A stretch of 64,000 nucleotides of DNA from Mnemiopsis leidyi (taxonomy: Eukaryota). A program made the translations under genes and the position numbers. The stretch is taken from contig CM108484.1 in the NCBI GenBank assembly GCA_048537945.1, positions 4,210,494-4,274,493 on the forward strand, in the 5' to 3' direction. This document shows, piece after piece, positions 1 through 64,000 of the stretch. The notes under the pieces are model-generated. The model had not been told where the DNA came from and did not search any database. It saw only the letters and a program-made list of their open reading frames with translations. Numbering within the stretch: position 1 is the first letter of the stretch; every line of letters starts with the position of its first letter.

Positions 1-126
1 TGTAGCATTCTAGTTTTTTGGACCTTTATAATTGTATTGAGCTGAAATATTTGAGAATAAATTTGATGTTTTTTCCTGCTTGAACCATGCCAAATTTCCT
101 AGTAACAACGTTAATCACTTCTACAG

Positions 127-3100
127 GCTGATATCAAACATGTTATACGATGTTCCCTTCCCAACTCTTACCAAACCAACAGTATCTTTAACTATCGGTG
201 ACAAGACCATCCCATTCGAACAACCTCTTACTACTCAGATCCCAACCAGGTATATTTGATTTTCAGAACAGCAGTTTTGTACCATTGCCACAAATTAGAT
301 TCGTTCACCTAATATATCGTAATACGAAGTTGAAGTAGTAATTCTATCCTCAGTGGAGGTACAGTGAAGACACTACTAGAATGTCTTGAACCGAACCATC
401 TTCTCCAAGTTTTCTTCCAACTCCTCCTGGAAGAGAACGTCCTATTCATCTCCTCCTCCTCCCTCAACCTTACCGCAACTGCTGAGGCGTTCTGCTCCCT
501 TCTCTATCCCTTCAAGTGGATGTCCCCGTATATTCCTCTTCTTCCTCGCCTCATCGGGGAAGAACTGTTCGCTGATTTCGAGCTGGATTGTCCTGTACCT
601 TTCATCATTGGTAAGATCCTTTACTTTTTTCTGACTTTTTTGTTACCTTTCGTCAGTCATAAGATTCTTTACTTTTAAACTAACTTTTTTACCTTTCGTA
701 TATTATTGTATAGACATTTTAAGCTGGGACCCTGCTCAGTAGAAAAGAGTTTGTTGGAACTGTCTGACCAGAGTTCGTTAAACTCCCTACACTCTCCAAC
801 TAATTTTACAATCCCACTGTTCAGGAATGAAGCGTGACTTCCTGGAGATGTACCACTGTCCAGATCGAGTTACACAGGTAGATTTAGACCACAACACAGT
901 GAGACTCCCTTCAAGTCACATGAACCCATCAGATTACCTCCCCAAACAAGTTGTTAACAACTTGAGGAACTCTCTGACTAGCATCTACAACATGTGTGAC
1001 ACCAACAGTAACGGTATGTAAAACAGGGGAATGTAAGATTATCAAGTTGACGTGATTTTCTTAAAGATTTTTTTTTGAGTTATATCATAAGTCTTACTCA
1101 AACTCGAAAGATTATTTCCTCAACACATCAATGTAACGCCCATCCCTTCCCTCAGTTCGAACTAGAGCGGTAGAGCTACAAGTTCAGGAGACGTTCCTCA
1201 GATTCCAAGCTACCCTTCTCCGAGGTTACACTGACTACCTCCTCCCGGTTTTGGAGTCTAAAGATAAGAACTTCTGTAACGCTGAGAACTTGTTCAATAT
1301 TGGCAAGTTTATCGCGTCTAGGGAGGAAATTCAGAGACCCTTCTACAAGGTAAATTTTCAATTCGATAAGTCTTGGGTTTGTTCAATGTCCAGAAAAGCA
1401 GAGTTTATAGAGTTAGGTTGTGCAATTTACTTAAATTCATTAATATGTTACTCTAATAAACATTTTACTTAATATTCGTTTCAGAAACTGCTGAGCACTC
1501 AAATGTTCAACTGTTTTATAATCTCGCGTTCCTTCATCTCGGACTCAGACGAAACCCTGGAGTTCTTTGACGGGTGTATAGAAAGGCTGGAAGATAACAC
1601 TGCCTTACTTCATGAAACTGATTCCAACCGGGGTGTCACTGTAGTTGTACAAACAGAGAAAATGAGTCAAGGTTAGGGAGAAATGGGAAACGAATAGACA
1701 TTTTAACTGATTGAAGCAAGATATTTTGGTTTAAGTAATCGCTAAATTGTCATTGGATGCAGTTACGACGTCTCTTCAATTAAGTTTAGTACTCCAACTT
1801 AAAATTGTTGTGTCTTCCTTTTTCGTAACTCCCAATGACGATCTAACATTTGCAGGTCTGAAGCCGAGTAAGCTGTACAGTTACCCAGTGTTTGTGCTAG
1901 ACAGAGAGTTATTTTACACAAATGTGCCGGAGGAGAGAGGAGGCCAAGAGAGATCTGTCATTTCACTCCGTACTAAAGTTGAGAAACAGAAGATGGTAAA
2001 ACGTGCACATGCAGCCAAGATGCGTTCTAACACTCTCGCTTGGAGCAAGTTAGTTTTTTCCTCGTTTGATTGTTGTCTTTGTCTCATTTGTGGGCATCAA
2101 TTTAAAGTTCAACCAATCTTATTTGTTGTTTCCCTTCATTAAAATTAGAGGAATGGGAAATGGGCACTGGCGCGTATGCCTTCTGAAGAAGTATATGAAA
2201 AAGAAAATTAAGAGATTTTCACTTGAGAACTAAGCATATCCTTCTGCCAGATGTTTGCTGCAGCATGTGTATTGTGTGTGGTATCTATACCTACCCTCGC
2301 TGATAACGATTCTTGAACCGGGGGAGGAGCAACATGCTCAACTCAACACTGCGCTCCAGATCATCCAGGCTCTTAGGACTGACAGGAAAACTAATCTAGA
2401 GGAGGTCGTTACTTTTAACTTTCTTTCTTTAAGCTCTTATATCTTTATGTGCCTTGCAATACCTTTCATAAATGGAAATGATCGAAACAAACATGCCTTG
2501 TGGTCTAGACCGTGACACAAAATCTCTTGTTGAAAAATATGATTTTAATATTAGCTACACCTATATCACAAGAGTTAAAGTTCTATCTCCCCCAGGTGTG
2601 TTACCGAATCCTGATATCTCTGTCTGGTTTCTACGACCATCCCCAGGTTGCTATGGATACCTTCACACACATGCAGGAAATCAAGATGAACATCAGTGCT
2701 GTAACATACGGTCATTACCACCGAGCTGTTCTATTTAACGAGAACGTTAACGGGGTCGAATCTCACGCTATCTCCCACTGGAAAACTCTGAGACTATACA
2801 TTATTACCTGCATCGCTTTCAAACGTTTCCGAAGGAGAGCAGAAGTTCCCGTTATCAATACCAGCTCGTTAGAAAGTATACAATCGAGCGAGAAAAACAA
2901 TGATTCTCCCACCGGGACGGGCCGGTTTTCTTCAAACGGCATGTCCGACTCTGGTATAGAACTAGATCACCCGCTATCAGCTCTCAAAGTTTCCTTAGAC
3001 AAAAGAACCAGTAACCATGTTAACGACACGAACACAGCAAGCAGCCCCCCAAACCCCAACACTTCCCAAAAACCACCCTCAGCGCCCCTCAAAGCCTCTC

Positions 3101-5669
3101 GGCGGGGCCACACCCGCAGTATTTCAGACGTGTCCATGTTATCAGTGGGTAATGTCCATCAGAGACAACTTTCAGACGATGCGGGGTATAAGACTCTGTC
3201 CAGACTGAAATCTCCCCGTTTCAAACGTAACAGTCTGATGGGCAAGACAGTGCAGGACAAGAGAGGAGTCTCCCGGAGTAACACAAACAGCTTCAAACGA
3301 GCCAAGTCCACCATGACTCCAAGTAGTTCCACCTACAGTGTACAGTCACTGGAACCAGAGGACGACCCAGGAGACTTCTACAACCGAGAGTTTGAGAACC
3401 CGAATCCGATGAAGTTCACCCTTACACCGGCGTGCGGGGAGGACCTTGACCCTGACGCAGAGTTGAAGGTCAAGATCTGGAGTTCGTACTCCTGTTCGCA
3501 TTGCCAGAGAATGATATACGACGAGCAGATTTTAGCGGGTTGGGGGCACGAGGAGAGTAATCTCTCGACTACCTGTCCGTACTGTGACATGAAATCTGTA
3601 GCTCAACTATCTATAGAGGTATGTTTTTTTAGTAACAAAATATTTGGCAAAGGTTGCCTTCCTCAACCTCATAATATCTCGAATTCTGGACTCTTGATAA
3701 AAAACTTTAGAATCTAGATCATCACGTGACATGGCTCTTCACCCCAGGTTACATACCGGTCAGTTAACAGTGAGTCAGAGCCAGTTACACCGAGAATGCA
3801 CCGTGAGAGCAGTATCAGTAAAACTCAACCTATAGACACGAACAATATACAGATATCACTGGAGGGAGAGGACGATACCATGGACTCTTACGAATCAGGT
3901 TAGTTGAGGAGAGTGAGGATGGTTTGGAGAGGAGTTTGAAAGGAGTTTGGAAAGGAGTTTGGAGAAGTTTTTGGAGAGGAGTTTGGAGAGGAGTTTGGAA
4001 AGGCATTTAGAGAGGAGTTTGGAGAGGAGTTTTGAAAGGAGTTGGGAGGGTCAAGAGAGGAGTTAAGTGATGTTGGAAGAGGAGGAGATGAGTTGAAGAA
4101 AGTCTTCTAAATTTCAAACTTTTGCAAGGAAGCTTATATCAAAAAAAGATTTATCGGCTGTTTTCAACCTCATCTGTAATTGTTCGCAATCCCGTGACCA
4201 ATGTCCAATACTAATCGAAGTCTAGAAAATGAACTCTCAGGGAACATCAACTTCGCAATGCCCGAGCCGATAAGGCGGGAAAGAAAAAGTCGGAGTGGCT
4301 CCGTCTTAGCCAGTATGAACCCCAGAACTATGAGTATGAAGAAGAAGAAGGAAGAAGACAACACTGTGGAGAGGATTGAAGTCCCTTATCTGTGTCCTAT
4401 TGTGCTCCGTAAAGAGGTAATAACTTCTGTTTTCGTTAGAATAAAATGATAAGAACTTTAAATTTGAGGATAAAAATAAATTTTGTAAATTGTGAATTCA
4501 CTATCTATAACTTTTAGATCTTATAAGCTGAGCTTATAAGGTCATTAATAGGCTTCTTACTTAAACTTGATTGGCTGTTCCAGGTTGAATGTGTCTGTGA
4601 GAGTGATGGTCCAGGTGAGATGGTGAAGGACGATCTGGCTACCTCCCACACCATCGTCTTCTGGAACATGGTCTGGTGGTTCTGCAGAGAAAACTTGTCT
4701 AGTAGTCTACCTCTGTACATTCCTCAAGCTTTCAGACATCTCCACCCCAAGGGACAGGTCGGCAGTTTATCATTTGCTTACAGTTTTGTTCTTGCATCAG
4801 TAAGTCTAGCCTGCCAGTAAATAGTTTGTTGCGATAAAATTTGAGATCACGTCAATTCCTGAATAGTGTACCAAAAACTAACGTCTACTTACCAAATACT
4901 TACGTCTACCTACCAAATACTTACATCTCCTTCCCAAATACCTATGCTACTTAACAAATACTTACATCTACTTACCAAATACTTACGTCCTACCACCATA
5001 TCAGTTGTGTCAGAGTGTAGAGCTGAGTACACAGTGGTGTAAAACTTCACATTCCCTCTACAACAACTTTGAGGAGCTGTCACATCACAAGGATCTGCCT
5101 CAATGTACACAGCTGTGGAGGGTGGTGGAGAACTTCATGCAGGACGATGTAAGTTAGTAATGTGTAACATGTTGTGACAGCCCCCTATCAAGTTGTGCTA
5201 TAACCCCTATACGTCCCTCTGAATCCCTTATATGTGTCTCTAAACCCCCAGTAGTGTCCCTGAACCCCCTCCCCGACACGTCCCACTAAACCCCTATACA
5301 CTTATACCACCCTCTACAACCCCCGTACGTCCCACTAAACCCCTTTACACTTATACCACCCTATAAAACCCCCATACGTCCAACTAAACCCCTATACACT
5401 TATACCACCCTCTACAACCCCCGTACGTCCCACTAAACCCCTATACGTCCCTCTTAACGCCCTTCTAACGACTAACCCCTTGCCCGATCTCACTAAAACC
5501 AACTCTTTACCAGTTACAAAGTGCAGTTAACCTCCTTGTGGTACACCGTACTGAGGCGCACATAAATCTGTACCGAGAGTTGGTCTATCTGGGGTGTAGG
5601 TACAAGAACAACTTCTCTAATCTCCAGTTTGACGAGGACTACACTTCTTGCCTCGCTAGGATACCTCAG
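127..5669 (+). CDS. DENN-domain protein gene (DENND4/CRAG-like), partial multi-exon gene; 5' end upstream of window
   Basis: Spliced exons with GT/AG boundaries and frame continuity. Approx exons: 127-249, 354-610, 825-1013, 1156-1349, 1485-1671, 1856-1995, 2264-2404, 2596-3618, 3748-3898, 4241-4416, 4584-4799(?), 5514-5669. Exon 354-610 encodes a DENN-core-like motif (LLYPFKWMSPYIPLLP ... PVPFIIG). Exon 825-1013 carries the VDLDHNTV motif. dDENN-like exons follow. The large exon has PPR-like helices, a Ser-rich low-complexity stretch and a C-x2-C...C-x2-C motif. Exon 4584-4799 and a possible small exon near 5095-5137 are uncertain (phase conflict). Confidence 0.55.
354..610 (+). CDS. DENN core exon
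   Basis: Acceptor cag at 351-353 and donor gtaaga at 611. Translation SGGTVKTLLECLEPNHLLQVFFQLLLEENVLFISSSSLNLTATAEAFCSLLYPFKWMSPYIPLLPRLIGEELFADFELDCPVPFIIG matches the DENN core consensus. Confidence 0.6.
2596..3618 (+). CDS. Large exon of DENN gene (PPR-like helices, Ser-rich region, Cys4 motif)
   Basis: Acceptor cccag|GTG at 2593-2595 and donor GAG|gtatgt at 3619. It is a 341-codon open frame inside ORF 2512..3717. Confidence 0.5.
3921..4075. repeat. Minisatellite (GGAGTTTGGAGAG)n, ~12 units, intronic in DENN gene
   Basis: Direct tandem repetition visible in sequence. Confidence 0.8.
4868..4995. repeat. ~21-bp tandem repeat (TACCAAATACTTACGTCTACT)n, ~5 units
   Basis: Visible tandem units. 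Confidence 0.7.
5205..5465. repeat. ~60-bp tandem repeat x4 (cccctatacacttataccaccctctacaacccccgtacgtcccactaaa)
   Basis: Four near-identical consecutive units. Confidence 0.75.
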
Positions 5670-6399
5670 GTATGTCTGGCATTTGTGTGGACATAGTATT
5701 CCGTAACTTTTCAGCTATTCTTCCCTTTCTGCTGATGCGGCGGTTATGGATAAGGCTTTTTGCTATTTTTGTTGGCTATTTATGTTCTGTACATTTTCGC
5801 TAAACTGATAAGGTATCTCGTTGTTCTGATGCACGTTTTTCTCTAAAAAGGTCGGACAACAAGTGCCTTTCGAATTGGAATTAACGGACAGACTGCACGG
5901 AAATAGTAGTCCGAGCGATGGAGAAAAAATCAAACGATTGGTAGTGTGCCTTTAATGTATTCCGCTGAGTGCCAAAATATTTCCAGTTTTTCGGAAACTT
6001 TTTGGTGCAGTTTTGGTCTTGTGTGATCTCATTTACAGTCTTGAATGTGCCTGTGTTACTCATTGTTAGTTCCTACAACTCCATATAGATAATGTAACTG
6101 TTCTTCATACATCACATAAAAAATATTGCATTTCTGAATTTTTCTTCGATAGATCATTGGACTGGCCTGTGACCTATGTAAATTGTATCAGGAAGTAAAA
6201 ATATCGCTTGCTTCGGATACTTATCTCCGTTTTATGCTACCGGAAACGGACCTCAGAATTTATATTGCATGTAATCAGCTACTAATTACTATCCTTTAGG
6301 AATTTAAGATGCTTTCATTCTCAACTTCGGTATGAAATAAAAACGTAATTTGATAGAAACTTAATTTCTGGGTTTGAAGTAAGTGCGCAGCATGAGTGA

Positions 6400-6600
6400 T
6401 CTCCACCCAAACCTCCTCCCCACACCCCCACCTCCCTCCCTAGCTCCTTCCTCCCTCCTTCTTCGTGAATGACGGAAAATTTACTCTATCTAATCTCCTT
6501 CTCCCTTCCCTTCTCTATTTCTCCCCCACCCATACCGGCCCCTCCCCACTCCTTGTGTATGACAGAAACTTCACTTCCTCCAATTTCAGATTTCTTCCTC
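6400..6600. repeat. CT/CCTCC-rich low-complexity tract
   Basis: Pyrimidine-rich simple sequence. Confidence 0.6.
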
Positions 6601-7653
6601 CCGATTACGGCCTGACGACGTTCCGATGAAACAGTCAGACATTCATTGTCGTCAGATGTTCTCTTGGTTGGGTCTCTCCATCTGAAAGTGCTGTGCGGGT
6701 TTAAACGTGCGGGTTTGCATGTACCTTGTCGTGGAAAAGACTGACATCTATCCCTTTGGTAGACTTTGTGGGTCCTTGTTTTCTTGTTTATTGTTTTTAC
6801 AACTTTTTAATTTTGGACTTGGGACTGGCTGAAATGTATTGATAAATAATCAGAGATAGAAAACCCAAATTTACATGGACAATTTTAACTGTATAATAAT
6901 TTTTATCATCGAACATGTTAATTTAATGTACAGCTAGCGGTCCAGTCTCGAGCAATTCTTTAGTGGTTAAGACCAAAGAATGATGCTTAACAGCCGACAA
7001 ACTGCTTACGTTTCATTCGCCGAGTTGTTCAGGGAGAATCGAGCCTTTGTATTCGAGTAGTTCGCTCCTTCTTGAATGGTATCGCATTAATTTCTATTGT
7101 GTTCGAGTGAATTTCTAGCGAATTTTTCACTTTTTATCGGCTGACTGAAGGGTTGAATAAGAGGTTGGACTGCATTCGAAATCTGTGTCCCGTCAGCGTT
7201 GTTTGTGGATTAATTTATAAATCGGACGTGTACTGTTTTAAATAATGTTTAAGAACTTACCAAATCCCATCATTACCTGGGAAAGGATTCATTAATTTCT
7301 GACCTAAGAGTCCAATAAAAATATATTTAAAATTTGCTTGGAACTTTAACGAATGTGCCATGTTTAAAAGCGGTTTTTAAAAAGCTATACTTATACACTC
7401 TCTTTGCAGAGACTTTAGAAACAGGTGAAGAGAGCTGTGGGTTAATGATTTGAGAAAACAGAGTTATGGAGTGTGCCCTGTGAAGCTGTTTGATTAATTT
7501 ATTTGTTTTTATCTTTGTAAATAGAGTCTAATTATTAAATTGATTTTAAACACTGTTTTTATTGTTTAAAACCCTTAAAAGTAAAACGATGATAGTGATT
7601 GCCAGAAGTTTAACTCGCTGTTACGGATTTCACCCTCTTAACGGACTTTTGAC

Positions 7654-8190
7654 GAGATGATATCCGTCTAACTGCGAGATGATATCCGTCTAACTGCGAG
7701 CCGCGCGCGGGTCGGGTAACACCTCGACAAAACGGACTTTTACTCAAAGTAAATCACTCACCTGTCGCCAATGCTGAATGCGCAGTCACGTGAAACTGAA
7801 CTTGCTACACGTTGCATAGCCCTGCTGCCGCGAAGCCTCCGGCCGCGCGCAGGGTCACAACGTGAGTTGACGAGATGATATCCGTCTAACTTTCTAACCA
7901 GAAGAGCAGCAAGCTGCGAGCCGCGCGCTAGTCGGGTAACACCTCGACAAAAATTCTAAACGCGCATCGCCCGTAAACTGACGAGAAGCTAGGATATTAG
8001 GATAAGTTTTTTGTCAGACTGAGACGTTGCCTGACCTGCTGCCGAGAAGCGGCGGCCCCCACCGCACGCGAAGCAAAGCAAGGCAAAGCTTTTCGCTTGA
8101 CGAGATGATATCCGTCTAACATTCTAACGAAACGCGAGGAGAGCAGAAAACTGCGAGCCGCGCGCGGGTCGGGTAACATCTCGACAACTT
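7654..8190. repeat. Three copies (~225-bp spacing) of a conserved ~80-bp motif ttgacgagatgatatccgtctaac...ctgcgagccgcgcgcgggtcgggtaacacctcgacaa with divergent spacers
   Basis: Motif at 7654-7745 (with an internal partial duplication), 7867-7960 and 8097-8190. Each copy contains a CpG-rich GCGCGCG core. Confidence 0.7.
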
Positions 8191-10089
8191 TTCGCTAATT
8201 GTCTGACTTTGTCCGACCCTCATTCGAAGCGGAAAATAAAATGACGGGAGTGGAGAGGGTGCGCGCTGCTGTACAATTCGCTAAAATAAGCTTTTCGCAG
8301 CCACCTCTGGTGGCGCGCAGGACGCGCGCGAAAGGGCTATGGTTAGAGCAAATTCTTTTTAAGCTGTTACATGTTATGTCAACCCAATTTGGCTTTGCAT
8401 GCTTACCCTAAATTTCAAAAGTTTTGTCATTTTGCCCCGTTATCCAAATTTTATAGCATCGCTCCCCCATTTTCGTCCACACTTGGCCTTTGTTACTTAA
8501 GTTCCTCAGTCCCTTTTTTTTATTGGAGGGGACCGTAGACAGAGGGTCATGCAACCCCTGGTTAATCCTTTCAGAGTTTAACGGGGTTTATTGTTGGCTA
8601 CATGAAACCGCGGTGCCAGATACAAGATAGAGTCTGACTTATTTTGGTGTACCTTAGAGTGACAGGATTATGTCAATCTGCTGGCCAATCTGCCGAGATT
8701 ACCCTGCTCCACATATGATTTAACATATCATTCTGATTGGACTTATCCAGGTTATGTTAATTTTTCTGCGGACACTGATGCTGCCTCAAGGACAGACATA
8801 AGCTGTAGCGAAACTGTAAATAAGTAAATAAATAAATAAATTGTAAATAATAAATAATAAAACAATAATTTTTAATAAAACAATAATTTTTATTTTCGAC
8901 AGCAATCAAAATATAAAATATATCAATTCAATAGCACAGCTACAGTCGTCTACGTCTGCTGTACACCCCAAATGCAGTGTAGCAGAAGACGCGCGCAGCA
9001 CGAAGTGTAGCATAATTACTTGCTTCGGGGCCGCACGCGCGCGCAGCAAGCCGCGGGAGAAACGCTGCCGCCATAGACGCCTGGTCTGACGTAGCAGAAT
9101 GCTTCACCGGCGTCTCGAACCGCACATGCATGCAACCTCCTAAATTCAGAAAAATCATATCTTCACAGATATTAAGAAATCTGGCACCACACACCAGTTG
9201 AGTAAAAGAAAGTTTTCGATAATGTCGTGCTGGTGCTAAACGTAATTTATATCTTGTTGGTTTGGTTTTAACTTTCATTCATAACACTGCAATCAAACAA
9301 ACTTATACTTGCCCATCAGGAAGCATTCCTGGAAGCAAGAGCAGCTGATGCAAGGTAACCACTCTCGCTTACAAGAATGTGCAAAAGATTCAGTATAGTA
9401 AGCATTATGCAATAAATTTACAAGAATCGGAGAGAACAGCACTGAGCTTAGTAATTGTACATCCAATGGACAAGAGTAAAATGGTAAGTGTTCCCGATGG
9501 GCAAGCACTTGCCCTGCTCTCAGCCCGCATAATTGCCGACTTGCAGGCAGTGCAAGATAACGAGGACTATGCTTGCCCCGTCCCCAATAACTGTGGCAGG
9601 ATATTATTTCTCCCCTGCGTCATACTATAACCATTTCAAACTGGACCAGTTTATTCAAAAGTTTGGCAAGTACTTTACTGAGGCTCGACGGATGCACAGA
9701 TCCACAAATACCGCGGCCCGACAATAAAGGAAAAGGCTGTCGAAGGATGAAAACATTGTTCATTTTCTCTCACCCTATACCCTTCTCCCCTGCACGGTGA
9801 GTTCCGGGGTACCGTGAACCCGTGCAAACCTCGAGCTGGTATTATAGATTATTAAGATACGCTTTGGAATTTAACACAGTGGGAAGGGGACGGTAGCATA
9901 CAATCAATGGGCATTTTCATGTTTAGTCTAATTTCGGCGTTTTAAAACTAAAAGTTTTTCAAAGATAACAATCTGAAGTCCACATGAAGAAAAGTTCCGA
10001 AGAATCACACCGACAAGAATCGTATGGTCAGAGGATGTACAACACTTACGTGACGTTAACTTTGGATTTCATAATTGGGGAACTGAAGA

Positions 10090-10730
10090 TCGGATTGAAT
10101 TCCCTTACTTAAGGGGGAATTGTAAAAATTTAGCTAGACCAACGGACTGTACAGTAACCTAAAGCACCCTAATGGGCATCAATTGCACCACTTATTTTTT
10201 GATTCTATGATGACGCATTTTTTAAAATCGCAAAAAGAAAATTTTTCCGAGAATTTGGAAATTTTTGGAAATTTACATTGCATAAATAAAACTCAGCCGT
10301 TTCTAATTGAATCATGCTGAAAATTTGCACGAATTTTATTTATACCTTTGTTGAGCAGCTGTAAAAATTTCACGAAAAACTAATAAAAGTTGACTCAATG
10401 GCACCTGTCCAAAGTTGCCAAGTCCCAAAAATTTCTTTTTTATGTTAACTAACTTTGAAAATTTGCACATGCTACTGTGAAATGTCAAGCACCTTGAAAC
10501 TTTGCACACAGGTAGAAGACAGCGATGGAAAAATTTTGATGCTATGAAAAGTCTGTTTCCAAGGAAAGGGGGAAGATTTATGGACACTTGAAATAAAAGT
10601 AGGAATTTATCTGCCAAATTTCAACTTGAAAACAAAAAATTGTTAGAGCCACCCTTGAGTTGTCTAAATGCCAGATATAAGGTCACTCTTTACAAACATA
10701 CTTTATCCGACCCGGGTGTATTGGTTTTGG
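10090..10730. repeat. Left arm of ~640-bp inverted repeat flanking the LINE
   Basis: Reverse complement of 15535-16170 at ~90% identity. Mirror ORFs 10336..10617(-) and 15649..15930(+) encode near-identical peptides. Confidence 0.85.
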
Positions 10731-10849
10731 GCTTAAAATATGATATCAGATACATTTTAACTCTACCATATTTTGTCACTCTTGGACAACTATTGTTCTC
10801 TAGCACATACATCTTTCATTTTAGACTATTTAAGACCTCGGCAAACATG

Positions 10850-10869
10850 ATTGATTGATTGATTGATTG
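10850..10869. repeat. (TTGA)n microsatellite, which is the 3' tail (TCAA)n of the minus-strand LINE
   Basis: ttgattgattgattgattg lies immediately 3' of the LINE ORF on its strand. Confidence 0.7.
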
Positions 10870-13800
10870 CCCTAACCGGGCTGGCATCTAAGGGCCATCA
10901 AATATAATATAAATAGAGATCATACTTAAATTTTATTACATGGTAAGAAAGAGAAAAAATTTAATAAATCATGTGCAATATGAAACTGTAAAAGTGAAAG
11001 TGAAAATGAAAATGAAAAATGTAAAACTAAACACGGTTGCTTGAATTCAGCACAAAGATATCACTGCAATGAATAATAAATAAAAACGGTAAAAAAGGGT
11101 TCCCAATTATGTAGCTAAATTAAATCAATTGACCGCTAATCGTCAAAATCAGGCTCCTTGTAATTAATGTGGTTCTCTCTATTTCTACTGGAGCATCTTA
11201 GACCTTTTATGTTCTGTAAAGCATTGTTGCCGGCTTCCCATGAGTCTAAACTGCCTGCACTTTGTGCACTCAGTAAGACATCTGTAGCATGTTTTTTAAA
11301 AATATTAATTGAATGATAGGAAGATGGCGGAATCGAGTCTAATTTGAAAACAGAATTAAGCAGTAGGGGTCCCTTGTAAAATAGGGAATTTCTATAGACG
11401 GTCGTTCCATACGTGTTCAACCAGGCACTATCTTTTTCATGATTCATGTCGGACGGCAGCGGAATGTTACGGGGAAAGAGTTCCGCTATAGAATCGGGCA
11501 GTAAGGATTTAAAATTGTACAACTTGAACATGAAGATTGCAGCATTTTTAGCAATCATATTGTGTATTGTGAGTAAACCGAGATTACAGTAAGCGGCCTT
11601 TGTACTAGATGGAACAGTCTTATCTTCAGGGTTGAAAAAGTATCTTACGTGTCCAGGCATGATAGCACGGATTCCATTCTTTTGTTTTGTGAACAGTGAA
11701 TCGATGTTCGATTTGGCAGAAAAACCCCAGACTAAACTGCAATAATTTATATGGCTCTGTACAAAACTGTTGAATATAAGCATTCTAGCTTTTAGTGGTA
11801 GTAAGTGTTTGATTCTAAACATTATTCCTGTGTAGCGGCTTATTTTAGCTCGAAGAGCTACAATATGAGCACTCCATGTCAAACCTTCATCAATGATTAC
11901 ACCTAGGAACTTGGCTTCGCTTACGTGTTTTATCGGTGAGCCTTTAATTGCGAGATTAATTTCCTTATTAACGTTTTTCTTGCTAAAAACCATATAATTA
12001 GTCTTTTTAAGATTCAATAGTAGGCCATTTGCGTTTACCCATGATAAAATTTGTGTTGCCAGGCCTTCGACCTTGCCTTTGATTTCACACATGTCATTAC
12101 CAGTCACTATAATATTTGCATCATCTGCGTAGAGTATGAATTTAGCTGCCTTATCTATGTTTGGTAGGTCGTTGGTGTATATAACGAATAGCAGAGGTCC
12201 CAAGATACTGCCTTGTGGTACCCCATAGCGTATTTCTGTTGCGTTGGAGTCAGTACCATTGACACTCACAAATTGACTACGTCTGCTGAGGTAGGATCTA
12301 AGCCAGTCGTGTGCTGGACCTCTTATACCGTAGTGATATAACTTTTCAAGTAATATAGTGTGTTCAACCAGGTCGAAAGCTTTGGAAAAATCTATCATCA
12401 AGAGCAAGGCTACTTGGTTTTTGCTAATGGTGTCAAGCAGTTTACTATTAGCTGCAAGCAGTGCGTGTTCACATGACCTACCCGCTCTGAAACCAAATTG
12501 GTTTTTGTATAAGGTGTCATTTTCTTCCATGAATTTTACTATTCTGCAGTGCATAACTTTTTCGTAAATTTTAGAGAATGACGACAGCAGTGAGATAGGT
12601 CTGTAACATGTGACGTCAGTTTTACTTCCGCCCTTATGTATTGGGACAACTCTGGCACATTTAAGCTTGCTAGGAAAAATTCCCTCAGCCAGAGATGCTG
12701 ATACAATGTTTGACAACGTAATATTAAATTTTTCACTGCAGTTTGAGGCAATCTTTATTGCACTCACTTTAGTGTCGAGGGTGCTCTTGTTTTTCAGTTT
12801 ACGAATAATGGTAGCAATTTCATCGGGCCCTGCAGGACTAAGGTATATCGTATTAGCGTTAGATCGATCCATGAAAGAACCGTAGTTGTTGGAGGCATCC
12901 CCCCTGATGCCAGACTTAAGGTTACTAGCTATGTTTGAGAAATACGAGTTAAACTGTTCTGCGATGCCTATATTATCAGTAACACTTTCGCCATTTTCCC
13001 CAACAACTTTTTTTATGTCCGATGTTTTCTTCCCTCTATTTAATAGCTCATTAATAAGTCCCCATTGCTTTTTGGAGTTGTCTTTATGCTCCTCAAAAAT
13101 TTTTGCATAGTATCTTCTTTTGGATAAATTTACATGTTTTTCTGTGAATTTTTTCATTTTATCATACTTAACTTTATTTGCTGTTGTGTTATGTTTTATG
13201 AAGTCATGATATAAAAGTTGTTTACGGTGAATTGCGTCTTCAAGCCAGGGAAGTATCCATGGTTTTGGTTGTGCTCTCTCATGTCTCCTTCGCGCAGAAT
13301 TATTTTTACTAGGATAAGCAGATTCATAGTGCTTAGTGTATATGTCACAAAATTTATCATATTTTTCCTCGGCATCTAGATTATCGCCCATTTCCCAGGT
13401 TTCACCTTGTATCAGATTTTTAAAGTTTTCGTCGTTGGCCGAATTAAATACCCTATAGTTGCATGTATTTGAGTCTGCCATTCGATTTGCCGGCCTAACT
13501 GTCCTATCAAAGTTCTTATTGAGTGAAATTATTACGTTTGTCCCTAGATGATCAGTAATGTCCAGCGTTATGACGTTAGAGCTAACAACACTATTAGTTG
13601 AGTTAATATATATGTGGTCAATAAGCGTTGCACTGTGGTCAGTAACACGTGTGGGTCGCGAGATCACTTGTAGAAATCCGTGGCTGGCTGTTATTTCAAC
13701 AAGTTCCTGTCCATGGGAGTCATGGTCGTACTTGATAAGGTCAATGTTGTGATCACCAGTTAATACTAAAAGTTTGTTTTTATGTCTATTAAGCTTTCTT

Positions 13801-15290
13801 AACGCCTGTAAGTAAGTCTCAAGAAAGGTATTGGGACTGCGAGACGGGGATCTGTACACGTTAGTTACTATTACAGTACGATTGGTTTTTTTGAAATTTT
13901 CTATTCTTACAAATTGAAATTCACCATCAACTGAACTATTTATGTCCAAAATTAGGGGATGGATGTCATCGTGTGAACAGACCCGTTCGTGAACATAGAT
14001 TACTAAACCACCACCTTTTCCTGAAGGTCTGGCGGGGTCCTGTACTATTGGGGAGTGAAATCCGTCTAAGAGGATATCATCTATTCCGTTTGGTAATTTA
14101 CTAATTACACAGTTTGTTTCGTTAAGACATATAACGTCGAATTTTTGATAATTTTCAATGTCATCCGAAATTGTTTTGAGGTTCGAAGCTATAGAGCGAA
14201 TGTTCAGCGAGAGAACACTTACTTCATCACCCTTTGATGCCTTAATTGAACTAAGGGTTTTATAGGTACAGTTGATGAGGTTCTGTGATGCACTAGACCA
14301 AACTTCATTTTCAGCAGCTATTGTGTCGCTGGTTCCTATATTATTCATGAGGTTGAGCGGATGATAGGGGTTGAAAAAGGTGCTTGTGTTTGTGGGAAGT
14401 GAGGTACCGAAAAGTTCGCCTGTGTTGCTACAACTGTAACCAGGGATTGTTTCTTGGCAACATTGTAAGCACCCTAGGGTTTCTCTACTGCATTTCGGGT
14501 GATTGGGATTTTTGCAAAGTTGACAGTACACTACTTTCGATCTGCTATATGCGTAACTATTACAGCTATGGCAGCGTAACTTAAACGGCTTAGTGCTGTT
14601 ACGTGGTGAGACGTTTAAGAGTTTATGGTTTGACGATGTCAGTGTCTCACATGCCTCTATAGGTAAGATATCTTTAATACAAGCTTTGCAGATCCAGTCA
14701 TACCCCGAGTCAAATGATATCGCTGATGCCTCTAAACGTGATATGCCGTGACACTTTTGGTGCTTGGTTTCTCCGCAAATCCAGCATTTCAGATTTTGCC
14801 TATTTCTGGGGATACGTGTGGTACAATACTCGCATTCATTAGTACTTTTCCGTTGTTGCATTTGATGTTGAGGTTTAAGAGTTTAAGTGTGGTGAGATGT
14901 GAGAATCTGACAATACTGTTACTGTACTGGGAGATATTAAAGAAATAGATGTAAGCGTAGATTTAAAAATAATCGTAACCTGACTGACACTTGGCTCGAG
15001 CACTGATTTCAGTACTGTGTGGTTTAGATGTCAGTCTATATATAATAACCTATACACCTGCTATCCTTCAGTACCTGTACCTAGCTCCTATTTTTGCTTA
15101 TTCAAATTGGATAATAGAAAATCTCTATAGCAGAGAAAGTTTGCAGTAAAAAGATCTGTTACTATGTAAAGGGGTTCGTCTGCCTGTGTGTCATGGAAAA
15201 GAGACATGTTTGGGGGAGGGGGAGGGGGTATTTTTTGGTCGAAATTAGCTAAAGAGGTCTCTTTCACAACAATACAAAGATAAAAATGTT
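10860..15290 (-). mobile_element. Full-length non-LTR retrotransposon (LINE; CR1/L2-like clade suggested by microsatellite 3' tail, clade unresolved)
   Basis: Single intact 1241-aa ORF with Cys-rich N-terminus, APE endonuclease and RT domains. There is a (TCAA)n 3' tail, a ~400-bp 3'UTR and a ~400-670-bp 5'UTR. Exact ends are not determinable without copies. Confidence 0.75.
11136..14861 (-). CDS. LINE ORF2-type polyprotein: N-terminal Cys-rich/PHD-like zinc fingers, APE-type endonuclease, reverse transcriptase
   Basis: 1241 aa without stops. Zinc-finger-like CWICGETKHQKCHG...CKAC. EEP endonuclease motifs (LSLNIRS, ICLNETN). RT motifs FSKAFD and YADD (ILYADDANI). The C-terminal domain is conserved with the fragments at 16430-17771. 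Confidence 0.9.
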   Translation of the reverse strand: MQQRKSTNECEYCTTRIPRNRQNLKCWICGETKHQKCHGISRLEASAISFDSGYDWICKACIKDILPIEACETLTSSNHKLLNVSPRNSTKPFKLRCHSCNSYAYSRSKVVYCQLCKNPNHPKCSRETLGCLQCCQETIPGYSCSNTGELFGTSLPTNTSTFFNPYHPLNLMNNIGTSDTIAAENEVWSSASQNLINCTYKTLSSIKASKGDEVSVLSLNIRSIASNLKTISDDIENYQKFDVICLNETNCVISKLPNGIDDILLDGFHSPIVQDPARPSGKGGGLVIYVHERVCSHDDIHPLILDINSSVDGEFQFVRIENFKKTNRTVIVTNVYRSPSRSPNTFLETYLQALRKLNRHKNKLLVLTGDHNIDLIKYDHDSHGQELVEITASHGFLQVISRPTRVTDHSATLIDHIYINSTNSVVSSNVITLDITDHLGTNVIISLNKNFDRTVRPANRMADSNTCNYRVFNSANDENFKNLIQGETWEMGDNLDAEEKYDKFCDIYTKHYESAYPSKNNSARRRHERAQPKPWILPWLEDAIHRKQLLYHDFIKHNTTANKVKYDKMKKFTEKHVNLSKRRYYAKIFEEHKDNSKKQWGLINELLNRGKKTSDIKKVVGENGESVTDNIGIAEQFNSYFSNIASNLKSGIRGDASNNYGSFMDRSNANTIYLSPAGPDEIATIIRKLKNKSTLDTKVSAIKIASNCSEKFNITLSNIVSASLAEGIFPSKLKCARVVPIHKGGSKTDVTCYRPISLLSSFSKIYEKVMHCRIVKFMEENDTLYKNQFGFRAGRSCEHALLAANSKLLDTISKNQVALLLMIDFSKAFDLVEHTILLEKLYHYGIRGPAHDWLRSYLSRRSQFVSVNGTDSNATEIRYGVPQGSILGPLLFVIYTNDLPNIDKAAKFILYADDANIIVTGNDMCEIKGKVEGLATQILSWVNANGLLLNLKKTNYMVFSKKNVNKEINLAIKGSPIKHVSEAKFLGVIIDEGLTWSAHIVALRAKISRYTGIMFRIKHLLPLKARMLIFNSFVQSHINYCSLVWGFSAKSNIDSLFTKQKNGIRAIMPGHVRYFFNPEDKTVPSSTKAAYCNLGLLTIHNMIAKNAAIFMFKLYNFKSLLPDSIAELFPRNIPLPSDMNHEKDSAWLNTYGTTVYRNSLFYKGPLLLNSVFKLDSIPPSSYHSINIFKKHATDVLLSAQSAGSLDSWEAGNNALQNIKGLRCSSRNRENHINYKEPDFDD

Positions 15291-15534
15291 CTTACTCGAA
15301 AGAAAAATCTTTTGCAAGGGTCCCCCCTTGTGTTCAAAATCGAGAATTTTTAAGAAAAACTCATTAGTCACAAAGATTGGTATGACACACTTTCTTAGAC
15401 TATTTTTAAGCATAGAATTAAAGTATGACCATGAAAATTGTTCAAAATTTTTAGAAAAGGCAAAACAAAGAAAAATATACATAAATCACACAAAGTGTTG
15501 TTATGGTAAACTTAAAAAAGTGTTCGATTTACAG

Positions 15535-16170
15535 CCCAAAACCAATACACCCGGTTCGGATAAAGTATGTTTGTAAAAAGTGACCTTATATCTGGCATTT
15601 AGACAACTCAAGGGTGGCTCTAACAATTTTTTGTCTTCAAGTTGAAATTTGGCAGAAAAATGGCTACTTTTATTTCAAGTGTCCATAAATCTTTCCCCTT
15701 TCCTTGGAAACAGACTTTTCATAGCATCAAAATTTTTCTATCGCTGTCTTCTACCTGTGTGCAAAGTTTCAAAGTGCTTGACACTTCACAGTAGCATGTG
15801 CAAATTTTCAAAGTTAGTTAACATAAAAAAGACATTTTTGGGACTTGGCAACTTTGGACGGGTGCCATTGAGTCAACTTTTATCAGTTTTTCGTGAAATT
15901 TTTACAGCTGTTTTACCAAGGTATGAATAAAATCCGTGCAAATTTTCAGCATGATTCAACAAGAAACGGCTGAGTTTTATTCATGCAATGTAATTTTCCA
16001 AAAATTTCCAAATTCTCGGAAAAATTTTCTTTTTGCGATTTTAAAAAATGCGTCATCTTAGAATCAAAAAATAAGTGGTGCAATTGGTGCCCGTTAGGGT
16101 GCTTTAGGTTCCTGTACAGTCAGTTTGTCTAGCTTCCACAAACCCCTGTTTGCTACAATTCCCCCTTAAA
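15535..16170. repeat. Right arm of inverted repeat flanking the LINE
   Basis: Reverse complement of 10090-10730. Confidence 0.85.
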
Positions 16171-16429
16171 GTCACTTAACACTGTCGTAGGAATGTCGGA
16201 ACCAGGAACACCCAGTTCGAAAGCAGAGAGCAAGCAACAGTGAACGATGCAAAAATTGAAGCCTTTGTAAATATAATACTATACGTTATGATCAAGTGTG
16301 CCAAGCTAGGTGTGCCACTTGCTCTATTACAGGGCGGATACAGGATAAAGCAACGCGCACAACAACGCGCAGCATTTAAACGATAAAAAGATGAACTTTA
16401 TTTACACCAATGTCGTATGGAGATTGCGC

Positions 16430-17008
16430 TCAGAACTGCTTGTTTTTGTCAAAGAATTCATTAAAATTCGATTCGCACCAATCGGGTCCATACATGCTTT
16501 GAGCCATCAGTAATGAGAATTTGAGTACACCTTTCATTGCACTGTAGGAGGAACTGAAATCTAATTGCCCAACCTTACGAAATTCATTCCACAGCCTAGA
16601 CGATTTGTACAGAAACTGATTAGATGGGGAAGGTGTAATAAGCAAGTTGTCCTTCCTGTTTGAAACATTAAATAAATAATACAAAGAGACTGGTTTCCGT
16701 GACTTGATAATTTTGAACAATTCCATTAAACAACGGTACCTATATAGATTTTCAACAGCTAGGATATCGTGCTTGGCGAATAGAGGTTTGGTAGATTCTT
16801 GTGTATAAAATTCAGTACCTAAACGTTGAGACTTAATTGGTCTCGCTCTAGCACATGTTCTGTACTTGTCAGTGAAGCTTTCACAGTCGCCAAAGAGGAT
16901 TCTTACACATTTTTTCTGAGTGATAAAGAGTGATTTAAGCTGGTTGCTAGAGATTCCGCCCCAAACAGATATAGAAAAACCTAAGTGAGATTCAAAAAGG
17001 GACGACAA
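16430..17008 (-). mobile_element. 5'-truncated LINE fragment (RT C-terminal domain only)
   Basis: The 192-aa ORF aligns to the C-terminal region of the 1241-aa LINE ORF (LFESHLGFSISVWGG... vs LIFNSFVQSHINYCSLVWGF...). Confidence 0.6.
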
Positions 17009-17435
17009 GAGTTGCTCAAGAGTTGCTCAAGAGTTGCTCAATTCAAGGATTCTATATATAAATATGAATAAAACATCTAAGTAACAGATAGTTGATTAAA
17101 AACATCTCTGTCCACTAATTTTTCTCAAAACAAAATTCGCAGAATTAGCAAACTTCTCCGATGAGCTCTATCCTAAGCAATTAAGTTGAATATTTAAATC
17201 ATTCAAATCATCCAACGAAAATTTTCGAACACTGAGGTTTTTGCAATATCAGTGAGTAAAGGTTTGACGCAGGTTTGACCGCGGTCGTCAACGTCGCCTT
17301 TGCAACTGCAAGGTATTGATAACTAAGATAAGCGACGAATAGGCTGGACCATCTGTAGGCCCACGCAGTACATGACCTAGCATTCTTCACCGACTATGAG
17401 CCACTCGCACTGACAATGGCTCCACATTTCAGCGT

Positions 17436-17771
17436 TTACACAAGTTTTTGTTGGAAATGTGGTGACTGGTGGGGATACTTGTAATTCAACATTGATCGTA
17501 GATATCGTCTATGATCAATGTCCAGCTTTTCCAACACTGGAGCAGCCCAGCAACTAGAATTGTACATTAGGACAGAAACTACCAGAGCATCATACAACAG
17601 TAGCCGCTTGTTCAGAGGGATGCTATGATTCCAAGCTTCCTTGTACTTGTTTAACGCAGCATATCCCAGACTGATCCTTCTAGAGATGTCCTTCATACTA
17701 CAAAGCATGGAGCCAAGCGTAATACTCTTTCTCCAAAGCTCGTTACCTGCAATCGGTTCTAATCTTTCCAT
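17436..17771 (-). mobile_element. Second truncated LINE RT-C-terminal fragment (different copy or family)
   Basis: KRLLLYDALVVSVLMYNSSCWAAP parallels the same ORF2 region as the fragment above. Confidence 0.5.
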
Positions 17772-18757
17772 TTGTATTGGATTTTCGAAGAATCCTTATT
17801 GTTTTGGCTGTACAGATGAAGGTCTCAATAGGCGAGAAGAGGAGAGTGTGTGAACTGGAAGTGAGATAAACCCTTTCTTAGCTTTTTATTACTGCAATGT
17901 TTGGTGCCATATATTTAAATCAGTCGCAAAACACAAACTTGCCTCCGGCCAGAAAAGATACGTAGTGTCCAGATTCCTTGTAATTTCAAGTTGAAAATTT
18001 TCATTTTTTGGCTATAGGTGTGATGGTTTTTCGGATTTGAAACCATCAAATTAGGATTCCTTGTCAAATTTTACATCAAAATACTGGTCTTACTTTTTTC
18101 CTTGCTCCAAGTTGAAAATTTACATGTTGGGGCCTTATAAGGAGTCACTTAAGGGGTCATGTGATCATTTTTAGGATTCGAAACTATCAAATTCGGGTTC
18201 CTCATAAAATGTTACGTCAATATATGGGGGGTCGGGTTGGGACTTGGGTCAGGTCATACTCCACATTTCATGTTGTCATACTAGGGAAAAAATCGATTGA
18301 GAATAGTCTCAAGGTTCTAGAATTTTGGGTTAAGTGTCTTTTCCGGGGTGGTTGCCACCACCCTAATTACTCATCAGTGCAATCCTAAAAGTTACAAGAA
18401 TAAGTTGCATAGCCTCCAACGGGAAATATGTTTGATGCCCTATCTGTGATATGTTTTGTCACACCTAGAGTAGTTAAGTTTATCACAGCAAATATGATTG
18501 TAAAATGAATATGAATGCATTGAATTATTTTTGAACACGGGAAGATACTTAATGAGAGGGGTCTTTTTTACATAATTTTGTTCAGTTTAGATTTTAATGA
18601 TATTGATACGGTGATATACTTTTTCTACTGAGTCTGGGGCATTTTAGCATAATTGGTTACTGTATGATATGATTTGATTGAAATTGTTTATTGAGTTGAA
18701 TTGGTTTTGATATGATTATCAATATTCTATAAATTTGGCTATAGTGGGTGCCCCATC

Positions 18758-18892
18758 AAAAGAATGTATTTCTTACTGGATGCACCCTTCATCACATGAG
18801 CAGCTTCTTTATATTGATAAATTATTTAGTCTTGAAATTATATTGTGATGCAAAATATTATAATTTCAAATTACAAATCTTGCTAAAAAGTT
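18758..18892. repeat. ~130-bp repeat copy A, 60 bp upstream of the PICH start codon
   Basis: ~93% identical to 25583-25705 (aaaagaatgtatttcttactggatgcaccc...ttgtgatgcaaaat...). Confidence 0.8.
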
Positions 18893-18952
18893 ACAAGGCA
18901 TTTCTCTTGCCTCTGTCATTCTTAATAATCGATCTCCCCTTAGTGTCATGTA

Positions 18953-21831
18953 ATGGCTGCAGTATTAGATGACAACATTTTTGAAAACATTTTCTCAGAA
19001 GCTAAGAAATGTGAAGAGGATGGATATCTAGAGGAAGCACTATCATTGTATAAGAATGCTCACCAGCTTCATCAATCTGACAGTTCTAAATTTGCTATTG
19101 ACCGACTCACTGATTTGTTAAATTCTAAATTGGTCAATAGTTTCCATGATAATTTGAATCTCCAAGCTTCTCCTCATTTCCAATCGACTCCCTACAACAC
19201 CCAAGGAGATAACTTAGCCATGAATGGACCATCAACTTACAATATGTCCACTACAACTCCATTAAAATCGGCCTTAGATCACATCAAAAGCCTTGATATA
19301 AGTGCCATTAATCAGTCCAGTAACATGACTATAGCAGTGCAGGAGGGTGAGAAATCATTTGATGCTGGAAAGTACAACAAGCTTATTGTTGAGGCTCGGT
19401 CTCTTTATAAAAGTGGAAATGAACTTCAAAAGGCTTTAGAAAAATATGAAGAGGCGTATTCCTTGCATGAAGATGCAAAATTGCTAAAAAGGATTGTTAA
19501 AATTCAGCAGGAACTCAAATTAAAGCAGGTTGAAACATATGTAGACACAAATGCCCTTAAAAACAAATCTGATAAAGAAGATCAGATTGATCAGTATAAC
19601 AACTTTGTCATTAATGCCAAAGCTTGTATGGAATCAGGAAGCCCAGATGAAGCCCTTCAGCTTTATCAAGAAGCCTACAAAATTGATCCATCTGAAAGAC
19701 TTAAAAAGAAAATCGACAAGTTACTCGAAACATTAGCCCAGTCAGCAGGGGATGAAAGTATAGATGTTGAACATTACAACAAACTAATCATGGATGCAAA
19801 AGTGAAGCTTAAGGAAGAGGACTACCAAGGAGCATTATTGTTGTATGAGAATGCTCATGAGTTAAATCCGAATGAGAAGTTGCAAAAGAGAATTGATAAG
19901 ATTAAGGACTTCATTGAAAATGATGTTGAGGATGATAATGAAGAAAATCAGGATGAACAAACAACTCCAACGAATAATCTTAGTCCTTCTAATGACAAAA
20001 ATTGGAACAAATCCATGATGCAATCAGAAGTTGATGAACAGTGTAAAGGCCTCATTGAGGATGCTAAAAGATGGGAGAAAACTAATAAGATAAGTGAAGC
20101 ACTTGATGCTTATAGAGAAGCCCAGAGTTTAAAACCCTGTCCTTACTTTGTTCAGAAGATTACTGATCTTGAAAAAAAACTTGACATTAATGAAAATGAT
20201 GGTGATGATGGTGAATCTGAATTAAATGTTGAGCATTATAATCAGCTTATTATCAAGGGAAGAGAGCATCTTAATGATGATAATATGGATAAAGCTCTAA
20301 AACTGTATGAAGAAGCCTATGAGATCAATCCTTCAGAAAAGCTTTCCAAAAGAATATCTAAAATAAAGAACAAGTTGTCTGAACTTAATAATGGTGAAGA
20401 AGCTGGTGTGGATGAGGAAGTTAAAGAATTTTATGACGCTACCATTGCCGATGCCAAGATAAAAGAAGACAAGCTTTTGTATGACGAGGCAATTGCATTG
20501 TATGAAGAAGCAAATGAGCTCATTCCCAGCGATAGCTTGTCTAGAAAAATTGCTAATCTTGAATTCAAAAGGGACTCTGACAAAGACGCTGAATCTCAGA
20601 AACCTAGTTCAGTGCAAAGTCTCGATGATCTGTCTGCATTTGAGAAAGCAAAGTACAACGAATTAATTGTCAAGGGGAAATATGCGCAGAAAGAATCTAA
20701 GATCGAAAAAGCATTGGGTTATTATAAAAAAGCTGCTCAGATTTACAAAAATGAAAAGCTTGGTACTCGAATTCAAAAGTTGGAAAAGTTTCTTGAGGAG
20801 GAAGCAGAGAATGAAAATCTTTACACAGATATTGGTGATGGCCTCTTTCTAACTAACGATGTCCATGACAAATTGTATCAGTATCAAAGAGAGGGTGTGA
20901 AGTGGATGTGGGAGCTGTATCGAGCTGAACATGGAGGAATTCTTGGAGATGATATGGGCCTGGGCAAAACGATCCAAACAATTGTTTACTTGCAAGCTTT
21001 ATTCCTCATGGAAGAGATATCTACAGCAATGCTGTGCATGCCACTCTCACTTATCAACAACTGGCAAGAGGAATTCAAGAAATGGGCTCCTGAAATTAGA
21101 GTGGAACTTTTCCATGGATCCAAGGCTGAGCGGGAAAGGAATGTTAAGAAGGTTATTAAGCGAGGAGGTGTCATACTGACAACATATGGGATTATCGAGA
21201 AAAATGTTGAGTTCCTGGTGAATACTTCATTTAAGTGGGATTATCTCGTATTGGATGAGGGACACAAAATCAAAAATCCAACAAAGACCAGTAAAGCTAT
21301 GAGGAATGTCCCCTGTAATCATCGTCTTCTTATTTCTGGAACTCCTATCCAGAATAACCTAAAAGAACTTTGGGCATTATTTGATTTTGTCTCGCGAGGT
21401 AAGCTATTGGGAACCATGACAACCTTCAAGATGAATTACATAACACCCATCGAAAGAGGTCGTGAAAAAGATGCTTCAAAGGCAGAGGCTAAGCTTGGTG
21501 CAAAACTTGCAGAGAATCTCAGAAAATTGATAGATCCCTTCTTTTTGCGTCGAACAAAAGCAGAAATCAAGTCCAAAAACACTGACAGTGCTTCTGCTTT
21601 TAGCAAACTAGGGAAGAAGAATGAGCTGTGTGTATGGCTACAGCTTTCTGATGTACAACTCAACCTGTACAAAGCTTTTCTTACCCTTGACTCTGTCCGC
21701 GATGCCATGAATTCTTCAAAATCTCCTCTCGCTGCCCTAACTGTTCTCAAGAAAATTTGTGATCATCCACGCCTGGCTATCAAGTTTGAAGCTCTAAGAG
21801 AAGTCATGGATGCCGACAATATGAGCATGAA
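18953..21831 (+). CDS. ERCC6L: PICH exon 1: 8 tandem TPR-like repeats plus SNF2 N-terminal ATPase lobe
   Basis: ATG at 18953 and donor AA|gtgagt at 21832. About 640 aa of ~45-aa repeats (YN.LI..A......Y..AL.LYEEA.EL.P.EKL.KRI.KI), then [16 protein letters not shown]... Confidence 0.85.
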
Positions 21832-24800
21832 GTGAGTTGTTTCCCTATTTGTCTAATTTGAGTTTCAGAATAATTACATATTAGGGAAAGGGTAGTTTGG
21901 TTAATGTGTTTTGCCCATTGCGCTATAATTTATGCCATAAATCTAAACGGTGCTCCTATTTGTATTTCCATTGTTCTTTGTTTATTCATCACCACATCTC
22001 CCTAAAAACTTTCTTTAACACTTGTCATGCTTTCAGACCTGACGATCACCAAAAACTACTGTCAACAGTGGAGCTCCCTAAAGATCCAGCAGATGAAATT
22101 TTGTTGAGGGAAAGTTGCAAATTGAAGTTTGCCCTAGAGCTGTTGGATCATCTCCATGCTGATGGTCATAGAACACTTTTATTCTCAACCTCCCTTAAGA
22201 TTCTCAATTACATCCAATCAATGATAGCTGACAAGGTATGTCAAAAATTGAGCCTTAGTACGTTAAATTTTGACATTATAATGAAATGTCCAATGATTCT
22301 GAACAGCCGTTTTTGAATGGCCTTCTAAATTTAGTTAACCAAGCGGCACAGTACGTGCAGTATTTATTTAACAGTTTAAGGGCTTTTGACTCGCTTTTGA
22401 GCGATCATTATCTCAAAATATTCGTTGATTATACCCAACCCCCCCCCTTCCCCCTCTTTGGGCATCTTCCTCCACCCCAGCTGCCTATCTATATTTTGCA
22501 CCTAAACTGGCATAACCTTACGGCTTACATAGATCTAATAACAGGGGTTGAAATGTTTGAGGATAGACGGTTCTATAAACAGGCCAGGAGAAAGACAGGA
22601 GATTATTGATAAGTTTAACACTGACATGAGGTACAGTGTACTACTTCTTACCACGCAAGTTGGTGGTGTCGGGCTAAATCTTACATCTGCAAACAGAGTC
22701 ATCATCTGTAAGTTTTCAATACTGTAAGATATAGATACTGTTTTTACATATGATACCAACTCTCGGTTGTCATTGTGTTTGAGCAAATTAAAAGGAGGAC
22801 CAGCTATGAAATTATTTTTAAAATTTCAGATGATCCGAACTGGAACCCAGCAACAGATGCTCAAGCAGTGGACAGATCCTACAGGATAGGACAAACAAAG
22901 CCCGTAATTGTATATCGGTTGTTAACTAGTGGGACTATAGAGGAGAAGATATACAGGAAGCAGGTGTTCAAAGATAGCATCACCAGACAGGCTACTGGAG
23001 AGTCGTTCGATCCTATCAGGTGTGGAAATAATTACTTGTCTTTGTGATAGAGGAAGTACTCAATAAGGTTTCTCACTTTACCATGATCATCTTATTAACT
23101 CTACAAATGACAAGCCACAGTGTTGGCTGAGTAACTGATATATCTCACCCTTCTTCAAATATGTACAAGTACAGAAATACAAATACACTAATACAACTAC
23201 ACAAATACACTTTCTGTTCAGGTACTTCACAAACCAGGAGATATCCCAACTGTTCGAGTTAGGAAGTACTTCTACCAGTGAAACATGCGATCAGCTAGAA
23301 CAACTGCACGGTGCAGACAGAAACCATTCAGAGCAAGTACGGACCGACTTGGCTGCAATCTCTGGAATGGGTTAGTTTATTTCAATTCGGATATCAGATA
23401 TTTGATTATTTGGGTGTGCTTTTTTTCTCGGTGCCATATTGGTACAACATTTTTGAATTAAAATGTGCACCACATTGGTTGTCTTATTGTTTTACCTATA
23501 ACCTACTGTTACAGGCGCTATTGGATGTAGCGATCACGATCTTCTGTTTTCTCATGAAGAGGTTGTGGATAACACCCCTGAAGAGCGCCAGTTTGTTGAA
23601 GAAAGGGTAAGTTTTCTGCAAATCATTACTGGGAACGTACCTGTTGCATGTTATGCCAGACCTTTTTCGTTACACTGTAGAAAATAAACCAAATTTTCAC
23701 TGCCAAGCTATACCAGTGTGTAAACGCAGGTCCTTTCTTTACATGCTTAGATGTTTTATGTAACGCGCGAACGCCAAACAAAAAACCCATGAACGTGCCT
23801 TCGCACGCGCGAAATTTAAAATTGATATATTGATTGAGGCGCGCCCGGCATAATATATTGCAATGCAGCACATGACATGACATGTGATCAAAATTAAATT
23901 CGATCATAGGATCTAAGCCAAAATGTGATTTAAATCAAAATGTTGATATAAATATATAATCTAGTCTATCAATTTCATGTTTCTATCAGTTTATTTATTT
24001 GACATGATTCTTCTAATTCTGTCCAATATTATAAATTTGTGAACATTTTCAGGTCCAACAAGCTAAGAGAAACCTAGCTGCGGAAACAGCTGCAGGTCCA
24101 TCCCCCTTCCCTAATTACACAGTGCCGCCCCGCAATAACCCTGCTGCTACTGCAGTACCACTCAGTGGGGGCATGAGAGCGCCTTGGGAACCAACCAGGG
24201 GACACAGTCTGTGGAACAACAAGGAAAATGAGGTTGAAACTGTCCGCAAAGATGTAGAGAGGGTTGAGATAAGAGAGTCTCCTTACTTTCAATCTCCAAT
24301 GAAGGGCAAGTTAACTGAGGTTATTACAATAGAGGACGACATGGACGAGGAAAAAGAGGAAGAAGCAGAACAAAGAAAGAAGTTGTCGTTGTCAGACTAC
24401 AAGAAGAGACAGATGAAGATATTCGACTATGTGGACAGTCCAACTCGACAGCCTAGAGAGACTACTTCATCCAGCCCCGTCTTCGTCAGCCCTGTTCGAC
24501 CTAGGAACGTTGTTAAGAAAAACGTTGTCACACCCAGGAAATCACTCAGTAACCCAGTCGGACAAATAATAGCTAATCACATCCTTAACACTCCCAAGAA
24601 GAACGACCCTGACAGCGATGACGAGGTTCAGGACGATCTAGAAAGTTCTAGATACGACAATCTGAACAAACCGCCCTGTCTGGACGAGTCTGAGGACGAG
24701 GAGGATTACTATGAGGCGCGGGAAGAATCTGAAGAGACGGGAGAGAGATCAGCTGAAGAGGATGCGGACAATGGGGACCAAAGTGAGGAAGAGGAGGATG

Positions 24801-25889
24801 AGGAAGAAGTAGAGGTGGTGGAAGTAGAGGAAAAACCTGAAAAAGTAGACGATCTTGCTGGTTTGGTGAAAAGTTTCAAGTTTGAATCTCCCAAAAGCAG
24901 CGATCAGGCAGCTAATCAAGGGGTCGAGAAAACTACAGAGATACGCAAGGGGCTTGAGCCTAAAAACTTGCTGACAGAGAGACTCCAGACTCACGCCAAT
25001 GATTCTGAAGTTAAGACTCCAAATATCCACGAGTTCGGGCAGCAAACCGGAAATGCTCAGTTGCAGAAGACAGAGAATAAAGCTTCTGTGAGAAGAACAA
25101 GTCCAGGGAATGATAAGGAAAACAGAAATCCAGATTCATCTCCTTCTTCTAACACAGGTTTCAAGTCAAGCTGAAATTTAAACAAAATTTAAGAATTTGG
25201 ATATGTGGACCAGTTTACTTTTGTTATAACTGTTTTTGACGAAGAATATTAAGCATAAGCAATTTTAGGTTCCGTATAAAGAATATTTGACCTCTGCGTT
25301 TCCATAACCTAGCACATTTTCTTTCCCCAGGAGGCTGCACGTGCGGCAGACTACAGGCCGCAGTAAAGAAGGGTTACAAAGTCACCAAGTGTAAATGCAT
25401 GTGTAGTTCTTCAGAAGAGGACAAGTATAATCGATACCTTGAACGTGGACTGTAAGTTTTTCACAGATTCCGGAATAATTATAATTTTACGTTACCCCGA
25501 ACCACATTTTTATCGGAAGTTTTATTAGTTTTTACTTATCTATACAATTAAAAGGCAAATATTTTGTACTTTTGGTAATTAAATTAAAAGAATGTATTTC
25601 TTACTGGATGCACCCTGCATCACATGAGCAGCTTCTTATATTGATAAATTATTTAGTCTAGAATTATATTGTGATGCAAAATGTTCTAATTACAATTACA
25701 ATTAAATACAACATTCGAAAATTTTCGCAATATCGTTATTTCAACATAACCCACTGCAGAGAGCACCACAAGGCAGGAAACACTGGGAAAGCTCTTCAGT
25801 ACTACAAGGCTGCATTGCAGTACAGAAACGATGACACGACCGTTCAGAAGGCGTATCTTACTCTGAAGAAGCAGCAGAAGAACAAATAA
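18953..25889 (+). CDS. ERCC6L: ERCC6L/PICH-type SNF2-family DNA translocase gene, complete, 9 exons
   Basis: Strong colinear similarity to PICH through the ATPase domain ([68 protein letters not shown]) and the helicase C-terminal domain ([57 protein letters not shown]). N-terminal and C-terminal TPR-like motifs as in PICH. Confidence 0.85.
22037..22235 (+). CDS. ERCC6L: PICH exon 2
   Basis: Acceptor tttcag|A and donor AAG|gtatgt. [67 protein letters not shown] matches the PICH linker and start of helicase-C. Confidence 0.8.
22545..22707 (+). CDS. ERCC6L: PICH exon 3 (helicase C)
   Basis: [54 protein letters not shown](C/Y). Acceptor aacag|GGG and donor T|gtaagt. Confidence 0.8.
22830..23019 (+). 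CDS. ERCC6L: PICH exon 4 (helicase C motifs V-VI)
   Basis: [64 protein letters not shown]. Confidence 0.85.
23222..23370 (+). CDS. ERCC6L: PICH exon 5
   Basis: [50 protein letters not shown] with splice sites in phase. Confidence 0.7.
23515..23606 (+). CDS. ERCC6L: PICH exon 6
   Basis: [31 protein letters not shown] matches PICH GIAGISDHDLMY...QQRVQKAQF. Confidence 0.7.
24053..25157 (+). CDS. ERCC6L: PICH exon 7: long acidic/Ser-rich low-complexity region
   Basis: Acceptor ttttcag|GTC CAA ([11 protein letters not shown]...). Inferred donor aacacag|gtttca at 25157/25158 so the frame joins the next exon. Otherwise the ORF stops at 25174. Confidence 0.55.
25331..25451 (+). CDS. ERCC6L: PICH exon 8
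   Basis: ccccag|GAGGCT...GGACT|gtaagt. The frame gives ...[22 protein letters not shown] and joins the terminal TPR exon. Confidence 0.5.
25583..25705. repeat. ~130-bp repeat copy B inside the last PICH intron
   Basis: Matches 18758-18892. Confidence 0.8.
25760..25889 (+). CDS. ERCC6L: PICH exon 9: C-terminal TPR-like motif and stop
   Basis: [43 protein letters not shown] resembles the PICH C-terminal TPR (GKIQEALNCLVKALDIK...) and the N-terminal repeats of exon 1. Confidence 0.6.
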
Positions 25890-28800
25890 AACAGCTTGTA
25901 AAGAACAAATAACTTAGTTCTGTAAAGTTAGACTTCTTAGTGTTGGACTGAAGCGACCTTGATATAAGAAATGTGAAGTAAGGAAGTGTATCTGCTGAAC
26001 TGTAGCAAATGAAAATATGTTGAAAGCTAGCCGATGAATTATAGCATCTTGCATTCATGGCAATGAGGCGTTGGGTCACATCTTAGGACTCTGGTTAATT
26101 TAATTTGAGTCCTTTATATTTTATAAAGGCCTGTGTTTAAAAAACATCTGGCCAGAAAAAGTGCAAAAAATTATTTGCCAGATTTTATCCGTCCTTCCTG
26201 TTTTCCGTGCTTGTCGTAGTTAATGGAGGCAGTTTTATCTGGTCTTTGTCTGGAGAAGATACTGCATTCTCTGCGGAGGAGAATGTTTGATTTTAGTTTA
26301 ATTTGAAAATTGTGTTTAACGATCTAATTCTATCTGGATGCTCAATTTCGGGTATCCGGTTTCAACATTTTTATCTGCCTACCGGAATTGGGTCTTGTCT
26401 GGCTATTTGACTGTTTTTAGATTAATGTGAATGAAAGTTCTAACATTATTTTGAAAAACCTTACGTAATGGCATTTCTTGTTCTTCTTCCTCCGCCGGTT
26501 CGTCTGGCCTGACATGAACTTGAAAATCAGCCAAATTTTATTACGTGAAAAGCCGTGTAGAATGTAAGGATAAGGACTTACAGAGAAATTTTTTAAAACT
26601 CTATACGGAATCCCATCCTATCAATCTGAACAAGAGCATGATAATATACGTAAGTCGTAAATCTCTCCCACTCGGAAATGTTTATCACGTGACTTACTCG
26701 ACTTTGTTGGGGAAGTTAAGAAGTCGAATTATAACTGAGTCCCTGCTCGCCTGATCGTCGTACCAGGACGCTTCTTTTCTCCTTATCAAATTTTTCCTCC
26801 CCCGTTGTCCGGGTAACTCTTCCTCCCCAGACAGAGCTTTCTGGAAAATTGGACATTTTATATCCTGGATTGGATTGTAGAAGTTGGAAATGGAAACGAC
26901 AAACGGGGCGGAGCATGGCCATGATTCAGATCGCCTATACTAATAAATCATTGATTAAAAACCGCAAAATTAAGATGATATTTTGATTTGCTAATTTGAC
27001 AGAAATTAGGATGTTTTTGAACATTTCTTTTGGCTTATTGCTGTAAAAACCCAAAATTTTATGGAATGACACTCGTCAGCCCATCTCAAATATCTCTAGT
27101 AAAATTCTTGAGATTTGTTGACTCTGAAGGCAGAAGTGAACGACGTGTTTTGTGCCATTTTTCACAAAATACTGACTTCTAGTTTTACCTCGGACAGGGC
27201 AATAGTTGGTAAAGACAAGTAAGCGCTGTCGGCTCTCTGTCGGTTTAGTCTGCTAAGTTGTCGGGTCAGTTTCCGCTCTGTTCTCTTCAGCTCCTTCTCC
27301 TGTTGTCTCAGCATTGTCATGTTCCCCTCATGCTCCTGCCAAAGTTCCGGTTTTCAGTTTATAGTTACAAAAAATGTAGGCTAGCATGTTTTTAGGCTAT
27401 GCTCTAAATATTATTGCTTCATAGTTTCTCAATTCATGTTCGCTGTTCCATAAGTATATCATTTCGTTTGTAAAAACGAAAATGCCGCGGAATGAGGAAG
27501 TCAGCTGATTTCAAGTTGGTTAAATGTTTAAGATGATATTTCTACTTATAAGTTATAAGTTGAAATGAAAAGAAAGAAGAAAGGACCTTCTCTATGCCCA
27601 GTAGATATTTAGAAAGTTTCCTCTCCTGGTACTCGTTCTGCTTTTTAGCACTGTCCTCCAGCCGGGAACTCCTCTCTTTTATCGCCCTCAAATTACAGCG
27701 GTCCTGGAAAATATGGGGGAAATGTGCGGTATAGAACATCAGTGTTTAAATTCATCTGCTAATACGAAAGTTGCATTGACCTAAAATCAAAAATAGCTCT
27801 AAATAATGTACAAATTACAAGTGGCAAGTAGAGCAGTCGAATTTTACTTGCCAGACTACAGCTGTACCAAGTAACCCACCTACTGCAATACCATACTCAA
27901 TTTATTGGCATTATCATGAATTTGAACGAATAAATGCATAATTACAAATATATTTGATTCACAATCTGCATTACCTTGTGGATTGCGGTTCTAGTTCTAA
28001 ATTGAATTCAAATAATTTGAAACTTAAAGTTGAAAGGTTGAAACTAAGTTGCGGTCGACTGGAGGGCGTGGTCACACCACACTTCAACATGTCTGGAGGC
28101 GGACAGCACACTTGACATGATGGTGTCACCACAGCTGATGTCCGAGCCACTGTTTCACAGTTTATTTAAAAACTTAGCTAGACTCAGATCTACTTGACAT
28201 ATCGAACCTGATTAAAATCAGTGCACTTCACAATCTTACAATTACCAACCTTTATTGCATTAGCCATTATAAAAATCGACACAACTAATACTACACGTAA
28301 TACAACTCATTGCAAACATCTAAGTATCTTGTAACTTAATGAGTTTGTACTATTCAGGTTTTATAAATTTATTAAAGATCATCATCTCGGAGCGATCTTA
28401 TCTGCTATCGGGCTAACTGCTTGCATGTCAGGTGCAAAACTAGAAATGTTTAAATATCGATATGTTTTTATATTAAGGTCGCCTGTTATGTTGCGTGGTC
28501 TGCTGTAACTCTTATCCAATCTATTGTTTGATTTGAACAAGACGCAACGGCTGTGATGTTTTAAGATTTTGAATTGATCGTGATTTCAATTGGGAGAATT
28601 GTGAGGTCACGGCAGAAGATTTAATTCGGCAAGCTTGACTTTGAAATGATTTTGAGATTTACAAATTTTAATCCAGAACCTTAAATAATGCCTGCCATAA
28701 TAGGTTTTAATTTACTTCTCAAAATGAAAATATGAGCAGATGAATTTGCGATTCTTCCGTAATTGTAAAATCATTGTTACAACAAAATCGATCAAGCGCG

Positions 28801-29878
28801 TTAAATTAAAAGTGTCTTAGTGTTAAAGAAAATGCTACAAGTTTACGGGATACCACCTTTGTTTACATCGTACTCTGCTTGATAGCACAACTGCATTGTT
28901 CTAGCGACTTTCTTTTTATTTAAACAATGGAGATGAAGGTTTAATATTCAATCTAGGGTTAAATACAATATGCTGGGTACTATTTGACTTCGGTATAACA
29001 TCAGGCTGTATACAGATTGTGCACAGTTTGTGTCATTGTGCACAATTTGTGTACAGATTGTGCAGTTTGTGCACAACTTGTATGAAGATTGTGAAAAATC
29101 ACTTGCATTGTTCGAGCAAGATTAAATTAGCCACTATTAAATGGAAATCAGAAAATTGATTACGTACTTTCTAATGATCCATTAATCCCATTCTAAGTGC
29201 TAAGATCGCCTTAGTAAAGTGTAAACATCTTTAGACGTGTAGAGCCTGCGTGATTCAATCTTCAGAAATAGCTGAAGTATTCTGTGCAGATTTCAGCAGA
29301 GCTACTTTTACAGTTCTAAATCAAAATGAAAATGACAAGCACTTATACATAGTCATCATGTTATAGTCATCATGTTATAGTCATCCTGCCTAAGTACGTC
29401 GCGTCTGGCTAAATCAATTATCAACGGAACTTCTATATATATATATAACTTCTATATATATATATCAACGAAACTTCTATATAGAACTCTATTTTCAAAA
29501 ACATTAAACTCGTCCGAGTACCCGAATACCAAGGTCAACTTAGTACTTACATTATTTAATATTACTTAAAAATACTTGAATTTCTAGGAATTACAACTCA
29601 CAAGCTATTTTTCAGATAACACTTTACAAAATACCAGATAACAGTTAACACTTTACCACTTACAAGTCTAAATCTCTAGAAAACCAGAAACCTTAACGTA
29701 TGTCGCAACTTGCACGTGCCTGCAGGACGCGCGCAGCAATTCTGATCAGCACATTGTACACGCAGAATATCTCACTCAGGTTACCAGTTACACGCGCGTG
29801 GACTCGTCCTCTCATTTCACGTTGTGTAGTGTACATGCTGTGCCGCCATGTCCGCAATCAGCCGTGTCTTGTTGCTTA

Positions 29879-30070
29879 ACTGTTCTTACAGTTCTCATAG
29901 TTCTTTTAGTTCTTATAGTTCTCTGTTCTATGATTTGCCGTTCGCAATCTCCTGTTTCTTTTTGGTTAACTGTCTTAAAGTTCTTATAGTTTTAGTAGTT
30001 ATTATTGTTATTTAGAGTTCTCATAGTTCTTATAGTTCTTATAGTTCAATTACAGTTCTTATATGGTTCT
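29879..30070. repeat. 9-bp minisatellite (AGTTCTTAT/AGTTCTCAT)n
   Basis: Visible tandem units. Confidence 0.75.
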
Positions 30071-30877
30071 ACATGACAAGTCAAGATTGTTGATACCTTG
30101 CATTTCAGCTGTAACTACTTATAACTTTTTGATGACCCATTAATTATGCCAGATGCCTAGAGGATCCTAGTCTAGCCTCTATGATCAACAAAGCTAAAGT
30201 TGTTCGAGCTATCAAGCATAAACTTTATCTACCGATCATTACATAGTCATTCATCATCGTAGACCACGAACATGGGCAGAACGTATAACTTTCACTTTTT
30301 GTGGACTGCAATACAATCCAGTTTCCAGTCATTTTGCGATTCCTTTATTCTTTAGTTCATCTTAATTTTTAGACCTATTGGAAGTTTCTTATTTTTTTTC
30401 CTGGAAATTTTTTGTGTATTGGTTATTATTATCTGTTATGTTCACGAAGACCTTTTGCCCTTATGAATTTTGGGGAACACATATGATACAGCACAGAATG
30501 AATTCTTCATAATAAAATTACATCGCTAGTCCTCAAATTAATCGAATATTAGTATAATAGTAGTGTTGAAAGTATTAAAACTGTAGCAATGTGTATAGAT
30601 ATGTCAGACATAGGTGTGCCTGCTTAACCTATATTCTAAAATCCCGCCTAAACTTGATCCAAACATCTTCATTCCAGCGACCCAGCGTTATACATTTCTG
30701 TGTATAGATAATCTAAATATCAGAGGACAAACAGACCTCGTCCGGAAGTGGCATTTATAAAACAAATTTTAAAATAATATATAATCATATAATATAATTC
30801 TTCCCCAGTCTCAATACACAAAATTGACTGATCAAGGTACCGTTGCGGGACCCTCGTGCTGTCGGCCTGTGATCGCC

Positions 30878-30972
30878 CCTAAATACTCTGACCCCTAAAT
30901 ACTCTGACCCCTAAATACTCTGACCCCTAAATACTCTGACCCCTAAATACTCTGACCCCTAAATACTCTGAC
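30878..30972. repeat. 15-bp tandem repeat (GACCCCTAAATACTCT) x6
   Basis: Six perfect units. Confidence 0.85.
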
Positions 30973-31437
30973 CAGCCAATTCCATGTAAATTTACCAAAC
31001 CATGGCAAACCAATAAGCAAAAGTAACTCATCGTTAAACATTCCACAATTTACTTATATTGAAATATCATTATACTAATCATCAGGCACCACAATATTTA
31101 AATATAGAATGATGTGTACCTGTCTACTAAAATAAAATATAATGTACTACACAATATCTATGATTAAATGTATTCCCGGCTACACACGCTCAAACTATTT
31201 TATCATTGTCTCATTAGCTAGAAAAAATGTTTACACTATGTTAGATGAAGTGTGTTAGGCCTTATCTCTATGGCATATTTCCCCGCTAAATATAAAATAA
31301 TAACTCTCTGGGTCTTCACTGGCCCTTCTCCTCATTTCCGCCACTAGTGCTCTGTGTTTTGCCCGCTCTTCGGGCGATCTGTCCGGTTGAATATAAACCT
31401 TGCGATGTACTGACGATTTTCTTAGCTTTGAGCCAAA

Positions 31438-32350
31438 TCATGTGAACGGTTTCCGAGTTGCGAAGACAACTTTGACGTGTCTGTTCGTCTCATTTGACTG
31501 CTCCCCAATCCGTACAGCTTCAAAACTCGGTTTCTCCTCCACATCCTCAAACAAACTCGATATCTTACTGTCAAGATCCTCAGATGCCTCCTCTGATAAT
31601 CCGAACACAACGATATTTCTCGATCGATCTTCATCGGTGACTGCTTCTTGTGCAACTTTTTCAGCGTTTGTTCTGACAAAACTGGTACTGAGTCCTTGAT
31701 TGTTCTCGATAAAACTTGACTGTAAGATCATATTCTCCTGTCAACTGCTGTGTTTAACAACACTGGACATTTCCTCAAGTTGTCCTGCCTGAGTCTCCAG
31801 TAACTCCTCCTGACTGTCCAGTAACTGCTCCTGCAACTTTACTACTGACCGCTGTGATACAATCAGCTCAGTCCTCAGACTTAATCTTCTCCATTGCAAC
31901 TCTTGACGACTCAAACTTGTCACGATGGGAATAAACAGTCTGTAAGCCGTCAAACAAAGTCTTCGCCAGCATATCTCTCGTTATTCCCGGTTTGGTAAGC
32001 TTCCCTATCGTGACTCGCTGATGAGACTTGCATTTTAAAGCAGTCCTGAAGTTCCCAATCCATGAATTCATATCAGCACCAACATGAACGCCCTTCAAAA
32101 TATCCAAATCACCAACAGAGATATCTGATACAATGTCTCCCATTATGTACACAGTGTACAGTGAGTTGTATACAGCCATACAACAGGGGCAAACAAACGG
32201 TGCTGCTGCATGTAAAACCTTTGTGTAAAACGATAGCGCTAAAATCGACACGTAACAAAACTGCAAAACTGATATAAGCCAATTTAAGTTGCATTTAATA
32301 AAGCCACTTTTAATATTATGGATGCAATATGCATCCTGTCGCACGGTCAA
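31438..32350 (-). pseudogene. Degraded LINE ORF1-like (coiled-coil plus RRM-type Transposase_22-like) remnant, frameshifted
   Basis: Three minus-strand ORFs in different frames. They include a coiled-coil segment (LQEQLLDSQEELLETQAGQLEE) and an RRM-like NIVVFGLSEE...RIGEQSNETNRHVKVVFATRKP resembling the L1 ORF1p RRM (NLRIIGVPE...IQEAQRTP...RHIIVK). Confidence 0.35.
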
Positions 32351-33229
32351 ATGATGGAATCTGCCTTCTTTTCCTTCGCAAATTATAGTTTTTAAGAAAA
32401 AAAAGCCACGATTTCTTATCGTGATTGCATATCGTGATTACATATCGTGATTACATACCATCGTTTAAATCGGCTCAGTCTAAAACCGTTCAAATTTATT
32501 ATATGTCATAATAAATAATAAGGATGGAGACCGAGCGATTAGATAAAGATAATTATGCCATATAAGGAACACAAGGCAGCACCCAATCCTATGTCAATAT
32601 TGCGCCTGCAGCCTGTGTACTTGTGTATATAGATGCATATTCCCAATTGGCTGGTTTAGTTCTCCTGAAAAGGATACAGCAATCTGATTGGTCGTTACAA
32701 AAATACAGCCTTCTGTTTGATAGGGACTATAGACGGCAATGGAATGTTTTTAACTTTGTGTCGTGATTACTTTTTAAGTTGACATCTGATTGCTCCAAGT
32801 CGGTGTGGTTTCGTCAGTCGCAGCCAAGTTTTGGTAACTTTTGGTATAGGGACCCATCAAATACAGTTCAAGTAATTAAGCGAATATTGTTAGCGAATAT
32901 CAAATATTTGAACGTCGATGTCTTTATATCCACGAGTCAATAATCAATATCTCTATAGCTAGTAAGACGTCAAATCAACCAGCTCCTATAACCATTGTAC
33001 TTGCTGAAAAACGTGCCATTGTAATCGATTCTTTGACTTCTGACATATGATGTTGCGGTAAGTTTCCTGGGTAACAAATGTAAAATCACTCTTTAGGATA
33101 CTTCTCATATGTTGTTTTTTTGCCCTTAGTTTAAATGGAAGAAAGTACCAAATGCAATAGAGTGCAATGCAATTACAATTAGAGATTTGATCAGATCCTA
33201 TCTTATCTGATTATTAAGTTGTAGAGCGC

Positions 33230-33385
33230 ACCTGCCACCTATAACCTATAACAGTGCACCTGTCACCTAAAATGTACCTGGCACCTATAATGTACCTGGC
33301 ACCTAAAATGTACCTGGTACCTAAAATGTACCTGGCACCTAAAATGTACCTGGCACCTAAAATGTACCTGGCACAGCTGTAGTTG
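33230..33385. repeat. 18-bp tandem repeat (CACCTAAAATGTACCTGG) x~8
   Basis: Visible tandem units. Artifact ORFs arise on both strands. Confidence 0.85.
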
Positions 33386-35159
33386 TTGGGCTTGTTGTTT
33401 ACGTCCCGGTGATTGCGAGACAAAGTTAGAAAACTTTAAATATATGATAGGATGCTCTTTAGACTTAGGGAATTGCGAAAGGCCAGAACATCGTTGCTTA
33501 CATCGTCTGATTTTAATGAATGATGGCACCAATAGTGTATAACTTAAGTAAATTATCCCCGAGTAACAAGATTTGACACACAGGCAGTTATTAACTGAGA
33601 CCTAGCTGAAGTTTTTACTTTCTCGCCCTCCCGATTTTACGAGAAATTACGTTCAGCCGTATTGGCATGCAGGGAAGTCCTGAAAAATTCCTGGATGTTA
33701 CTGACTTGATAAACTATGAAATGATGGAACAGGGCACCATTGGAAGGTCTTGTAGGGTAATTATCGCAATTATCGGAGGTGCAAGTGAGCCAAGAACCAA
33801 ACGTAGAGGAGATCTTTATAATCTGGAGGAAGGACACATTGAAGCCAAATTTGATGATGAACGACAACGTTGTTCTGGACAAGTCTTCTGTTCTGGACGA
33901 GATCACAGAGGAATCCTGTGTCATATATGACATGGAATGTTAGTATCCTGGCAGAGAGAAGAACAGGGACACGAACAAGTTTGATAATAAAAACAAGGAC
34001 AATGAGATAGGGCATGAACAAGGAAGAATAAGGAGAATAGCACCGGAGAAATTAAGATATTGAGCTGCTAGGACGTAGGACCGACGTAGGTTGCAAGAAC
34101 TCGGAATCCTGGCTAAGTATGGACCTGGGACGTTATGCCTTCATAAGTATGAGTTAATACGTTCAAACTTCTGTAGGAAAGAAGTGAGGAGGCGTGTGTC
34201 ATACTACTTTTTTCAATTTTTTCCAGTACTTCAGTAGCCGTTTACAGTGGTTTTTCCGGTTCTGCTCCTTGAGATGTAGTATTGGTAACTTATTATAACA
34301 TCAGAGGACCAACTCTTACCTTCCCACAAAACTGCTCATTAATTTTTAACGTTACTTTAAACGTACAATTAATTTGAGTAGTAGTGTTCACAGAAAAATT
34401 GATCATCATGTTTTATCAATTTTGGTTGTTGTATAAACATTTTCTATGATCAAAGTCTACGTACTGACACAATATCTCACCTTTCTAATCAGAGTCAAAG
34501 CCATTTTTCCACATTGTTTCGAAGCAGAACTCTCATTATATCTTGGTGTGTCATTATCTTTCGTCAAACCTTTCTGGATAGATAAGGTTATTTCAAAGTT
34601 CACAACGGCAAAAAGTCATGTTAGCATAATTTTTAACTCTAAATGATGTCATGTAAGATAGTCATAATGTTGCCCTAAAATTGCATCCCCATCATCATTA
34701 TGTTTTATTTTTAACTAGCTAGGTTAGTAGGCTTGCATGTGTCTGTATCAGTATCACAGGGCACTTATACACCAATACAAAGTGTCCTTATTCCACTTTT
34801 ACTCGTGCTTGATTTAGACGATTTTCTCACGGGTATCTTAGTTCAACCTTGCTTCTGTTTGAGAAATCAGAAATGAAGACTGATGTAGGAGCAAAGACCT
34901 CAGACCAGAGTTTCCTACTTTCCGATGCAAGCTGCACTGAGTCTTCCGAGGGTGGGCATGTCGTTTTTAAGTTATCTACTTGACTTGCTACTAAATATCT
35001 TCTAGATGTTATGCCCAACATATTCTGAGAAACCTTTTTAATGTTCTCGTCCTGTATCCGTTCTAAGATACAAGGATGAGTGCATGATTCTTTATATCAA
35101 TCTAGATTAGTATTAGTCTATATAATAAGACTTAGTCTGTTAACTTCCATACCTCCCAC

Positions 35160-35656
35160 TTATCAAACTGTTTACCCTCTTTTTAGACGGATGTGGACCT
35201 AGAAACGTAAAACCGTCAGAGGACGTGACCAGACTGATAATAGAAGGACTGAAACACAATGGAGCTACTCTACCCGACTCCTTCGCTCCCTTCGTAGACA
35301 AATCCAAGATCGGGTCCCTGCCCATGAAGCCTCTTCACCAACCTGTAGTTGGGTATAGGTCAGGTGTAATGGCACCCACAACTAAGAAAGTCACTAAAGT
35401 AGCGGGGAACAGACGTAAAAAGTGTCCCAAGAAGAGGAGACAAGTTATAAGACCTCCTCCTCCTGCGGAATCTTCTGACAGTGAGGGGATCGTTATAGGC
35501 TCTGAGTCGGAGAAATCCCCTGCTCAGATTTCTGATGATACTTCTACTTCTGGAAAGTTTCTCTCTTCTAATAATAGCGCTAAGAGTAATGCGAGTTTGA
35601 AGGACACAAACCCAAGGACTTCGGATCATATTCCAGGGCAAAAAACTAAGTTGTAA
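35160..35656 (+). other. Unassigned ORF/possible terminal exon encoding a basic Ser-rich peptide (KKCPKKRRQ; SDSEG)
   Basis: 143-aa ORF with a possible upstream acceptor at ~35180. No recognisable domain. Confidence 0.15.
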
Positions 35657-37887
35657 TGTTTCGTTTGACAATTATATTGTAGTTATTTTTATGGGAAGTC
35701 AAGAATCTCTCAAATTATTCGATGAAATCGGTCAATCGCCCCTATAGAAGCTATTTCAGTTGGAAAGCAACAAATTCGTTCAAACCTTGAATTATAATAC
35801 ACCAAGTAAATTGTCCTCAAAGTTAAGCAGATGCTGAACTCGACTAAGGATGAAATGACAATCATGATAAAGATTAGATGAAACCGGATATCAAAATTGG
35901 CAATTACCTGACAAACTTTGCTGTGATGATTACGATGTAGCAAAATATCTTTAAATATATTTACTTCAGTCGTAATGCATTTCCTCAGCATGTCGACGAT
36001 GCACTCAAAAAGAAAGAGTAGGTCACTAAATCACCAAATCATGAGTGCTAAAAGTCTGAAGTATACTCCAGAACAATACTCAAGTATCGGAGCTGGAATA
36101 TTCCAGTTTGTGGCGTGCAACACTCCGCACTGGTCTATATATCATCCATACCCATTTAAAATCCCGGACTAATCTCTTACAACCTAGTAACGGTTACAAA
36201 AGAAATATAAATAAAGTGCTCTAAATTTCTAATTATTGACTGTATATGCGAATACGCCTTCAGCAAGGGAATTATTGTTAGGTCCGACAAACCAGCTCAA
36301 ATATCTGATCATTTTAGTTAGCCGTGCGATTCGGTTATGATAAGATAATTATTATAACTATAACTGGAATTCGACAGAGACTCCATTCCTCCTAACTTCA
36401 AAGTTCCAGCTTAGTTAAGTTAGTTGCAGAACCGGAAATGATGGAATTTTCATGAAGAACATCGCGAAATTGGGAGAAACTTAAAAGTCAGGAAAAAGTC
36501 AGGAAAATATAAAAACTTGTTTTGCAGGTTTGTAATGTATCTATGCTAAGCCAACGATGTTTAAGTCTTTAACTGCATAGTCGAGCAGCTTGACCATAAC
36601 CTTTTTCATACTCCGTCCTCATGATGGCGTCATGATCAGAAATTATATACCTTTAAAACCTTGCTATATTTATCGATAGTGCAGTTATATTAAGTGAATT
36701 CTGAAAGCATATAGCTGATGACCTCCACAAACACGCATGGAATAAGGCATTATCTTAATCAATAAATATTGTGAATGTGACTACTAATGAACTATATTTC
36801 TTAGCTATTGTTTGGATTACTGTCATGACTGATCACATCTACGCTGCGAGATCAAGTCCGAACAGAGCCTGCCGTAGCCTTAAAATTATTCTATAAACTC
36901 CAGCTAGAGGATCTCACATAATTTTTAATGAACTGGTCTGCTGTGCTCTTGTTTATCAAGATATCTTGTATTACTTCAAGTAAAAAAACTACAAATCATA
37001 ATTTGTAGCTTCATGTGCAAGCTTAGCAAATCTATTAGCTTATAAGCGTTTTGTGAGTCGTGTCTTGAAAACATGTTTCCGTTTTATACTTTTTTACAAT
37101 ATACAATATACAATATAATATATGGGTTCCATCAATTCAGTAACTAAACCTGTCCCAGTGTTTATTAGCTATTCATTTCATACCAGCATATACCAACTTC
37201 CTGGAAAAGTTAATTGAGTTAAGTAGCAATCTTCACGTCATCTGTACTTTGTACCGCTTTGTATTGCTCAACCTGCCCCGCATCACGCCGGTACACGTTA
37301 CATAGCAACGACCATCACGCCGGGACACATCCTGGCTCTTTATGTAACACGCCGGAGCACGCCGCAAAACAGCAGTCTCTGTGCTGTGAGTGTGAGCGGC
37401 ATGATTAATACAGAAAACATGCCCAACCGCTTCATTTTCAGCATAAAAGCACGCTCACGTTGTACAATCGTGTGTTTTACTACTGATTGGTGTGTGCTGG
37501 CTGTGCAGTTCAACCTTTTTTATGTTTAAAATTTGTTGTTTTTATGTGGTACGAGCGTTTTGCAATGCGAATAATTTGTTTGTGATTTAGCGAGTTTGTC
37601 TTTGAGCAAATGAGTGTCTGCTTTTTCCTTTGTCTTCGCTGCATACAGCAGTAACCTTTGCTTTGTTGCAGATTTCTTTTGTCTTGCTAATTGGTCAATA
37701 AGTCATAAGTATACTCTAATTCAAAATCAGTCCAGTTTGTGCAAAGGTTATCAAACATATCTTTTGCATTTTATCGACACAGCGCGTAATTTTTCAAGTC
37801 TACCTTTAGAAATAATTAACAATTTCACTCACAAACTATCTACTGAACGATTTACCTACCGATTGGCAGTTTTAATCAGATAATGGA

Positions 37888-37981
37888 ATGAAGGGTGATA
37901 AGGGCATTGTGATATCGGGCCTTTCCGGCCGATTTCCAAACTCCAACAATGTGGATCAGTTCTGGGATAATTTGGTGGCAG
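37888..37981 (+). CDS. FASN: FAS exon 1 (start codon; KS N-terminus)
   Basis: [32 protein letters not shown] compares with human [29 protein letters not shown]. Donor G|gtacgt. Confidence 0.85.
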
Positions 37982-40900
37982 GTACGTCAGTTTTTCTGTC
38001 TGTAGATTTGTCTGTTCATTTATCTGTAAATCTGTCCGTAAATCTGTCCGTGAATATGTCTGTTTGTCAGCCTATATTATTTGCTATAGGTTTGTATAAG
38101 TTTGCCTGTTCGTCGGTTTTTCTGGAGAACTTATTTGTTTTATATGATCTTTGGGAGTCAGTTCCTTCACTGAGCCAACAGTGGAATTGCAAAATTCAAA
38201 CTCTGAAAAACCTGACAATCTCCATCACTGCATCAACCTCAGGTTCCGACATGATAACTTCTGAACCTAGAAGGTGGCCCGCTGGAATATTCGGACTGCC
38301 AGAAAGAGCCGGTCTTCTTCACGACATTTCCTCCTTCGACTCCTCCTTCTTCGGAGTTAGCGCCAAACAGGGACATCAGATGGATCCTCAACTTAGAGTC
38401 TTGCTAGAAGTTGCTTACGAGGCTATCCTTGATTCGGGTAATTACGCGAGTTCTCAAAAATTAGGACGTTGCCACTAAATTCTTTCTCCTTCTATTACTA
38501 CAAACTACAAGTGCTCACTGCTCGAAAAGAATTGTAAAGCTATAAATTTGAACACAACTACGTCTGGGGAAGCAATAAGTGTGAATTATAACGAATATAC
38601 CAATAATACCCCGACAGGATACCACCCAAGTGAGTTGAAAGGGAAGAAGATAGGAGTGTACGTGGGGGGTTCCTCCTCCGAGGCGTACGACGCTTGGACC
38701 ACTGACGCAGACAGTCAGACGGGGTACGGACTGCTGGGGTGCTGTAGGTGCATGTTGGCAAACAGAGTAGCCTTCACTTTCGACTTCAGAGGACCCAGCT
38801 ACACGCTAGATACTGCATGCAGCAGCTCCATGTTCGCTCTAGATGCTGCTCACAAGAGTGTGATGCTGGGAGAGTGTGACATGGCCCTGGTGGCGGGGGT
38901 GAACCTCCTTCTCAAACCTAACTGTTCCCTCGACTTTCATAGACTCTCCATGTTGTCACAAGATGGGTCTTGCAAGGTTGGTGGAGTCACCTTAAAACTT
39001 TAAAATTGAATTTGTAGATCTGAATCCGTGCATTAGTTGTTATCTGTATCAATCAGTAACTATGTATAGTAATTATAGTAACTATGTATATTAAGGTACA
39101 TATATATATTCACCCTCCATATATGGGTATATATATACACATTTGTCAGGTGTTTGATGAAGGAGCTAACGGTTACGTAAGAGCAGAGACAGTAGCTGCA
39201 GTAATGTTATGTAGAGAGAATCTCGCAAGGAGAGCGTACGCGAGGATACTGGGTACTCGGACCAATACTGACGGGTATGATCTCTTCTGGTGATTCTCGG
39301 TTTAACCGTATCAAATTTAATGGGAGCACTAATCAAGTCTTCCACGTTTTGGGGAAAGATTATTTGGGGAGGGGTTGCAAATTTGACAGAATTGGTTGCG
39401 GAGGAGGGCTCTCAAATCACATGTAAGAAGCGGGAGAAGTAATGATTAATATGGAATATCAGATTTCTGAAAATCTATTAAGGGGTCAGAAATTGGTGAA
39501 ACCCAGCCTCAATATCTCCAGGTACAAGACCGAGGGTATAACATACCCCAACCACGAGATACAAAGCGAACTGCTCAAGGATCTGTATCAGACTGCAGGG
39601 GTATCGCCTGATGATGTGTACTATTTGGAGATGCATGGGACCGGGACACAGGTACTATAGATTTACAGTGGGACACAGGTACTATAGATTTACTGTGGGA
39701 CACAGGTACTATAGATTTACTGTGGGACACAGGTACTATAGATTTACAGTGGGACACAGGTACTATAGATTTACAGTGAGACACAGGAACTATAGATTTA
39801 CAGTGAGACACAGGTACTATAGATTTACAGTGGGACACAGGTACTATAGATTTACTTTGGGACACAGGTACTATAGATTTACTGTGGGACAGAGGTACTA
39901 TAGATTTACTGTGGGACACAGGTACTATAGATTTACTGTGGGACACAGGTACTATAGATTTACAGTGGGACACAGGTACTATAGATTTACAGTGGGACAC
40001 AGGTACTATAGATTTACTTTGGGACACAGGTACTATAGATTTACTGTGGGACACAGGTACTATAGATTTACTTTGGGACACAGGTACTATAGATTTACTG
40101 TGGGACACAGGTGGTATAGATTTACTTTGGGACACAGGTACTTTAGATTTACTGTGGGACACAGGTACTATAGATTTACTGTGGGACACAGGTACTATAT
40201 ATTTACTGTGGGACACAGGTAGTATAGATTTACTGTGGGACACAGGTACTATAGATTTACAGTGGGACACAGGTACTATAGATTTACTGTGGGACACAGG
40301 TACTATAGATTTACTGTGGGACACAGGTACTATAGATTTACAGTGGGACACAGGTACTATAGATTTACAGTGAGACACAGGAACTATAGATTTACAGTGA
40401 GACACAGGTACTATAGATTTACAGTGGGACACAGGTACTATAGATTTACTTTGGGACACAGGTACTATAGATTTACTGTGGGACAGAGGTACTATAGATT
40501 TACTGTGGGACACAGGTACTATAGATTTACTGTGGGACACAGGTACTATAGATTTACAGTGGGACACAGGTACTATAGATTTACAGTGGGACACAGGTAC
40601 TATAGATTTACTTTGGGACACAGGTACTATAGATTTACTGTGGGACACAGGTACTATAGATTTACTTTGGGACACAGGTACTATAGATTTACTGTGGGAC
40701 ACAGGTGGTATAGATTTACTTTGGGACACAGGTACTTTAGATTTACTGTGGGACACAGGTACTATAGATTTACTGTGGGACACAGGTACTATATATTTAC
40801 TGTGGGACACAGGTAGTATAGATTTACTGTGGGACACAGGTACTATAGATTTACTGTGGGACACAGGTACTATATATTTACTGTGGGACACAGGTAGTAT

Positions 40901-43900
40901 AGATTTACTGTGGGACACAGGTACTATCGATTTACTGTGGGACACAGGTACTATAGATTTACAGTGGGACACAGGTACTATAGATTTACAGTGGGACACA
41001 GGTACTATAGATTTACTTTGGGACACAGGTACTATAGATTTACTGTGGGACACAGGTACTATAGATTTACTTTGGGACACAGGTACTATAGATTTACTGT
41101 GGGACACAGGTGGTATAGATTTACTTTGGGACACAGGTACTTTAGATTTACTGTGGGACACAGGTACTATAGATTTACTGTGGGACACAGGTACTATAGA
41201 TTTACAGTGAGACACAGGAACTATAGATTTACAGTGGGACACAGGTACTATAGATTTACTGTGGGACACAGGTACTATAGATTTACTGTGGGACACAGGT
41301 ACTATCGATTTACTGTGGGACACAGGTACTATAGATTTACTGTGGGACACAGGTACTATAGATTTACAGTGGGACACAGGTACTATAGATTTACAGTGGG
41401 ACACAGGTACTATAGATTTACTGTGGGACACAGGTACTATAGATTTACAGTGGGACACAGGTACTATAGATTTACAGTGGGACACAGGTACTATAGATTT
41501 ACTTTGGGACACAGGTACTATAGATTTACTGTGGGACACAGGTACTATAGATTTACTTTGGGACACAGGTACTATAGATTTACTGTGGGACACAGGTGGT
41601 ATAGATTTACTTTGGGACACAGGTACTTTAGATTTACTGTGGGACACAGGTACTATAGATTTACTGTGGGACACAGGTACTATATATTTACTGTGGGACA
41701 CAGGTAGTATAGATTTACTGTGGGACACAGGTACTATAGATTTACTGTGGGACACAGGTACTATAGATATACTGTGGGACACAGGTAGTATAGATTTACT
41801 GTGGGACACAGGTACTATAGATTTACTGTGGGACACAGGTACTATCGATTTACTGTGGGACACAGGTACTATAGATTTACTGTGGGACACAGGTACTATA
41901 GATTTACCGTGGTTTTACCGTGGTAACTTTCCTTAAGTAAATGCCTGACTCACAAACGTCAAAGCCAAAAATCGTATTAAAAAGAAAAAAAAGAAACAAC
42001 CAGCTCAAATCACATCCCCAGGCTGGAGACACACAAGAGATGATGGGGGTTGAGAAATACTTCCTGAAGGGGGGCACCCGCCCCAAACCCCTCTACGTGG
42101 GAAGTGTGAAGAGTAACATTGGGCACAGTGAGCCGAGTAGCGGGGTAGCCGCTCTCACCAAGATACTTCTCTCTTATCACTACAAGAAGATACCTGCCAA
42201 CATCAACTTTAATAAACCAAATCCTAAGGTTTGTTTTTGCAAACTTTATTTTATCTATTCGTTGCTAAATCTTCTTTTTTGAAAAAATAACCGTACAGTT
42301 CTAAATTTAAAACTTATTGTTTTTATATTGCGGGAGAAAAATCTCCCTAGCAAATTGTAGAGTGACAAATAGCGTTTACTGTACGGTCCAGAAACACAGT
42401 TGATATCTGGGTTGAGGTTATCCGTTATTCTCACTTTTTTCTTTGACTTGTAGCAACTGATATACAGTGTCTGCAGTTGCGGGTTTTGGTCGAATATGTG
42501 AAAGAATTAGTGAGCGCTTAAACAGATTGAATGGAGTATAAACCCTATTGCATCTGTTTTCTTCACTTCTCAAGTTCTTAGTGTTAGTCCATCATTAGGC
42601 TCGCTTCCACGTCGTCCATGTAGTACCCGTATCTCCGTATTTAACATCTAGCTGATTTTGATTTAGGTCTTCAAAATTTCAAGATTTACTCACTATCTGC
42701 GAAGACCTCAACCTCTGCCAATGATAAAACTGACGTACCACCCTGTATTTGAATACTTGATCCTTTAACTGTCAGATCAGAGAAATCATAAAGATAGGTT
42801 CCTGACTGGTACGTTATCGTGCCGATAAGCTCCGCCCCATCGTAGTTTCCTCCTGTTAAGCCAACTCCCACCCAGATCTTTACTCCGTTTATTCTTTGGG
42901 GTGCATCATATCTGTTGTACACCTGAAAGTTGGAAGCCACTACACAATGTTTATAATCATTTATTGTCTATTTCAGCAGCATAAGTTGGTTCTGCTGTAC
43001 CAATTTTCACCTGCGATAAAGGTATAAATTACTCAACGCTCTTCCTCAAATTCGCATTTTTTCGTAAAACATTTTCTTCTCGAAATTCTAGTGTTGAAGG
43101 CGACGAAATATTTAATGATCGAGTCTCTTACCGTAATTTGACAAATAGCACAAACTCTCGGCAGTGTTAGCAGCCACCAGGCTGCCGGTCCTCCAGTGAT
43201 TGTATGGCTGAAGTCAAATTCGTAATGCCTGTGAGTGTTCAAAATTATGATTTTGCCGTTTGCTTGATTTTAAGGTGCCTTTTCGGTAAATAATGTTAAT
43301 GAAAATAGCTGGAAGCAAATATGTAATCCTAGGTGGTTGCTCGATGATGCTACGTAATAATCATTTCGGGCCGGAATTCGTGGATGACTGGCTTAATCGC
43401 TAATGTTTAGATTTTAAAATAAATCGAATTTCTTGAAATCAGAATCAAACTGGAGTACCTTCCATGTTTTATTCCGTCGATAGCTCTGGCAGCACTTAAG
43501 GATATGTTCTTAATGGGATCAACATACGTGTCAGTTTGTGTTGCAGTGCCTTCACGAGCAATGTTTTTCTCGGTACAAGAAGCGTTTACTCTTCCTGCAT
43601 AGATCAAATCTTAGTTTTCCAGATATTGTCATCCAAATTTTGTTTAAAATCTAGACCCAAGTTTGACTACTACTATTGCTACTACCACTATGCGTTTAGC
43701 CTGGTGAACCTAATGGAAATCCTTGCTGTACGGCATGTTAAACAAGGAATGGAGCTAAGAAGTTCCATGCAGTCCAATCTTTAGTGCAACCTTAACATTG
43801 TAGATATGTTATCATTTTGATTGCATAGCTCACCTTGAAGACCGAGGAAGAGTAGTATCAAAAGTTTATACATTGTAAAATCAGGATTATCCATTTTTCC

Positions 43901-46900
43901 TCAAACAGGGGCTATGAGATGTGTATGTAACTTTCTTTCATTTCAGTTTGATAGTTATTATTATCAAACAAAAATTTTTATATAATTAGCTGGATTCAAA
44001 TTATTGGCAGGATTCAATGCACTCAGAAATAAAACACAATGTGTAAGATGGTGTGGCCATCAATACACTGAACTAAGACTAAAACACAATGAGTAAGATG
44101 GTGTGGTCATCAATACACTGAACTAAGACTAAAACAAAATGTGTAAGATGGTGTGGTCATCAATACACTGAACTAAGACTCAAACAAAATGTGTAAGATG
44201 GTGTGGCCATCAATACACTGAACAAAGACTAAAACACGATGTGTAAGATGGTGTGGTCATAAAGGCATTGCACTAAGAAACAAAGCAAAATGTGTAAGAT
44301 CATGTATAAACAATGCACTGTACCGATTAAGTGTTCGCACTTAACCTGATTCTCCGGCACACCGTGTTATAAATGCTTTGTTCCCATTTTAAAGTGGATA
44401 ATGATATGGAGAGAGCGGGAGAAGGACCGAGGGTCAGAGAGAAAGAGGGGAAGAAAGACAGAGGGACTGTAGGACAGAGCGAAAGATGGTCAGATGAACA
44501 AAGGGAAAGGGAGACTGATTGACAGACTGACAGAGGAAGACAGAAGGGGATGACGTAGGTAGTCATCTACGCACTACAAAGCGATAAGTAGGCCGTACAG
44601 AAAAATAGAGAAATTGAAATTGAAACTCATAGCCGACGCTTGAAGGCACTATTTGGAGCCCCAAGGTAAATTCCTTATCATCGGAATCACGATCGGAGAG
44701 CATGAAACAACAATTTAAAGTTCATAATATTGCAACTTTTTCTATTATAGATCACATGACTTTGGCTTTAGATCAAATGACTGATGGTGGTAGCAATTGC
44801 TTTAGATTACTGGACTCTTTTTCGGGACCTAAACTCGGCGCTTCCTCTTTTGAATACACTGGTCGAGTACCGTCAGAAAATTGATTTCATATCTAAGGTA
44901 AGGTATCAGGTAATTCTTCCTAGATCCTGTGTTATCGGTTGTAATCCTTGGCCGAACGCAAATAAGCTTATTTCTGGGTCAGCCAGGTGGAGAGAGCGCT
45001 GTTTTCACTCTCAACATCCAGATCGAGATGTTAGAGATTCGTCTCTGAAGTATCTGACCTGTCTTATCATACCCTTCTGGTGAGTCACTCAAATCAGGGA
45101 ATTTCAAAGGGTCACTCACCTTTATCAGTAAATGGTACATATACTTCAACTTCTGCTAAACTTAGATAATCCGCGCCACCTTGAATTTGAACACTGGATC
45201 CACTAGCGTGGAGGTTAGAGAAGACATATGGGTTGGTTCCTGACTGGTACGTTATCGTGCCGATAAGCTCCGCCCCATCGTAGTTTCCTCCTGTTAAGCC
45301 AACTCCCACCCAGATCTTTACTCCGCTTAATCTTTGGGGTTGTAAGATTCTGTTGAACACCTGAAAGTGAGATCTGTACAATATATTACGTCGTGATTCG
45401 TTATTACCATTAATTAATGGTCACATACTGAATGTCTGACGCTGTTTCTTTGTTTGTATTGGACGTGGTTATAGTTGGAGGATGGAGGGGGAGGGACGTG
45501 GTAATAGTTGGAGGATGGAGGGGAGGGACGTGGTAACAGTTGGAGCATGGAGGGAGGAAGGAGGTGGTAATAGTTGCAGGATGGAAGGGGAGGGACGTGG
45601 TAATAGTTGGAGGATGGAGGAGGAAGGAGGGGGTTATAGTTGGAAAATGGAGGGAGGAAGGAGGTGGTAATAATTTGAGGACTGAGGGGGTGGGAGGTGG
45701 TAATAGTTGGAGGATGGAAGAGGAAGGAGGTGGTAATAGTTGGAGGATTAGAGGGGGTGGGAGGTGGTAATAGTTGGAGCATGGAGGGGGAGGGACGTGG
45801 TAATAGTTGGAAGATGAAGGGAGGAAGGAGGTGGTAATAGTTGGAGGATGGAAGGGGAAGGATGTGGTAATAGTTGGAAGATGGAGGGAGAGGGAGGAGG
45901 AAAGTGGTAATAGACGCAGGATGGAGGGAGGAAGGAGGTGGTTATAGTTGGAGCATGGAGGGAGGAAGGAGGTGGTAATAATTTGAGGACTGAGGGGGTG
46001 GGAGGTGGTAATAGTTGGAGGATGGAGGAGGAAGGAGGTGGTAATAGTTGGAGGATAGAGGGGGTGGGAGGTGGTAATAGTTGGAGCATGGAGGGGGAGG
46101 GAGGTGGTAATAGTTGGAGCATGGAGGGAGAGGGAGGTGGTAATATTTGAAAGATGGAGGGAGGAGGAAAGTGGTAATAGACGCAGGATGGAGGGAGGAA
46201 GGAGGTGGTTATAGTTGGAGCATGGAGGGAGGAAGGAAGTGGTAATAATTGGAGGACTGAGGGGGTGGGAGGTGGTAATAGTTGGAGGATGCAGGAGGAA
46301 GGAGGTGGTAATAGTTGGGGGATAGAGGGGGTTGGAGGTGGCATTAGTTGGAGGATAGAGGGGGTGGGAGGTGGTAATAGTTGGAGCATGGAGGGGGAGG
46401 GAGGTGGTAATAGTTGGAGCATGGAGGGAGAGGGAGGTGGTAATATTTGGAAGATGGAGGGAGGAGGAAAGTGGTAATAGACGCAGGATGGAGGGAGGAA
46501 GGAGGTGGTTATAGTTGGAGCATGGAGGGAGGAAGGAAGTGGTAATAATTGGAGGACTGAGGGGGTGGGAGGTGGTAATAGTTGGAGGATGCAGGAGGAA
46601 GGAGGTGGTAATAGTTGGGGGATAGAGGGGGTTGGAGGTGGCATTAGTTGGAGGATAGAGGGGGTGGGAGGTGTTAATAGTTGGAGCATGGAGGGGGTGG
46701 GAGGTGGTAATAGTTGGAGCATGGAGGGAGGAGGAACGTGGTAATAGTTGGAGGTGGATGGGGAAGGAGGTGGACAGGTGGTTATAGTTGGAGGATGGAG
46801 GATAGAGGGGGCGTGGTAATAGTTGGAGGATGGAGGGAGGAAGGTGGTGTTATGGTTGGAGGATAGAGGGGGTGGGAGGTGGTAATAGTTGGAGGATGGA

Positions 46901-48902
46901 AGCGGAGGGACGTGGTTATAGTTGGAGCACGGAGGGGGGAGGGACGTGGTAATAGTTGGAAGATAGATGGAGGAAGGAGGTGGTAATAGTTGGAGGATAG
47001 AGGGGGAAGGACGTGGTAATAGTTGGAGGATGGAGGGGGAAGGACGTGGTCATAGTTGGAGGATGGAGGGGGAGGGACGTGGTAATAGTTGGAGGATAGA
47101 GGGGGTGGGAGGTGGTAATAGTTGGACGATAGAGGGGGTGGGAGGTGGTAATAGTTGAAAGACGGAGGGAGGAGGAACGTGGTAATAGTTGCAGGATGGA
47201 GGGTGGAAGGAGGTGGTTATAGTTGAAGGATGGAGGGGGCGTGGTAATAGTTGCAGGATGGAGGGGGACGGACGTGGTAATAGTTGGACGATGGAGGGAG
47301 GAAGGTGGTGTTATAGTTGGCGGATGGAGGGGGAAGGACGTGGTAATAGTTGGTGGATGGAGGGGGAAGGACGTGGTAATAGTTGGAGGATGGAGGGGGA
47401 AAGACGTGGTCATAGTTGGAGGATGGAGGGGGAGGGACGTGGTAATAGTTGGAGTATAGAGAGGGAGGGACGTGGTTATAGTTGGAGGATGGAGGGGGAG
47501 GGACGTGGTAATGGTTGGAGGATTGCGGGGAGGGAGGTGGTAATAGTTGGAAGATGGAAGCGGAGGGACGTGGTAATAGTTGGATGATGGATGGAGGAAG
47601 GAGGTGGTAATAGTTGGAGGATAGAGGGGGTGGGAGGTGGTAATAGTTGGAGCATGGAGGGGGAGGGACGTGGTACTAATAGTTGGAGGATAGATGGAGG
47701 AAGGAGGTGGTAATAGTTAGAGGATGGAAGGGGAAGGAAATGGTAATAGTTGGAGGATGGAGGAGGGGAGAGGTGGTTATAGTTGGAGGATGGAGGAGGA
47801 AGGAGGTGGTAATAGTTGGAGGATTGAGGGGAGGGACATGGTAATAGTTTGAGGATGGAAGGGCAGGGAAGTGGTAATAGTTGGAGCATGGAGGGAGGAA
47901 TGAGGTGGTAATAGTTGGAGCATGGAGGGAGGAATGAGGTGGTAATATTTGGAGGATGGAAGGTGAGGGACGTGGTAATAGCTGGAGGATGGAGGAGGAA
48001 GGAGGGGGTTATAGTTGGAGCATAGGGGAGGGAAGGAGGTGGTAATAATTTGAGGACTGAGGGGGTGGGAGGTGGTAATAGTTGGAGGATAGAGGATTAG
48101 AGGAGGTGGGAGGCGGTAATAGCTGGAGGATGGAGAGGGAAGAAGGTGATAATGGTTGGTGGATGGAGGGAGGAAGGAGGTGGTTATATTTAGAGGATGG
48201 AGGAGGAACTGAAGAAGGGAGCATGGAGTATGTGTGGAGGGAGTGTGATTAACCGGCTGGAGGTCAGGGCCCATGCTACCTAGCTAGATATCATGGATAT
48301 AAGGGATTAAGGGATGCTCATTTACAATACAACCTTTTCGCTTCGTCAAATTCGCTGGGTTGGCATAGATTTTCGTTTTTTTGTCTTGATTTGGGAGTTT
48401 TTGTTTTGTTTTTTGTGCTATTGTGTCTAGGAAGAAGTTGATACGAGACTCCTAAAAAGTTTTAAAGAACGGATAAACAAAAAAAATCGCGACACCAAAA
48501 TTGTTGGTTTGGTATTGGTTTACTGGTAAACGACCCCCATGAGTTTTTGCTACTCTTCAATAAAATTCTATTTTGTACCTTAATTTGACGGATAGGGTAA
48601 ACTGTCGGTAGTGTGAGTAGCCACCAAGCAGTTGATCCTGTCGTTTTTGTATGGGTAAAATCCACTTCTCCATTTATATCTCTGAGACAATTGGATGCTT
48701 TACTTTCAGCCGATTTAAACTCAACAGACCGATTTTGCTAAAGGCATTGATGAAGGTTAACGATTAGCGATTGAAATTAATTGCCATAGCAGTTAGAAAT
48801 GTTCGCTTTTTATTTGACCGGCTCACAGATTTACCTATGCTATATAAAAAATACAAATCGTAATGAAGTCAAAATTATCTTTCATACTATTATTATTAAC
48901 CT

Positions 48903-48934
<32 letters not shown>

Positions 48935-51900
48935 AAGGCACTGACCATGACCATGACACCCTGGAATTTGACTTTGGAAAATTAGGATTTTTTGGTCAAA
49001 ATTTTGACCATTTGACCAAAACCATGACACCCGGACGAAAGGCAAATGGTAAAAGAATCGTGGTCATCCGATCCCCCCCCCCCCCCGTTATCGTTCAAAG
49101 ATAATAAATGTGAAGAATGTTTTCAATTTTTCCATCGCTAATACTTTTTTGCCGAAGGCAAAAAAGTAAAGTAGATGGACAGATGGTTTAAAGTGGACGG
49201 ATTTTGGGGTGGGTCGTGGCTAGGTAGGTAGATAAATTTGGTGGATGTCGGCGTGACAGAGGCAACCATGTGTTAAACTCCGCAAGACGATAGTAACCAC
49301 GTTGGGGGCTGCTCCTACGTAAAGTAATTTGAATGACGTAAGGGATTATAGAAATTGTAAATGCGTGATGCGCGGCGCACACTGCACAGTATGTACAAGT
49401 TCAAAAGTCCATAGGTTTGTAATCGGTATGGCCGAATTTAGGTATGCTAAATCTGGTCGCAAAATAGAGGACAGCTATAAAATGGCGGGCATTAGTGGAA
49501 AGGCTGCCTTATAACATAGTAGGTTACTAGCAAAAATAGTGGGTAGCTAGCGAAAAATAGCGGAAAATCTATATTGGGGTTGTACAAGCTCTACGATTAA
49601 ACATTATGCCTAAGAAACGATTTAACGAATAATCACTACGAAAGATATGGCACCGGACAAGAATGGAAACGTATTTTATACGACAACAGGAAATAAGTCA
49701 GCAAGGAACGACGTAACACTAACTGCGTCCACGAAACTGTGTCGACCACGTTTATGATATGTAGAGTTTTGGTAACGCACAGCACTCAACAGAGTTCTTG
49801 ACACGATGTTGCCGCATTCTGCGGCCTGAGGCAGTTATAAAACCTATAATCGTAATCGTATACATAATTAAGTTTGATAAAGGAGCGTGCGCGCGGACGT
49901 ACGTACGTACGTACGGACACTTTTTGAGCTAATATTCCAAAATTACGCTGTCGATCGCCAACCCTTGTTTTGTACTTTTTGTGCACGTGCACAAAACGTA
50001 TCAAAACAATCTTGACTTAGTAGTTTGTAGCGTAAACTGTCGTTCAGGGTCCACAATCGCGCTTAGCAATATGTTAACCATTACTAGTCATGAGTCAAAC
50101 GCTATAGTTTTTAGTTAAATTCTCAGTTAGCCGTGACTGCTTTTAATTCATAACGGTATATATAAATAACTAGGTAATAGTTTACAATAACTGCAACAAG
50201 GAATGGAAGCTAAGGGGTTCCGTGCAATCTTTAGTGCAACCTTTACATTAATTCAGTAGTCCGGTGAGACGTACTGGTGGCGGTTCCTCCGCCCCGTTGC
50301 TCACATAACGACTAGCTTGTTATTAACATCTCGCATCGATTGAAGAGTACTGTGTTATCACATTTGAAACACAAAGAAATTTAATACACCGATGCAAAAG
50401 TATATATACTACTTCTGCACTTAAGATCTGGATATGTGCCTAGCCTGGCGAAGTTAGTGGAAATCCTTGCTGTACGGCATGTTAAACAAGGATTGTAAGC
50501 TAAGGGGTCCCGTGCAGTCCAATCTTTAGTGCAACCTTTACATTCGTACTGAATACATATCATCATTCATCACAGTATCTAGTTAAAGATGACTGCAACT
50601 TCATAGCGGTATTTAGTCTAAAAGAGAGATGGCGTCCGCCTGAGACCAAACTAAGCGGACGCAATTCTTGTTAAACTTTAACTAGGGATGGGCATTCAGG
50701 CGACTACTTACTCTTGTATTTAGTATTTATCATTGATAATAGCGGCTGCTATTCTTGTTAACGCTTTCGACAATGCAAATTTTCCTAAGAATTTTCCTAA
50801 GAATTAATTTGGTTCAACTTGAAAACTGTCTCACTTTCCGTGCTTTATTCCGTCGATAGCCCTCGAAGCTTCCACAAGTTTGTAATTACCCATGTAATTG
50901 TATGTTTCGCTTTGGGTTGCCGTGCCTTGGCGAGCAATGTTTTCTTGCAGAAAGTCGGCGTTGCTTTTCCCTGGACGGAGTTGTCATAAATATTCTTGAC
51001 AGGTTATTTGTCATGGAAATTTCAGAGCTAAGGCAATGTGGCAAAACCTTTCTCTTGTTGATAAGAGATATTGCATTTGTATTTGTATTTGTTATATCTG
51101 TTTTTCGACTGAGTCGACCGAAGAAGATTGCATAGGCAAATGATTGATGGATCTGGGTATCGAACCCCCTACCTTCTCGATAGGAATCCTATTAGGTAGA
51201 CGCCACTATATCCCCAGTGGGGATATAGTGGCGTCTACCTAATATGGGGTGGGGATTCCCCACCCCATATTGTCCTTACCTAGTAGGAGCAGGAAGAAAA
51301 GTATCGATAGAACCACCATCACAAGATCGTCTTTCTGTAACCTTAAGCTTTGTAGTCTTTTACATGGAAAGCTAGAAAATTGATATGATCAATGAGCAAA
51401 AAACAATAAATAGATGAAAATTAGCTTTCCATTAGACTCCTCAAAAAAATCCAAAATATGTTCTTCTTTGAAAATCCAATCTTATGTTCACTAAAACTCC
51501 GCTCTCCTACTTCCAATTTCCAAAGCGTTCTCTTAGAAACAGCTATGGTGACTCCCTGCAATGAAAAAGAAAATTTGTGCCATAAAAACTCCTAGCAGTG
51601 CCCTGTGCCATTTGAAACAGAAACACCAAATGTTAGTGGTCGAACAGGAAACTGGAATTTACATCACACTTCTCTCTCGCATCATACTCTCTTAAGTTTG
51701 TAAGTTGTCGCTCTAACTATCCACGTGTTGCCACCTGAGCAGTGGTTTGATAAGGAGGAAAAGTTCTAGTTCCATTTCATAATTGGTAGTTCCTTTTCAG
51801 ACTTAAATTTTACTGTTCGATCTGTGCAGCCTCGTACTGCCATCAATTAGATCAAGTAAACCGAAAAAGCTACTGAAGTACGTGTCACCTTGGCGACAGC

Positions 51901-54900
51901 AAGAAGCTAGGAAGTGGACAGGATATATGCGAGTCTACTTGTGGTGTGAGCTAAGCAGCTGATAATAAAACAGGTAAACCTAAATTCGCGTGACGAAACT
52001 CCTCCAGCTAAGGTTTAGAAGAAGCGGACAATTATATGGCGGGGCTGTAAAGTGTTCATCGTCGTGAACTACCCTTAAAATAGCACGTGTGTGAAATGGT
52101 ATGGTGGATAATGTGAATGAGCCGATAAATTGTTCCTGATTCAGTGATTTGCTGAAACTTCAATGAGCAGTTAGACGTTTGTTCTCCCCTCAACTGGAGT
52201 AGAGAGGCGCTCCATTAGCATTTAGCACTTCATGCTCGGTTAACCGGCTTAGTATTACATCATTGCTATAGATTGGAACATATAGGGGTTACAATGTTTG
52301 GCATTGCTATTGCTATGGGTGGTAAGGTATAGAAGATTATGATGTTTTACAATAGCTATTGCTATAGTTGGGTCGGTAAGACTAAGAATACGTTGAGGTT
52401 TGACTCAAAAGAGAAAGCCTGGGAACAAAGCCGAAAGTTATTGCATACAACAGAGATAACAGGCGGGTTGAAATTAAATTATCAAGTCTAATAAATTATT
52501 CGGGGCGATCGTTTGCGGCACCTACTCCACACAAGTAAGCAATGATTGGACTTCCGTCTTCCGATAGGGTGCAATTAATGTTTTAGTTAAACTTGAACGT
52601 TTTTATTCATCCTTTCAGCTGACGCCAATAATAGACGGAAGAGTGGTGCCAGTGACGTCACACTTAGAGTTAAGATCAGGGGATATCATCGGGATCAACT
52701 CATTCGGTTTTGGAGGAGCCAACGCACATGTCATTCTACAGGTAGGCTGAGTATATTGAATTTAGCATTTCATCCAAAAATCGATAGAGTTAGTGTTTTT
52801 TTGTGAACGCATCAGCTGAAATTTATTTCGATATCTGTGATTTTGCTGCTTTACTCAAGTTAAAAACTTGGACAAAGGGAACAAATAATATATTATAGTA
52901 TTCTCCATTATTAACATAAGAGCTAAGGTATCAGTTTTAACACTCCCTGACTGAGGACTACAAATATTCCCAGGGTGTATCCGGGGACGAGCCGAGACCT
53001 GTAAACTCTGAAATACCCATGTTGGTTCCGTACTACAACAGAAAAGCCGAGCAAACACAGTCGGCCTTGTGTCAGATACGAGATGAACATGTCACACATG
53101 ATAAACTCAGCTACCTTCACATGATAGCGCAAGTAAGGATACTTAATTAACTATATCATTTATCTATATCATTTATCTAAATGGTAGAGCTCTCTAGAAA
53201 TGTTTATTCAAGTGTGAATCTCACCTTTGAATCAGGATGTTCAGAAGGATTTTCAAACAAAAATACAGATGACCCTCCTGATCCATTATCATAGTAAACG
53301 TGATTATCATAGTAGAAATTAGGAATTTTCTATATTATGTATAAGACGATTAACCCGTTCGCCCCCGAGGTCGATATATATACCCGCTCTAGCGACTAAT
53401 ATTGTGCCATATCTATTTGTCATAGAATCAATTTCTTTAGTGAGTTCGCTTTTAAAAACTCAGTTCTATCCATGACAACACTCATTTTGAAAAAAGAAAT
53501 AGTTTTTTCGATAATTACATTAATTAATTAATAAAATAATTATTTAATTATTTTAAATTGCGCATAAATATTGCTCATGAACTAATTTCTCAAAATCATC
53601 TCGGGACCATGTACAGCGATGCTTTAGCAAATATGGAATCATGCAAACTGTTTGGTTGTGGATAAAATGTATCCACAATGAGTCGTTAAAGTGCGGGTAT
53701 ATATATCGACCTCGGGGGTTCGCCGGGGGAAGTCGAATTATTTTGAGGAAAAATCCATTTATATGCCATGGTAATCCGTTTTAGTGCAAATTTGATAGCT
53801 TGTTTCATTATTTAGGTTGTTTCCAACAAAAGTTTGTGGAAAAATTCTAACTATCCTTGCGACTTCTCAAGTAAAGTATAGCAGGTCGATAAATCGACCC
53901 TGGGATATGAGAGATGTGAATAGTCTAGACCATAATGTAAAAGTATTTGCAAGTTTAGCTACACGTGTGAAACTTATTAGAATTGCTTTTCAAGGTGTAT
54001 AGAACCGATGTTGACCAGTTAACAATCCACCTGGGGTGGGGAGGGTGCCCAAATGACCACACCCTATTGTGCATATCCCCGTCACGGCCCTCAATAATCC
54101 TGCTGAAATAAACATCGCAGCATACGGATCTGGCCTTATTCATGGCAAAGTGAAAGACCGTGTGACTCTCCATCAGCAAAGAAAAAGTTGGGAAAAGCTT
54201 GGTCTGGGATTTTGCAATGAGGTCACTCAATAATTAGAATGGGTCTCTTGCCGGCAAATATGGGTCTCTTGCCGGCCTAAAAACGGCCGATAGCCGGCTG
54301 ACATCAGGCCTGTAGCTGGCCTATATCAGACTGGCTATATAGGCCGTTTACAGGTCCGATATAGGCAGGCTATTGGCCATTAAAAGGCCTTTTATTGGCC
54401 TTATATGGGCCTTGTATCGCCCTTACAGGCCTTGTATTGGCCTTGCATCGGCCATTCGACCGACTAAAGGTCGGAACTAATCTCCCAATCTGCCCTTTTG
54501 CCAACTTGCAGAAATGCCTTGACAAAACAGATTCCAGCTACCGAACTTTCGGAACTGGGGAACTGTCGATGCAAAACAAGTTTACACCGTGCATAATGTG
54601 CATCAATTATAGTCCTGAATAGTTTTTGGCAAATCAAGCCTTCTTCTAGTCTCCTGGTAATCCTCAAAGCGTGATTAAAACCGTACTTTAGTATCATGTC
54701 CACAGAAACGTCCCATCTGTGACGGCAAATGCTAAATTATGTGATGTTTTATCCTTTCAAGTGTCTTCTGAGGATGTGAGAAGCACAAGGAAGCCTCGCA
54801 TCAAGAGCAATCGCTGTTTGTCATATTAGAATGAAAAAATATTAAGATACAGTTGTAAGAAAGTGAAAATAGCAAGGCAGAGTAGGTAGAGAGCTTTTAT

Positions 54901-57900
54901 GTTCACTTCTTAGTCCAATAAGAGGTTAATTCTATTTATTTCACAGGCAAATTGGCTTATATGACCAAATTTGTTATCTCACCTAGTGAAACTCCCGAGG
55001 TCGATATATCGACCTCCTCAGTATAACTGACCTCTTCTGTATAACTGAGGCACTAAAAACTAGAATTATTCTCCTTAATTGTTTTAAGATGTAAGGCCGT
55101 GTCATATGGGGCTTAAAAACTTTCATGAACAAGCAATTTTCGAAATTTTGAAAATAGATAAATTTTCCTGTTGAATCCCCGAGGTCGATATATCGACCTC
55201 GCGATATCTCGAAAACCAAAAGCATTGAGACAAAAACCTTTCATACTTTTCTTATTCGGGCCAATACAAGTTGATTTAGGGGGTAAATTTGAAAATTCAT
55301 TCTCGGGGGTGTAGGGGTTAAGGATGGTTTATAGTTAACATAAAAGAATGTCACTATAGAGGTGAGGTCTTTGATTAAGGTGCGAAAGAGAAAGTGAGGA
55401 AATATAAGAGTAGAAGAGTGGAATATAAAGCTGATCAATTGAGTCAACTTTCTTCTCACAATATGCTGAACAAATTGGTTTGGTTAAGAGAACTAAGAGT
55501 TTACCCTCACCAAGTGTCTGCATCCTCAAAGAACGGAGTTAACCCTCACCAAGTGTCTGTATCCTCAAAGAACGGAGTTTACCCTCACCAAGTGTCTGTA
55601 TCCAGGATACAGTATCCTCAAAGAACGGTAAAGCAAACCACAAACTCTCTCCGACTATGTTTGTCTATTACAGTGTTTAGGGAGAGCAACAGATCATAGA
55701 TCTTAGTGATCATATACGTTGTCCTTCCTGTTTAAGTAAAAGTTCAACCTTCTCACCAACAGTACTATTAAATCCTAAGTCCACGAAGACCTGTGTGTTC
55801 AAGGCCATGTTCTTGTTATAGCAAACGAGTAAATCGCTATCTTATGACTCCTAGTATTAGCTAGCTTTGATCTCGGGATCTTAAAGAAACAATATGGTTG
55901 GTTGGGAAGCACTGTCCTTGGGCATGTATTCTGTAAAAAGATGTTGCCCGATTTTCATTGTCTGATTTAACTAAGGATTTGCTAAATATGTAAATACCCA
56001 AGAAACCACTACAAAAAACAGTACAAAAATAGTCCGCGAAACACCTAGATTATTTCTCCGCGACCAATGAACATCCTAAAAGCGTCATTAACTTCAACCC
56101 TGGTTTTCGGCTCTAGACATTCCCGCCACTGCCCACTTTACAGAAACTTTCACACCCTGTTTTAGGATAGTTTATAGTTAACATAAAAGAATGTCACTAT
56201 AGAGGTGAGGTCTTTGATTAAGGTGCGAAAGAGAAAGTGAGGAAATAGAAGAGTGAAGAGTGGAATTTAAAGCTGATCAATTGAGTCAACTTTCTTCTCA
56301 CAATATGCTGAACAAATTGGTTTGGTTAAGAGAACTAACAGTTATCCCTTACCAAGTGTCTGTATCCTCAAAGAACGGAGTTTACCCTTACCAAGTGTCT
56401 GTATCCTCAAAGAACGGTTAAGCAAACCACAAACACTCTCCGACTATGTTTGTCTATTACAGTGTTAAGGGAGAGCAACAGATCATAGATCTTAGTGATC
56501 ATATACGTTGTCCTTCCTGTTTAAGAACAAGTTCAACGTTCTCACCAACAGTACTATTAAATCCTAAGTCCACGAAGACCTATGTGTTCAAGGCCATGTT
56601 CTTGTTATAGCAAACGAGTAAATCGCTATCTTATGACTCCTAGTATTAGCCGGCTTTGATCTCGGGATCTTAAAGAAACAATATGGTTGGTTGGGAAGCA
56701 CTGTCCTTGGGCATGTATTCTGTAAAAAGATGTTGCCCGATTTTCTTTGTCTGATTTAACTAAGGATTTGCTAAATATGTAAATACCCAAGAAACCAGCA
56801 CAAAAAACAGTACAAAAACGGTCCTCGACACACCTAGATTATTTCTCCGCGACCAATGAACATCCTAAAACCGTCATTAACTGCATCCCTGGTTCCCGGC
56901 TCTAGACATTCCCACCACTGCACTGCCCACTTGACAGAAACTTTCACACCCCCTTTATGTACCTCCCCCAACCCACCTGTGTGAGTCCTTCCTATTCCAT
57001 AACAAATTCTTCTCAGGGCTCAGCAGCAAGCAACGTAACACGAGGTTACGTAGTACTAAACGGAGTTAAAAGAGAACCTGTTGTGGCGGAGGCCAGTCCT
57101 CCTGCCGAGACGAGACCACTCTGGTTCGTCATGACTGGGATGGGCGCTCAGTGGCACGAGATGGGCAAGGACATGTTGAAATACGAGACTTTCAGACGGT
57201 AAGATATCGATTCTTTGAATGAGTGGACGCAAAAATAATAAAAGTTTGACGCAAAAGAAGATCTCTCCAACTTTCACTAAAACAATCCTGTCTTCCTCAG
57301 ATCGGTAGAGGAGTGTAGTCGAGCTCTATCCTCTGTACCAGAGTGTTCTATAGACGTCCTACACCTCCTTACATCTCGCTCGGCCGACCTTCACAGTGCC
57401 GAGAACGCCTTTGTGGGCCTCTGTGCGGTTCAGATAGGACTGGTTGATCTCCTCACAGAGTTTGGTCTGAGACCTGACGGTTTGGTGGGACACAGCGTGG
57501 GGGAGTTGGTTTGTGGGTATGCTGATGGATGTTTGGATATCAGGCAGACCATCTTATCCAGCTACTTTAGAGGTAGATTTATTTTCTAGAGAGATTGTAG
57601 TTTTTTTTCGTTAGTTCGCTATCTTATGAATCCTTTAAAAAACAACTTAACTGCTAAGCTAACGTCTACTTTTGATCTGATCACGTGATGAAAAATAACC
57701 ACTATAGAAACTATATAGAGACTACTACAGTATCCAGATAACTCACTCCCCCAGGAAAGTGTATAAAAGACGCGGGCCTGGAGGAGGGCGGTATGGCGGC
57801 TGTTGGTCTGACCTGGGAAGAAGCTTCCAATGTGTGCCCCTCAGGAGTAGTGCCTGCTTGTTACAATGCGGAGGTAAGTACTGAGATGTATAGTAGTAAT

Positions 57901-60900
57901 CGTAGTACTCGCAGTACACATAGTATGGTATTATAGTAGAACAAGCTCTAAGTTTCTTTACAGTGCTCGTAGCATAGTTGCATAGGAGGCTAGTTAGTTT
58001 GTTTTATTGAAGTTTGGGAAAGTGCCGTTTTTGTTTAAGACATAGTAAGTTTATTGAAATCTTTCAAACTTATTAATGCAAAGTTTCACAGTCGGCATAA
58101 CACCTGGATATTAAAATCTGTGATAGAAATTTCGTAAAAATAGTTCACAAGTAATTTATATGGATTGAAGCAAAATCAAATCTTTACAATTCAAAGTATG
58201 GAAAGAATGTCATCCGAACCACATGAATAGCCCACATAACTGCAGGATTCAGTAACAATCTCCGGTGACAAAGAGAAAGTTCTGGAACTAGTACAGAAGC
58301 TGACTGACGAAGGAGTGTTTGCCAAGGCGGTAAACTCGTGTGGAGTTGCCTTCCACTCACCCAGTCTCGCAACAGTTGGTCCTCAGCTGGAGGCCTGTTT
58401 GAAACCCATCATACCCTCACCTAAACTCAGATCGAAGGGTAAGTAAGCTTGAGAATTAGTTTTGTTTTTTGTGTTGATCAGGTTGTAGTGCTAGAAGGAC
58501 AGAAATTCCTGACTTGGATGTCGCAACAGATAAAGATATAAAAACTTGATGTTCATGTTAATGTTCCGATAAAGGATTTCTCTGATTTCGGATTGGACAT
58601 ATTTCCAGCAACTTCAAACATTTGACACAGAATGTAGAGCAGGATTATCAAATGAGTTTCTTGGAGTGACATAGTTGTTGCTGTCCACGCTCCTCAGCCT
58701 ATTCCTAACATTAACACTGGACACAGACCCAGGCTGGATGATAGGCTTACCTGGTTTCACCAGCCCGCCCATCACCCAGTCCCGGAAACTCTGCATCCGG
58801 CTGAAGTAGACTATCGGACTAAGATACGCGCTCAGAACAACAGTTTGTACAGCGGATATGTTCCAAGTGTAAAACATCATGAAAGTGTTCCGATAGCGAG
58901 GTGAACTGTTCTCCTTCATGTTGTCGTAGTCTGCTATCCAGAGTAACATGTTGATACACTGGGGCAGGTTACAAATCAGGAATATTCCTGTTACGATCAT
59001 GATTGTCACTGAGGCTTGTTTCTTAGTGGACTGTTGTCCGTTAGGGACCAAATCACTCTTTCTCAGTTTGTAGACCGAGCTGATGAAGCTGATGATGATA
59101 AGAAATGTCGGTAAACCAATCTCTATTTCGTACAGTTGATCGTCTATTTTCCCGTAAATCTGGTTAGGACCCAGATCTTCATAGCAAAACACATCATGGT
59201 CGTTATACACGTGTATTTGCTCCGATCGTAGGGCGGCGTTCTGTAGGATAATGAACAACAAGTACGCTCTGAAGGACCAAACTATAGCTTCCCTATACAG
59301 CACTGTAAACGGGAAACATATAGCAATAGCTCTAGACAAACTGAGCAACAAAACAAGGAATATCGCTGACACCTGAAGACCTCTAAACAGAATCCTCCAC
59401 CCGATACAGAAGTACTGGTTCCCAAACAAGACGGGCTCACGTGCACTCCACATAGATACCATGACGGGGAGGTGAGCTAGGCACGTGACCAGATCCACCA
59501 CACAGATACGGCGGTAGATCTGGGTGGGTATGTCCCGGCCTTTACAGAGGACACAGAAGTAGTAGAGAGAGATGATGTTAGCAGGAACCCCCAGGATGAG
59601 TCCTAGGAGGAGGTTGAGAGAGAGGATCTTGTCGAGGGTGAGCACCATGTCAGGGATCGGGGTAGTTGATACGTTCTCCATGGTGCAGATCTGTTAGGGG
59701 GCGGGGGTTATTTGAATATTTGAGTTGAGTTAGGTTAATGGTCACTGGAGAAGTTATCGTATTTGATTAATTTACGTGAAAGTAATATAGTGAGCATATT
59801 TGATTGAGATTTGTCATGCATTATTTAGTTACTGTCGGGCTTGTGAAAGGGTAAAATGTTGGAAGTATCGGAGTTGAGTTGATCAAAATTTAAAAGAATC
59901 GTGATTTATCGGAAATTGTCATTTTACGGTAATCAACAAATATATTTACGAACAGCAAATAATGAATGTATCGGATATTTTTTGGAACATCTATTTTTGA
60001 AGGGAACAGGTAATTTTTGAAAATGCCTTCACTTGGTAAATAAATGAAAATAATGAAATGAAACAATTTAGAAAATCGATACCCTCCAATATTTGCAATG
60101 AAATATAGAATAGCTAGACACAACGAGATTCTGGTTAGAAAGTTCACGTAAACTTCCAGACACTCTTTTATCGATAAGCTCAAAGAGGAGAACTCGCGAT
60201 GAAAACTTTTGATGGTCTGGAAGGAATTGAATTCCATTTAATTTGACTGAAATTCTAGCAACAAAGAGGTCCTTTAAGAAAAAATACCGAAGATGATTTG
60301 TCGTAATTAATGCTAGAAAAATTCTCTGGTTTCTTGTCTGGTAACTCCCAACGGTGAAGCTAAGAGAAAAGGGGCAAATAAAAGAACAGATTGAACAACG
60401 GAATGAAAAACCATGGGTTATCGGTTTTTCGAGAATCAAACTGATAAACATTTCCAGCTATATAGGAAGTTTAGACAAAAGATGGCCAAGAAAACTTTCG
60501 CTGTGCACTGCAACATTGAAAATGAAACACAAATTTGAATTAAGGAAATAAAGAATAAATTTTAAATCCGGGAAATTGGTAGATCACCGGCTACTAAACG
60601 ACTACAACTTTGATAGCCGGCTATAAGCCGGCATAAAGCCGGTCAGTAGCCGCTTCCATTGGTTGTTGAGCGACGGTCATAAGCCGGCCATAAGCCGTTT
60701 AGGTATCAAAATTGTGGTTATAAGCCGGCTGTAAGCCGGCCATAAGAAATTCATTCAATAACACGGTAATGAGCGATAGTCGGGGGCCGGCTATAAGAAA
60801 TTCTATGGAAACGGCCATTAGCCGGTTATAAGCCGGCTATAAGCCGTTAAGGTATTCAAAGTTGTTATAAGCCGGTTATAAGATATTGACTCAATATCAT

Positions 60901-63653
60901 GTTACTGAACGATAGTCAGCAGCCGGCAATACGAAATTCTTGGAAAACGGCTATTAGCCGGTTATAAGCCTAAGCCTAACCCTAACCCAGCTATGTTTTT
61001 AAATATCAGTACCAACATTCGCAAAATAGAACATGAAGTAGCACTCCGCTCATCAGATAATTACACGAACTTAACCTTGAATTTAACCCCACTAAAACGT
61101 AAAGGTCTCCCAAAAGTTAAGATTATCTTGGTTGATACAAACACAAAGCAAAGTGTGCTGACATAATGCCGTTATAGCATTATAACGAATTATTACAGGA
61201 TAAAGGTAACTAAACTGCCGGCATACAGAGCGTAGCTTAATGGGAAAGTTGTCTGTGAGGCTGCGGTCTTACTTCATGTTAAACAATCATGACGTTTAAC
61301 ATCAAACTCATATAGACAGCCAATACTTGGAGGTGAGGGCTAAGAAGCAAAAGTAAAACTACGGTTATAGCAAAGCCCGCAATAATAAACTGGGGTTCGC
61401 AGATTTTCCTACAACCTAAAATTGTAAAGTTGAAAATAAGCACTCGAAAATAAACCAATAAAAATGAGAGCTAAGGAAGATTTGATATCGCACTACATGT
61501 CTGCGGAACCCCACTCTACATCGTGCCAAAGTACCCAAATAAAACTCTAACTTGGTGATAATGTCAGGCGCCCTAATCATCCTTATATAAAATGATCTGG
61601 CCCCTATACCATTTTACCAACATACTTTCTATCAAAGCCATTGTAACGCACAAATCCCTATAAAGTTTGATGGTAGTGCTATATATACGAGGTCTAGTAC
61701 ATGTTATGATTTAAAGATAGCACGTAGTAACAAGACCCAACTGACCCCCTCTCTCTGTCCGATAATAAGCTCTATGTGCAGCTCTTGTCGCGGATCCTTT
61801 AGAAGTTGGTACCCCTAGAATGTAATTATAGTCGGAGGTCTAGACAAGGGTTACCGATCTGGCTTACTAAACGGTACCTCAGAATGTTGTACTGGCGAAC
61901 ATAGGTAGCTCTATTTGCCAGATATTTATCTGTTAATGTTACTATTTCTGTGGTGTTACCAGGAAACCTGTATCGGTGTACCGCAGGGAGCAAAATTAGT
62001 TAATTTTAGAGGTGAGCCAAGGTGACAACAGACGTTTACTGTTGCAACCCTGCAACTACGCATACTCGTTTGTGACAATTATCCTCTAGAAATAATATAA
62101 TAATAATTTCAAATTGTGCTGGTTAGCTTGGCTGCCAGACACTGAGCCTCAGTGACTAATACCAAATTCACAAGCAAGTTCGAATTGAATGGTACTCAGA
62201 AACTGGTTTAATGGCTGTGACGAATAGTCCGACAGCGTAACTTTTAACTAAAGGAAAACACATGGTACAGAACACTTTGTTTTAATCCTGCTGCATAATG
62301 CCGACAAGAAACATAATACAATCGGTTTTATCTGAGATAAGGGAATTGTGTTTGTAGCTGTGGACAGTGGTAAGGAAACCAAAAACAAAATTACACCAAC
62401 CTAGAAAAACAAGATAGCGCTAGGTTTTAAGTTTCAATAGTAATTGCTAGTTATTAAATAATGTCGTGTTTTGATTGTTGATTGATACACCCATACCTGC
62501 CTAAACGGTGTTTGTTTTGCTAAATGGTTAAATGGCTGATCAGGTCGAGTCTCAAGGAGGGGGTTATCTAATGCTATTTTGGTTAAAGGGAGGATCTCGG
62601 AATTTATAGCTGCCGACTGGATAAAACTCAAACTCTGGAAAACGTTAACAAAATAGAAAGTAGTCAAAGTGATTCTTTCCACATTAAGAGAGTAAATCAG
62701 ACTCTCAAAAAATGTTTATGGGCACGTGACGGATCACGTTTATTGGCATTGCCAATTGGCAATTGTTGGTTACATTCCCGATCTTAAAGACGGAATGAAT
62801 ATTTCTCTTAACTCATGTCGCAGAATTAACTTCGAAAAGTTAAACAAATTTCTGGTAAGGACTGTCAACAGTGAACAATGTCTTACTGACTTACTACGAA
62901 TGACAATAAAGACATTGCAATTTGAGAAAGCTCCAATTTTGCTGGAATAATTGCCAAATAAACCTTCCTTGATCTAAAGCTTTATGATCTCTTAACAGAT
63001 TCGACTTTTCAAAGAGCCGATCAGCTCAGCTTCGAACAGTTCGCATATTTATCTATAGTTTTTTTTTTTGATTCATTCATTTCAACTTCTTTGCAGATAT
63101 TTTATCGTTAGATAGTTAAAAATAAATAAGATTGAATATTGTTTGATGATGTTATGGTTTGCACTTTTCATTTTGAATAATATGTTAAATTTTGAACTTG
63201 ACAATTTTATAGTGTGATCATGTCCTACGCTTAAAGGATGAAACGTTACTTATACTTCATACTAACGAAATGGTATCACTTGTACTCAACTTAGTCATAA
63301 AATTTGTCATTCTATGCCGGTTTCCTCTAAATTATCTATAGTTGACATCATATACTTTCAAAATACCAGACATCACAACAATGTATGGACTTTCAATGGT
63401 GAGAAACAGTTGTAAACAGTTACCCTGGTAACTAACAGAAACTTGTTGTAAACAGTAACCATGGTAACTAACAGAAACTTGTTGTAAACAGTTACCATAG
63501 TAACTCACAGAAACTTTTTATAAACAGTTACCCTAGCAACTAACAGAAATTTATTGCAGGTTGGGTTTGTACCTCAAGGAGACAGACGGACTGGGATAAA
63601 GCTAAGTTCTGCGACGCGACATATCTCTCTAACAACCTAGTTAGCCCCGTTTG
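37888..63653 (+). CDS. FASN: Animal type-I fatty acid synthase gene (KS, linker and MAT domains within window; gene continues beyond 3' end)
   Basis: Twelve exons with consistent splice phases. Colinear with vertebrate FASN from Met1 through the MAT domain: FWDNL; DPQLR; DTACSSS KS active site; EAHGTGT; KSNIGH; [11 protein letters not shown]; GHSVGE MAT active site; AAVGL; VFAK...FHS; NNLVSPV. Confidence 0.9.
38243..38437 (+). CDS. FASN: FAS exon 2 (KS)
   Basis: [65 protein letters not shown]. Confidence 0.85.
38618..38976 (+). CDS. FASN: FAS exon 3 (KS active-site Cys)
   Basis: ...[14 protein letters not shown]...[25 protein letters not shown]...LLKPN...LSQDGSCK. Confidence 0.9.
39150..39274 (+). 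CDS. FASN: FAS exon 4 (KS)
   Basis: [42 protein letters not shown]. Confidence 0.85.
39522..39651 (+). CDS. FASN: FAS exon 5 (KS; ends HGTGTQ). Its 3' end is the first unit of the 27-bp minisatellite
   Basis: [43 protein letters not shown]. Donor CAG|gtactatag. Confidence 0.85.
39643..41910. repeat. 27-bp minisatellite (GGGACACAGGTACTATAGATTTACWGT)n, ~84 copies, with a ~621-624-bp higher-order repeat (>=3 HOR copies)
   Basis: Unit = last 9 nt of FAS exon 5 plus first 18 nt of intron 5. ORFs 39611..40222 and 40235..40816 are identical and a third matching block starts at 40910, which shows the HOR. The 771-aa minus-strand ORF (VSHSKSIVP)n is a repeat artifact. Confidence 0.95.
42022..42228 (+). 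CDS. FASN: FAS exon 6 (KS)
   Basis: [69 protein letters not shown]. Confidence 0.85.
42694..42922 (-). CDS. F-lectin domain 2 exon c
   Basis: [76 protein letters not shown]. Either a donor A|gtgagt or an in-frame stop at 42686. Confidence 0.6.
42694..50970 (-). CDS. Two-domain F-type lectin (fucolectin/FTP-domain) gene, antisense inside FAS intron 6; 6 exons seen, and flanking exons are likely
   Basis: Minus-strand exons (approx): 50835-50970 (a2), 48579-48681 (b2), ~45121-45360 (c2), 43459-43594 (a1), 43132-43228 (b1), 42694-42922 (c1). Each a-b-c triplet encodes one F-lectin domain (GTATQS...AIDGI / HT...AWWLLTLP...I.V.NR / ...[28 protein letters not shown]...IQIQGG...LSLAEVEV). Splice phases are compatible with c2 joining a1. 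Exon a2 begins in phase 1, so upstream exons exist. Confidence 0.6.
43132..43228 (-). CDS. F-lectin domain 2 exon b
   Basis: [32 protein letters not shown]. Donor ACG|gtaaga. Confidence 0.6.
43459..43594 (-). CDS. F-lectin domain 2 exon a
   Basis: (G)[45 protein letters not shown]. Confidence 0.6.
43697..43800. repeat. ~100-bp dispersed repeat R (copy 1)
   Basis: ctggtgaacctaatggaaatccttgctgtacggcatgttaaacaaggaatggagctaag...tccaatctttagtgcaaccttaacatt. Copies also at 50443-50545 and, partially, 50197-50250. Confidence 0.75.
44030..44320. repeat. ~57-bp tandem repeat x5 (aaaacacaatgtgtaagatggtgtggccatcaatacactgaactaagact)
   Basis: Five consecutive near-identical units. Confidence 0.85.
45121..45360 (-). 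CDS. F-lectin domain 1 exon c (coordinates +-2)
   Basis: [80 protein letters not shown]. Acceptor ctttcag and donor AAAG|gtgagt. Confidence 0.6.
45455..48250. repeat. GGAGG-rich 33-bp minisatellite (GGTAATAGTTGGAGGATGGAGGGGGAGGGACGT)n, ~85 units, with ~300-bp higher-order repeats
   Basis: Near-identical + strand ORFs 46205..46477 and 46505..46744 show the HOR. Minus-strand PTS-rich ORFs are compositional artifacts. It fills the intron between F-lectin exons b2 and c2. Confidence 0.9.
48579..48681 (-). CDS. F-lectin domain 1 exon b
   Basis: [34 protein letters not shown]. Donor AAG|gtacaa. Confidence 0.55.
48903..48933. repeat. Poly-G homopolymer (~31 G)
   Basis: Visible. Paired with a poly-C tract 140 bp downstream. 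Confidence 0.9.
49073..49086. repeat. Poly-C homopolymer (~14 C)
   Basis: Visible. Complementary to the poly-G tract. Confidence 0.9.
49893..49915. repeat. (ACGT)n self-complementary microsatellite
   Basis: gacgtacgtacgtacgtacggac. Confidence 0.8.
50197..50250. repeat. Repeat R partial copy
   Basis: Matches the 3' half of R. Confidence 0.6.
50443..50545. repeat. Repeat R copy 2
   Basis: ~90% identical to 43697-43800. Confidence 0.75.
50835..50970 (-). CDS. F-lectin domain 1 exon a
   Basis: (G)[45 protein letters not shown]. Acceptor tccag and donor AA|gtgaga. Confidence 0.6.
51192..51271. repeat. Two adjacent perfect palindromes (25+25 nt with 1-nt spacer, then 14+14 nt)
   Basis: ttaggtagacgccactatatcccca g tggggatatagtggcgtctacctaa followed by atatggggtgggga t tccccaccccatat. 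Confidence 0.9.
52619..52741 (+). CDS. FASN: FAS exon 7 (end of KS domain)
   Basis: [41 protein letters not shown]. Confidence 0.85.
53352..53720. mobile_element. MITE-like element (~370 bp) with ~26-34-bp terminal inverted repeats containing the palindrome GAGGTCGATATATATCGACCTC; AT-rich interior
   Basis: Left TIR cccgttcgcccccgaggtcgatatatatacccgc. Right TIR gcgggtatatatatcgacctcgggggttcgcc. Confidence 0.6.
54240..54470. repeat. GGCC-rich degenerate ~12-bp tandem repeat (ggccttgtattg-like)
   Basis: Low complexity with repeated GGCC/GCCGGC. Confidence 0.6.
54994..55200. repeat. Pair of 20-bp perfect palindromes CCCGAGGTCGATATATCGACCTC ~185 bp apart (MITE-related or solo TIRs)
   Basis: Same core as the MITE TIRs at 53352-53720. 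Confidence 0.55.
55322..56990. repeat. Tandem duplication of an ~835-bp unit (55322-56155 and 56160-56990) in FAS intron 7, each with internal 37-bp repeats (caagtgtctgtatcctcaaagaacggagtttaccctcac)
   Basis: Long near-identical blocks. ORFs in this region are repeat artifacts. Confidence 0.85.
57017..57198 (+). CDS. FASN: FAS exon 8 (KS-MAT linker / MAT start)
   Basis: [60 protein letters not shown]. Confidence 0.85.
57301..57572 (+). CDS. FASN: FAS exon 9 (MAT active site GHSVGE)
   Basis: ...[59 protein letters not shown]. Confidence 0.9.
57755..57873 (+). CDS. FASN: FAS exon 10 (MAT)
   Basis: [39 protein letters not shown]. Confidence 0.85.
58246..58438 (+). CDS. FASN: FAS exon 11 (MAT)
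   Basis: [64 protein letters not shown]. Confidence 0.85.
58614..59681 (-). CDS. Intronless class-A (rhodopsin-like) orphan GPCR, nested antisense in FAS intron 11
   Basis: 355-aa ORF with seven hydrophobic segments. Kozak gcaccATGG. SRA at the DRY position ([12 protein letters not shown]). TM6 FLICNLP (CWxP-like). TM7 SPIVY (NPxxY-like). Ser-rich C-tail. Confidence 0.75.
   Translation of the reverse strand: MENVSTTPIPDMVLTLDKILSLNLLLGLILGVPANIISLYYFCVLCKGRDIPTQIYRRICVVDLVTCLAHLPVMVSMWSAREPVLFGNQYFCIGWRILFRGLQVSAIFLVLLLSLSRAIAICFPFTVLYREAIVWSFRAYLLFIILQNAALRSEQIHVYNDHDVFCYEDLGPNQIYGKIDDQLYEIEIGLPTFLIIISFISSVYKLRKSDLVPNGQQSTKKQASVTIMIVTGIFLICNLPQCINMLLWIADYDNMKENSSPRYRNTFMMFYTWNISAVQTVVLSAYLSPIVYFSRMQSFRDWVMGGLVKPGKPIIQPGSVSSVNVRNRLRSVDSNNYVTPRNSFDNPALHSVSNV
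60560..60960. repeat. Cluster of ~10 short palindromic motifs (A)TAAGCCGGCTTAT(A)/GCCGGC with ~120-bp periodicity (x3)
   Basis: gccggctataagccggcataaagccgg..., ccggttataagccggctataagccg... recur. Confidence 0.7.
63404..63550. repeat. ~39-bp tandem repeat x4, each unit containing a 14-bp palindrome GTTACCATGGTAAC (variants)
   Basis: acagaaacttgttgtaaacagttaccatggtaactaac units. Confidence 0.8.
63560..63653 (+). CDS. FASN: FAS exon 12 (post-MAT)
   Basis: (G)[30 protein letters not shown] matches human [33 protein letters not shown]. Acceptor ttgcag and donor TG|gtgagt. Phase is continuous with exon 11. Confidence 0.75.
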
Positions 63654-64000
63654 GTGAGTTTACAGAATTCGCTATAGATACAATGTCAATATACCCTAGT
63701 TTGTGTACTTGACTGCTTGGGTAACATGGAATGTCGCACGCACAGAAGTGTAACATGAAATTGCAAATAAATGGGAAATTTCGTACCATTGAAAAAATAA
63801 CCTCTGAGTTGATAGAATTTGGATTAAAAAATTAGAAATAGTTTTTGTAAATAACACGAGACCAGGCGGTAGCCTTTAATGATACGATCATTAGTTCAAG
63901 TTAACAGAGTTATCAATTGCAATGAACATCTGTATACTTAATCCGTGACATCCGTAACAATGATAGCCTTCCTAATTAAAGTAATCTGTTCTAGAAACAC

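Follow-up and report, generated by a model that had tools for sequence, protein, structure and literature searches.

The locus between positions 10109 and 16169 of the window, as we call the whole 64-kb stretch of Mnemiopsis leidyi DNA analysed here, raises the question of how a LINE with an uninterrupted reading frame came to lie between two long arms that are reverse complements of each other. The preliminary description had offered two answers, namely, that a foldback-like element was there first and received the LINE in its loop or that a host locus was duplicated around it, and had named as its own refutation a third, in which the arms are the LINE's untranslated regions. We consider it highly probable (about 0.9) that two successive and unrelated transpositions account for the structure, with the LINE nested in a Kolobok-like DNA transposon that targets TTAA. 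The observed structure is thus an ordinary nested transposon insertion, which is textbook and holds little biological surprise. What the locus provides is the base-exact definition of a hitherto unannotated non-autonomous element in a ctenophore, Kolobok-like, with long TIRs and a TTAA target, together with exact empty and filled sites for a CR1/L2-like LINE that was recently active and integrated bluntly, without target duplication and with 5' truncation.

A LINE in the loop of a DNA transposon

The two arms of about 640 bp reported around the LINE were recovered at 10113-10739 and 15527-16165 and are 93% complementary. Their ungapped core (10132-10739 and 15527-16134) measures 608 nt and is 95% complementary; with one 12-nt indel, the inverted repeat reaches 10109-10739 and 15527-16169 at 93%. 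Since a window-wide search found this pair to be the sole inverted repeat of at least 60 nt in the 64 kb, the repeat is far beyond chance. Self-BLAST of 10000-16300 against the window detected the arms nowhere else. The 13-nt motif TGAAAAYTTGCAC occurs seven times in the window versus 0.8 expected, six of these inside the two arms. Each arm holds just three dispersed copies, in direct orientation in the left arm, and no tandem arrays; these motifs are candidate transposase-binding sites.

The origin of the structure is resolved by copies in which one partner is missing. Seven metagenome contigs from several samples (L003-L009) carry arm, loop, and arm without the LINE, and in all of them window position 10846 directly abuts 15228, the empty site reading ...ggcaaac|gtatttttt.... 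The loop of the host element hence consists of a left part of 107 nt (10740-10846, plus strand) and a right part of 299 nt (15228-15526, plus strand), separated in the window by a 4,381-nt insert on the minus strand (10847-15227) that is absent from all seven contigs and is probably a CR1/L2-like LINE, to judge from its sequence. Comparison of the filled and empty sites revealed neither a target-site duplication nor a deletion at the LINE insertion. The two elements are independent of each other, as three LINE copies (L001, L130, and L131) contain no arm sequence and match the window only over 10843/10859-15232. The first of the two answers offered earlier, in which a foldback-like element was already in place when the LINE entered its loop, is therefore borne out on both sides.

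The outer boundaries are equally well defined. A TTAA tetranucleotide lies directly outside GGGGGAATTGTA at 7/7 termini with unrelated flanks, two of them in the window (10109-10112 on the left and 16166-16169 on the right) and five in other contigs (one each in L003, L004, and L005 and two in L009). Taken together, the arm-loop-arm contigs without the LINE, the LINE copies without arms, and the TTAA-flanked termini identify the arms, at the level of sequence, as the approximately 630-nt terminal inverted repeats (TIRs) of a 1.67-kb non-autonomous DNA transposon. The left TIR (10113-10739, plus strand; 627 nt) starts with 5'-GGGGGAATTGTAAAAATTTAGCTAGACC and was delimited by self-comparison. 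The right TIR (15527-16165, minus strand; 639 nt) has the outer end 5'-GGGGGAATTGTAGCAAACAGGGGTTTGTGGAAGCTAGAC on the minus strand, which is 12 nt longer than the left end and recurs as a right-type end in L004 and L009. Without the LINE, the host element thus comprises two imperfect TIRs of 627 and 639 nt and a loop of 406 nt, and contains no long ORF; short ORFs at the arm tips were not called as genes in L003-L009. The TIRs make up about 75% of its approximately 1.67 kb, which gives it a foldback-like shape.

The distinction between left-type and right-type ends is kept across copies of the host element. The left arm of the window shares 98.1 to 98.4% identity with its counterparts in L003, L005, and L009 and the right arm 96.4% with that of L004, with the proviso that these copies are short metagenome contigs in which palindromic repeats can be mis-assembled, as exemplified by the divergent partial left arm of L004. 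At 40 of the 48 positions that differ between the window arms, the three other left arms show the left-arm state, and at 29 of the 48 the right arm of L004 agrees with the right arm of the window. By this comparison, most of what distinguishes the two arms was inherited from the host-element family.

These observations weigh heavily on the remaining explanations. An inverted duplication of a host locus around the LINE, or an assembly artefact, has only the symmetry of the structure itself to recommend it; the unit of arm, loop, and arm is found at unrelated loci elsewhere, where its termini are defined and flanked by TTAA duplications, its loop is continuous in the empty copies, and the left- and right-specific differences recur in independent assemblies. 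The different flanks of L003-L009 likewise argue against these contigs being mis-assemblies of the window locus. The second answer of the preliminary description is thereby refuted, and the probability that we assign to either version is vanishingly small. One might also regard the whole as a functional composite, that is, a DNA transposon with captured ORF2 cargo or a LINE with the arms as its structured UTRs, given that the LINE lies entirely within the TTAA-bounded unit and that a transposase could in principle move all 6.05 kb. However, the combination of arms and LINE was seen once only, and the LINE junction resembles an ordinary truncated, target-primed insertion. This renders a composite highly improbable, and the idea that the arms are the LINE's own UTRs is contradicted outright by the three arm-free LINE copies.

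In the nested-insertion explanation, the approximately 1.67-kb element would first have integrated at a TTAA and duplicated it; since it is devoid of coding capacity, the transposase would have to be supplied in trans. Later, the CR1/L2-like LINE would have entered the loop by target-primed reverse transcription. The plus strand would have been nicked at 5'-GGCAAAC^GTATTT-3', which we infer to be the site of endonuclease cleavage, and the resulting 3'-OH at 10846 would have served as primer for copying the LINE RNA into cDNA, starting at its (CAAT)n-CAT end. Synthesis or joining would have stopped with about 2.4 kb of the 5' part of the LINE still missing, and the cDNA end would then have been attached at 15227/15228, where 1 nt of microhomology is present (or AAT.C if a mismatch is allowed), leaving a complete ORF2 and neither a duplication nor a deletion of the target. 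The DNA transposon is older than the LINE insertion because the nesting is proven by the empty-site contigs, and sequence divergence agrees with this order (0.6 to 0.8% between the LINE and its relatives and approximately 2 to 4% between the host arms and theirs).

Superfamily of the host element

The termini rule out a TA (Tc1/mariner) or TWA (Harbinger) target duplication: a TA duplication in the window copy would presuppose an additional, invariant T, and TTA/TAA do not form direct repeats. Drosophila-type Foldback (FB) elements have arms of tandem subrepeats and create a 9-bp target duplication. The host element resembles them in its long inverted arms with a loop able to receive other sequences but differs in that its arms lack tandem subrepeats and its duplication is the 4-bp TTAA.

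This leaves Kolobok and piggyBac. Kolobok transposases are of the DDD/E type with a C/DxxH signature, and a transposase-encoding partner of the host element was not found. The TIRs of piggyBac usually measure 13 to 19 nt, far less than those of the host element. Kolobok combines TTAA duplications with 5'-RR..YY-3' termini, by which it is set apart from piggyBac (PMC9587614). The host element ends in 5'-GGGGGAATTGTA ... TACAATTCCCCC-3', or GGGGG...CCCCC, and thus conforms to the RR..YY pattern. Because the TTAA duplication occurs together with 5'-GG...CC-3' termini, the target duplication and terminal dinucleotides, which are the only features used here, point to a non-autonomous member of the Kolobok superfamily rather than piggyBac. 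It may be noted that the host element differs from Kolobok non-autonomous elements in its very long (627/639 nt), foldback-like TIRs.

It is conceivable that the nesting occurred as described but that the host was mobilised by piggyBac as a long-TIR element with atypical termini. In such a case, the TTAA at every one of the seven termini would find a ready explanation, as TTAA is the classic piggyBac target (PMC7351741), and the host element does share with piggyBac MITEs the TTAA duplication and a short, non-coding, TIR-bounded structure. Against this stand its ends, which read 5'-GGGGG...CCCCC-3' and not the 5'-CC...GG-3' of piggyBac, the same contrast that separates Kolobok in PMC9587614. 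We therefore consider piggyBac the rather unlikely option and retain the Kolobok-like assignment. Ctenophores are absent from the Kolobok hosts listed in PMC9587614, and we found no literature linking Kolobok with Mnemiopsis. A scan of JGI metagenomes with the terminal 16-mer TTAAGGGGGAATTGTA returned 120 loci; BLAST of 9800-16500 against them was empty, and the 120 loci are chance matches.

The truncated LINE and its ORF1-bearing relatives

From its 3' end, the minus-strand insert consists of a tail at 10847-10869, a 3' UTR at 10870-11135, ORF2 at 11136-14861, and a 366-nt remnant of the ORF1-ORF2 spacer at 14862-15227. The tail, which is the (TCAA)n of the preliminary description, is (CAAT)5CAT, the LINE sense strand reading ...GGG(CAAT)5CAT. 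In the window, L130, and L131, the LINE ends in the short tandem repeat (CAAT)3-5 followed by CAT rather than in poly(A), and beyond this common ...(CAAT)nCAT the 3' flanks of the three copies are all different. The ORF call likewise upheld the 1,241-aa ORF without stops or frameshifts. Pfam assigns to it an endonuclease domain (Exo_endo_phos, aa 217-438, E = 1.5e-8) and a reverse transcriptase domain (RVT_1, aa 747-990, E = 1.2e-34), the order of APE endonuclease and RT being that of APE-type non-LTR elements. By eye, the N terminus shows two Cys4-His-Cys3 patterns, for which the sole Pfam support is a weak match to C1_1 (E = 0.0035). At the DNA level, the LINE is 99.2 to 99.4% identical to L001, L130, and L131. 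ORF2 equals the full-length ORF2 P0130 in length and matches it at 1232/1241 residues, and it is identical at 671/673 residues to M. leidyi KAL5262947.1; M. leidyi transposon proteins are 96 to 99% identical to those compared here. Neither self-BLAST nor tblastn with 120 LINE homologues detected further copies of this LINE in the 64-kb window.

Of the claim that the LINE is apparently intact, only the part concerning ORF2 holds. L001, L130, and L131 share sequence that runs upstream past the point equivalent to window position 15227-15232, and full-length relatives extend approximately 2.4 kb further in the 5' direction, through a spacer of approximately 750 nt and a 602-aa ORF1 that is encoded by L001 and L130 merged. 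The window copy begins 366 nt upstream of the ORF2 ATG; it lacks most of the spacer, and tblastn of ORF1 against the 64-kb window found no trace of ORF1. L132, a relative of 46 to 49% identity, also has this arrangement of ORF1 and ORF2. L002, whose ORF2 is 82% identical and lies on a 440-kb contig from a related genome, was discarded as a guide to the 5' end, its DNA being itself 5'-truncated and devoid of ORF1. By comparison with these relatives, the window copy is not an intact autonomous LINE, as it is devoid of ORF1 and the 5' UTR, and presumably also of the promoter. We infer that it was dead on arrival, although read-through transcription might still allow ORF2 to be expressed. For annotation, the warning is that an uninterrupted ORF2 does not equal an intact LINE copy.

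The ORF1 of the full-length relatives, absent from the window copy, has a predicted ALKBH3-like 2OG-Fe(II) dioxygenase domain N-terminal to an SGNH esterase. Among 54 ORF1 homologues of 31 to 100% identity, the catalytic residues vary little or not at all, and the ORF1-ORF2 layout is kept in at least two divergent lineages. The family resembles CR1/L2-group LINEs in the APE and RT domains of its ORF2, in a microsatellite 3' tail instead of poly(A), and in 5'-truncated insertions with little or no target duplication. More specific likenesses are the SGNH esterase in the ORF1 of the relatives and the PHD-like fingers at the N terminus of ORF2: the zebrafish CR1/L2-group LINE ZfL2-1 has an esterase ORF1 (PMC3905857), and in L2 subgroup 5 ORF2 begins with a PHD finger (PMC4120745). 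In contrast, the dioxygenase sets the family apart, as this domain is missing from the published ORF1 typology.

In the literature searched, we found no description of a dioxygenase-esterase ORF1 or of AlkB in non-LTR elements. The AlkB domains found in plant RNA viruses and in a Ty3/Gypsy lineage of an orchid (PMC9289625) have been proposed to remove methyl marks from nucleic acids, and by analogy the putative role of the LINE domain might plausibly be to strip marks of the 1-meA/3-meC or m6A type from the RNA or cDNA of the LINE. Tentatively, and at slightly less than even odds, we suggest that the family has a dioxygenase plus SGNH-esterase ORF1 that falls outside the published classification. 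If so, an entire clade of LINEs from ctenophores and marine invertebrates would possess its own nucleic-acid demethylase, which would be a new module among LINE ORF1 proteins and would tie retrotransposons to nucleic-acid demethylation in an early-branching animal.

Older LINE fragments beyond the right arm

The region is a transposon-rich intergenic stretch, with a further repeat family at 18025-18369 and an SNF2-family gene from 18953 onward bordering the gene-poor DNA upstream of it; a tRNA scan was negative. Two further copies of the RT C-terminal part had been noted immediately beyond the right arm. Both are indeed LINE 3' fragments on the minus strand, but of two other families and not of the main LINE. 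The piece at 16430-17014 covers the C-terminal part of ORF2 of a divergent CR1-like LINE; in tblastn it matches aa 951-1053 of P0112 at 32% identity (E = 1.4e-8), and its identity to the main LINE is 25%.

The four transposon pieces within approximately 7.7 kb, the common minus-strand orientation of all three LINE pieces, and the additional repeat family could be taken to mean that insertions genuinely prefer the 10- to 18-kb region, which would make it a hotspot and not just a site of passive accumulation. Yet the pieces share no target motif and belong to four different families with different integration chemistries, three elements will share an orientation by chance in about 1 in 4 cases, and insertions should be tolerated in the gene-poor intergenic DNA that lies upstream of the SNF2-family gene. 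The hotspot proclaimed in the preliminary description is thus not demonstrated and appears distinctly improbable to us, the four pieces being compatible with simple accumulation.

The second fragment (17174-17771) has no detectable similarity to the main LINE and derives from the post-RT region of an RTE-like LINE, with one frameshift near 17465. Its 587 phmmer matches fall in the segment just after the RT of approximately 1,000-aa APE plus RT proteins; the long matches are proteins of approximately 900 to 1,040 aa with RVT_1, three of five also with APE, and in tblastn the fragment corresponds to aa 701-890 of the 907-aa P0138. No Pfam domains were found in the two small ORFs of these fragments. 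At the junction of the two old pieces, the sequence reads as a short tandem repeat, (TTGAGCAACTC)3, at 17009-17041 on the minus strand, a possible 3' tail for the RTE-like fragment.

A LINE nested in a foldback-shaped DNA transposon

We interpret the LINE and its flanking arms as a nested transposon insertion, with a probability of about 0.9 or higher. The long inverted repeat reported in the preliminary description is real: allowing for one 12-nt indel, 10109-10739 pairs with 15527-16169 at 93% complementarity, the ungapped core spans 608 nt at 95%, and the 64-kb window has no other long inverted repeat. Copies of the arms were retrieved using a spurious 93-aa ORF present in both (10336-10617, minus strand, on the left; 15649-15930, plus strand, on the right) as a handle in the protein index, which led to a single protein cluster with members on seven metagenome contigs (L003-L009), all of them short. 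In all seven, window position 10846 abuts 15228 directly (...ggcaaac/gtatttttt...), and this join is the exact empty site of the LINE. The earlier proposal that the LINE had entered the loop of a pre-existing foldback element is thus borne out by LINE-free arm-loop-arm units in 7/7 contigs. Element termini were reached in four of these contigs, and TTAA followed by GGGGGAATTGTA was found at 7/7 termini, two of them those of the window, next to unrelated flanks. The arms do not belong to the LINE; they form the ends of a separate mobile element. Had they been the UTRs of the LINE itself, they should have accompanied its other copies; the three contigs in which these are found (L001, L130, and L131) contain no arm sequence, and their alignment to the window is confined to 10843/10859-15232 (99.2 to 99.4% identity).

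The LINE-free unit measures ~1.67 kb (627 + 107 + 299 + 639 nt) and holds no meaningful ORF. Although annotated as a protein by metagenome gene callers (cluster P0121-P0124), the 93-aa arm ORF is almost certainly transposon DNA that encodes no real protein; as it illustrates, large protein catalogues give access, through their spurious entries, to non-coding repeats. Ends of the host element come in a left type (…GTAAAAATTTAGCTAGACC) and a right type, longer by 12 nucleotides, and each type is also present in copies other than that of the window. The window arms differ at 48 positions, and three other left arms match the window left arm at 40 of these, while another right arm matches the window right arm at 29. 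The 7% divergence between the arms is thus largely characteristic of the family and not the product of local decay. Each arm also carries three direct copies of the motif TGAAAAYTTGCAC, which matches the window seven times (0.8 expected), six times within the two arms. On L009 (1185-1257), a left-type and a right-type terminus, each with its own TTAA, face each other 65 bp apart and may represent either a pair of neighboring insertions or one copy that was rearranged.

Both piggyBac and Kolobok elements create TTAA duplications. Kolobok is set apart from piggyBac by 5'-RR...YY-3' termini (PMC9587614), and the host element, with its GGGGG...CCCCC ends, therefore carries the terminal signature of Kolobok and lacks that of piggyBac. 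Assignment to the Kolobok superfamily seems to us reasonably likely, and the element is probably a new foldback-shaped, non-autonomous member of this TTAA-targeting superfamily. A TA duplication was rejected since 7/7 termini would then need the same additional T just outside the element, as was a Harbinger-type TWA duplication, since TTA does not form a direct repeat with TAA. A transposase partner was not found, a JGI scan with the terminal 16-mer giving chance matches only. Nested insertion of this sort is already known and ordinary, and both partners are unannotated members of known transposon kinds. The original observation is thus confirmed and its interpretation upheld in part.

A 5'-truncated LINE of a recently active family

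As had been described, the ORF of the LINE is free of stop codons and frameshifts: the 1241-aa ORF2 (11136-14861, minus strand) is uninterrupted, with Exo_endo_phos (APE; aa 217-438) and RVT_1 (aa 747-990; E 1.2e-34) domains by Pfam. Two Cys4-His-Cys3 patterns can be read in its N-terminal 130 residues, a region with no Pfam hit beyond a weak C1_1 match. The sense strand ends in ...GGG(CAAT)5CAT, corresponding to the (TCAA)n tail noted earlier. By architecture and tail, the LINE appears to be a CR1/L2-group element. A protein search with ORF2 returned a cluster of 99% identity, including KAL5262947.1 of Mnemiopsis leidyi, identical at 671/673 residues, and a full-length copy of 1241 aa, identical at 1232/1241. 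Given an uninterrupted ORF2 at this identity, the family has been recently active.

Compared with the empty sites, the insert occupies exactly 10847-15227 (4381 nt, minus strand), with neither target-site duplication nor deletion. Beyond the common ...(CAAT)nCAT, the window, L130, and L131 each continue into different sequence; these are therefore independent insertions, and CAT comprises the final LINE-derived bases. Following the standard mechanism of target-primed reverse transcription, the 3' junction implies that the plus strand would have been nicked at GGCAAAC^GTATTT and that cDNA would have been primed from the 3'-OH at 10846. At the 5' junction, other copies read ...ctattctt AATTC CCCCTCCCCC, and in the window target sequence ending in ...AATAC is followed by CCCCTCCCCC, a microhomology of 1 nt, or 4/5 if a mismatch is counted.

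Upstream of this junction L001, L130, and L131 share identical sequence, and L001 and L130 are still 99.5% identical up to the limit of L130 at L001 position 1456. Merged (L001 225-2121, with an N gap, and L130 3-578), they yield a 602-aa ORF1 ending ~750 nt upstream of ORF2. A relative at 46 to 49% identity on a 6954-nt contig (L132) shares this two-ORF layout (ORF1, 198-2123; ORF2, 2844-6527). No ORF1 remnant was found in the window, where the copy amounts to ~63% of full length, namely, ORF2 and 366 nt of spacer without ORF1 and the 5' UTR. Hence, "apparently intact" holds for ORF2 but not for the element, and the uninterrupted ORF2 is no proof that this copy is autonomous.

A dioxygenase-esterase ORF1

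In full-length relatives, ORF1 (602 to 641 aa) starts with a 2OG-FeII_Oxy_2 (AlkB) domain (E 2.9e-17, above the Pfam cut-off), nearest to human ALKBH3 (E 4.6e-14), followed by an SGNH/GDSL esterase module. The AlkB domain is present in all 65 homologous clusters, two of them M. leidyi proteins. In an alignment of 54 homologues (31 to 100% identity), little or no variation is seen at the metal and 2OG ligands (H-x-D, H, R, and R); of the esterase motifs, D-S and G-x-N-D are kept in at least 51, and the His of block V in 46. A published survey of CR1/L2/Jockey ORF1 types lacks the dioxygenase and reports esterase ORF1s in vertebrate subgroups only (PMC4120745). In the literature searched, the only other retrotransposon AlkB domains were those of orchid Ty3/Gypsy elements (PMC9289625), and no LINE ORF1 combining an ALKBH3-like dioxygenase with an SGNH esterase was described. 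Although located outside the window, this ORF1 deserves attention of its own.

Neighboring fragments, genes, and arrays

The two additional RT copies described beyond the right arm are indeed LINE 3' ends left by 5' truncation, but of two other families. The first (16430-17014, minus strand) aligns with CR1-like ORF2 proteins over their C-terminal region alone (32% identity to one of these, P0112, E 1.4e-8; 25% to the main LINE). The second (17174-17771, minus strand, one frameshift) matches the segment right after the RT domain in proteins of ~900 to 1040 aa with RVT_1 and, mostly, an APE domain, an architecture that looks RTE-like. Where the two fragments meet there is a short (TTGAGCAACTC)3 repeat. 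A repeat at 18025-18369, just upstream of an SNF2/TPR gene, belongs to a family with an internal duplicated unit, is 72 to 83% identical to 21886-22648 of L002, a 440-kb contig from a related genome, and is probably another small mobile element. Together with 10.1-17.8 kb, it forms mostly transposon-derived intergenic DNA upstream of that gene. The suggested insertion hotspot was not sustained, as nothing separates a targeting hotspot from tolerated accumulation.

The SNF2/TPR ORF (18953-21835, plus strand; 960 aa, intron-free), ~1.2 kb from the nearest LINE fragment, encodes TPR repeats and, C-terminal to them, the N-terminal domain of an SNF2-family helicase, a layout that we take to resemble PICH/ERCC6L. 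Further host genes include a ketoacyl-synthase fragment (37888-38478) and, on the minus strand, a rhodopsin-type GPCR (58614-59681). A tandem array of 84 copies of a 27-bp unit (39643-41912, 94% match) lies within a 771-aa ORF (39575-41890, minus strand) and may encode a 9-residue peptide repeat. A second, very G-rich array (45461-48207; 82 copies of a 33-bp unit, 267-bp higher-order period) accounts for the extreme GC skew of 44-48 kb, which reaches 0.89 at 46-48 kb, and is traversed by minus-strand ORFs of 165 to 324 aa.

What the first reader, a model, noticed from the sequence alone, without database searches (positions are those of the whole stretch)
18953..25889. PICH/ERCC6L ortholog with an 8-fold expanded N-terminal TPR-like repeat array in one giant first exon
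The SNF2 core aligns colinearly with PICH (ERCC6L) rather than CSB (for example [27 protein letters not shown]). Human PICH has a single N-terminal TPR-like helix pair before the ATPase and one at the C-terminus. Here the first exon encodes about 640 aa made of 8 tandem ~45-aa copies of that motif (YN.LI.DAK......Y..AL.LYEEA.EL.P.EKL.KRI.KI), and the C-terminal copy is on its own final exon. In vertebrate PICH the TPR region is the partner-binding module (for example BEND3), so an 8-mer array implies a multivalent or altered interaction surface. The gene structure is also atypical: a 2.9-kb intronless 5' exon followed by 8 small exons.
Basis: partly seen in the sequence, partly recalled or inferred. 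Interest (0 to 1): 0.65.

Follow-up and report, generated by a model that had tools for sequence, protein, structure and literature searches.

The report
Comb-jelly PICH helicase with eight TPR modules
This is the comb jelly (Mnemiopsis leidyi) version of PICH/ERCC6L, a mitotic DNA motor, and it carries eight copies of the small N-terminal docking module that other animals have once, an old expansion shared by related comb jellies whose function is untested.

Summary
Window 18953-25889 (+) encodes a 9-exon, 1675-aa protein. All junctions are GT/AG, and the 3' splice sites are conserved in a related comb jelly. The window is Mnemiopsis leidyi; GenBank's model is a truncated 1250-aa "hypothetical protein".

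The ATPase core plus PICH-family domain matches ERCC6L/PICH from corals, molluscs, chelicerates, tunicates and vertebrates (43-50% identity, 98-99% coverage, about 600-650 bits). CSB scores only 344 bits.

Exon 1 (2879 bp) encodes eight ~49-aa three-helix units, and a ninth sits at the C-terminus. A profile built only from the single N-TPRs of other animals finds all eight units (14-53 bits, against at most 4.3 bits in shuffles). A ctenophore-only unit profile matches the human PICH N-TPR crystal chain (5JNO_B) at 40.7 bits.

AlphaFold2 predicts eight confident units joined by disordered acidic linkers, so the array looks like beads on a string and not a TPR solenoid.

Five ctenophore-clade relatives have eight units and two have seven, in matching order where divergence allows this to be read. 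The other animal orthologs sampled have at most one N-terminal unit, except Schistosoma with three.

Corrections: the C-terminal unit is split across exons 8 and 9, exon 7 is 1.1 kb, and the units are spaced, not contiguous. Multivalent partner docking is plausible but untested.

The parts
18953..21831 (+). Exon 1 (2879 bp, aa 1-960). It contains the start codon, the eight-unit N-TPR array and the SNF2 N-lobe. The donor is ATGAA|GTGAGT.
   Evidence: ORF. GenBank model mapped. The start MAA.LDD is conserved in P0002-P0005. An in-frame TAG lies four codons upstream.
18980..19126 (+). N-TPR unit 1 (aa 10-58). It is the most divergent unit: Phe replaces the conserved Tyr, and there is no P-S/N-E-K loop.
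   Evidence: It scores 23.7 bits with the non-ctenophore N-TPR profile. AF2 helices are 2-22, 26-39 and 43-71.
19373..19519 (+). N-TPR unit 2 (aa 141-189).
   Evidence: It scores 33.2 bits. AF2 helices are 138-154, 158-171 and 175 onward.
19595..19741 (+). N-TPR unit 3 (aa 215-263). It carries YN...PSER.
   Evidence: It scores 50.7 bits. The best Pfam TPR_2 stretch is aa 222-247.
19775..19921 (+). N-TPR unit 4 (aa 275-324). It carries HYNKLI...[13 protein letters not shown] and is the closest unit to the human N-TPR.
   Evidence: phmmer alignment to 5JNO_B. It scores 47.5 bits. The single-unit AF2 model has pLDDT 95.9.
20045..20191 (+). N-TPR unit 5 (aa 364-411). It is divergent: Cys replaces Tyr, and the loop reads PCPY.
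   Evidence: It scores 15.9 bits.
20237..20383 (+). N-TPR unit 6 (aa 429-477). It carries YN...PSEK and is the unit closest to the consensus.
   Evidence: It scores 53.4 bits.
20432..20578 (+). N-TPR unit 7 (aa 494-543).
   Evidence: It scores 14.3 bits.
20654..20803 (+). N-TPR unit 8 (aa 568-617). It lies directly before the ATPase.
   Evidence: It scores 45.3 bits. It is the clearest positional ortholog in every relative.
20882..21775 (+). SNF2 ATPase N-lobe (aa 644-941). It contains motif I (GDDMGLGKT) and motif II (LDEGH).
   Evidence: Pfam SNF2-rel_dom, E 4.9e-70. Nearly invariant columns in the PICH alignment.
22037..22235 (+). Exon 2 (199 bp). It starts the helicase C-lobe.
   Evidence: Conserved in L001.
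22545..22707 (+). Exon 3 (163 bp). Helicase C-lobe.
   Evidence: 89% DNA identity to L001, with the alignment ending near the exon boundaries.
22830..23019 (+). Exon 4 (190 bp). Helicase C-lobe, including motif VI ([11 protein letters not shown]).
23222..23370 (+). Exon 5 (149 bp). It starts the PICH-family domain (RYFTNQE...).
23515..23606 (+). Exon 6 (92 bp). It ends the PICH-family domain with SDHDLLFS. The donor is AGG|GTAAGT. The GenBank model reads through this donor to a stop at 23685-23687.
24053..25157 (+). Exon 7 (1105 bp, aa 1225-1593). A polar, acidic, low-complexity linker region. It contains S-[ST]-P motifs at aa 1364 and 1586 and SIM-like motifs at aa 1314 and 1477.
   Evidence: The long ORF is conserved in four other assemblies at 62-79% identity. 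The donor G|GT is conserved in L001.
25331..25451 (+). Exon 8 (121 bp). It encodes a Cys-rich stretch ([28 protein letters not shown]) and then helix A of the C-terminal unit (from 25426).
   Evidence: The acceptor and donor are conserved and the protein is 92.7% identical in L001, while intron 7 has diverged.
25760..25889 (+). Exon 9 (130 bp). It encodes helices B and C of the C-terminal TPR unit and the TAA stop.
   Evidence: The DNA alignment to L001 begins within 3 bp of the acceptor and ends within 2 bp of the stop codon's last base. The same C-terminus occurs in the ctenophore protein P0030.

Best explanation
**Shown.** This is the Mnemiopsis leidyi ortholog of PICH/ERCC6L. It has an SNF2-type ATPase with intact motifs I, II and VI, followed by the PICH-family domain, a long disordered acidic region and a C-terminal TPR unit. 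The N-terminus carries eight copies of the PICH N-TPR module where other animals have one. Each copy is about 49 aa and is predicted with high confidence to form its own three-helix unit (TPR helices A and B plus a capping helix). Flexible, mostly acidic or polar linkers of 11-82 aa separate the copies. The units are better conserved than the linkers. Their number and order are largely kept across the ctenophore-clade sequences found, so the expansion is old and under selection.

**Inferred.** The motor works as in vertebrates, as a dsDNA translocase acting on mitotic DNA such as ultrafine bridges. The array most likely acts as a multivalent docking platform. In human PICH, Tyr21 and the P-N-E-K loop (Asn53, Glu54) of the N-TPR contact the BD1 domain of BEND3. 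The equivalents of these residues are among the best conserved positions in the ctenophore units. Several units could therefore bind the same kind of partner. This would recruit many partner copies per translocase, or hold an oligomeric partner with high avidity, and so tune ATPase activity or factor loading on DNA.
For: **Identity.**
- A 100% match to a GenBank M. leidyi protein.
- Core plus PICH-family domain matches ERCC6L orthologs at 43-50% identity and 98-99% coverage. CSB scores 344 bits.

**Units.**
- Alignment of the nine copies.
- The non-circular profile test and shuffles.
- 5JNO_B is the best PDB hit.
- Pfam TPR_2 is above its cutoff.

**Architecture.**
- AF2 gives pLDDT 85-93 in the units and below 50 in the linkers, with pTM 0.20.
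- A single unit gives pLDDT 95.9 and superposes on TPR and MIT three-helix folds.
- The whole array matches TPR proteins only locally, at TM about 0.1.

**Selection.**
- Units are 43-89% identical across relatives and linkers 20-73%.
- Each unit has its best match at the same position in the closer relatives tested (P0005, P0006), but only five of eight do in the most divergent one.
- There is no DNA-level repeat.

**Distribution.**
- Eight units in five ctenophore-clade sequences, including a divergent TARA scaffold whose ATPase is 75-78% identical to the ctenophore clade and 50-59% identical to other animals.
- Seven units in two others.
- At most one N-terminal unit elsewhere, except three in Schistosoma.

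**Function of the module in humans.** PMC5737856 reports a three-helix bundle that binds BEND3 BD1. Tyr21, Asn53 and Glu54 make contacts, and mutating Glu11, Leu13 and Tyr21 abolishes stimulation of the ATPase by BEND3.
Against: - No expression or cDNA evidence was available. The gene model rests on splice consensus and comparative conservation.
- No partner is known in ctenophores, and I could not test whether a BEND3-like protein exists there.
- PMC5737856 itself says that the conserved N-TPR residues are mostly structural, so conservation of Y and P-S/N-E-K may reflect folding and not ligand binding.
- Units 1, 5 and 7 lack parts of this signature.
- In human cells both TPRs are dispensable for UFB resolution and viability (PMC11797016), so the module's role may be accessory.
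- One ctenophore-clade contig (L004) shows only two units upstream of the ATPase, with a LINE element just upstream.
- The beads-on-a-string picture is a prediction from only 8 aligned sequences.
Confidence: 0.75

Rival explanations
1. The array is an intramolecular or self-association device and not a partner-docking platform. The units would fold back on the ATPase, the PICH-family domain or the C-terminal TPR unit to gate translocase activity. Alternatively, they would link PICH molecules to each other so that they coat DNA cooperatively.
For: A ninth unit of the same family sits at the C-terminus of the same protein. The linkers are flexible and long enough to reach the motor. In human PICH, BEND3 acts through the N-TPR to change ATPase activity, so the module is coupled to the motor (PMC5737856).
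Against: AF2 shows no confident contacts between units (pTM 0.20), although the ATPase was not in that model. Human PICH is reported to be largely monomeric (PMC5737856). Nothing here tests either binding mode.
Confidence: 0.17
2. The array is a largely neutral lineage-specific repeat expansion with no function beyond that of a single N-TPR.
For: Domain-repeat number commonly drifts. Schistosoma has three units and one ctenophore-clade lineage has seven. L004 shows two. The TPRs are dispensable for the core function in human cells (PMC11797016).
Against: Eight units are retained in the same order between sequences whose arrays are only about 30% identical overall. Units are conserved much more than linkers and have almost no indels. 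No unit has decayed to the point of being unrecognisable.
Confidence: 0.05
3. The long protein is an artefact. Either two adjacent genes (a TPR protein and an SNF2 ATPase) have been joined in silico, or the locus is a pseudogene or an assembly error.
For: The GenBank model for this gene is wrong at its 3' end. No transcript evidence was obtained.
Against: The array and the ATPase N-lobe lie in one uninterrupted 960-aa ORF here, and in comparable ORFs of 920-960 aa in six independent assemblies. In the divergent TARA scaffold the array is followed, after a short intron, by the ATPase on the same strand. All catalytic motifs are intact.
Confidence: 0.02
4. The ATPase belongs to another SNF2 subfamily (CSB/ERCC6, ERCC6L2 or RAD54) that independently acquired TPR units.
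For: CSB and Rad26 are the closest solved structures. No tree with reference sequences of all subfamilies was built.
Against: Named ERCC6L orthologs score about 540-650 bits over 98-99% of the query, including the PICH-family domain and the SDHDL motif. CSB scores 344 bits without that region. The TPR unit is specifically of the PICH N-TPR type. A C-terminal TPR is present, as in PICH.
Confidence: 0.01

Closest known systems
Human and vertebrate PICH (ERCC6L, PLK1-interacting checkpoint helicase)
   Same: The order of parts is the same: N-TPR, SNF2 ATPase, helicase C-lobe, PICH-family domain with SDHDL, a long disordered acidic region, then a C-terminal TPR. The core is 43-50% identical to the non-ctenophore orthologs, vertebrates included. 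The unit has the same three-helix fold type as the crystallised N-TPR, and the Tyr21 and P-N-E-K equivalents are kept in most units (PMC5737856).
   Different: It has eight N-terminal units instead of one, which adds about 560 aa. The protein is 1675 aa, against 1250 aa for human PICH (residue numbering in PMC8565832). The PLK1-docking Thr1063 site and the SIMs are not alignable, and only candidate motifs are present. The known partner BEND3 is described for vertebrates, and whether ctenophores have one is unknown.
PICH orthologs of non-bilaterian and invertebrate animals (corals Montipora and Desmophyllum, sponge Sycon, Limulus, bivalves, tunicates)
   Same: The same ERCC6L core and PICH-family domain. 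Most carry one N-terminal unit of the same family, and several also have a detectable C-terminal unit.
   Different: They are about 940-1075 aa with a single N-TPR. None of the non-ctenophore orthologs scanned has more than one N-terminal unit, except Schistosoma mekongi with three.
Canonical TPR solenoid proteins (OGT, Hop/Sti1, P58IPK, consensus CTPR proteins)
   Same: Helices A and B of each unit match the TPR consensus at profile positions 10-32. Local structural matches have rmsd 0.4-1.6 Å.
   Different: TPR solenoids are contiguous 34-aa repeats that stack into a superhelix. Here each TPR has its own capping helix and is isolated by disordered linkers. Global TM-scores to solenoids are about 0.1.
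MIT domain (VPS4 and similar proteins)
   Same: An isolated three-helix bundle that resembles one and a half TPRs. VPS4A MIT is the top Foldseek hit of the single unit (TMq 0.74). Pfam MIT gives a weak hit to unit 1 (E 0.0013, below the cutoff).
   Different: The match is below the Pfam threshold, and the sequence signature is that of the PICH N-TPR. Nothing suggests ESCRT-III binding.

Membership tests
PICH / ERCC6L subfamily of SNF2 ATPases | The SNF2 ATPase core is closer to ERCC6L than to CSB/ERCC6 or other subfamilies. | tested here: met
   Named ERCC6L orthologs match at 43-50% identity, 98-99% coverage and about 540-650 bits. CSB scores 344 bits, Rad26 334 and Mot1-like 290. No explicit tree with all subfamilies was built.
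PICH / ERCC6L subfamily of SNF2 ATPases | A PICH-family domain (PFD) lies directly after the helicase C-lobe. PMC8565832 describes it as specific to PICH orthologs. | tested here: met
   Query residues about 520-616 (protein aa 1140-1235, RYFTNQE...SDHDLLFS) align only with ERCC6L orthologs. The CSB alignment stops at query residue 548. The consensus RYF..QEL..LF...SDHDLMFS appears in the 52-sequence alignment.
PICH / ERCC6L subfamily of SNF2 ATPases | An N-terminal TPR module of the PICH type. | tested here: met
   Eight copies are present. The non-ctenophore N-TPR profile scores them at 14.3-53.4 bits, against at most 4.3 bits in shuffles. 5JNO_B is hit at 40.7 bits by a ctenophore-only profile.
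PICH / ERCC6L subfamily of SNF2 ATPases | A C-terminal TPR module. | tested here: met
   aa 1625-1670 scores 57 bits with the Mnemiopsis unit profile, which is partly circular. It scores 10 bits with non-ctenophore N- and C-TPR profiles, against at most 5.3 bits in shuffles. It is conserved in L001 and in P0030.
PICH / ERCC6L subfamily of SNF2 ATPases | A CDK1-primed Polo-box docking site (human Thr1063) and binding to PLK1. | tested here: inconclusive
   S-[ST]-P motifs occur at aa 78, 1364 and 1586. The region is not alignable with the vertebrate sequence, and binding cannot be tested here.
PICH / ERCC6L subfamily of SNF2 ATPases | dsDNA translocase activity and localisation to ultrafine anaphase bridges and centromeres. 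| not testable with these tools
   Only the intact catalytic motifs can be shown: [14 protein letters not shown] and [11 protein letters not shown].
PICH / ERCC6L subfamily of SNF2 ATPases | The N-TPR binds the BD1 domain of BEND3. | not testable with these tools
   Equivalents of the contact residues Tyr21, Asn53 and Glu54 are conserved in most units (PMC5737856). Whether ctenophores have BEND3 could not be searched.
Tetratricopeptide repeat (TPR) proteins | A 34-aa helix-turn-helix matching the TPR consensus. | tested here: met
   Pfam TPR_2 scores 58.2 bits (cutoff 27), TPR_1 42.8 (27.8) and TPR_14 43.3 (23.5). The unit profile aligns to consensus CTPR repeats at positions 10-32. Helix pairs are predicted in every unit.
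Tetratricopeptide repeat (TPR) proteins | Adjacent repeats stack into a continuous superhelical solenoid. | tested here: not met
   By prediction only. The units are separated by linkers of 11-82 aa with pLDDT below 50, and pTM is 0.20. TM-scores to TPR solenoids are about 0.1.

The most novel reading that the evidence does not exclude
The eight N-TPR units are a valency-matched receptor for an oligomeric or repeated partner. They would let a single ctenophore PICH motor assemble a large complex on stretched mitotic DNA. As a point of comparison, human BEND3 is reported to behave as an octamer in solution (PMC5737856). If so, the N-TPR's ancestral role would be scaffold assembly and not ATPase tuning. 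Ctenophores would then offer a natural gain-of-valency system for finding the still poorly defined function and ancestral ligand of the PICH TPR modules.
Probability: 0.15. Interest if true: 0.65.

Novelty: new variant of a known kind. Interest (0 to 1): 0.42.

Why it matters
The motor activity of PICH is well studied, but the purpose of its TPR modules is not. In human cells they bind BEND3 and are needed for the RIF1 co-immunoprecipitation, yet they are dispensable for bridge resolution (PMC5737856, PMC8565832, PMC11797016).

A whole animal lineage has multiplied exactly this module eightfold. It has kept the copies in the same order, where divergence allows this to be read, in sequences whose arrays are only about 30% identical. 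That argues the module does something selectable, and that dosage or valency matters for it.

The finding gives PICH researchers a natural high-valency variant to use as bait for partners. It also gives ctenophore genomics a corrected 1675-aa gene model in place of the truncated 1250-aa "hypothetical protein". It does not reveal a new kind of system.

Tried and rejected
1. **Whole-ORF homolog search.** I repeated the search with the ATPase core alone.

2. **Unit profile against 1.84 billion proteins.** Apart from the ctenophore PICH clusters (P0007, P0031), the top 150 are mostly long multi-repeat proteins with low scores per repeat. The five I checked are generic TPR proteins, three of them with PKD domains, and none has an SNF2 domain. 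The search is therefore not informative about PICH orthologs with two to four units, which would fall below the listed scores.

3. **C-terminal 536 aa search for spliced, transcript-derived proteins.** It returned only exon-7 ORF fragments from other assemblies plus P0030, so there is no direct evidence for the junctions.

4. **Foldseek of the single-unit model against the PDB.** 5JNO_B is not among the top 50. According to PMC5737856 its helix A is distorted in the crystal, and E-values for a 50-aa query are weak. The link to the human N-TPR therefore rests on sequence profiles.

5. **DNA-level tandem repeats.** None was found in the array, which rules out a recent duplication or an assembly artefact.

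6. **A missing unit 1 in the seven-unit lineage (L002).** No copy was found within 10 kb upstream.

7. **Taxon names.** The ENA, TARA and Logan relatives could not be named. I call them ctenophore-clade only because of their ATPase identity.

8. **Pfam on the retroelement-like ORFs upstream.** No hit.

Full report
**What is in the sequence.** Window 18953-21835 (+) is one 960-aa ORF. Pfam finds an SNF2-related domain at aa 644-941 (E 4.9e-70). Upstream of it, TPR_2, TPR_1 and TPR_14 all score above their curated cutoffs. Aligning the motif occurrences gives eight N-terminal copies of a unit of about 49 aa, at aa 10, 141, 215, 275, 364, 429, 494 and 568, plus a ninth copy at the C-terminus of the spliced protein. 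The consensus is YNxLIxxAK-(10)-ALxxYxEAxxxxPSEKLxxxIxKL. A six-frame scan of the whole 64-kb window finds exactly these eight contiguous copies and nothing else. There is no DNA-level tandem repeat in the array. The copies are therefore old and diverged, with local alignment scores of 36-119 between them.

**Organism and gene model.** The ORF is 100% identical to a GenBank protein, "hypothetical protein ACHWQZ_G011223 [Mnemiopsis leidyi]", of 1250 aa. Mapping that model onto the window shows that it uses exons 1-6. It then reads through a perfect donor (AGG|GTAAGT at 23606) into the intron and ends at 23685-23687.

| Exon | Coordinates |
|---|---|
| 1 | 18953-21831 |
| 2 | 22037-22235 |
| 3 | 22545-22707 |
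| 4 | 22830-23019 |
| 5 | 23222-23370 |
| 6 | 23515-23606 |
| 7 | 24053-25157 |
| 8 | 25331-25451 |
| 9 | 25760-25889 |

All junctions are GT/AG, and the frame is open for 1675 aa.

I could not obtain transcript evidence. Comparison with a related assembly (L001, 88% protein identity in exon 1) supports the 3' exons instead. DNA similarity starts and stops within a few bases of the predicted boundaries of exons 3-5 and 9. The exon 7 donor, both splice sites of exon 8, the exon 9 acceptor and the stop codon are all conserved. Intron 7 and the flanks have diverged, and differences inside the exons fall mostly at third codon positions. Exon 7 is also kept as a long ORF in four other assemblies at 62-79% identity. 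A ctenophore protein from EukProt (P0030) ends with the same C-terminal unit.

**Which SNF2 subfamily.** The core plus downstream region (aa 620-1235) was searched alone. After the ctenophore sequences, the named hits are overwhelmingly "DNA excision repair protein ERCC-6-like". They come from corals, Limulus, bivalves, a cuttlefish, tunicates, a starfish, fishes, amphibians, reptiles, birds and a primate, at 43-50% identity. The best of them cover 98-99% of the query and score about 540-650 bits.

Against solved structures the best match is CSB/ERCC6 at 344 bits, and that alignment ends at query residue 548. It is followed by Rad26 and Mot1-like proteins.

The last ~70 residues of the query form the PICH-family domain with the SDHDL motif. 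In these searches they align only with ERCC6L proteins, and they sit in conserved columns of a 52-sequence alignment. I did not build a tree with all subfamilies. The score gap and the PICH-specific domains make the PICH assignment secure enough for this report.

**Are the repeats PICH N-TPRs?** I used three non-circular tests.
- phmmer of residues 1-640 against all PDB sequences returns the human PICH N-TPR chain 5JNO_B as the top hit. It aligns with unit 4 ([10 protein letters not shown]...[13 protein letters not shown] against HYLRYVKEAK...PNEKVLSRIQKIQ).
- A profile made only from the single N-TPRs of 28 non-ctenophore orthologs detects all eight Mnemiopsis units at 14.3-53.4 bits. The best score in 500 shuffles of the same 640 aa is 4.3 bits.
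- A profile made only from ctenophore-clade units hits 5JNO_B at 40.7 bits in one stretch covering positions 5-45. Engineered consensus TPRs score only 14-19 bits per repeat, over positions 10-32.

The units are therefore true TPR motifs and specifically of the PICH N-TPR type. The C-terminal unit scores about 10 bits with both non-ctenophore profiles, against at most 5.3 bits in shuffles.

**Predicted architecture.** AlphaFold2 was run on residues 1-640 with an alignment of eight ctenophore-clade sequences. It predicts three helices per unit at pLDDT about 85-93, linkers below 50 and pTM 0.20. No fixed arrangement between units is predicted. A single unit modelled with the unit alignment gives pLDDT 95.9, with helices at residues 2-13, 17-30 and 34-49. 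It superposes on TPR motifs and on MIT three-helix bundles at TMq 0.6-0.84. The whole array matches TPR solenoids only locally, at TM about 0.1.

This agrees with the crystal description of the human N-TPR as a three-helix bundle (PMC5737856). The picture is eight independent mini-domains on flexible, mostly acidic or polar linkers of 11-82 aa, and not one superhelix. It remains a prediction from a shallow alignment.

**Distribution and age.** The Mnemiopsis unit HMM was run over the 52 aligned homologs plus the full-length Mnemiopsis model.

| Sequences | N-terminal units |
|---|---|
| Ctenophore-clade P0002-P0005, P0007 | 8 |
| Ctenophore-clade P0006, P0031 (unit 1 missing) | 7 |
| Non-ctenophore orthologs sampled: corals, the sponge Sycon, Limulus, molluscs, tunicates, fishes, a primate (several also have a weaker C-terminal unit) | 0-1 |
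| Schistosoma mekongi | 3 |

P0007 comes from a TARA Oceans scaffold (L003). There the eight units are followed, after a short intron, by ATPase exons that are 75-78% identical to the ctenophore clade and only 50-59% identical to other animals.

Each Mnemiopsis unit has its best match at the same position in P0005 and P0006. In P0031, five of the seven shared units do. In P0007, units 1, 2, 6, 7 and 8 do. Units are 43-89% identical across these relatives and have almost no gaps. Linkers are 20-73% identical and have up to 23% gaps. The expansion therefore predates the divergence of these lineages and is under purifying selection.

One contig (L004/P0090) has only two units before the ATPase, with a LINE element directly upstream. 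I could not tell whether this is a reduced array, a disrupted gene or a paralog.

A profile search of 1.84 billion representative proteins ranks the ctenophore PICH clusters first and third. The rest of the top list consists mostly of long multi-repeat proteins with low scores per repeat. The five that I checked are generic TPR proteins without an SNF2 domain.

**How it probably works.** The following are shown:
- an intact SNF2 motor with motifs [14 protein letters not shown] and [11 protein letters not shown];
- the PICH-family domain;
- a 390-aa acidic, disordered region with candidate Polo-box (S-[ST]-P, aa 1364 and 1586) and SUMO-interaction motifs ([15 protein letters not shown]);
- the eight N-terminal units and one C-terminal unit.

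The function is inferred from vertebrate PICH. In human PICH the N-TPR binds BD1 of BEND3 through Tyr21 and the Asn53-Glu54 loop, and mutations in this module abolish BEND3 stimulation of the ATPase (PMC5737856). Deleting the TPRs abolishes the RIF1 co-immunoprecipitation (PMC8565832). However, both TPRs are dispensable for bridge resolution and viability (PMC11797016).

In the ctenophore units, the leading Tyr and the P-S/N-E-K loop are among the most conserved positions. They correspond to human Tyr21 and Pro52-Lys55.

My best reading is a multivalent docking platform that recruits several copies of one kind of partner, or grips an oligomeric partner with avidity. The main rival is an autoregulatory or self-association role. 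Both remain untested. PMC5737856 also cautions that the conserved N-TPR residues are mostly structural.

**Novelty and verdict.** Two full-text searches found no paper that mentions PICH or ERCC6L together with ctenophores. GenBank lists the gene only as a truncated hypothetical protein. This is a clear member of a known family with an unusual domain expansion that is conserved across the ctenophore-clade sequences found. I classify it as a new variant of a known kind.

It would interest PICH specialists as a lead on the poorly understood TPR modules. It is also a useful annotation correction. Repeat-number expansion of an interaction module is a common evolutionary event, however, and no new mechanism is demonstrated. 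Interest is 0.42.

Noticed in passing
window 23515-23687: The GenBank model for this gene (hypothetical protein ACHWQZ_G011223, 1250 aa) ignores the consensus donor AGG|GTAAGT at 23606 and reads 26 codons into intron 6. It therefore lacks exons 7-9, about 450 aa that include the C-terminal TPR.
   Followed up: yes
window 45461-48207; also 40000-41912 and 44030-44300: Large minisatellites lie downstream of the gene. A G-rich 33-bp unit (GGAGGTGGTAATAGTTGGAGGATGGAGGGGGAG) has about 82 copies with a 267-bp higher-order period (GC skew 0.89). A 27-bp unit has about 71 copies, and a 50-bp unit has about 5.
   Followed up: no
L001 13636-14874 (matches window 22674-22716): In the related assembly, the 43 bp spanning the end of exon 3 and its donor site are amplified about 25-fold as a 48-bp-period minisatellite inside intron 3. 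The Mnemiopsis window has one copy.
   Followed up: no
window 25331-25425 (exon 8, aa 1593-1624): A conserved Cys-rich stretch, [28 protein letters not shown] (five Cys), sits just before the C-terminal TPR. The exon is 92.7% identical at protein level in L001, much higher than the neighbouring exon 7 at 77.5%. It might bind metal or be lipidated; this was not examined.
   Followed up: no
P0142 (Schistosoma mekongi ERCC6L ortholog), aa 10-55, 79-121, 155-194: This flatworm PICH ortholog has three N-terminal N-TPR-type units. It is a smaller expansion that appears to be independent of the ctenophore one.
   Followed up: partly
L004 5116-6585 (P0090) and L004 1359-4297: A ctenophore-clade PICH locus on a low-coverage contig has only two N-TPR units before the ATPase. 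A non-LTR retrotransposon (RVT_1 plus endonuclease, minus strand) lies immediately upstream. This could be array truncation by insertion, a paralog or an incomplete assembly.
   Followed up: partly
window 16430-17008 (-) and 17436-17771 (-): Two minus-strand ORFs just upstream of the gene look by eye like the C-terminal parts of a non-LTR retrotransposon reverse transcriptase. Pfam gave no hit at E <= 0.01.
   Followed up: partly
L003 3968-4717: In the most divergent eight-unit relative (the TARA scaffold), introns separate the array from the ATPase and also split the N-lobe after GDDMG and after EFEKW. The intronless 2.9-kb first exon of Mnemiopsis is therefore not universal in the clade.
   Followed up: partly

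Follow-up and report, generated by a model that had tools for sequence, protein, structure and literature searches.

A donor-reiterating minisatellite at the junction of exon 5 and intron 5 in a Mnemiopsis leidyi FAS gene

How the spliceosome chooses among identical 5' splice sites is a classic question, for which human genes that reiterate a donor 5 to 26 times offer the best natural models. Intron 7 (IVS7) of human F7 carries a 37-bp unit in 5 to 9 copies, the first monomer of which lies across the exon-intron boundary, and experiments showed that the most upstream donor wins, following a 5'-to-3' positional rule, while the pseudo-sites of identical sequence are unused (Borensztajn et al. 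2006, PMC1557585). The part of that paper dealing with other genes gives 25 pseudo-sites for exon 2/intron 2 of IFI6 (6-16) and 15 to 20 repeats for IVS13 of CBS, with constitutive use of the two nearest pseudo-sites in both, together with LMNB2 (100 bp, 10 to 15 copies) and PDGF intron 4 (81 bp, 16 to 18 copies), for which the authentic donor alone is reported to be used (PMC1557585).

Here, we describe a locus of this type in the window (the whole stretch of 64,000 nt of Mnemiopsis leidyi DNA that was analyzed), where the 5' end of intron 5 of a FAS gene is occupied by an array (period 27, 84.1 copies) whose first monomer spans the exon end and the intron start. As in F7, identical pseudo-donors come after the authentic donor, the use of most of them would disrupt the reading frame, and the choice of donor is not explained by RNA secondary structure. 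The two differ in the unit, which in F7 has 37 bp (4 nt of exon and 33 nt of intron) in 5 to 9 copies and in FAS has 27 bp (9 and 18 nt, respectively) in 84 copies, and in the introns neighboring the FAS array, which are short; moreover, donor usage was measured in F7, whereas we infer it for FAS. IFI6 and CBS resemble the FAS locus in having a minisatellite that reiterates the donor where exon and intron meet, and their pseudo-sites likewise number in the tens. However, their two nearest pseudo-sites are used, whereas in FAS every extension would bring an immediate TAG, so that no alternative protein isoform would be possible. The IFI6 unit is 12 nt long, so insertions there are in frame. LMNB2 and PDGF are likewise junction spanning, although with longer units and fewer copies, and both are mammalian. 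The FAS array is a much larger, extreme example of donor-reiterating minisatellites already known, and the statement in the earlier note that a minisatellite seeded by an exon-intron boundary is unusual was too strong, the class having been described for F7, IFI6, CBS, LMNB2, and PDGF (PMC1557585).

The FAS gene and its fifth exon

Besides the FAS gene, which is of metazoan type, the window contains a rhodopsin-family GPCR and an APE+RT LINE, a set that fits an animal. Exon 5 is the fifth coding exon of the FAS gene, counting from the ATG exon at 37888 (coordinates of the other features are collected in Table 1). Its borders are canonical (acceptor ctccag/GTACAAG, donor CAG/gtacta), it is 87.8% identical to the ortholog exon, and it matches the Pfam family Ketoacyl-synt_C. 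Exon 6 is 82% identical to the corresponding exon of the ortholog L001 and 98.5% identical to those of L002 and L003. Throughout exons 1 to 6, the spliced CDS is open and the introns are canonical GT-AG, the neighbors of intron 5 measuring only about 150 to 260 nt.

The identification of the gene as FAS, made earlier from the letters of the window, held. The catalytic motifs of KS are all present (DTACSSS, HGTGT, and KSNIGH), and the spliced KS matches ketoacyl-synt, Ketoacyl-synt_C, and KAsynt_C_assoc in Pfam (with values of 2.9e-72 and 5.6e-33). Its best PDB match is human FAS (496 bits), without a gap across the exon 5/6 join. Compared with the KS-MAT part of human FASN (PDB 3hhd), the KS of the window aligns end to end, with the Cys/His/His motifs, and is followed by the AT exons, although the window holds the KS-AT part only. 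The AT motifs GHSVGE and AFHS were located in exons at 57.3 to 58.4 kb, which gives the succession of KS, linker, and AT of animal type I FAS. By their scores, human, mouse, and pig FAS (483 to 496 bits) are closer to this gene than the FAS-like PKS of Elysia, EcPKS1/2 (350 to 357 bits). Identity to L001 was 97% at the amino acid level and 84.5% at the nucleotide level, with a dN/dS ratio of 0.015. Judged from its sequence, the gene is a functional FAS under very strong purifying selection.

Table 1. Features between exons 5 and 6 of the FAS gene (positions are those of the window)
Feature	Position	Strand	Basis
Coding exon 5, 130 nt, phase 0 end ...CAT GGG ACC GGG ACA CAG = HGTGTQ	39522..39651	+	Splice sites, ortholog, Pfam
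27-bp minisatellite, 84 units (9 nt exon + 18 nt intron each)	39643..41912	+	TRF, unit map, donor census
Exact higher-order duplication, 39643-40260 = 40237-40854	39643..40854	+	Self-comparison by lag
Authentic 5' splice site CAG/GTACTA, cleavage after 39651	39649..39657	+	Ortholog intron position; gapless human FAS junction
Intron 5, 2370 nt = 2261 nt array + 109 nt unique tail ending ...catccccag	39652..42021	+	Spliced CDS; orthologs
Last unit, variant ACCGT	41884..41910	+	Read from sequence, unit map; edge also in L002, L008
Short direct repeat GATTTACCGTGG / TTTTACCGTGG, array 3' edge	41901..41923	+	Read from sequence
Coding exon 6, 207 nt (...KSNIGHSE...NPK)	42022..42228	+	Spliced CDS, Pfam, relatives

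Anatomy and origin of the array

TRF reported a single array (39643-41912) with a period of 27, 84.1 copies, 94% matches, 0% indels, and a score of 4036. The 24-mer core of the unit occurred 84 times in the window, always inside the array, with 0 occurrences expected (100 shuffles). Unit 1 begins with GGGACACAG, which forms the final 9 nt of the exon (its end lying at 39651) and codes for GTQ within the KS motif HGTGTQ, and continues with GTACTATAGATTTACWGT. The register is exact, in agreement with the earlier note, which had derived the 27-bp unit from the end of exon 5 (9 nt) and the start of the intron (18 nt) and had counted ca. 84 donor copies at the intron start. The end of exon 5 is fixed, because the intron positions of the orthologs and the gapless FAS alignment agree.

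The unit map showed 13 unit variants, without indels, in an ordered pattern. Self-comparison by lag revealed a 618-bp stretch that recurs without a mismatch 594 bp (22 units) further on in the one assembly from which both this duplication and the count of 84 copies come; units 1 to 22 are the same as units 23 to 44, and the unit string ABBAACDEBFBAAEBEBGHBIJ is present twice. A shorter block (AAEBEBGHB..) has four irregularly spaced occurrences (22, 15, and 18 units apart). The higher-order structure had been described as ca. 23 units (621 to 624 bp) seen at least three times, and this has to be corrected to 22 units and one exact duplication, as lag 23 was not special. Such an exact 618-bp copy inside the array points to recent unequal exchange. 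An exact look-up with the two ORFs that run across the array retrieved no recorded entry, and among the other assemblies of the collection none extends across it.

At the 3' edge, the last unit has kept a CpG (ACCGT) at a spot where the interior units have TG or AG. The direct repeat adjacent to the array is 11 bp long, and GG starts both the unit and the 3' flank, a 2-bp microhomology at the duplication junction. Intron 5 minus the array measures 129 nt, which is also the distance from the decoy donor of the last unit to the acceptor.

The comparison with orthologs that had been proposed gave introns of 110 to 150 nt at the same codon, all of them array free. The intron of L001 has 150 nt (CAG/gtaata) and that of L007 has about 110 nt (CAG/gtaaca), while in another relative, L004, the exon 5/6 join is read through without an intron. 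Given that the orthologs have a short, array-free intron at the same codon, the array inflated an intron of ca. 129 nt to 2370 nt.

By far the most probable explanation is that of an intronic minisatellite born from the duplication of a boundary segment in a functional FAS gene, with the first donor in use and the array itself without a demonstrated function. The 27-bp segment across the exon 5/intron 5 boundary would have been tandemly duplicated in situ, after which slippage and unequal exchange would have expanded it to about 84 copies, and the ancestral intron with it to its present length. The sequences show the anatomy of the array, its junction with the exon, a gene that is intact and constrained, and orthologs that lack the array, whereas we infer the mode of origin, the use of the first donor, and the NMD of mis-spliced forms.

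An independent array was found at a different boundary, exon 1/intron 1, of the FAS ortholog in a related species (L001), with a 63-bp unit (28 nt of exon and 35 nt of intron) and 8 identical GCAG/GTTTG donors. A search for junction arrays in L004 and L007, two smaller relatives, found none. That junction-spanning minisatellites are recurrent in this lineage, perhaps by being mechanistically favored, seems doubtful; the probability of finding both arrays (window and L001) by chance may be about 0.02, a rough post-hoc estimate rather than a computed value.

Donor choice and alternative readings

In the donor census, 66 of the 84 units had a 9-mer identical to the authentic CAG/GTACTA, and GT was kept in 81 (GA in the remaining 3). 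Behind the authentic donor there are 80 decoys with GT, and in 65 of these the whole 9-mer is unchanged. The frame stays open from the first donor only. Reading on from exon 5 gives GTA CTA TAG, with the stop as the third codon, and each of the later donors adds these codons, which confirms the in-frame TAG that had been claimed for every downstream-donor extension (27n nt). Joining the first donor to the acceptor (42021/42022) yields HGTGTQ/AGDTQEM, which is gapless to human FAS and uninterrupted in the relative L004, and this lends support to the earlier proposal that a productive mRNA would need the first donor. When the exon 4-6 peptide was searched against 5.8 billion proteins, the matches were single-exon genomic fragments only, and neither a spliced product nor a transcript-derived protein across these exons was among them.

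Productive FAS mRNA would come from the most upstream donor, which alone is contiguous with the main part of exon 5, through the join ...GGGACACAG/GCTGGAGAC. Use of a downstream donor would insert 27n nt with the immediate in-frame TAG, and NMD is expected to clear such products. We also considered RNA structure as the discriminator among donors and rejected it, as the authentic site ranked only 19th of 84 in the predicted accessibility of the donor 9-mers, which was low for all, and the MFE fold of the first units showed pairing between units only. Since predicted accessibility does not favor the authentic donor, position is its sole distinguishing feature. The first donor would most likely be picked by its position, either through exon definition or through 5'-to-3' co-transcriptional commitment, as in human F7 intron 7. 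Under intron definition, which is plausible with neighboring introns of 173 to 261 nt, the last decoy, recreating the ancestral intron of 129 nt, could compete. By analogy, some leakage to the decoys is likely, since IFI6 and CBS also use their first two pseudo-sites. The decoy donors show no sign of purging (GT was lost in only 3 of 83), which fits neutrality and does not prove it.

The 80 GT-bearing decoys, 65 of which are identical over the 9-mer, could instead serve to throttle splicing, so that decoy use or intron retention in a substantial share of transcripts would produce PTC-containing RNAs for NMD and the length of the array would tune FAS output, as unproductive splicing or a detained intron would. 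The authentic donor has no predicted advantage in accessibility over the decoys, the decoy of the last unit gives back the 129-nt geometry of the ancestral intron, and the nearest pseudo-sites are constitutively used in IFI6 and CBS according to the part of the F7 paper that treats them (PMC1557585). However, pseudo-sites of identical sequence are wholly unused in F7, the dN/dS ratio of 0.015 speaks against tolerating a heavy loss of FAS product, and the array is absent in orthologs, so that it is no conserved regulatory device. Altogether, we regard such a regulatory role as unlikely.

The long introns of Drosophila and vertebrates contain recursive splice sites (ratchet points), in which AG/GT regenerates a 5' splice site at each step, and these sites require that the AG be preceded by a strong polypyrimidine tract and a branch point. 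The FAS unit (CAG/GTACTA) has the same AG/GT form. Within it, GT follows directly on the CAG that closes the 9 exon-derived nt, and the removal of 27n nt between any donor and the CAG of a later unit would regenerate the junction; a branch-like TTTAC (yUnAy) is also present in each unit. Each unit might then serve as a 3' as well as a 5' site, and re-splicing from donor 1 to a retained CAG could repair mis-selection and yield the correct join of exons 5 and 6. However, the fraction of pyrimidines at -20 to -4 of the unit is 0.41, below that of all six real acceptors of the gene (0.53 to 0.82), GGG occupies -9 to -7, and the nearest branch-like A is just 13 nt from the AG. The unit thus lacks what recursive sites have immediately before AG/GT, and self-correction of this kind appears improbable.

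Even less probable is an assembly artefact, in which the repeat would have been collapsed, expanded, or misjoined and exon 5 would not abut an array of 84 copies. In the collection, this is the only assembly that crosses the array from end to end, and an assembler might in theory have created the exact 618-bp internal duplicate, but the passages from exon 5 to units 1 and 2 and from a unit to the last unit and the flank recur elsewhere (L006, L008, and L002). Thus, L006 (Logan ERR15996608, 99.8% identical) runs from exon 5 through unit 1 to GGG and ends there, while L008 (Logan ERR15996620) and L002 (an ENA metagenome scaffold) begin with the end of a unit, followed by the last unit, which differs in L002 (CGG/GT), and the unique 3' flank. 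These contigs break inside the repeat, as short reads would, and 13 ordered unit variants without indels are typical of a genuine array. There is no sign of a misjoin, because both array edges recur in contigs from other read sets, and the abutment of exon 5 on the repeat, on which the earlier note had made its reading depend, stands.

A decaying pseudogene or null allele, for which the choice of splice site would be irrelevant, is hardly credible. Decoy donors inserted over 2.3 kb at a splice site might inactivate a gene, but the array edge lies beside an intact exon 6 in several samples, and the catalytic motifs of KS and AT (GHSVGE and AFHS) are intact; the open state of all exons examined and the dN/dS ratio of 0.015 led us to reject this reading. 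Finally, a protein-coding repeat on the minus strand (a mechanical ORF of 771 aa, 39575-41890, -) or an inserted dispersed satellite or TE can be practically dismissed, the former as a by-product of the period, with a frame automatically open from a stop-free 27-bp (9-codon) unit and zero matches of the ORF in Pfam, and the latter because 9 of the 27 nt of the unit are conserved HGTGTQ codons, hence gene derived, and the unit has zero copies in the rest of the window and in JGI metagenome contigs.

Significance for 5' splice-site choice

In this FAS gene, which codes for an enzyme under high constraint and has short introns nearby, about 80 decoys follow the authentic donor, and therefore the rules "first donor" and "nearest to acceptor" predict opposite outcomes over 2.2 kb. 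Beyond this question of donor choice, the array is a curiosity, with no demonstrated function and absent in related species. As a natural model, the locus could show whether the rule described for F7 holds in invertebrates and in arrays ten times longer. If it is true that 5' splice sites preferentially seed duplication in this lineage, for example because of DNA damage linked to transcription or splicing, that preference would amount to a new mutational bias. Along similar lines, the spliceosome of these animals might enforce an unusually strict first-donor rule or correct its errors by re-splicing within the array; in each of these cases, the locus would be an extreme natural assay of 5' splice-site choice.

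The FAS gene and its fifth exon-intron junction

On the plus strand of the window we found a KS-AT megasynthase gene, the coding exons of which were placed through blocks conserved with the ortholog of a related species (locus L001). The coding sequence of exons 1 to 6 was open (370 codons), and its product carried the KS motifs DTACSSS, HGTGT and KSNIGH and matched the Pfam families ketoacyl-synt (2.9e-72), Ketoacyl-synt_C (5.6e-33) and KAsynt_C_assoc. The closest solved relatives were the human, mouse and pig fatty acid synthases (483 to 496 bits), with Elysia FAS-like polyketide synthases scoring far lower (350 to 357 bits) in the same comparison, and the human FAS alignment was gapless across the exon 5/6 join (one row of the alignment reads HGTGTKVGDPQEL). 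These scores and this alignment uphold the earlier note in calling the gene FAS, in numbering the exon as the fifth (the fifth coding exon in the L001-guided model) and in placing its end inside the first repeat unit. Over exons 1 to 6, identity to L001 was 97% for protein and 84.5% for DNA (dS ~1.3; dN/dS 0.015), and the downstream AT exons were open, with GHSVGE and AFHS. On both counts the gene is strongly constrained and functional, so productive splicing from the first donor must occur. A protein database search found no transcript-derived sequence of the gene.

Features in the window, with the lengths (nt) of the introns following exons 1 to 5 here and in L001
Feature	Position	Strand	Basis	Intron, window	Intron, L001
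Exon 1	37888-37981	+	L001 conserved blocks, GT-AG	261	629
Exon 2	38243-38437	+	L001 conserved blocks, GT-AG	180	172
Exon 3	38618-38976	+	L001 conserved blocks, GT-AG	173	199
Exon 4	39150-39274	+	L001 conserved blocks, GT-AG	247	176
Exon 5	39522-39651	+	L001 conserved blocks, GT-AG	2370	150
Exon 6	42022-42228	+	L001 conserved blocks, GT-AG
Exon 7	starts at 52619	+	L001 conserved blocks, GT-AG
TGTC-rich stretch	37995-38063
27-bp array	39643-41912		Tandem Repeats Finder
771-aa ORF	39575-41890	-
203-aa ORF	39611-40222	+
Last-unit region, 3' edge	41884-41923
Intron 6 minisatellite	45461-48207		Tandem Repeats Finder
1248-aa ORF	11139-14882	-
359-aa ORF	58617-59693	-

Tandem Repeats Finder gave a single array at 39643-41912 in this one assembly (period 27, 84.1 copies, 94% matches, 0 indels; consensus GGGACACAGGTACTATAGATTTACTGT), and cutting it into 27-mers from its first position yielded 84 units in perfect register, with 13 sequence variants. 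All 84 occurrences of the 24-nt core in the window fell within the array, against 0 in 100 dinucleotide-preserving shuffles. Since the sequence directly upstream (…GAGATGCATGGGACC) is unlike a unit end, the array starts at GGGACACAG, its first unit lying across the exon 5/intron 5 boundary as previously described. The dozens of identical decoy donors were likewise borne out: GT was present in 81 of 84 units (GA in 3), and the 9-mer CAG/GTACTA was identical in 66. Read-through past the first donor does give the predicted GTA CTA TAG, with a stop at codon 3, and 77 of the 84 array periods carry an in-frame stop.

The 23-unit (621-624 bp) higher-order period did not hold. In this assembly the best self-match lag was 22 units (594 bp), with units 1-22 equal to units 23-44 and the identity extending 24 bp further (an exact 618-bp match); at 23 units the match was at background level. 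A shorter block of units had four occurrences, irregularly spaced (22, 15 and 18 units apart). Even so, the pattern indicates that unequal exchange or replication slippage acted on the array recently.

Both array boundaries exist outside the window's assembly, contrary to the misjoin of exon 5 considered in the earlier note. One Logan contig (L006, run ERR15996608; 99.8% identity to the window) runs from exons 3-5 through unit 1 to the GGG of unit 2, where it ends. Another (L008, run ERR15996620) begins TACTGT/GGGACACAGGTACTATAGATTTACCGT/GGTTTTACCG…, matching the 3' array edge exactly, and an ENA metagenome scaffold (L002, ~97-98% local identity) begins alike but with a variant last unit. Breaks of short-read contigs inside the repeat are as expected.

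Origin of the array

Comparison of orthologous FAS introns, as suggested earlier, placed a short intron at exactly the window's exon 5/6 codon in both L001 (150 nt, CAG/gtaata) and a further relative, L007 (about 110 nt, CAG/gtaaca; 74% amino acid identity, exon-6 fragment P0024), and the 27-mer was absent from both. Intron 5 of the window measures 129 nt without its array. L004, more distantly related, lacks an intron at this site, the coding sequence being continuous there. The unit was found nowhere else in the window, nor in JGI metagenome contigs, and conserved codons account for 9 of its 27 nt. Together with the short array-free introns, these findings suggest that the array arose by in situ duplication of the junction-spanning 27-mer; insertion from a satellite family was rejected on the conserved codons and on the unit's absence from the rest of the window and from the JGI contigs.

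Duplication may have proceeded by slippage at microhomology, consistent with the GG at the start of the unit as well as of the 3' flank, and with an 11-bp direct repeat (TTTACCGTGG) abutting the array at its 3' edge. The last unit there keeps ACCGT (CpG), and interior units read ACTGT, ACAGT or ACTTT, as would be expected if CpG decay had spread through the array and left an ancestral unit at its edge. The FAS homolog at L004/L005 81-750 (an 83%-identical relative) lacks introns at the positions of window introns 4 and 5 and has instead a single intron 13 codons upstream of the HGTGTQ/AGD site (…KPEE/VYYLEMHG…). Intron positions in this part of KS thus differ among relatives, through either loss and gain or sliding.

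Probable choice of the first donor

Nothing within the 27 nt can set the first donor apart. It ranked 19th of 84 in predicted local accessibility, and the predicted fold of the first units showed pairing between units only. The first donor differs from the decoys in all that precedes -9 (the body of the exon, and its acceptor at a distance of 130 nt) and in transcription order. Intron 7 of human F7 offers the same situation, a 37-bp VNTR whose first monomer spans the exon 7 boundary; 50 constructs showed functional pseudo-sites that never competed with the donor lying furthest upstream and a choice that secondary structure failed to explain, and 5'->3' oriented scanning was proposed (Borensztajn et al., PMC1557585). 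Other natural cases are IFI6/6-16 (25 pseudo-sites, the first two used as well), CBS IVS13 (15-20 repeats, two pseudo-sites in use), LMNB2 (100 bp x 10-15) and PDGF intron 4 (81 bp x 16-18) (PMC1557585), so the earlier note overstated how unusual a boundary-seeded minisatellite is. Given the F7 findings, the same positional rule most likely applies here: the most upstream donor would be selected, and leakage to decoys would produce PTC transcripts removed by NMD.

Heavy decoy use might instead act as a throttle tuning FAS output, a possibility that agrees poorly with how strongly the gene is constrained and with orthologs that lack the array. Self-correcting re-splicing is geometrically neat, since every unit is CAG/GT and removal of 27n nt within the array would regenerate the junction; as an acceptor, however, the unit falls short of every real one in the gene (41% pyrimidines versus 53-82%). 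A 27-bp period is 9 codons long, which leaves two reading frames of the array open and gives the mechanical 771-aa (SHSKSIVPV repeats) and 203-aa (GHRYYRFTV repeats) ORFs. Neither matched a Pfam family, and exact look-up of these array-spanning ORFs found neither on record elsewhere, nor any gene product spanning the array. We rejected the minus-strand ORF as coding, as it has no family and is the automatic outcome of a stop-free 9-codon unit.

Neighbouring genes and a junction array in L001

Upstream of the FAS gene, the uninterrupted 1248-aa ORF, with Exo_endo_phos endonuclease and RVT_1 reverse transcriptase domains, looks like an intact LINE-type retrotransposon. The intronless 359-aa ORF, which has a 7TM domain of the rhodopsin family (7tm_1, 5.6e-09), lies antisense just past the AT exons of FAS, perhaps inside one of its introns; a 7tm_1/LDL-receptor-A gene adjoins FAS in L001 too. 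The next intron, FAS intron 6 (10.4 kb), holds a second very large minisatellite (33-bp G-rich unit GGAGGTGGTAATAGTTGGAGGATGGAGGGGGAG x82, 267-bp higher-order period), with donor-like AG/GTGGTA and TG/GTAATA motifs in every unit.

L001 has an independent minisatellite of its own that spans a different boundary of FAS, the one between exon 1 and intron 1 (L001 8222-8698; TRF period 63, 8.0 copies, 88% matches). Its unit joins 28 nt of exon to about 35 nt of intron, giving eight identical GCAG/GTTTG donors spaced 55-63 bp apart, and use of the second would add 63 nt in frame with no stop. The window has only the TGTC-rich low-complexity stretch at that place. In both genes only one of introns 1 to 5 is enlarged, and that intron carries the junction array. 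Both loci are minisatellite-rich, so chance is a reasonable explanation for two such arrays in one gene; a rough post-hoc estimate, not a computed value, puts the probability of the two together on the order of 0.02.

The window array is real and belongs to a known class, the donor-reiterating minisatellites, for which it is unusually large; the donor is reiterated because the first unit spans the exon-intron boundary. This array and that of L001 hint that the lineage tolerates such structures well, or favours them.

Follow-up and report, generated by a model that had tools for sequence, protein, structure and literature searches.

Probable tandem genes for predicted secreted F-type lectins lie antisense within a fatty acid synthase intron of the ctenophore Mnemiopsis leidyi

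Among the closest described counterparts of the proteins reported here are two fish lectins. The Anguilla anguilla agglutinin (AAA, PDB 1k12) is the prototype single-domain F-type lectin, and MsaFBP32 of striped bass (FBP32, PDB 3cqo) is a binary tandem F-type lectin with two domains per chain. A basic His-Arg-Arg triad binds the 4-OH of fucose. The calcium motif is defined as h2DGx, where x is N, D or S. The strict F-type motif reads H-X24(26)-R-X-D-X4-(R/K), from which functional domains may deviate (PMC5712786). Nested intronic genes are likewise described in ctenophores: in Hormiphora californensis they are whole genes lying in a single host intron, often antisense to the host and often flanked by repeats.

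The window analysed here is a 64,000-nt stretch of Mnemiopsis leidyi DNA. It contains a plus-strand fatty acid synthase gene, whose translation shares 44-48% identity with complete fatty acid synthases of animals (E about 1e-220), and two lectin copies on the minus strand, antisense to this host. The host features that enclose them are listed below, the intron number being counted from the ATG exon; here and in the following, a slash within a motif marks a splice junction or a cleavage site.

42022-42228, plus strand: host fatty acid synthase exon 6, ketosynthase; donor AAG/GTTTGT
42229-52618, plus strand: host fatty acid synthase intron 6, 10,390 nt, holding both opposite-strand lectin genes
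52619-52741, plus strand: host fatty acid synthase exon 7, ketosynthase C-terminus

The two flanking exons align to consecutive stretches of the animal fatty acid synthase ketosynthase (residues 314-382 and 383-421), which bears out the antisense placement in intron 6, within the ketosynthase-coding part of the gene, given in a preliminary description of this DNA. All guest coding exons (42686-51319, minus strand) are inside this one intron. The same description called the nesting unusual. This view finds no support in the Hormiphora californensis annotation, where 1,654 host genes enclose 2,357 genes of this kind (PMC8527503), nor in a Bolinopsis homologue that is also nested antisense, its host being an unrelated RsfS-domain gene. 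None of the three Bolinopsis homologues examined lies inside fatty acid synthase. The locus shows no qualitative difference from other ctenophore nested genes, and what is particular to it is the fatty acid synthase host and the duplicated lectin pair. The nesting of the lectins is ordinary for ctenophore genomes; it would be a by-product of their normal organisation and would not reflect a functional link to lipid synthesis.

The region probably comprises two tandem-duplicated four-exon genes on the minus strand of intron 6, each encoding a secreted single F-type lectin domain of about 175 aa. The upstream, expanded copy is called gene 1 and the downstream, compact copy gene 2.

51280-51319, minus strand: gene 1 (KAL5255941.1, ACHWQZ_G011229) exon 1, with ATG and signal-peptide hydrophobic core (13 residues plus G)
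50835-50970, minus strand: gene 1 exon a, 136 nt, with signal-peptidase site KSNA/ and AIDG calcium-type motif; phase 2 at its end
48579-48681, minus strand: gene 1 exon b, 103 nt, with FTHT (triad His) and WWLLTLP; phase 0 at its end
45112-45360, minus strand: gene 1 exon c, from VFNR...QRL (triad Arg, Arg) to LSLAEVEVY; stop TGA at 45114-45112
43975-43984, minus strand: TATATAAAAA element (TATA box), preceding the gene 2 ATG by about 85 nt, read from the sequence
43834-43894, minus strand: gene 2 (KAL5255940.1, ACHWQZ_G011228) exon 1, carrying an ATG of its own and a signal-peptide core (20 residues plus G)
43459-43594, minus strand: gene 2 exon a, 136 nt
43132-43228, minus strand: gene 2 exon b, 97 nt
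42686-42922, minus strand: gene 2 exon c; stop TAA at 42688-42686

The preliminary description reported six exons encoding two intact F-type lectin domains; their places, splice sites and frames are borne out, as is the family by a strong match to FBP32. AG acceptors and GT donors are found throughout, and the intron phases are, as described, identical in both a-b-c triplets: exon a is entered in phase 1, the a-b intron is in phase 2 and the b-c intron in phase 0. Exon c measures 241 nt in gene 1 (45360-45120) up to a donor-like G/GTGAGT and 229 nt in gene 2 (42922-42694) up to a donor-like A/GTGAGT; use of these sites would give a phase 1 exit in both copies. Of seven ctenophore-type genes compared, six show a GGTRAGT-like motif at the 3′ border of the domain. 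A stop codon follows two or three codons beyond the domain in both triplets. The exon sizes, previously given as the same (136/103/~241), are only similar, since the downstream copy has a b exon of 97 nt rather than 103 and a c exon of 229 nt against 241; the labels domain 1 and domain 2 had moreover been switched between sentences. The distinction between a compact copy and one enlarged by minisatellite and further repeat sequence is confirmed by the intron lengths, 239, 230 and 209 nt in gene 2 versus 309, 2,153 and 3,218 nt in gene 1.

A signal-peptide exon had been expected upstream of 50970 and was found at 51319-51280, with a phase 1 donor, G/GTAAGG. The exon at 43894-43834 had been overlooked. 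It encodes a strongly hydrophobic core, ends in the phase 1 consensus donor AAG/GTGAGC, and is the only ATG exon in the scanned 1.5-kb spacer between the triplets to combine strong hydrophobicity with a consensus donor. Counted from its internal Met, it has the length of the gene 1 signal-peptide exon and is about 60% identical to it (our own count), a correspondence indicating that the entire four-exon unit was duplicated. The TATATAAAAA element at 43984-43975 is a candidate core promoter of gene 2, and each gene may be transcribed from its own promoter. In our reading of the sequence, both a exons start by completing a signal-peptidase site (KSNA/D and RVNA/S); cleavage of the signal peptide would follow KSNA or RVNA, and the mature domain would be secreted. 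The exons are 99-100% identical to the Mnemiopsis leidyi GenBank entries KAL5255941.1 and KAL5255940.1, two separate single-domain models of 175 and 176 aa at the consecutive loci G011229 and G011228, both named hypothetical proteins.

Searched against the PDB with phmmer, the domains matched FBP32 (5.4e-18), AAA (1.7e-7) and SpX-1 (3.8e-4), and the best-scoring library matches were Xenopus and teleost fucolectins. The profile search suggested in the preliminary description gave a match to Pfam PF22633 at 2.6e-10 for the domain pair, the single domains scoring 20.9-23.6 bits, below the gathering cut-off of 27.8. An AlphaFold2 model of the gene 1 protein (pLDDT 88.8, pTM 0.82) was compared to the PDB with Foldseek. 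F-type lectins alone filled ranks 1 to 11 (1k12, 3cqo, lectinolysin and SpX modules), at TM-scores of 0.78-0.80 normalised to single-domain targets; CBM32 and discoidin domains came close behind. By sequence, predicted fold and aligned triad, these are identified as F-type lectin domains.

AAA ranks first in structure (TM-score 0.79 normalised to 1k12, rmsd 2.7 Å). It too is secreted, has a single domain and is of similar size, and its His52, Arg79 and Arg86 align with the H, NR and QR(L/I) of the Mnemiopsis domains (PMC5712786), that is, in the sequence alignment, with H69, R97 and R103 of gene 1 and the same residues of gene 2. Across 26 aligned sequences these three positions either do not vary or are conserved to at least 90%, and the H, NR and R line up with FBP32 as well. 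AAA carries RGDCCGER, with a Cys82-Cys83 bridge, and H-x26-R spacing, whereas the Mnemiopsis domains have RILQPQR or RYDAPQR and H-x27-R; the calcium motif residue after DG is Asn in AAA and Ile in the Mnemiopsis copies. FBP32, especially its C-terminal domain, is the best match in sequence and the second best in structure. It shares NIA..G.ATQS, AIDG, THT, WW, NR...R(L/I)NG and LSLAEVEV with the Mnemiopsis proteins, but overall identity is only about 30%, its WWR(V/M)DL is replaced by WWLLTLP, and the ctenophore proteins contain an extra 13-residue loop. Whereas FBP32 joins two domains in one chain, each Mnemiopsis domain comes with a signal-peptide exon and a stop codon of its own.

Repeats and an identical tract are located in the introns and exons of the pair as follows.

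45461-48207: minisatellite of a 33-nt unit repeated 82 times (80% matches, score 3120), G-rich on the plus strand, filling the gene 1 b-c intron (3.2 kb)
48897-49090: foldback TAACCTG(n)...C(n)GTTA with terminal G and C runs, in the gene 1 a-b intron (2.15 kb)
45235-45325, minus strand: identical 91-nt tract in gene 1 exon c, 100% identical to 42797-42887
42797-42887, minus strand: partner of the identical 91-nt tract, in gene 2 exon c

The array is head-to-tail, and its 33-nt unit falls within the 10-100 nt that define a minisatellite. The runs of the foldback comprise about 30 G and 14 C. These two introns of the upstream copy underwent a lineage-specific expansion by the minisatellite and other repeats. 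Outside the 91-nt tract the exons of the two copies are 65-77% identical; 91 consecutive identical bases in such a background are the trace of a recent gene conversion between the copies. Comparison of the two copies with each other gives a dN/dS ratio of 0.34, and comparison with the intact copy of a relative gives 0.14; the coding sequence is under purifying selection.

The preliminary description joined both triplets into one two-CRD protein. The part of this proposal that concerns splicing phase stands: the end of gene 1 exon c is a perfect consensus donor, AAAG/GTGAGT, compatible (phase 1 to phase 1) with the acceptor of gene 2 exon a. Splicing of exon c at G/GTGAGT (after 45120) to 43594 would thus yield a signal peptide followed by domain 1 and domain 2, as main product or as a read-through isoform, and the in-frame stop would fall within the intron. 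A polyadenylation signal (AATAAA or ATTAAA) is absent from the 600 nt that follow the gene 1 stop, in Bolinopsis LOC134811957 the homologous donor serves to link the domain to downstream exons, the recurrence of the donor-like motif in six of seven ctenophore-type genes points the same way, and tandem F-type lectin domains are common across the wider family (PMC5712786). We nevertheless consider a single binary gene rather unlikely. Between the triplets stand a TATA box and a genuine signal-peptide exon that starts from a separate ATG, each triplet has its stop, the GenBank models are separate, and no fused two-domain protein was found among 5.8 billion clustered sequences. Intact close relatives with a signal-peptide exon, namely a gene on a TARA scaffold and copy A of locus L006, encode one domain, and the seemingly two-copy L006 locus consists of this intact gene and a decayed duplicate that has lost the exon a donor and has a frameshift and a stop in exon c. 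A single two-domain protein is not supported as the main product, but a read-through two-domain isoform may occur. This decayed duplicate, together with the introns of the upstream copy swollen by minisatellite and foldback repeats, could also suggest that one or both Mnemiopsis copies are unexpressed pseudogenes left by duplication in a large repeat-rich intron. Such an origin is very improbable: reading frames, splice sites, starts and stops are complete in both copies, the residues conserved in the family are all kept, and the dN/dS values of 0.14-0.34 argue against decay.

For the two secreted single-domain lectins that we favour, binding of terminal fucose-type sugars through the triad would be expected, as known from F-type lectins of fish and bacteria, with a role in recognition or agglutination. 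Ligand specificity is only putative, because the strict motif is not matched (both copies show H-x27-R and R-x5-R spacing), its Asp is found only in gene 2 (RYD, against RIL in gene 1), and the mature gene 1 protein is free of cysteines. The same deviations from HX24RXDX4(R/K) (PMC5712786) could mean that an F-type/discoidin fold serves here to bind a different sugar, or a ligand other than a carbohydrate, in the manner of CBM32 or factor V/VIII C2 domains. Consistent with this, the vicinal Cys82-Cys83 pair that packs on the fucose ring in AAA is absent from both copies, the three Cys of the gene 2 protein being placed elsewhere; the calcium-type motif reads AIDGI in both, with the hydrophobic pair and DG present but Ile at x in place of N, D or S; the individual domains fall below the Pfam gathering threshold; and CBM32 and discoidin domains come next in the fold search. 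A non-fucose ligand remains unlikely, since the His/Arg/Arg triad is kept in both copies and across relatives, and since fucose-binding F-type lectins account for all of the 11 top structural matches and of the top sequence matches. Moreover, the C-terminal domain of FBP32, as read off the alignment, equally has R-x5-R spacing and no Cys pair, and the family review describes viral F-type domains that lack the pair and have Phe at that place.

The main value of these results is annotation: two GenBank Mnemiopsis leidyi hypothetical proteins can be named as predicted secreted single-domain F-type lectins. They document the F-type lectin domain, with fold-level support, in Ctenophora, a phylum not discussed in the 2017 family review. 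The locus offers a small example of whole-gene tandem duplication inside an intron, of gene conversion and of lineage-specific intron inflation by a minisatellite, and opens no new mechanism.

Homologues in Bolinopsis microptera, LOC134811957 (P0004) and LOC134817153 (P0005), belong to the same ctenophore clade, with 47-53% identity and the common signature WWLLTLP and VWVG(V/I)G(L/M)TGGDYE. We can only speculate, and consider it quite doubtful, that ctenophores possess their own F-type lectin clade, poor in cysteine, marked by WWLLTLP and the added loop and retaining the triad, of which the Mnemiopsis pair might be read through as a binary lectin and might compete with its host. Such competition in expression with fatty acid synthase is conceivable because the pair lies antisense inside the host gene. 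If this were true, an animal lineage that is among the earliest to have branched off would possess fucose-recognising F-type lectins. Both Bolinopsis genes have a phase 1 signal-peptide exon, as in the Mnemiopsis genes. The positions of the a-b and b-c introns are the same in LOC134817153 as in Mnemiopsis; the mapping of LOC134811957, which is nested antisense in an intron of another gene, covers the signal-peptide exon, the c exon and downstream exons. The two Bolinopsis proteins are mosaic, one with an added Cys-rich C-terminal part and the other with an N-terminal discoidin-like domain.

All six minus-strand exons of the preliminary description were confirmed at their positions, with AG acceptors and GT donors in the minus-strand reading. 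They form two triplets of a, b and c exons, each encoding one F-type lectin domain, and the intron phases are the same in both. The exon sizes, described as equal, are so for exon a only. The upstream copy has exons a/b/c of 136/103/241 nt and the downstream copy of 136/97/229 nt; therefore the copies differ by two codons in b and four in c. In a protein search, the concatenated exon translation matched two M. leidyi GenBank proteins at 99% identity, each over half of the query. These are the deposited models of gene 1 (upstream copy; ACHWQZ_G011229, KAL5255941.1, 175 aa) and gene 2 (downstream copy; ACHWQZ_G011228, KAL5255940.1, 176 aa). Every residue of both was placed in the window by tblastn at about 100% identity, and the same search detected no additional lectin exons or copies elsewhere in the window. 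The DNA of the window is eukaryotic, and an Rfam scan of its whole length gave no match.

The hydrophobic N-termini of the deposited proteins are not encoded by the six exons. Both were located in the window, that of gene 1 upstream of 50970, where further exons had been expected.

Exons of the two lectin genes
51319-51280, minus strand, gene 1 signal-peptide exon: ATG at 51319, donor G/GTAAGG after 51280, phase-1 exit
50970-50835, 48681-48579 and 45360-45112, minus strand, gene 1 exons a, b and c
43894-43834, minus strand, gene 2 signal-peptide exon: ATG at 43894, donor AAG/GTGAGC after 43834, phase-1 exit
43594-43459, 43228-43132 and 42922-42686, minus strand, gene 2 exons a, b and c

The phase-1 exit of both signal-peptide exons is the entry phase required by the a exons. 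By our own reading, a predicted signal-peptidase site would be completed at the start of both a exons (G-KSNA/D in gene 1, G-RVNA/S in gene 2).

The assignment to the F-type lectins was borne out. The profile search called for in the preliminary description matched the domain pair to Pfam PF22633 (2.6e-10). Among PDB sequences, the best match was the tandem F-type lectin FBP32 of striped bass (5.4e-18), followed by eel agglutinin (AAA, 1.7e-7), then by pneumococcal and S. mitis fucose modules. In these alignments His lies over His, NR over NR and QR(L/I) over the second Arg. Aligned with 25 homologues, the positions of this His/Arg/Arg sugar-binding triad and further sequence landmarks prove either invariant or conserved to at least 90%. 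From this alignment AlphaFold2 gave a model with a pLDDT of 88.8; in a Foldseek comparison with the PDB, the best 11 hits of the model are F-type lectins without exception, followed by CBM32 and discoidin domains. An exhaustive HMMER search yielded 1,094 relatives at E<=1e-3, with multi-domain Xenopus "fucolectin" and teleost proteins as top scorers. With respect to the family criteria of a review (PMC5712786), the F-type fold and the triad are present but the strict spacing motif is not, the spacings here being H-x27-R and R-x5-R; the FBP32 C-domain also has R-x5-R. The motif Asp is retained in gene 2 only, the calcium motif reads AIDGI, and AAA has cysteines that are absent from the Mnemiopsis lectins. 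Since fold and triad are in place while the spacing motif, the Asp of gene 1 and the AAA cysteines deviate, fucose binding is likely, judging from sequence and model. The pair are new, previously unnamed members of a well-known lectin family.

The two triplets had been interpreted as encoding one tandem two-CRD protein. We consider it probable, with some reservation, that the main products are instead those of two separate lectin genes. The signal-peptide exon of gene 2, overlooked in the preliminary description, lies between the triplets, where a scan of the 1.5-kb spacer recovered it as the single ATG-initiated hydrophobic phase-1 exon with a consensus donor. A candidate TATA box (TATATAAAAA) precedes its ATG by about 85 nt. 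A stop codon closes each c exon two or three codons past the domain (GGT GAG TGA; AGT GAG TAA). Moreover, the deposited models are separate, a fused two-domain protein is absent from the databases searched, and intact relatives, namely a gene on a TARA scaffold and copy A of the ENA ERZ25070731 locus, have a one-domain architecture. All this argues against the single-gene reading. A real two-domain read-through product, made by splicing gene 1 exon c to gene 2 exon a, is in our judgement rather improbable, although the argument from phase compatibility is itself valid: the end of gene 1 exon c is a perfect donor, compatible in phase with gene 2 exon a. In Bolinopsis microptera LOC134811957 the homologous phase-1 donor is in use, linking the domain to Cys-rich exons, and a GGTRAGT-like motif occupies the same domain edge in six of the seven genes examined. 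The gene 1 stop also has no AATAAA or ATTAAA within the following 600 nt, polyadenylation signals being uninformative.

In the TARA scaffold gene (locus L004), a phase-1 intron some 100 nt long separates the signal-peptide exon from a lectin domain that is free of introns and is followed by a stop. The signal-peptide exon (60-118, MLTFLLLSTLQLLLFPACI followed by G/GTGAGT) lies upstream of the called start of its protein P0003, whose called N-terminus is spurious, a product of gene calling in the prokaryote style. At the ENA ERZ25070731 locus (ctg6469, 9258-12691), from a related ctenophore-like genome, the same lectin gene has been duplicated in tandem independently. The locus initially appeared to be a fused two-domain gene, with no signal-peptide exon between the copies and a first c exon open past its donor. 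Base-by-base alignment led us to reject this reading: in copy B the exon-a donor is gone, and exon c is disrupted by an 11-nt frameshift with a TAG in frame. The second copy being decayed, the locus was discarded as evidence for a binary lectin. Copy A is intact, the introns of copies A and B still align at 72%, and a third, degenerate fragment is present at 6331-6444. Downstream of these copies there is a gene for an ionotropic glutamate receptor, and no FAS exons were found within 7-9 kb of them.

Taken from its internal Met, the signal exon of gene 2 has, by our own reading, the length of that of gene 1 and about 60% identity to it. This is comparable to the 66-67% identity of the a and b exons between copies and indicates that the duplication took in the whole four-exon unit. 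Both lectin reading frames are intact, with a dN/dS of 0.34 for gene 1 versus gene 2 and of 0.14 versus the intact copy of a relative. Within exon c, 91 consecutive bases encoding a ctenophore-specific segment are identical (45325-45235 and 42887-42797), whereas the rest of the exon is 65-77% identical. Because of this contrast, the tract is most likely the product of recent gene conversion.

The lectin exons had been placed antisense in intron 6 of the fatty acid synthase (FAS) gene, in its ketosynthase part, and this was correct. In tblastn with animal FAS N-termini, residues 314-382 aligned to 42019-42231 and residues 383-421 to 52619-52741 of the plus strand, downstream of five earlier coding exons starting from 37.88 kb. 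The exact exon boundaries therefore give a host intron of 10,390 nt, the sixth from the ATG exon. Two further plus-strand genes lie upstream of FAS.

Plus-strand host exons and neighbouring genes
334-675, plus strand, DENN-domain exon (Pfam, 6.6e-21)
18944-25171, plus strand, TPR and SNF2-helicase gene, single 963-aa exon (SNF2-rel_dom, 4.9e-70)
42022-42228, plus strand, FAS exon 6, between AG and GT, phase 0
52619-52741, plus strand, FAS exon 7, between AG and GT, phase 0

Against full-length animal FAS proteins, the concatenated host translation reaches 44-48% identity (E about 1e-220); none of those returned by a homologue search with the X-padded host query was from a ctenophore. The nesting had been called unusual, but it is ordinary for the ctenophore lineage: the genome paper of Hormiphora californensis counts 2,357 genes nested in the introns of 1,654 hosts, amounting to 12.24% of exonic bases (PMC8527503). 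LOC134811957, the closest Bolinopsis homologue (F-type lectin domain and Cys-rich tail; CM047404.1, 8148-16804 of locus L001), is also nested antisense, but its host is an RsfS-domain gene. The other two Bolinopsis homologues do not lie near FAS either, nor does a homologue with 75% identity from a further ctenophore-like assembly, so nesting in FAS is not conserved across the lectin family. A single AATAAA downstream of gene 2 (42245-42250) lies 17-22 nt from the FAS exon 6 donor (42228/42229). If it is used, the gene 2 transcript would end at, or overlap in antisense, the host splice site.

The description of one compact copy and one split by kilobases of sequence including a minisatellite holds. 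Introns measure about 140-175 nt in the intact copy of a relative and 209-239 nt in gene 2, versus 2,153 nt (a to b) and 3,218 nt (b to c) in gene 1. The latter is filled by a G-rich minisatellite (33 nt x 82), and the former contains, besides other sequence, a G(n)/C(n) foldback. The intron expansion in gene 1 is lineage-specific and copy-specific. The foldback extends over about 190 nt (48897-49090) between TAACCTG(n) and C(n)GTTA; its G run counts about 30 bases and its C run 14, and it resembles a small inverted-repeat element. FAS intron 5 also carries a minisatellite (39643-41912; 27-nt unit x 84, 94% matches) with several frames open (GHRYYRFTV...); tandem arrays of some 2.3-2.7 kb are therefore present in two host introns in succession, one in each. 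Another tandem repeat (44030-44300; 50 nt x 5.4, 89% matches) occupies the inter-gene spacer directly upstream of the gene 2 TATA box. Two adjoining perfect palindromes (51190-51271) mark the start of gene 1 intron 1, at most about 90 nt past the signal-peptide donor.

Palindromes of gene 1 intron 1
51190-51244, 27-nt arms and 1-nt loop, unique in the window
51241-51271, 15-nt arms and 1-nt loop, unique in the window

Finally, copies of one dispersed repeat, about 108 nt long and 88% identical to each other, lie in gene 2 intron 1 (43697-43802) and in the gene 1 intron between a and b (50441-50548), with a partial further copy at 50195-50249.

What the first reader, a model, noticed from the sequence alone, without database searches (positions are those of the whole stretch)
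58614..59681. Intronless divergent class-A GPCR nested antisense in a FAS intron
A complete 355-aa 7TM ORF with a perfect Kozak start sits on the opposite strand inside FAS intron 11, 175 bp downstream of FAS exon 11. The canonical motifs are degenerate (SRA instead of DRY, SPxxY instead of NPxxY, CNLP in TM6). This suggests a lineage-specific orphan or chemosensory-type receptor rather than an aminergic or peptide receptor. Intronless GPCRs nested in host-gene introns are typical of retroposed or rapidly expanding chemoreceptor families.
Basis: partly seen in the sequence, partly recalled or inferred. Interest (0 to 1): 0.6.

Follow-up and report, generated by a model that had tools for sequence, protein, structure and literature searches.

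The report
Conserved orphan GPCR nested in FAS intron
This is a real, selectively maintained rhodopsin-type receptor gene of the comb jelly Mnemiopsis leidyi that sits backwards inside an intron of the fatty acid synthase gene; it is one slowly evolving member of a large comb-jelly-only receptor family, so it is a sound but fairly ordinary finding.

Summary

It lies antisense between two fatty acid synthase (FAS) MAT-domain exons that are contiguous in the FAS protein. The host intron is the 12th by my count, not the 11th. The same nesting is seen in a second ctenophore lineage. Antisense adjacency to the same FAS exon is seen in a third lineage, and to a degraded copy of that exon in a fourth.

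The gene is under strong purifying selection (dN/dS 0.05-0.11). It has a conserved upstream block and a one-to-one orthogroup reaching Pleurobrachia.

The "degenerate" motifs are not decay. [S/T]-R-[T/A] and C-N-x-P are the signature of a large family (799 clusters at E<=1e-10) whose named members are all ctenophore. Only SPxxY is specific to this orthogroup.

Its "fast-evolving chemoreceptor/retrogene, not peptide receptor" reading is not supported for this gene. Ligand and expression remain untested.

The parts
58614..59681 (-). Single-exon coding sequence of a 355-aa class A (rhodopsin-like) orphan GPCR, identical to KAL5255943.1 of Mnemiopsis leidyi
59682..60317 (-). Conserved upstream block, a candidate promoter/5'UTR of the nested gene. 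Motifs shared by three lineages include ACTAAATAATGCATGACAAAT about 150 nt before the ATG and GATTTTCTAAATTGT further upstream.
   Evidence: Aligns with the L003 orthologous locus (part of the 77.5% HSP that also spans the ORF; 74% over window 59797-60317) although synonymous sites are near saturation (pS 0.59). Short blocks are also shared with L002. Function is inferred, not shown.
58438..58613 (-). 176-nt spacer between the GPCR stop codon and the donor site of the preceding FAS exon. It is the 3' flank of the GPCR and the 5' end of the FAS intron.
   Evidence: Not conserved between lineages apart from the FAS donor site. It has no AATAAA/ATTAAA; the first lies beyond the FAS exon in all three species, but this is not significant against chance density.
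58243..58437 (+). FAS coding exon (MAT domain; 12th conserved coding block) immediately preceding the host intron
   Evidence: Followed by a GTAAGT donor.
58438..63559 (+). FAS intron of about 5.1 kb that hosts the GPCR gene on the opposite strand
   Evidence: The flanking exon peptides are contiguous in the alignment to mouse FAS 555-743. The same intron hosts the orthologue in L003.
63560..63654 (+). Next FAS coding exon (…[30 protein letters not shown]). The exact acceptor position is approximate.
   Evidence: 92% aa identity to L003 5325-5435.
61559..62100 (.). Largest of several further conserved non-coding blocks in the host intron (others at 61137-61285 and 62294-62444). Role unknown: possible enhancer or untranslated exon of the GPCR.
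   Evidence: 74% identity over 585 nt to L003, and unique within the window. No Rfam family at gathering threshold.

Best explanation
What it is. The ORF is a functional, single-coding-exon gene for an orphan class A (rhodopsin-like) G-protein-coupled receptor of the ctenophore Mnemiopsis leidyi. It belongs to a large GPCR family whose named members are all from ctenophores. In this family the DRY motif is [S/T]-R-[T/A] and the CWxP motif is C-N-x-P. Within the family it is a slowly evolving, single-copy orthologue found in lobate ctenophores, with a probable orthologue in Pleurobrachia.

Likely mechanism (inferred):
- The receptor is inserted N-out, with N3 glycosylated.
- It binds a diffusible endogenous ligand in a pocket capped by a conserved, strongly acidic ECL2 beta-hairpin. 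The ligand is most likely a peptide, possibly basic. A small acidic or lipid metabolite is less likely.
- It signals through the retained core (N1.50, D2.50, R3.50, P5.50, F6.44, P6.50, P7.50, Y7.53) to a heterotrimeric G protein.
- It is held at a membrane domain by a conserved C-terminal S/T-x-V PDZ ligand.

Genomic setting. The gene is probably transcribed from its own conserved promoter region inside the FAS intron. The nesting is ancient. It is most simply explained as a passive arrangement locked in by the host gene, because no rearrangement can separate the two genes without breaking FAS. A regulatory link is not needed to explain it.

Shown: ORF, fold, family, selection, nesting and its conservation. 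Inferred: ligand class, G-protein coupling, PDZ binding, own promoter.
For: - ORF and start context.
- Pfam 7tm_1 at 36 bits against 30.5.
- Identity to KAL5255943.1.
- Selection: dN/dS is 0.052 against L003 (dS 1.14) and about 0.11 against L002. Within the genus, the ORF is 1.7% divergent (14 synonymous and 4 non-synonymous nucleotide changes; 3 conservative amino-acid changes) while flanks are 2.4-4.0% divergent.
- Nesting: FAS exons flanking the ORF are contiguous in mouse FAS. The same intron is used in L003, and the same adjacent exon is present in L002.
- Upstream blocks conserved in three lineages.
- Family size: 799 50%-identity clusters at E<=1e-10. All 10 named relatives looked up are Pleurobrachia (8), Bolinopsis (1) or Mnemiopsis (1).
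- Family-wide motif statistics.
- Orthogroup with shared [S/G]PxxY and C-terminal S/T-x-V.
- Family profile against PDB sequences: PAR2 1.5e-25, GPR183, GPR17, HCAR3, KOR, NTSR1, CysLT, P2Y.
- ECL2 has 5 acidic and 1 basic residue; there is an N-glycosylation sequon at N3.
- Literature: ctenophore GPCR clades radiated independently and have many-to-many relationships with other animals' GPCRs (PMC13231562). 538 full-length GPCRs were used for peptide-receptor prediction in M. leidyi, none validated (PMC9525235).
Against: - No transcript, expression or ligand data were available here. The only extra Mnemiopsis contigs found (L001, L005) are genomic.
- Several canonical activation microswitches are absent. 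D/E3.49, Y3.51 and W6.48 are missing family-wide. N7.49 is missing in this orthogroup. Position 5.58 appears to be Phe. Atypical signalling, constitutive activity or arrestin bias cannot be excluded.
- Similarity to any deorphanised receptor is only 11-19%, so the ligand class is weakly constrained.
- In L002 the downstream FAS exons were not found within 10 kb, so full nesting is shown in only two lineages.
- In the low-coverage contig L006 the neighbouring FAS exon looks degraded.
Confidence: 0.8

Rival explanations
1. It is a chemosensory-type receptor, the first reader's view: a member of a rapidly expanding, lineage-specific chemoreceptor family that detects environmental or prey chemicals.
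For: The family is very large, its named members are all ctenophore, and its coding regions are mostly intronless. Many full-length relatives were called as uninterrupted ORFs on metagenome contigs. Ctenophore GPCRs show copy-number variation and selection signals linked to sensing (PMC13231562).
Against: This particular gene is single-copy. It is one-to-one orthologous across lobates, with a probable orthologue in Pleurobrachia. It has dN/dS 0.05-0.11. It is about as conserved as the FAS MAT exons next to it: 89% against 90-100% with L003, and 66% against 76-90% with L002. It is not in a tandem array. Its ECL2 is strongly conserved.
Confidence: 0.12
2. It is a retrogene. A processed mRNA of a family member inserted into the FAS intron, which would explain both the intronless state and the nesting.
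For: The CDS is uninterrupted. A paralogue (P0006 in L004) carries a GT..AG phase-2 intron in ICL1, so at least some family members have introns. There is a short A-rich stretch about 150 nt after the stop in all three lineages.
Against: Most family members appear to be intronless, so an intronless state is not diagnostic. No poly(A) tail or target-site duplication is recognisable. The A-rich stretch reads as the U-rich start of the FAS intron on the other strand. The gene has a conserved upstream region of its own. The event, if any, predates the divergence of lineages whose synonymous sites are saturated, so it is not a recent retroposition.
Confidence: 0.2
3. It is an atypical, non-canonical receptor (decoy, constitutively active or arrestin-biased) because the D/ERY acid, the W6.48 toggle and N7.49 are all missing.
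For: SRA, CNLP and SPIVY are at the three microswitch positions. Loss of N7.49 is specific to this orthogroup: only 6 of 152 sequences have Ser there. From my own knowledge, loss of the 3.49 acid often raises basal activity and altered DRY motifs occur in atypical chemokine receptors.
Against: R3.50 is invariant in 152/152. N1.50, D2.50, P6.50, P7.50 and Y7.53 are each conserved in at least 87% of the 152 sequences, and in more than 95% of those with a residue at that position. A family of hundreds of genes keeping one fixed variant signature suggests a working alternative switch rather than loss of signalling. Strong purifying selection acts over the whole 7TM core.
Confidence: 0.15
4. The ORF is a chance ORF or a pseudogene inside the intron.
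For: None beyond the lack of transcript data here.
Against: Intact full-length orthologous ORFs exist in at least four further lineages. dN/dS is 0.05. There is a Pfam hit and a confident 7TM model.
Confidence: 0.01

Closest known systems
Class A (rhodopsin-like) GPCRs, Pfam PF00001 7tm_1
   Same: Passes the Pfam gathering score. Has the 7TM fold with helix 8. Keeps N1.50, D2.50, the C3.25-ECL2 cysteine pair, R3.50, P5.50, P6.50, P7.50 and Y7.53.
   Different: [S/T]R[T/A] instead of D/ERY. N instead of W/F at 6.48. S instead of N at 7.49 (orthogroup only). The Pfam match stops before TM7's NPxxY (profile 7-250 of 260).
PAR / P2Y / GPR17 / GPR183 / HCAR / CysLT cluster and peptide receptors (opioid, somatostatin, neurotensin, orexin, C3a/C5a, chemokine)
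   Same: These are the best profile-to-sequence matches: PAR2 1.5e-25, GPR183 3e-23, GPR17 1e-21, HCAR3 7e-18. For the single sequence the best are HCAR1, GPR68 and GPR4. They are also the best fold matches. The ECL2 beta-hairpin is shared.
Ctenophore-specific GPCR radiations, e.g. Bolinopsis microptera XP_063691518.1 (auto-named 'mas-related GPCR member A7-like'), Pleurobrachia bachei EP00116 models and M. leidyi ACHWQZ_G000218
   Same: Same family by profile: E from 1e-37 down to 1e-101 among the top 150 representatives, and 1.4e-69 for ACHWQZ_G000218. They share the [S/T]R[T/A] and CNxP signatures. The literature describes such clades as independently radiated and orphan (PMC13231562).
   Different: This gene is a conserved single-copy orthologue with S7.49 and a C-terminal S/T-x-V, nested in FAS. 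The MRGPR-like name is an automatic label; MRGPRs are not among the 60 best profile hits listed for the PDB.
Classical nested genes in host-gene introns (from my own knowledge: OMG/EVI2A/EVI2B in NF1, F8A in F8; intronless GPR21 and GPR52 in RABGAP1 and RABGAP1L introns)
   Same: A small, single-coding-exon gene on the opposite strand inside an intron of a large housekeeping gene, with the arrangement conserved across species.
   Different: The host is FAS and the lineage is Ctenophora. I found no published description of this pair in the library searched. The comparison rests on recall, not on a test here.

Membership tests
Class A rhodopsin-like GPCR (Pfam 7tm_1) | Profile match above the curated gathering score | tested here: met
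   36.0 bits against 30.5, E=6.8e-9, residues 40-276. Paralogues P0006 and P0173 also pass. P0024 is below the cut-off at 21.5 bits.
Class A rhodopsin-like GPCR (Pfam 7tm_1) | Seven transmembrane helices with an extracellular N-terminus, plus helix 8 | tested here: met
Class A rhodopsin-like GPCR (Pfam 7tm_1) | Conserved landmarks N1.50, D2.50, the C3.25-ECL2 cysteine pair, R3.50, P6.50, P7.50 and Y7.53 | tested here: met
   All are present in the window protein. Across 152 family members each is conserved in 87-100% of sequences (R3.50 in 152/152).
Class A rhodopsin-like GPCR (Pfam 7tm_1) | Canonical microswitch residues D/E3.49, W6.48 and N7.49 | tested here: not met
   S116 (3.49), N238 (6.48) and S288 (7.49). 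The first two replacements are family-wide; the third is specific to the orthogroup. These residues are typical of the class rather than strictly required by it.
Fast-evolving chemoreceptor-type GPCR family | Lineage-specific expansion | tested here: met
   1,324, 799 and 239 clusters at E<=1e-3, 1e-10 and 1e-30. Named members are all ctenophore. This holds at family level only.
Fast-evolving chemoreceptor-type GPCR family | Rapid sequence evolution or relaxed constraint of the gene itself | tested here: not met
   dN/dS is 0.052 and about 0.11. There are 3 conservative amino-acid differences against a 96%-identical Mnemiopsis lineage.
Fast-evolving chemoreceptor-type GPCR family | Tandem arrays of paralogues | tested here: not met
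   There is only one family member in the 64-kb window and in each roughly 21-kb homologue locus.
Fast-evolving chemoreceptor-type GPCR family | Expression in chemosensory cells and response to exogenous chemicals | not testable with these tools
   No expression or pharmacology data were available.
Nested (intronic, antisense) gene | Lies wholly between two exons of a host gene on the other strand, and those exons are adjacent in the host protein | tested here: met
   The FAS exons at 58243-58437 and about 63560-63654 align contiguously to mouse FAS 555-743. The same holds in L003.
Retrogene | Intronless copy of an intron-bearing parent, with poly(A) remnant and target-site duplications | tested here: inconclusive
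   The CDS is intronless and one paralogue has an ICL1 intron. However, most relatives are also uninterrupted ORFs. No clear poly(A) remnant or target-site duplication is visible.
Mas-related GPCRs (the name NCBI gives a Bolinopsis relative) | Closest similarity to MRGPR sequences or structures | tested here: not met

The most novel reading that the evidence does not exclude
The nesting could be functional rather than passive. On this reading the receptor senses a lipid or hydroxy-carboxylic-acid-type metabolite; its nearest single-sequence and profile matches include HCAR1/3, GPR183, CysLT and GPR17. Its antisense transcription would then run through the adjacent FAS exon, since no canonical poly(A) signal lies before that exon in three lineages. 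That would couple lipid sensing to fatty-acid synthesis in cis, and would explain why the pair has stayed together since before the lobate-cydippid split.
Probability: 0.04. Interest if true: 0.75.

Novelty: new member of a known kind. Interest (0 to 1): 0.3.

Why it matters
Ctenophores are a key lineage for the origin of nervous systems. Their several hundred GPCRs are essentially all orphan and lack one-to-one relatives in other animals (PMC13231562, PMC9525235).

A slowly evolving, single-copy receptor conserved from Mnemiopsis to (probably) Pleurobrachia is a better candidate for deorphanisation with ctenophore peptides than the fast-turnover members of the family. It has a recognisable family signature ([S/T]R[T/A], CNxP), an acidic ECL2 and a conserved PDZ-type tail.

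N at 6.48 together with no acid at 3.49, across hundreds of receptors, is a natural experiment on how class A activation switches can be rebuilt.

The conserved FAS nesting is a handy synteny marker. It also shows that intronic genes can be missed or truncated by automated gene callers: the L003 orthologue was called as a 252-aa fragment.

None of this overturns current views. It is a solid annotation-level result.

Tried and rejected
- AF2 with only the six close homologues gave an unusable model (pLDDT 49.9). It was replaced by the 80-sequence run.
- The word-indexed homology search with the 80-sequence profile returned only 15 proteins because of its candidate cap. Family size therefore rests on the exhaustive representative search.
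- The last homology search, aimed at retrieving the annotated M. leidyi FAS, returned only MAT-domain fragments from other animals. FAS exons were mapped instead from conserved ORFs of L002 and L003.
- The afdb50 fold library was unavailable.
- The pyrimidine-rich CCCCCGCCCCCTAACAG tract just before the ATG looked like a 3' splice or trans-splice acceptor. It is absent from L003 and L002, so I dropped the idea of a conserved 5'UTR intron.
- There is no AATAAA/ATTAAA between the stop codon and the FAS exon in three lineages. This is not significant given one site per roughly 690 nt per strand. It is kept only as a lead.
- The Logan contig L005, which I hoped was a transcript, is colinear genomic DNA.
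- A search of the supplements of PMC9525235 for the peptide sequence, to get an ML gene ID and expression, found nothing.
- Rfam found nothing in the window at gathering thresholds.
- L004 (P0006, 39% identity) is a paralogue next to a vinculin-like gene, not in FAS.
- L006 gave an ambiguous, possibly degraded FAS exon. I did not count it as support for full nesting.
- The F-type-lectin reading of the second nested gene was not confirmed by Pfam.
Full report
**1. The observation**

The start codon sits in ACCATGG. The claimed motifs are there: SRA at the cytoplasmic end of TM3, CNLP in TM6 and SPIVY in TM7. The protein matches Pfam 7tm_1 above the curated threshold (36.0 against 30.5 bits, E=6.8e-9). 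It weakly matches solved class A receptors on its own: HCAR1 at 1.4e-4, then GPR68, GPR4, CysLT2 and B2. It is 100% identical to GenBank KAL5255943.1, 'hypothetical protein ACHWQZ_G011230 [Mnemiopsis leidyi]'. So the window is ctenophore DNA, and the gene is already annotated but unnamed.

**2. The host gene and the nesting**

- On the + strand, conserved coding blocks begin at 37876 with a FAS N-terminus (…[11 protein letters not shown]…). They run through the KS and linker regions to the MAT domain. A Ketoacyl-synt_C hit confirms the exon near 42 kb.
- The block at 58243-58437 ends at a GTAAGT donor 176 nt from the GPCR stop codon. The next block is at about 63560-63654.
- The concatenated peptides align to mouse, human and pig FAS at E about 1e-55 to 1e-59. 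The alignment runs straight across the junction (…PKLRSK|GWVCTS… against …PRPRSA|RWLSTS…, mouse residues 555-743).
- The GPCR gene is therefore nested antisense in a FAS intron of about 5.1 kb. By my count of conserved coding blocks this is the 12th intron, not the 11th. Transcripts would be needed to fix the numbering.

**3. It is a real gene under constraint**

The word-indexed search found five homologues at 39-88% identity, all 7tm_1.

*Genomic context of the homologues*
- L003 (89% identity): an intact ORF of about 361 aa at 9674-10759. It lies between the same two FAS exons on the other strand, exon d at 11118→10933 and exon e at 5417→5328. The metagenome gene caller had truncated it to 252 aa.
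- L002 (66% identity): the ORF ends 75 nt from the same FAS exon, and upstream FAS exons are intact. The downstream FAS exons are not within the 10 kb available.
- L006 (the P0002 lineage, 65% identity): an exon-d-like piece lies 161 nt beyond the stop. It carries an in-frame stop on a low-coverage contig, so it is ambiguous.
- L004 (39% identity): a paralogue beside a vinculin-like gene. It has a GT..AG intron in ICL1.

*Selection*
- Nei-Gojobori estimates give dN=0.059, dS=1.14 and dN/dS=0.05 for Mnemiopsis against L003. For Mnemiopsis against L002 they give dN=0.26 with saturated dS and a ratio of about 0.11.
- Against a 96%-identical Mnemiopsis genomic contig (L005), the ORF differs at 1.7% of sites: 14 synonymous and 4 non-synonymous nucleotide changes, giving 3 conservative replacements. 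The flanks differ at 2.4-4.0%.
- The receptor is about as conserved as the adjoining FAS MAT exons. With L003 it is 89% against 90-100%. With L002 it is 66% against 76-90%.

*Flanking sequence*
- About 630 nt upstream of the ATG aligns to L003 (the 77.5% HSP spans the ORF plus this block; the upstream part alone is 74% over window 59797-60317), despite near-saturated synonymous sites. Short motifs, such as ACTAAATAATGCATGACAAAT, are shared even with L002. I read this as the gene's own promoter/5'UTR; that is an inference.
- The 176-nt 3' spacer is not conserved.

**4. Structure**

**5. The family**

- An exhaustive profile search of 1.84 billion representatives found 1,324 proteins at E<=1e-3, 799 at E<=1e-10 and 239 at E<=1e-30. 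This is a large and well-delimited family, not the general class A pool.
- Every relative that carries a name is from a ctenophore. Eight are Pleurobrachia bachei models. One is Bolinopsis microptera XP_063691518.1, auto-named 'mas-related GPCR member A7-like'. One is M. leidyi ACHWQZ_G000218.
- Many relatives are full-length uninterrupted ORFs on metagenome contigs. I infer that single-exon coding regions are the rule in the family.

Motif states in an alignment of 152 members:

| Position | State in the family |
|---|---|
| 3.49 | T or S in 135/152 |
| R3.50 | invariant, 152/152 |
| 3.51 | T or A in 127/152 |
| 6.47-6.50 | C-N-x-P, with N in 139/152 |
| 7.49 | N in 136/152 |

Only S7.49 is special. 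It is shared by the small clade P0001, P0004, P0005 and the Pleurobrachia protein P0024, with G in P0002. This clade is the orthogroup of the window gene in a neighbour-joining tree. All its members, including the L003 orthologue, also end in S/T-x-V (SNV, STV, SPV, TSV, SVV) although the rest of the tail diverges. Among all 152 sequences only 27 end this way. I interpret this as a conserved class I PDZ-binding motif; that is an inference.

The family profile matches solved receptors best in the PAR2 (1.5e-25), GPR183, GPR17, HCAR3, kappa-opioid, NTSR1, CysLT, P2Y and apelin group.

**6. Interpretation**

*Best-supported reading.* This is a functional orphan class A GPCR. It is a conserved single-copy member of a large family known so far only from ctenophores, and it was locked long ago into a FAS intron. 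The retained core (N1.50, D2.50, R3.50, P5.50, F6.44, P6.50, P7.50, Y7.53) argues for a signalling receptor with an alternative microswitch set rather than a dead one. The conserved, acidic ECL2 hairpin (YCYEDLG…GKIDDQLYE) and the profile and fold affinities make a peptide the most likely ligand class, possibly a basic one. A small acidic or lipid metabolite is the runner-up. This step is inference.

It remains a fair description of the family's style of evolution. Published work already notes independently radiated, orphan ctenophore GPCR clades (PMC13231562). It also reports 538 full-length GPCRs in M. leidyi, none with a validated ligand (PMC9525235).

*On the nesting.* An ancient retroposition origin can be neither shown nor excluded. 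Conservation of the nesting is most economically explained by the host gene acting as a lock. A regulatory link to FAS is possible, for example antisense read-through of the adjacent exon, but there is no evidence for it here.

**7. Verdict**

- Novelty: a new member of a known kind. It is an annotated but uncharacterised receptor whose family signature and conserved FAS nesting I did not find described in the library searched.
- Interest is modest at 0.3.

Noticed in passing
window 42689-50971, minus strand: A second antisense gene appears to be nested in FAS, in the 10.4-kb intron between exons 42019-42231 and 52616-52744. It is a duplicated three-exon module: 43607-43410 / 43242-43036 / 42940-42689, and 50971-50822 / 48668-48465 / 45381-45115. 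The two copies are 52-76% identical at protein level. By eye it resembles an F-type lectin domain (ATQ…[15 protein letters not shown]), but Pfam gives no hit. It is absent from the L002 and L003 flanks; in L002 this intron is only about 175 nt.
   Followed up: partly
window 39643-41912: A 27-nt tandem repeat with 84 copies at 94% match. It begins at the 3' end of FAS coding exon 5 (39523-39654), runs through that intron and gives a spurious 771-aa ORF.
   Followed up: partly
window 45461-48207: A G-rich 33-nt tandem repeat (267-nt higher order) with about 82 copies. GC skew is +0.89 and GC content 53%. It lies between exons of the lectin-like nested gene and produces several long spurious ORFs on both strands.
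   Followed up: partly
window 61559-62100, 61137-61285, 62294-62444: Conserved non-coding blocks in the GPCR-hosting FAS intron, 69-74% identical to L003 although synonymous sites are near saturation. They are unique in the window, have no Rfam match and show no convincing ORF. They could be enhancers or untranslated exons.
   Followed up: partly
window ~55390-56000 and ~56260-56800: A segment of several hundred bases is duplicated in direct orientation inside the FAS intron between exons 52944-53135 and 57014-57199. The ORF translations repeat, and the end of contig L005 matches both copies.
   Followed up: no
L006 1432-1536 (minus strand): In the P0002 lineage the FAS exon next to the intact GPCR carries an in-frame stop (VTIS*DKQK). 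It loses similarity after 35 codons, and no other MAT exons are found in the 2.6 kb beyond it. This could be a decayed FAS copy, a moved intron or low-coverage error at 2.7x.
   Followed up: partly
L004 9700-10000: The 39%-identical paralogue P0006 has a GT..AG phase-2 intron of about 195 nt in ICL1. The metagenome gene caller therefore missed its TM1 exon. So not all family members are intronless.
   Followed up: yes
L003 9674-10759: The 89%-identical orthologue is an intact ORF of about 361 aa, but it is recorded in the protein collection only as a 252-aa fragment (P0003) because an internal Met was chosen as the start. A cluster member of 388 aa (P0015) also exists.
   Followed up: yes
window 1-37800: FAS starts only at about 37.88 kb (N-terminal exon 37876-38004). 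The first 37 kb of the window must therefore hold other genes, which I did not examine.
   Followed up: no
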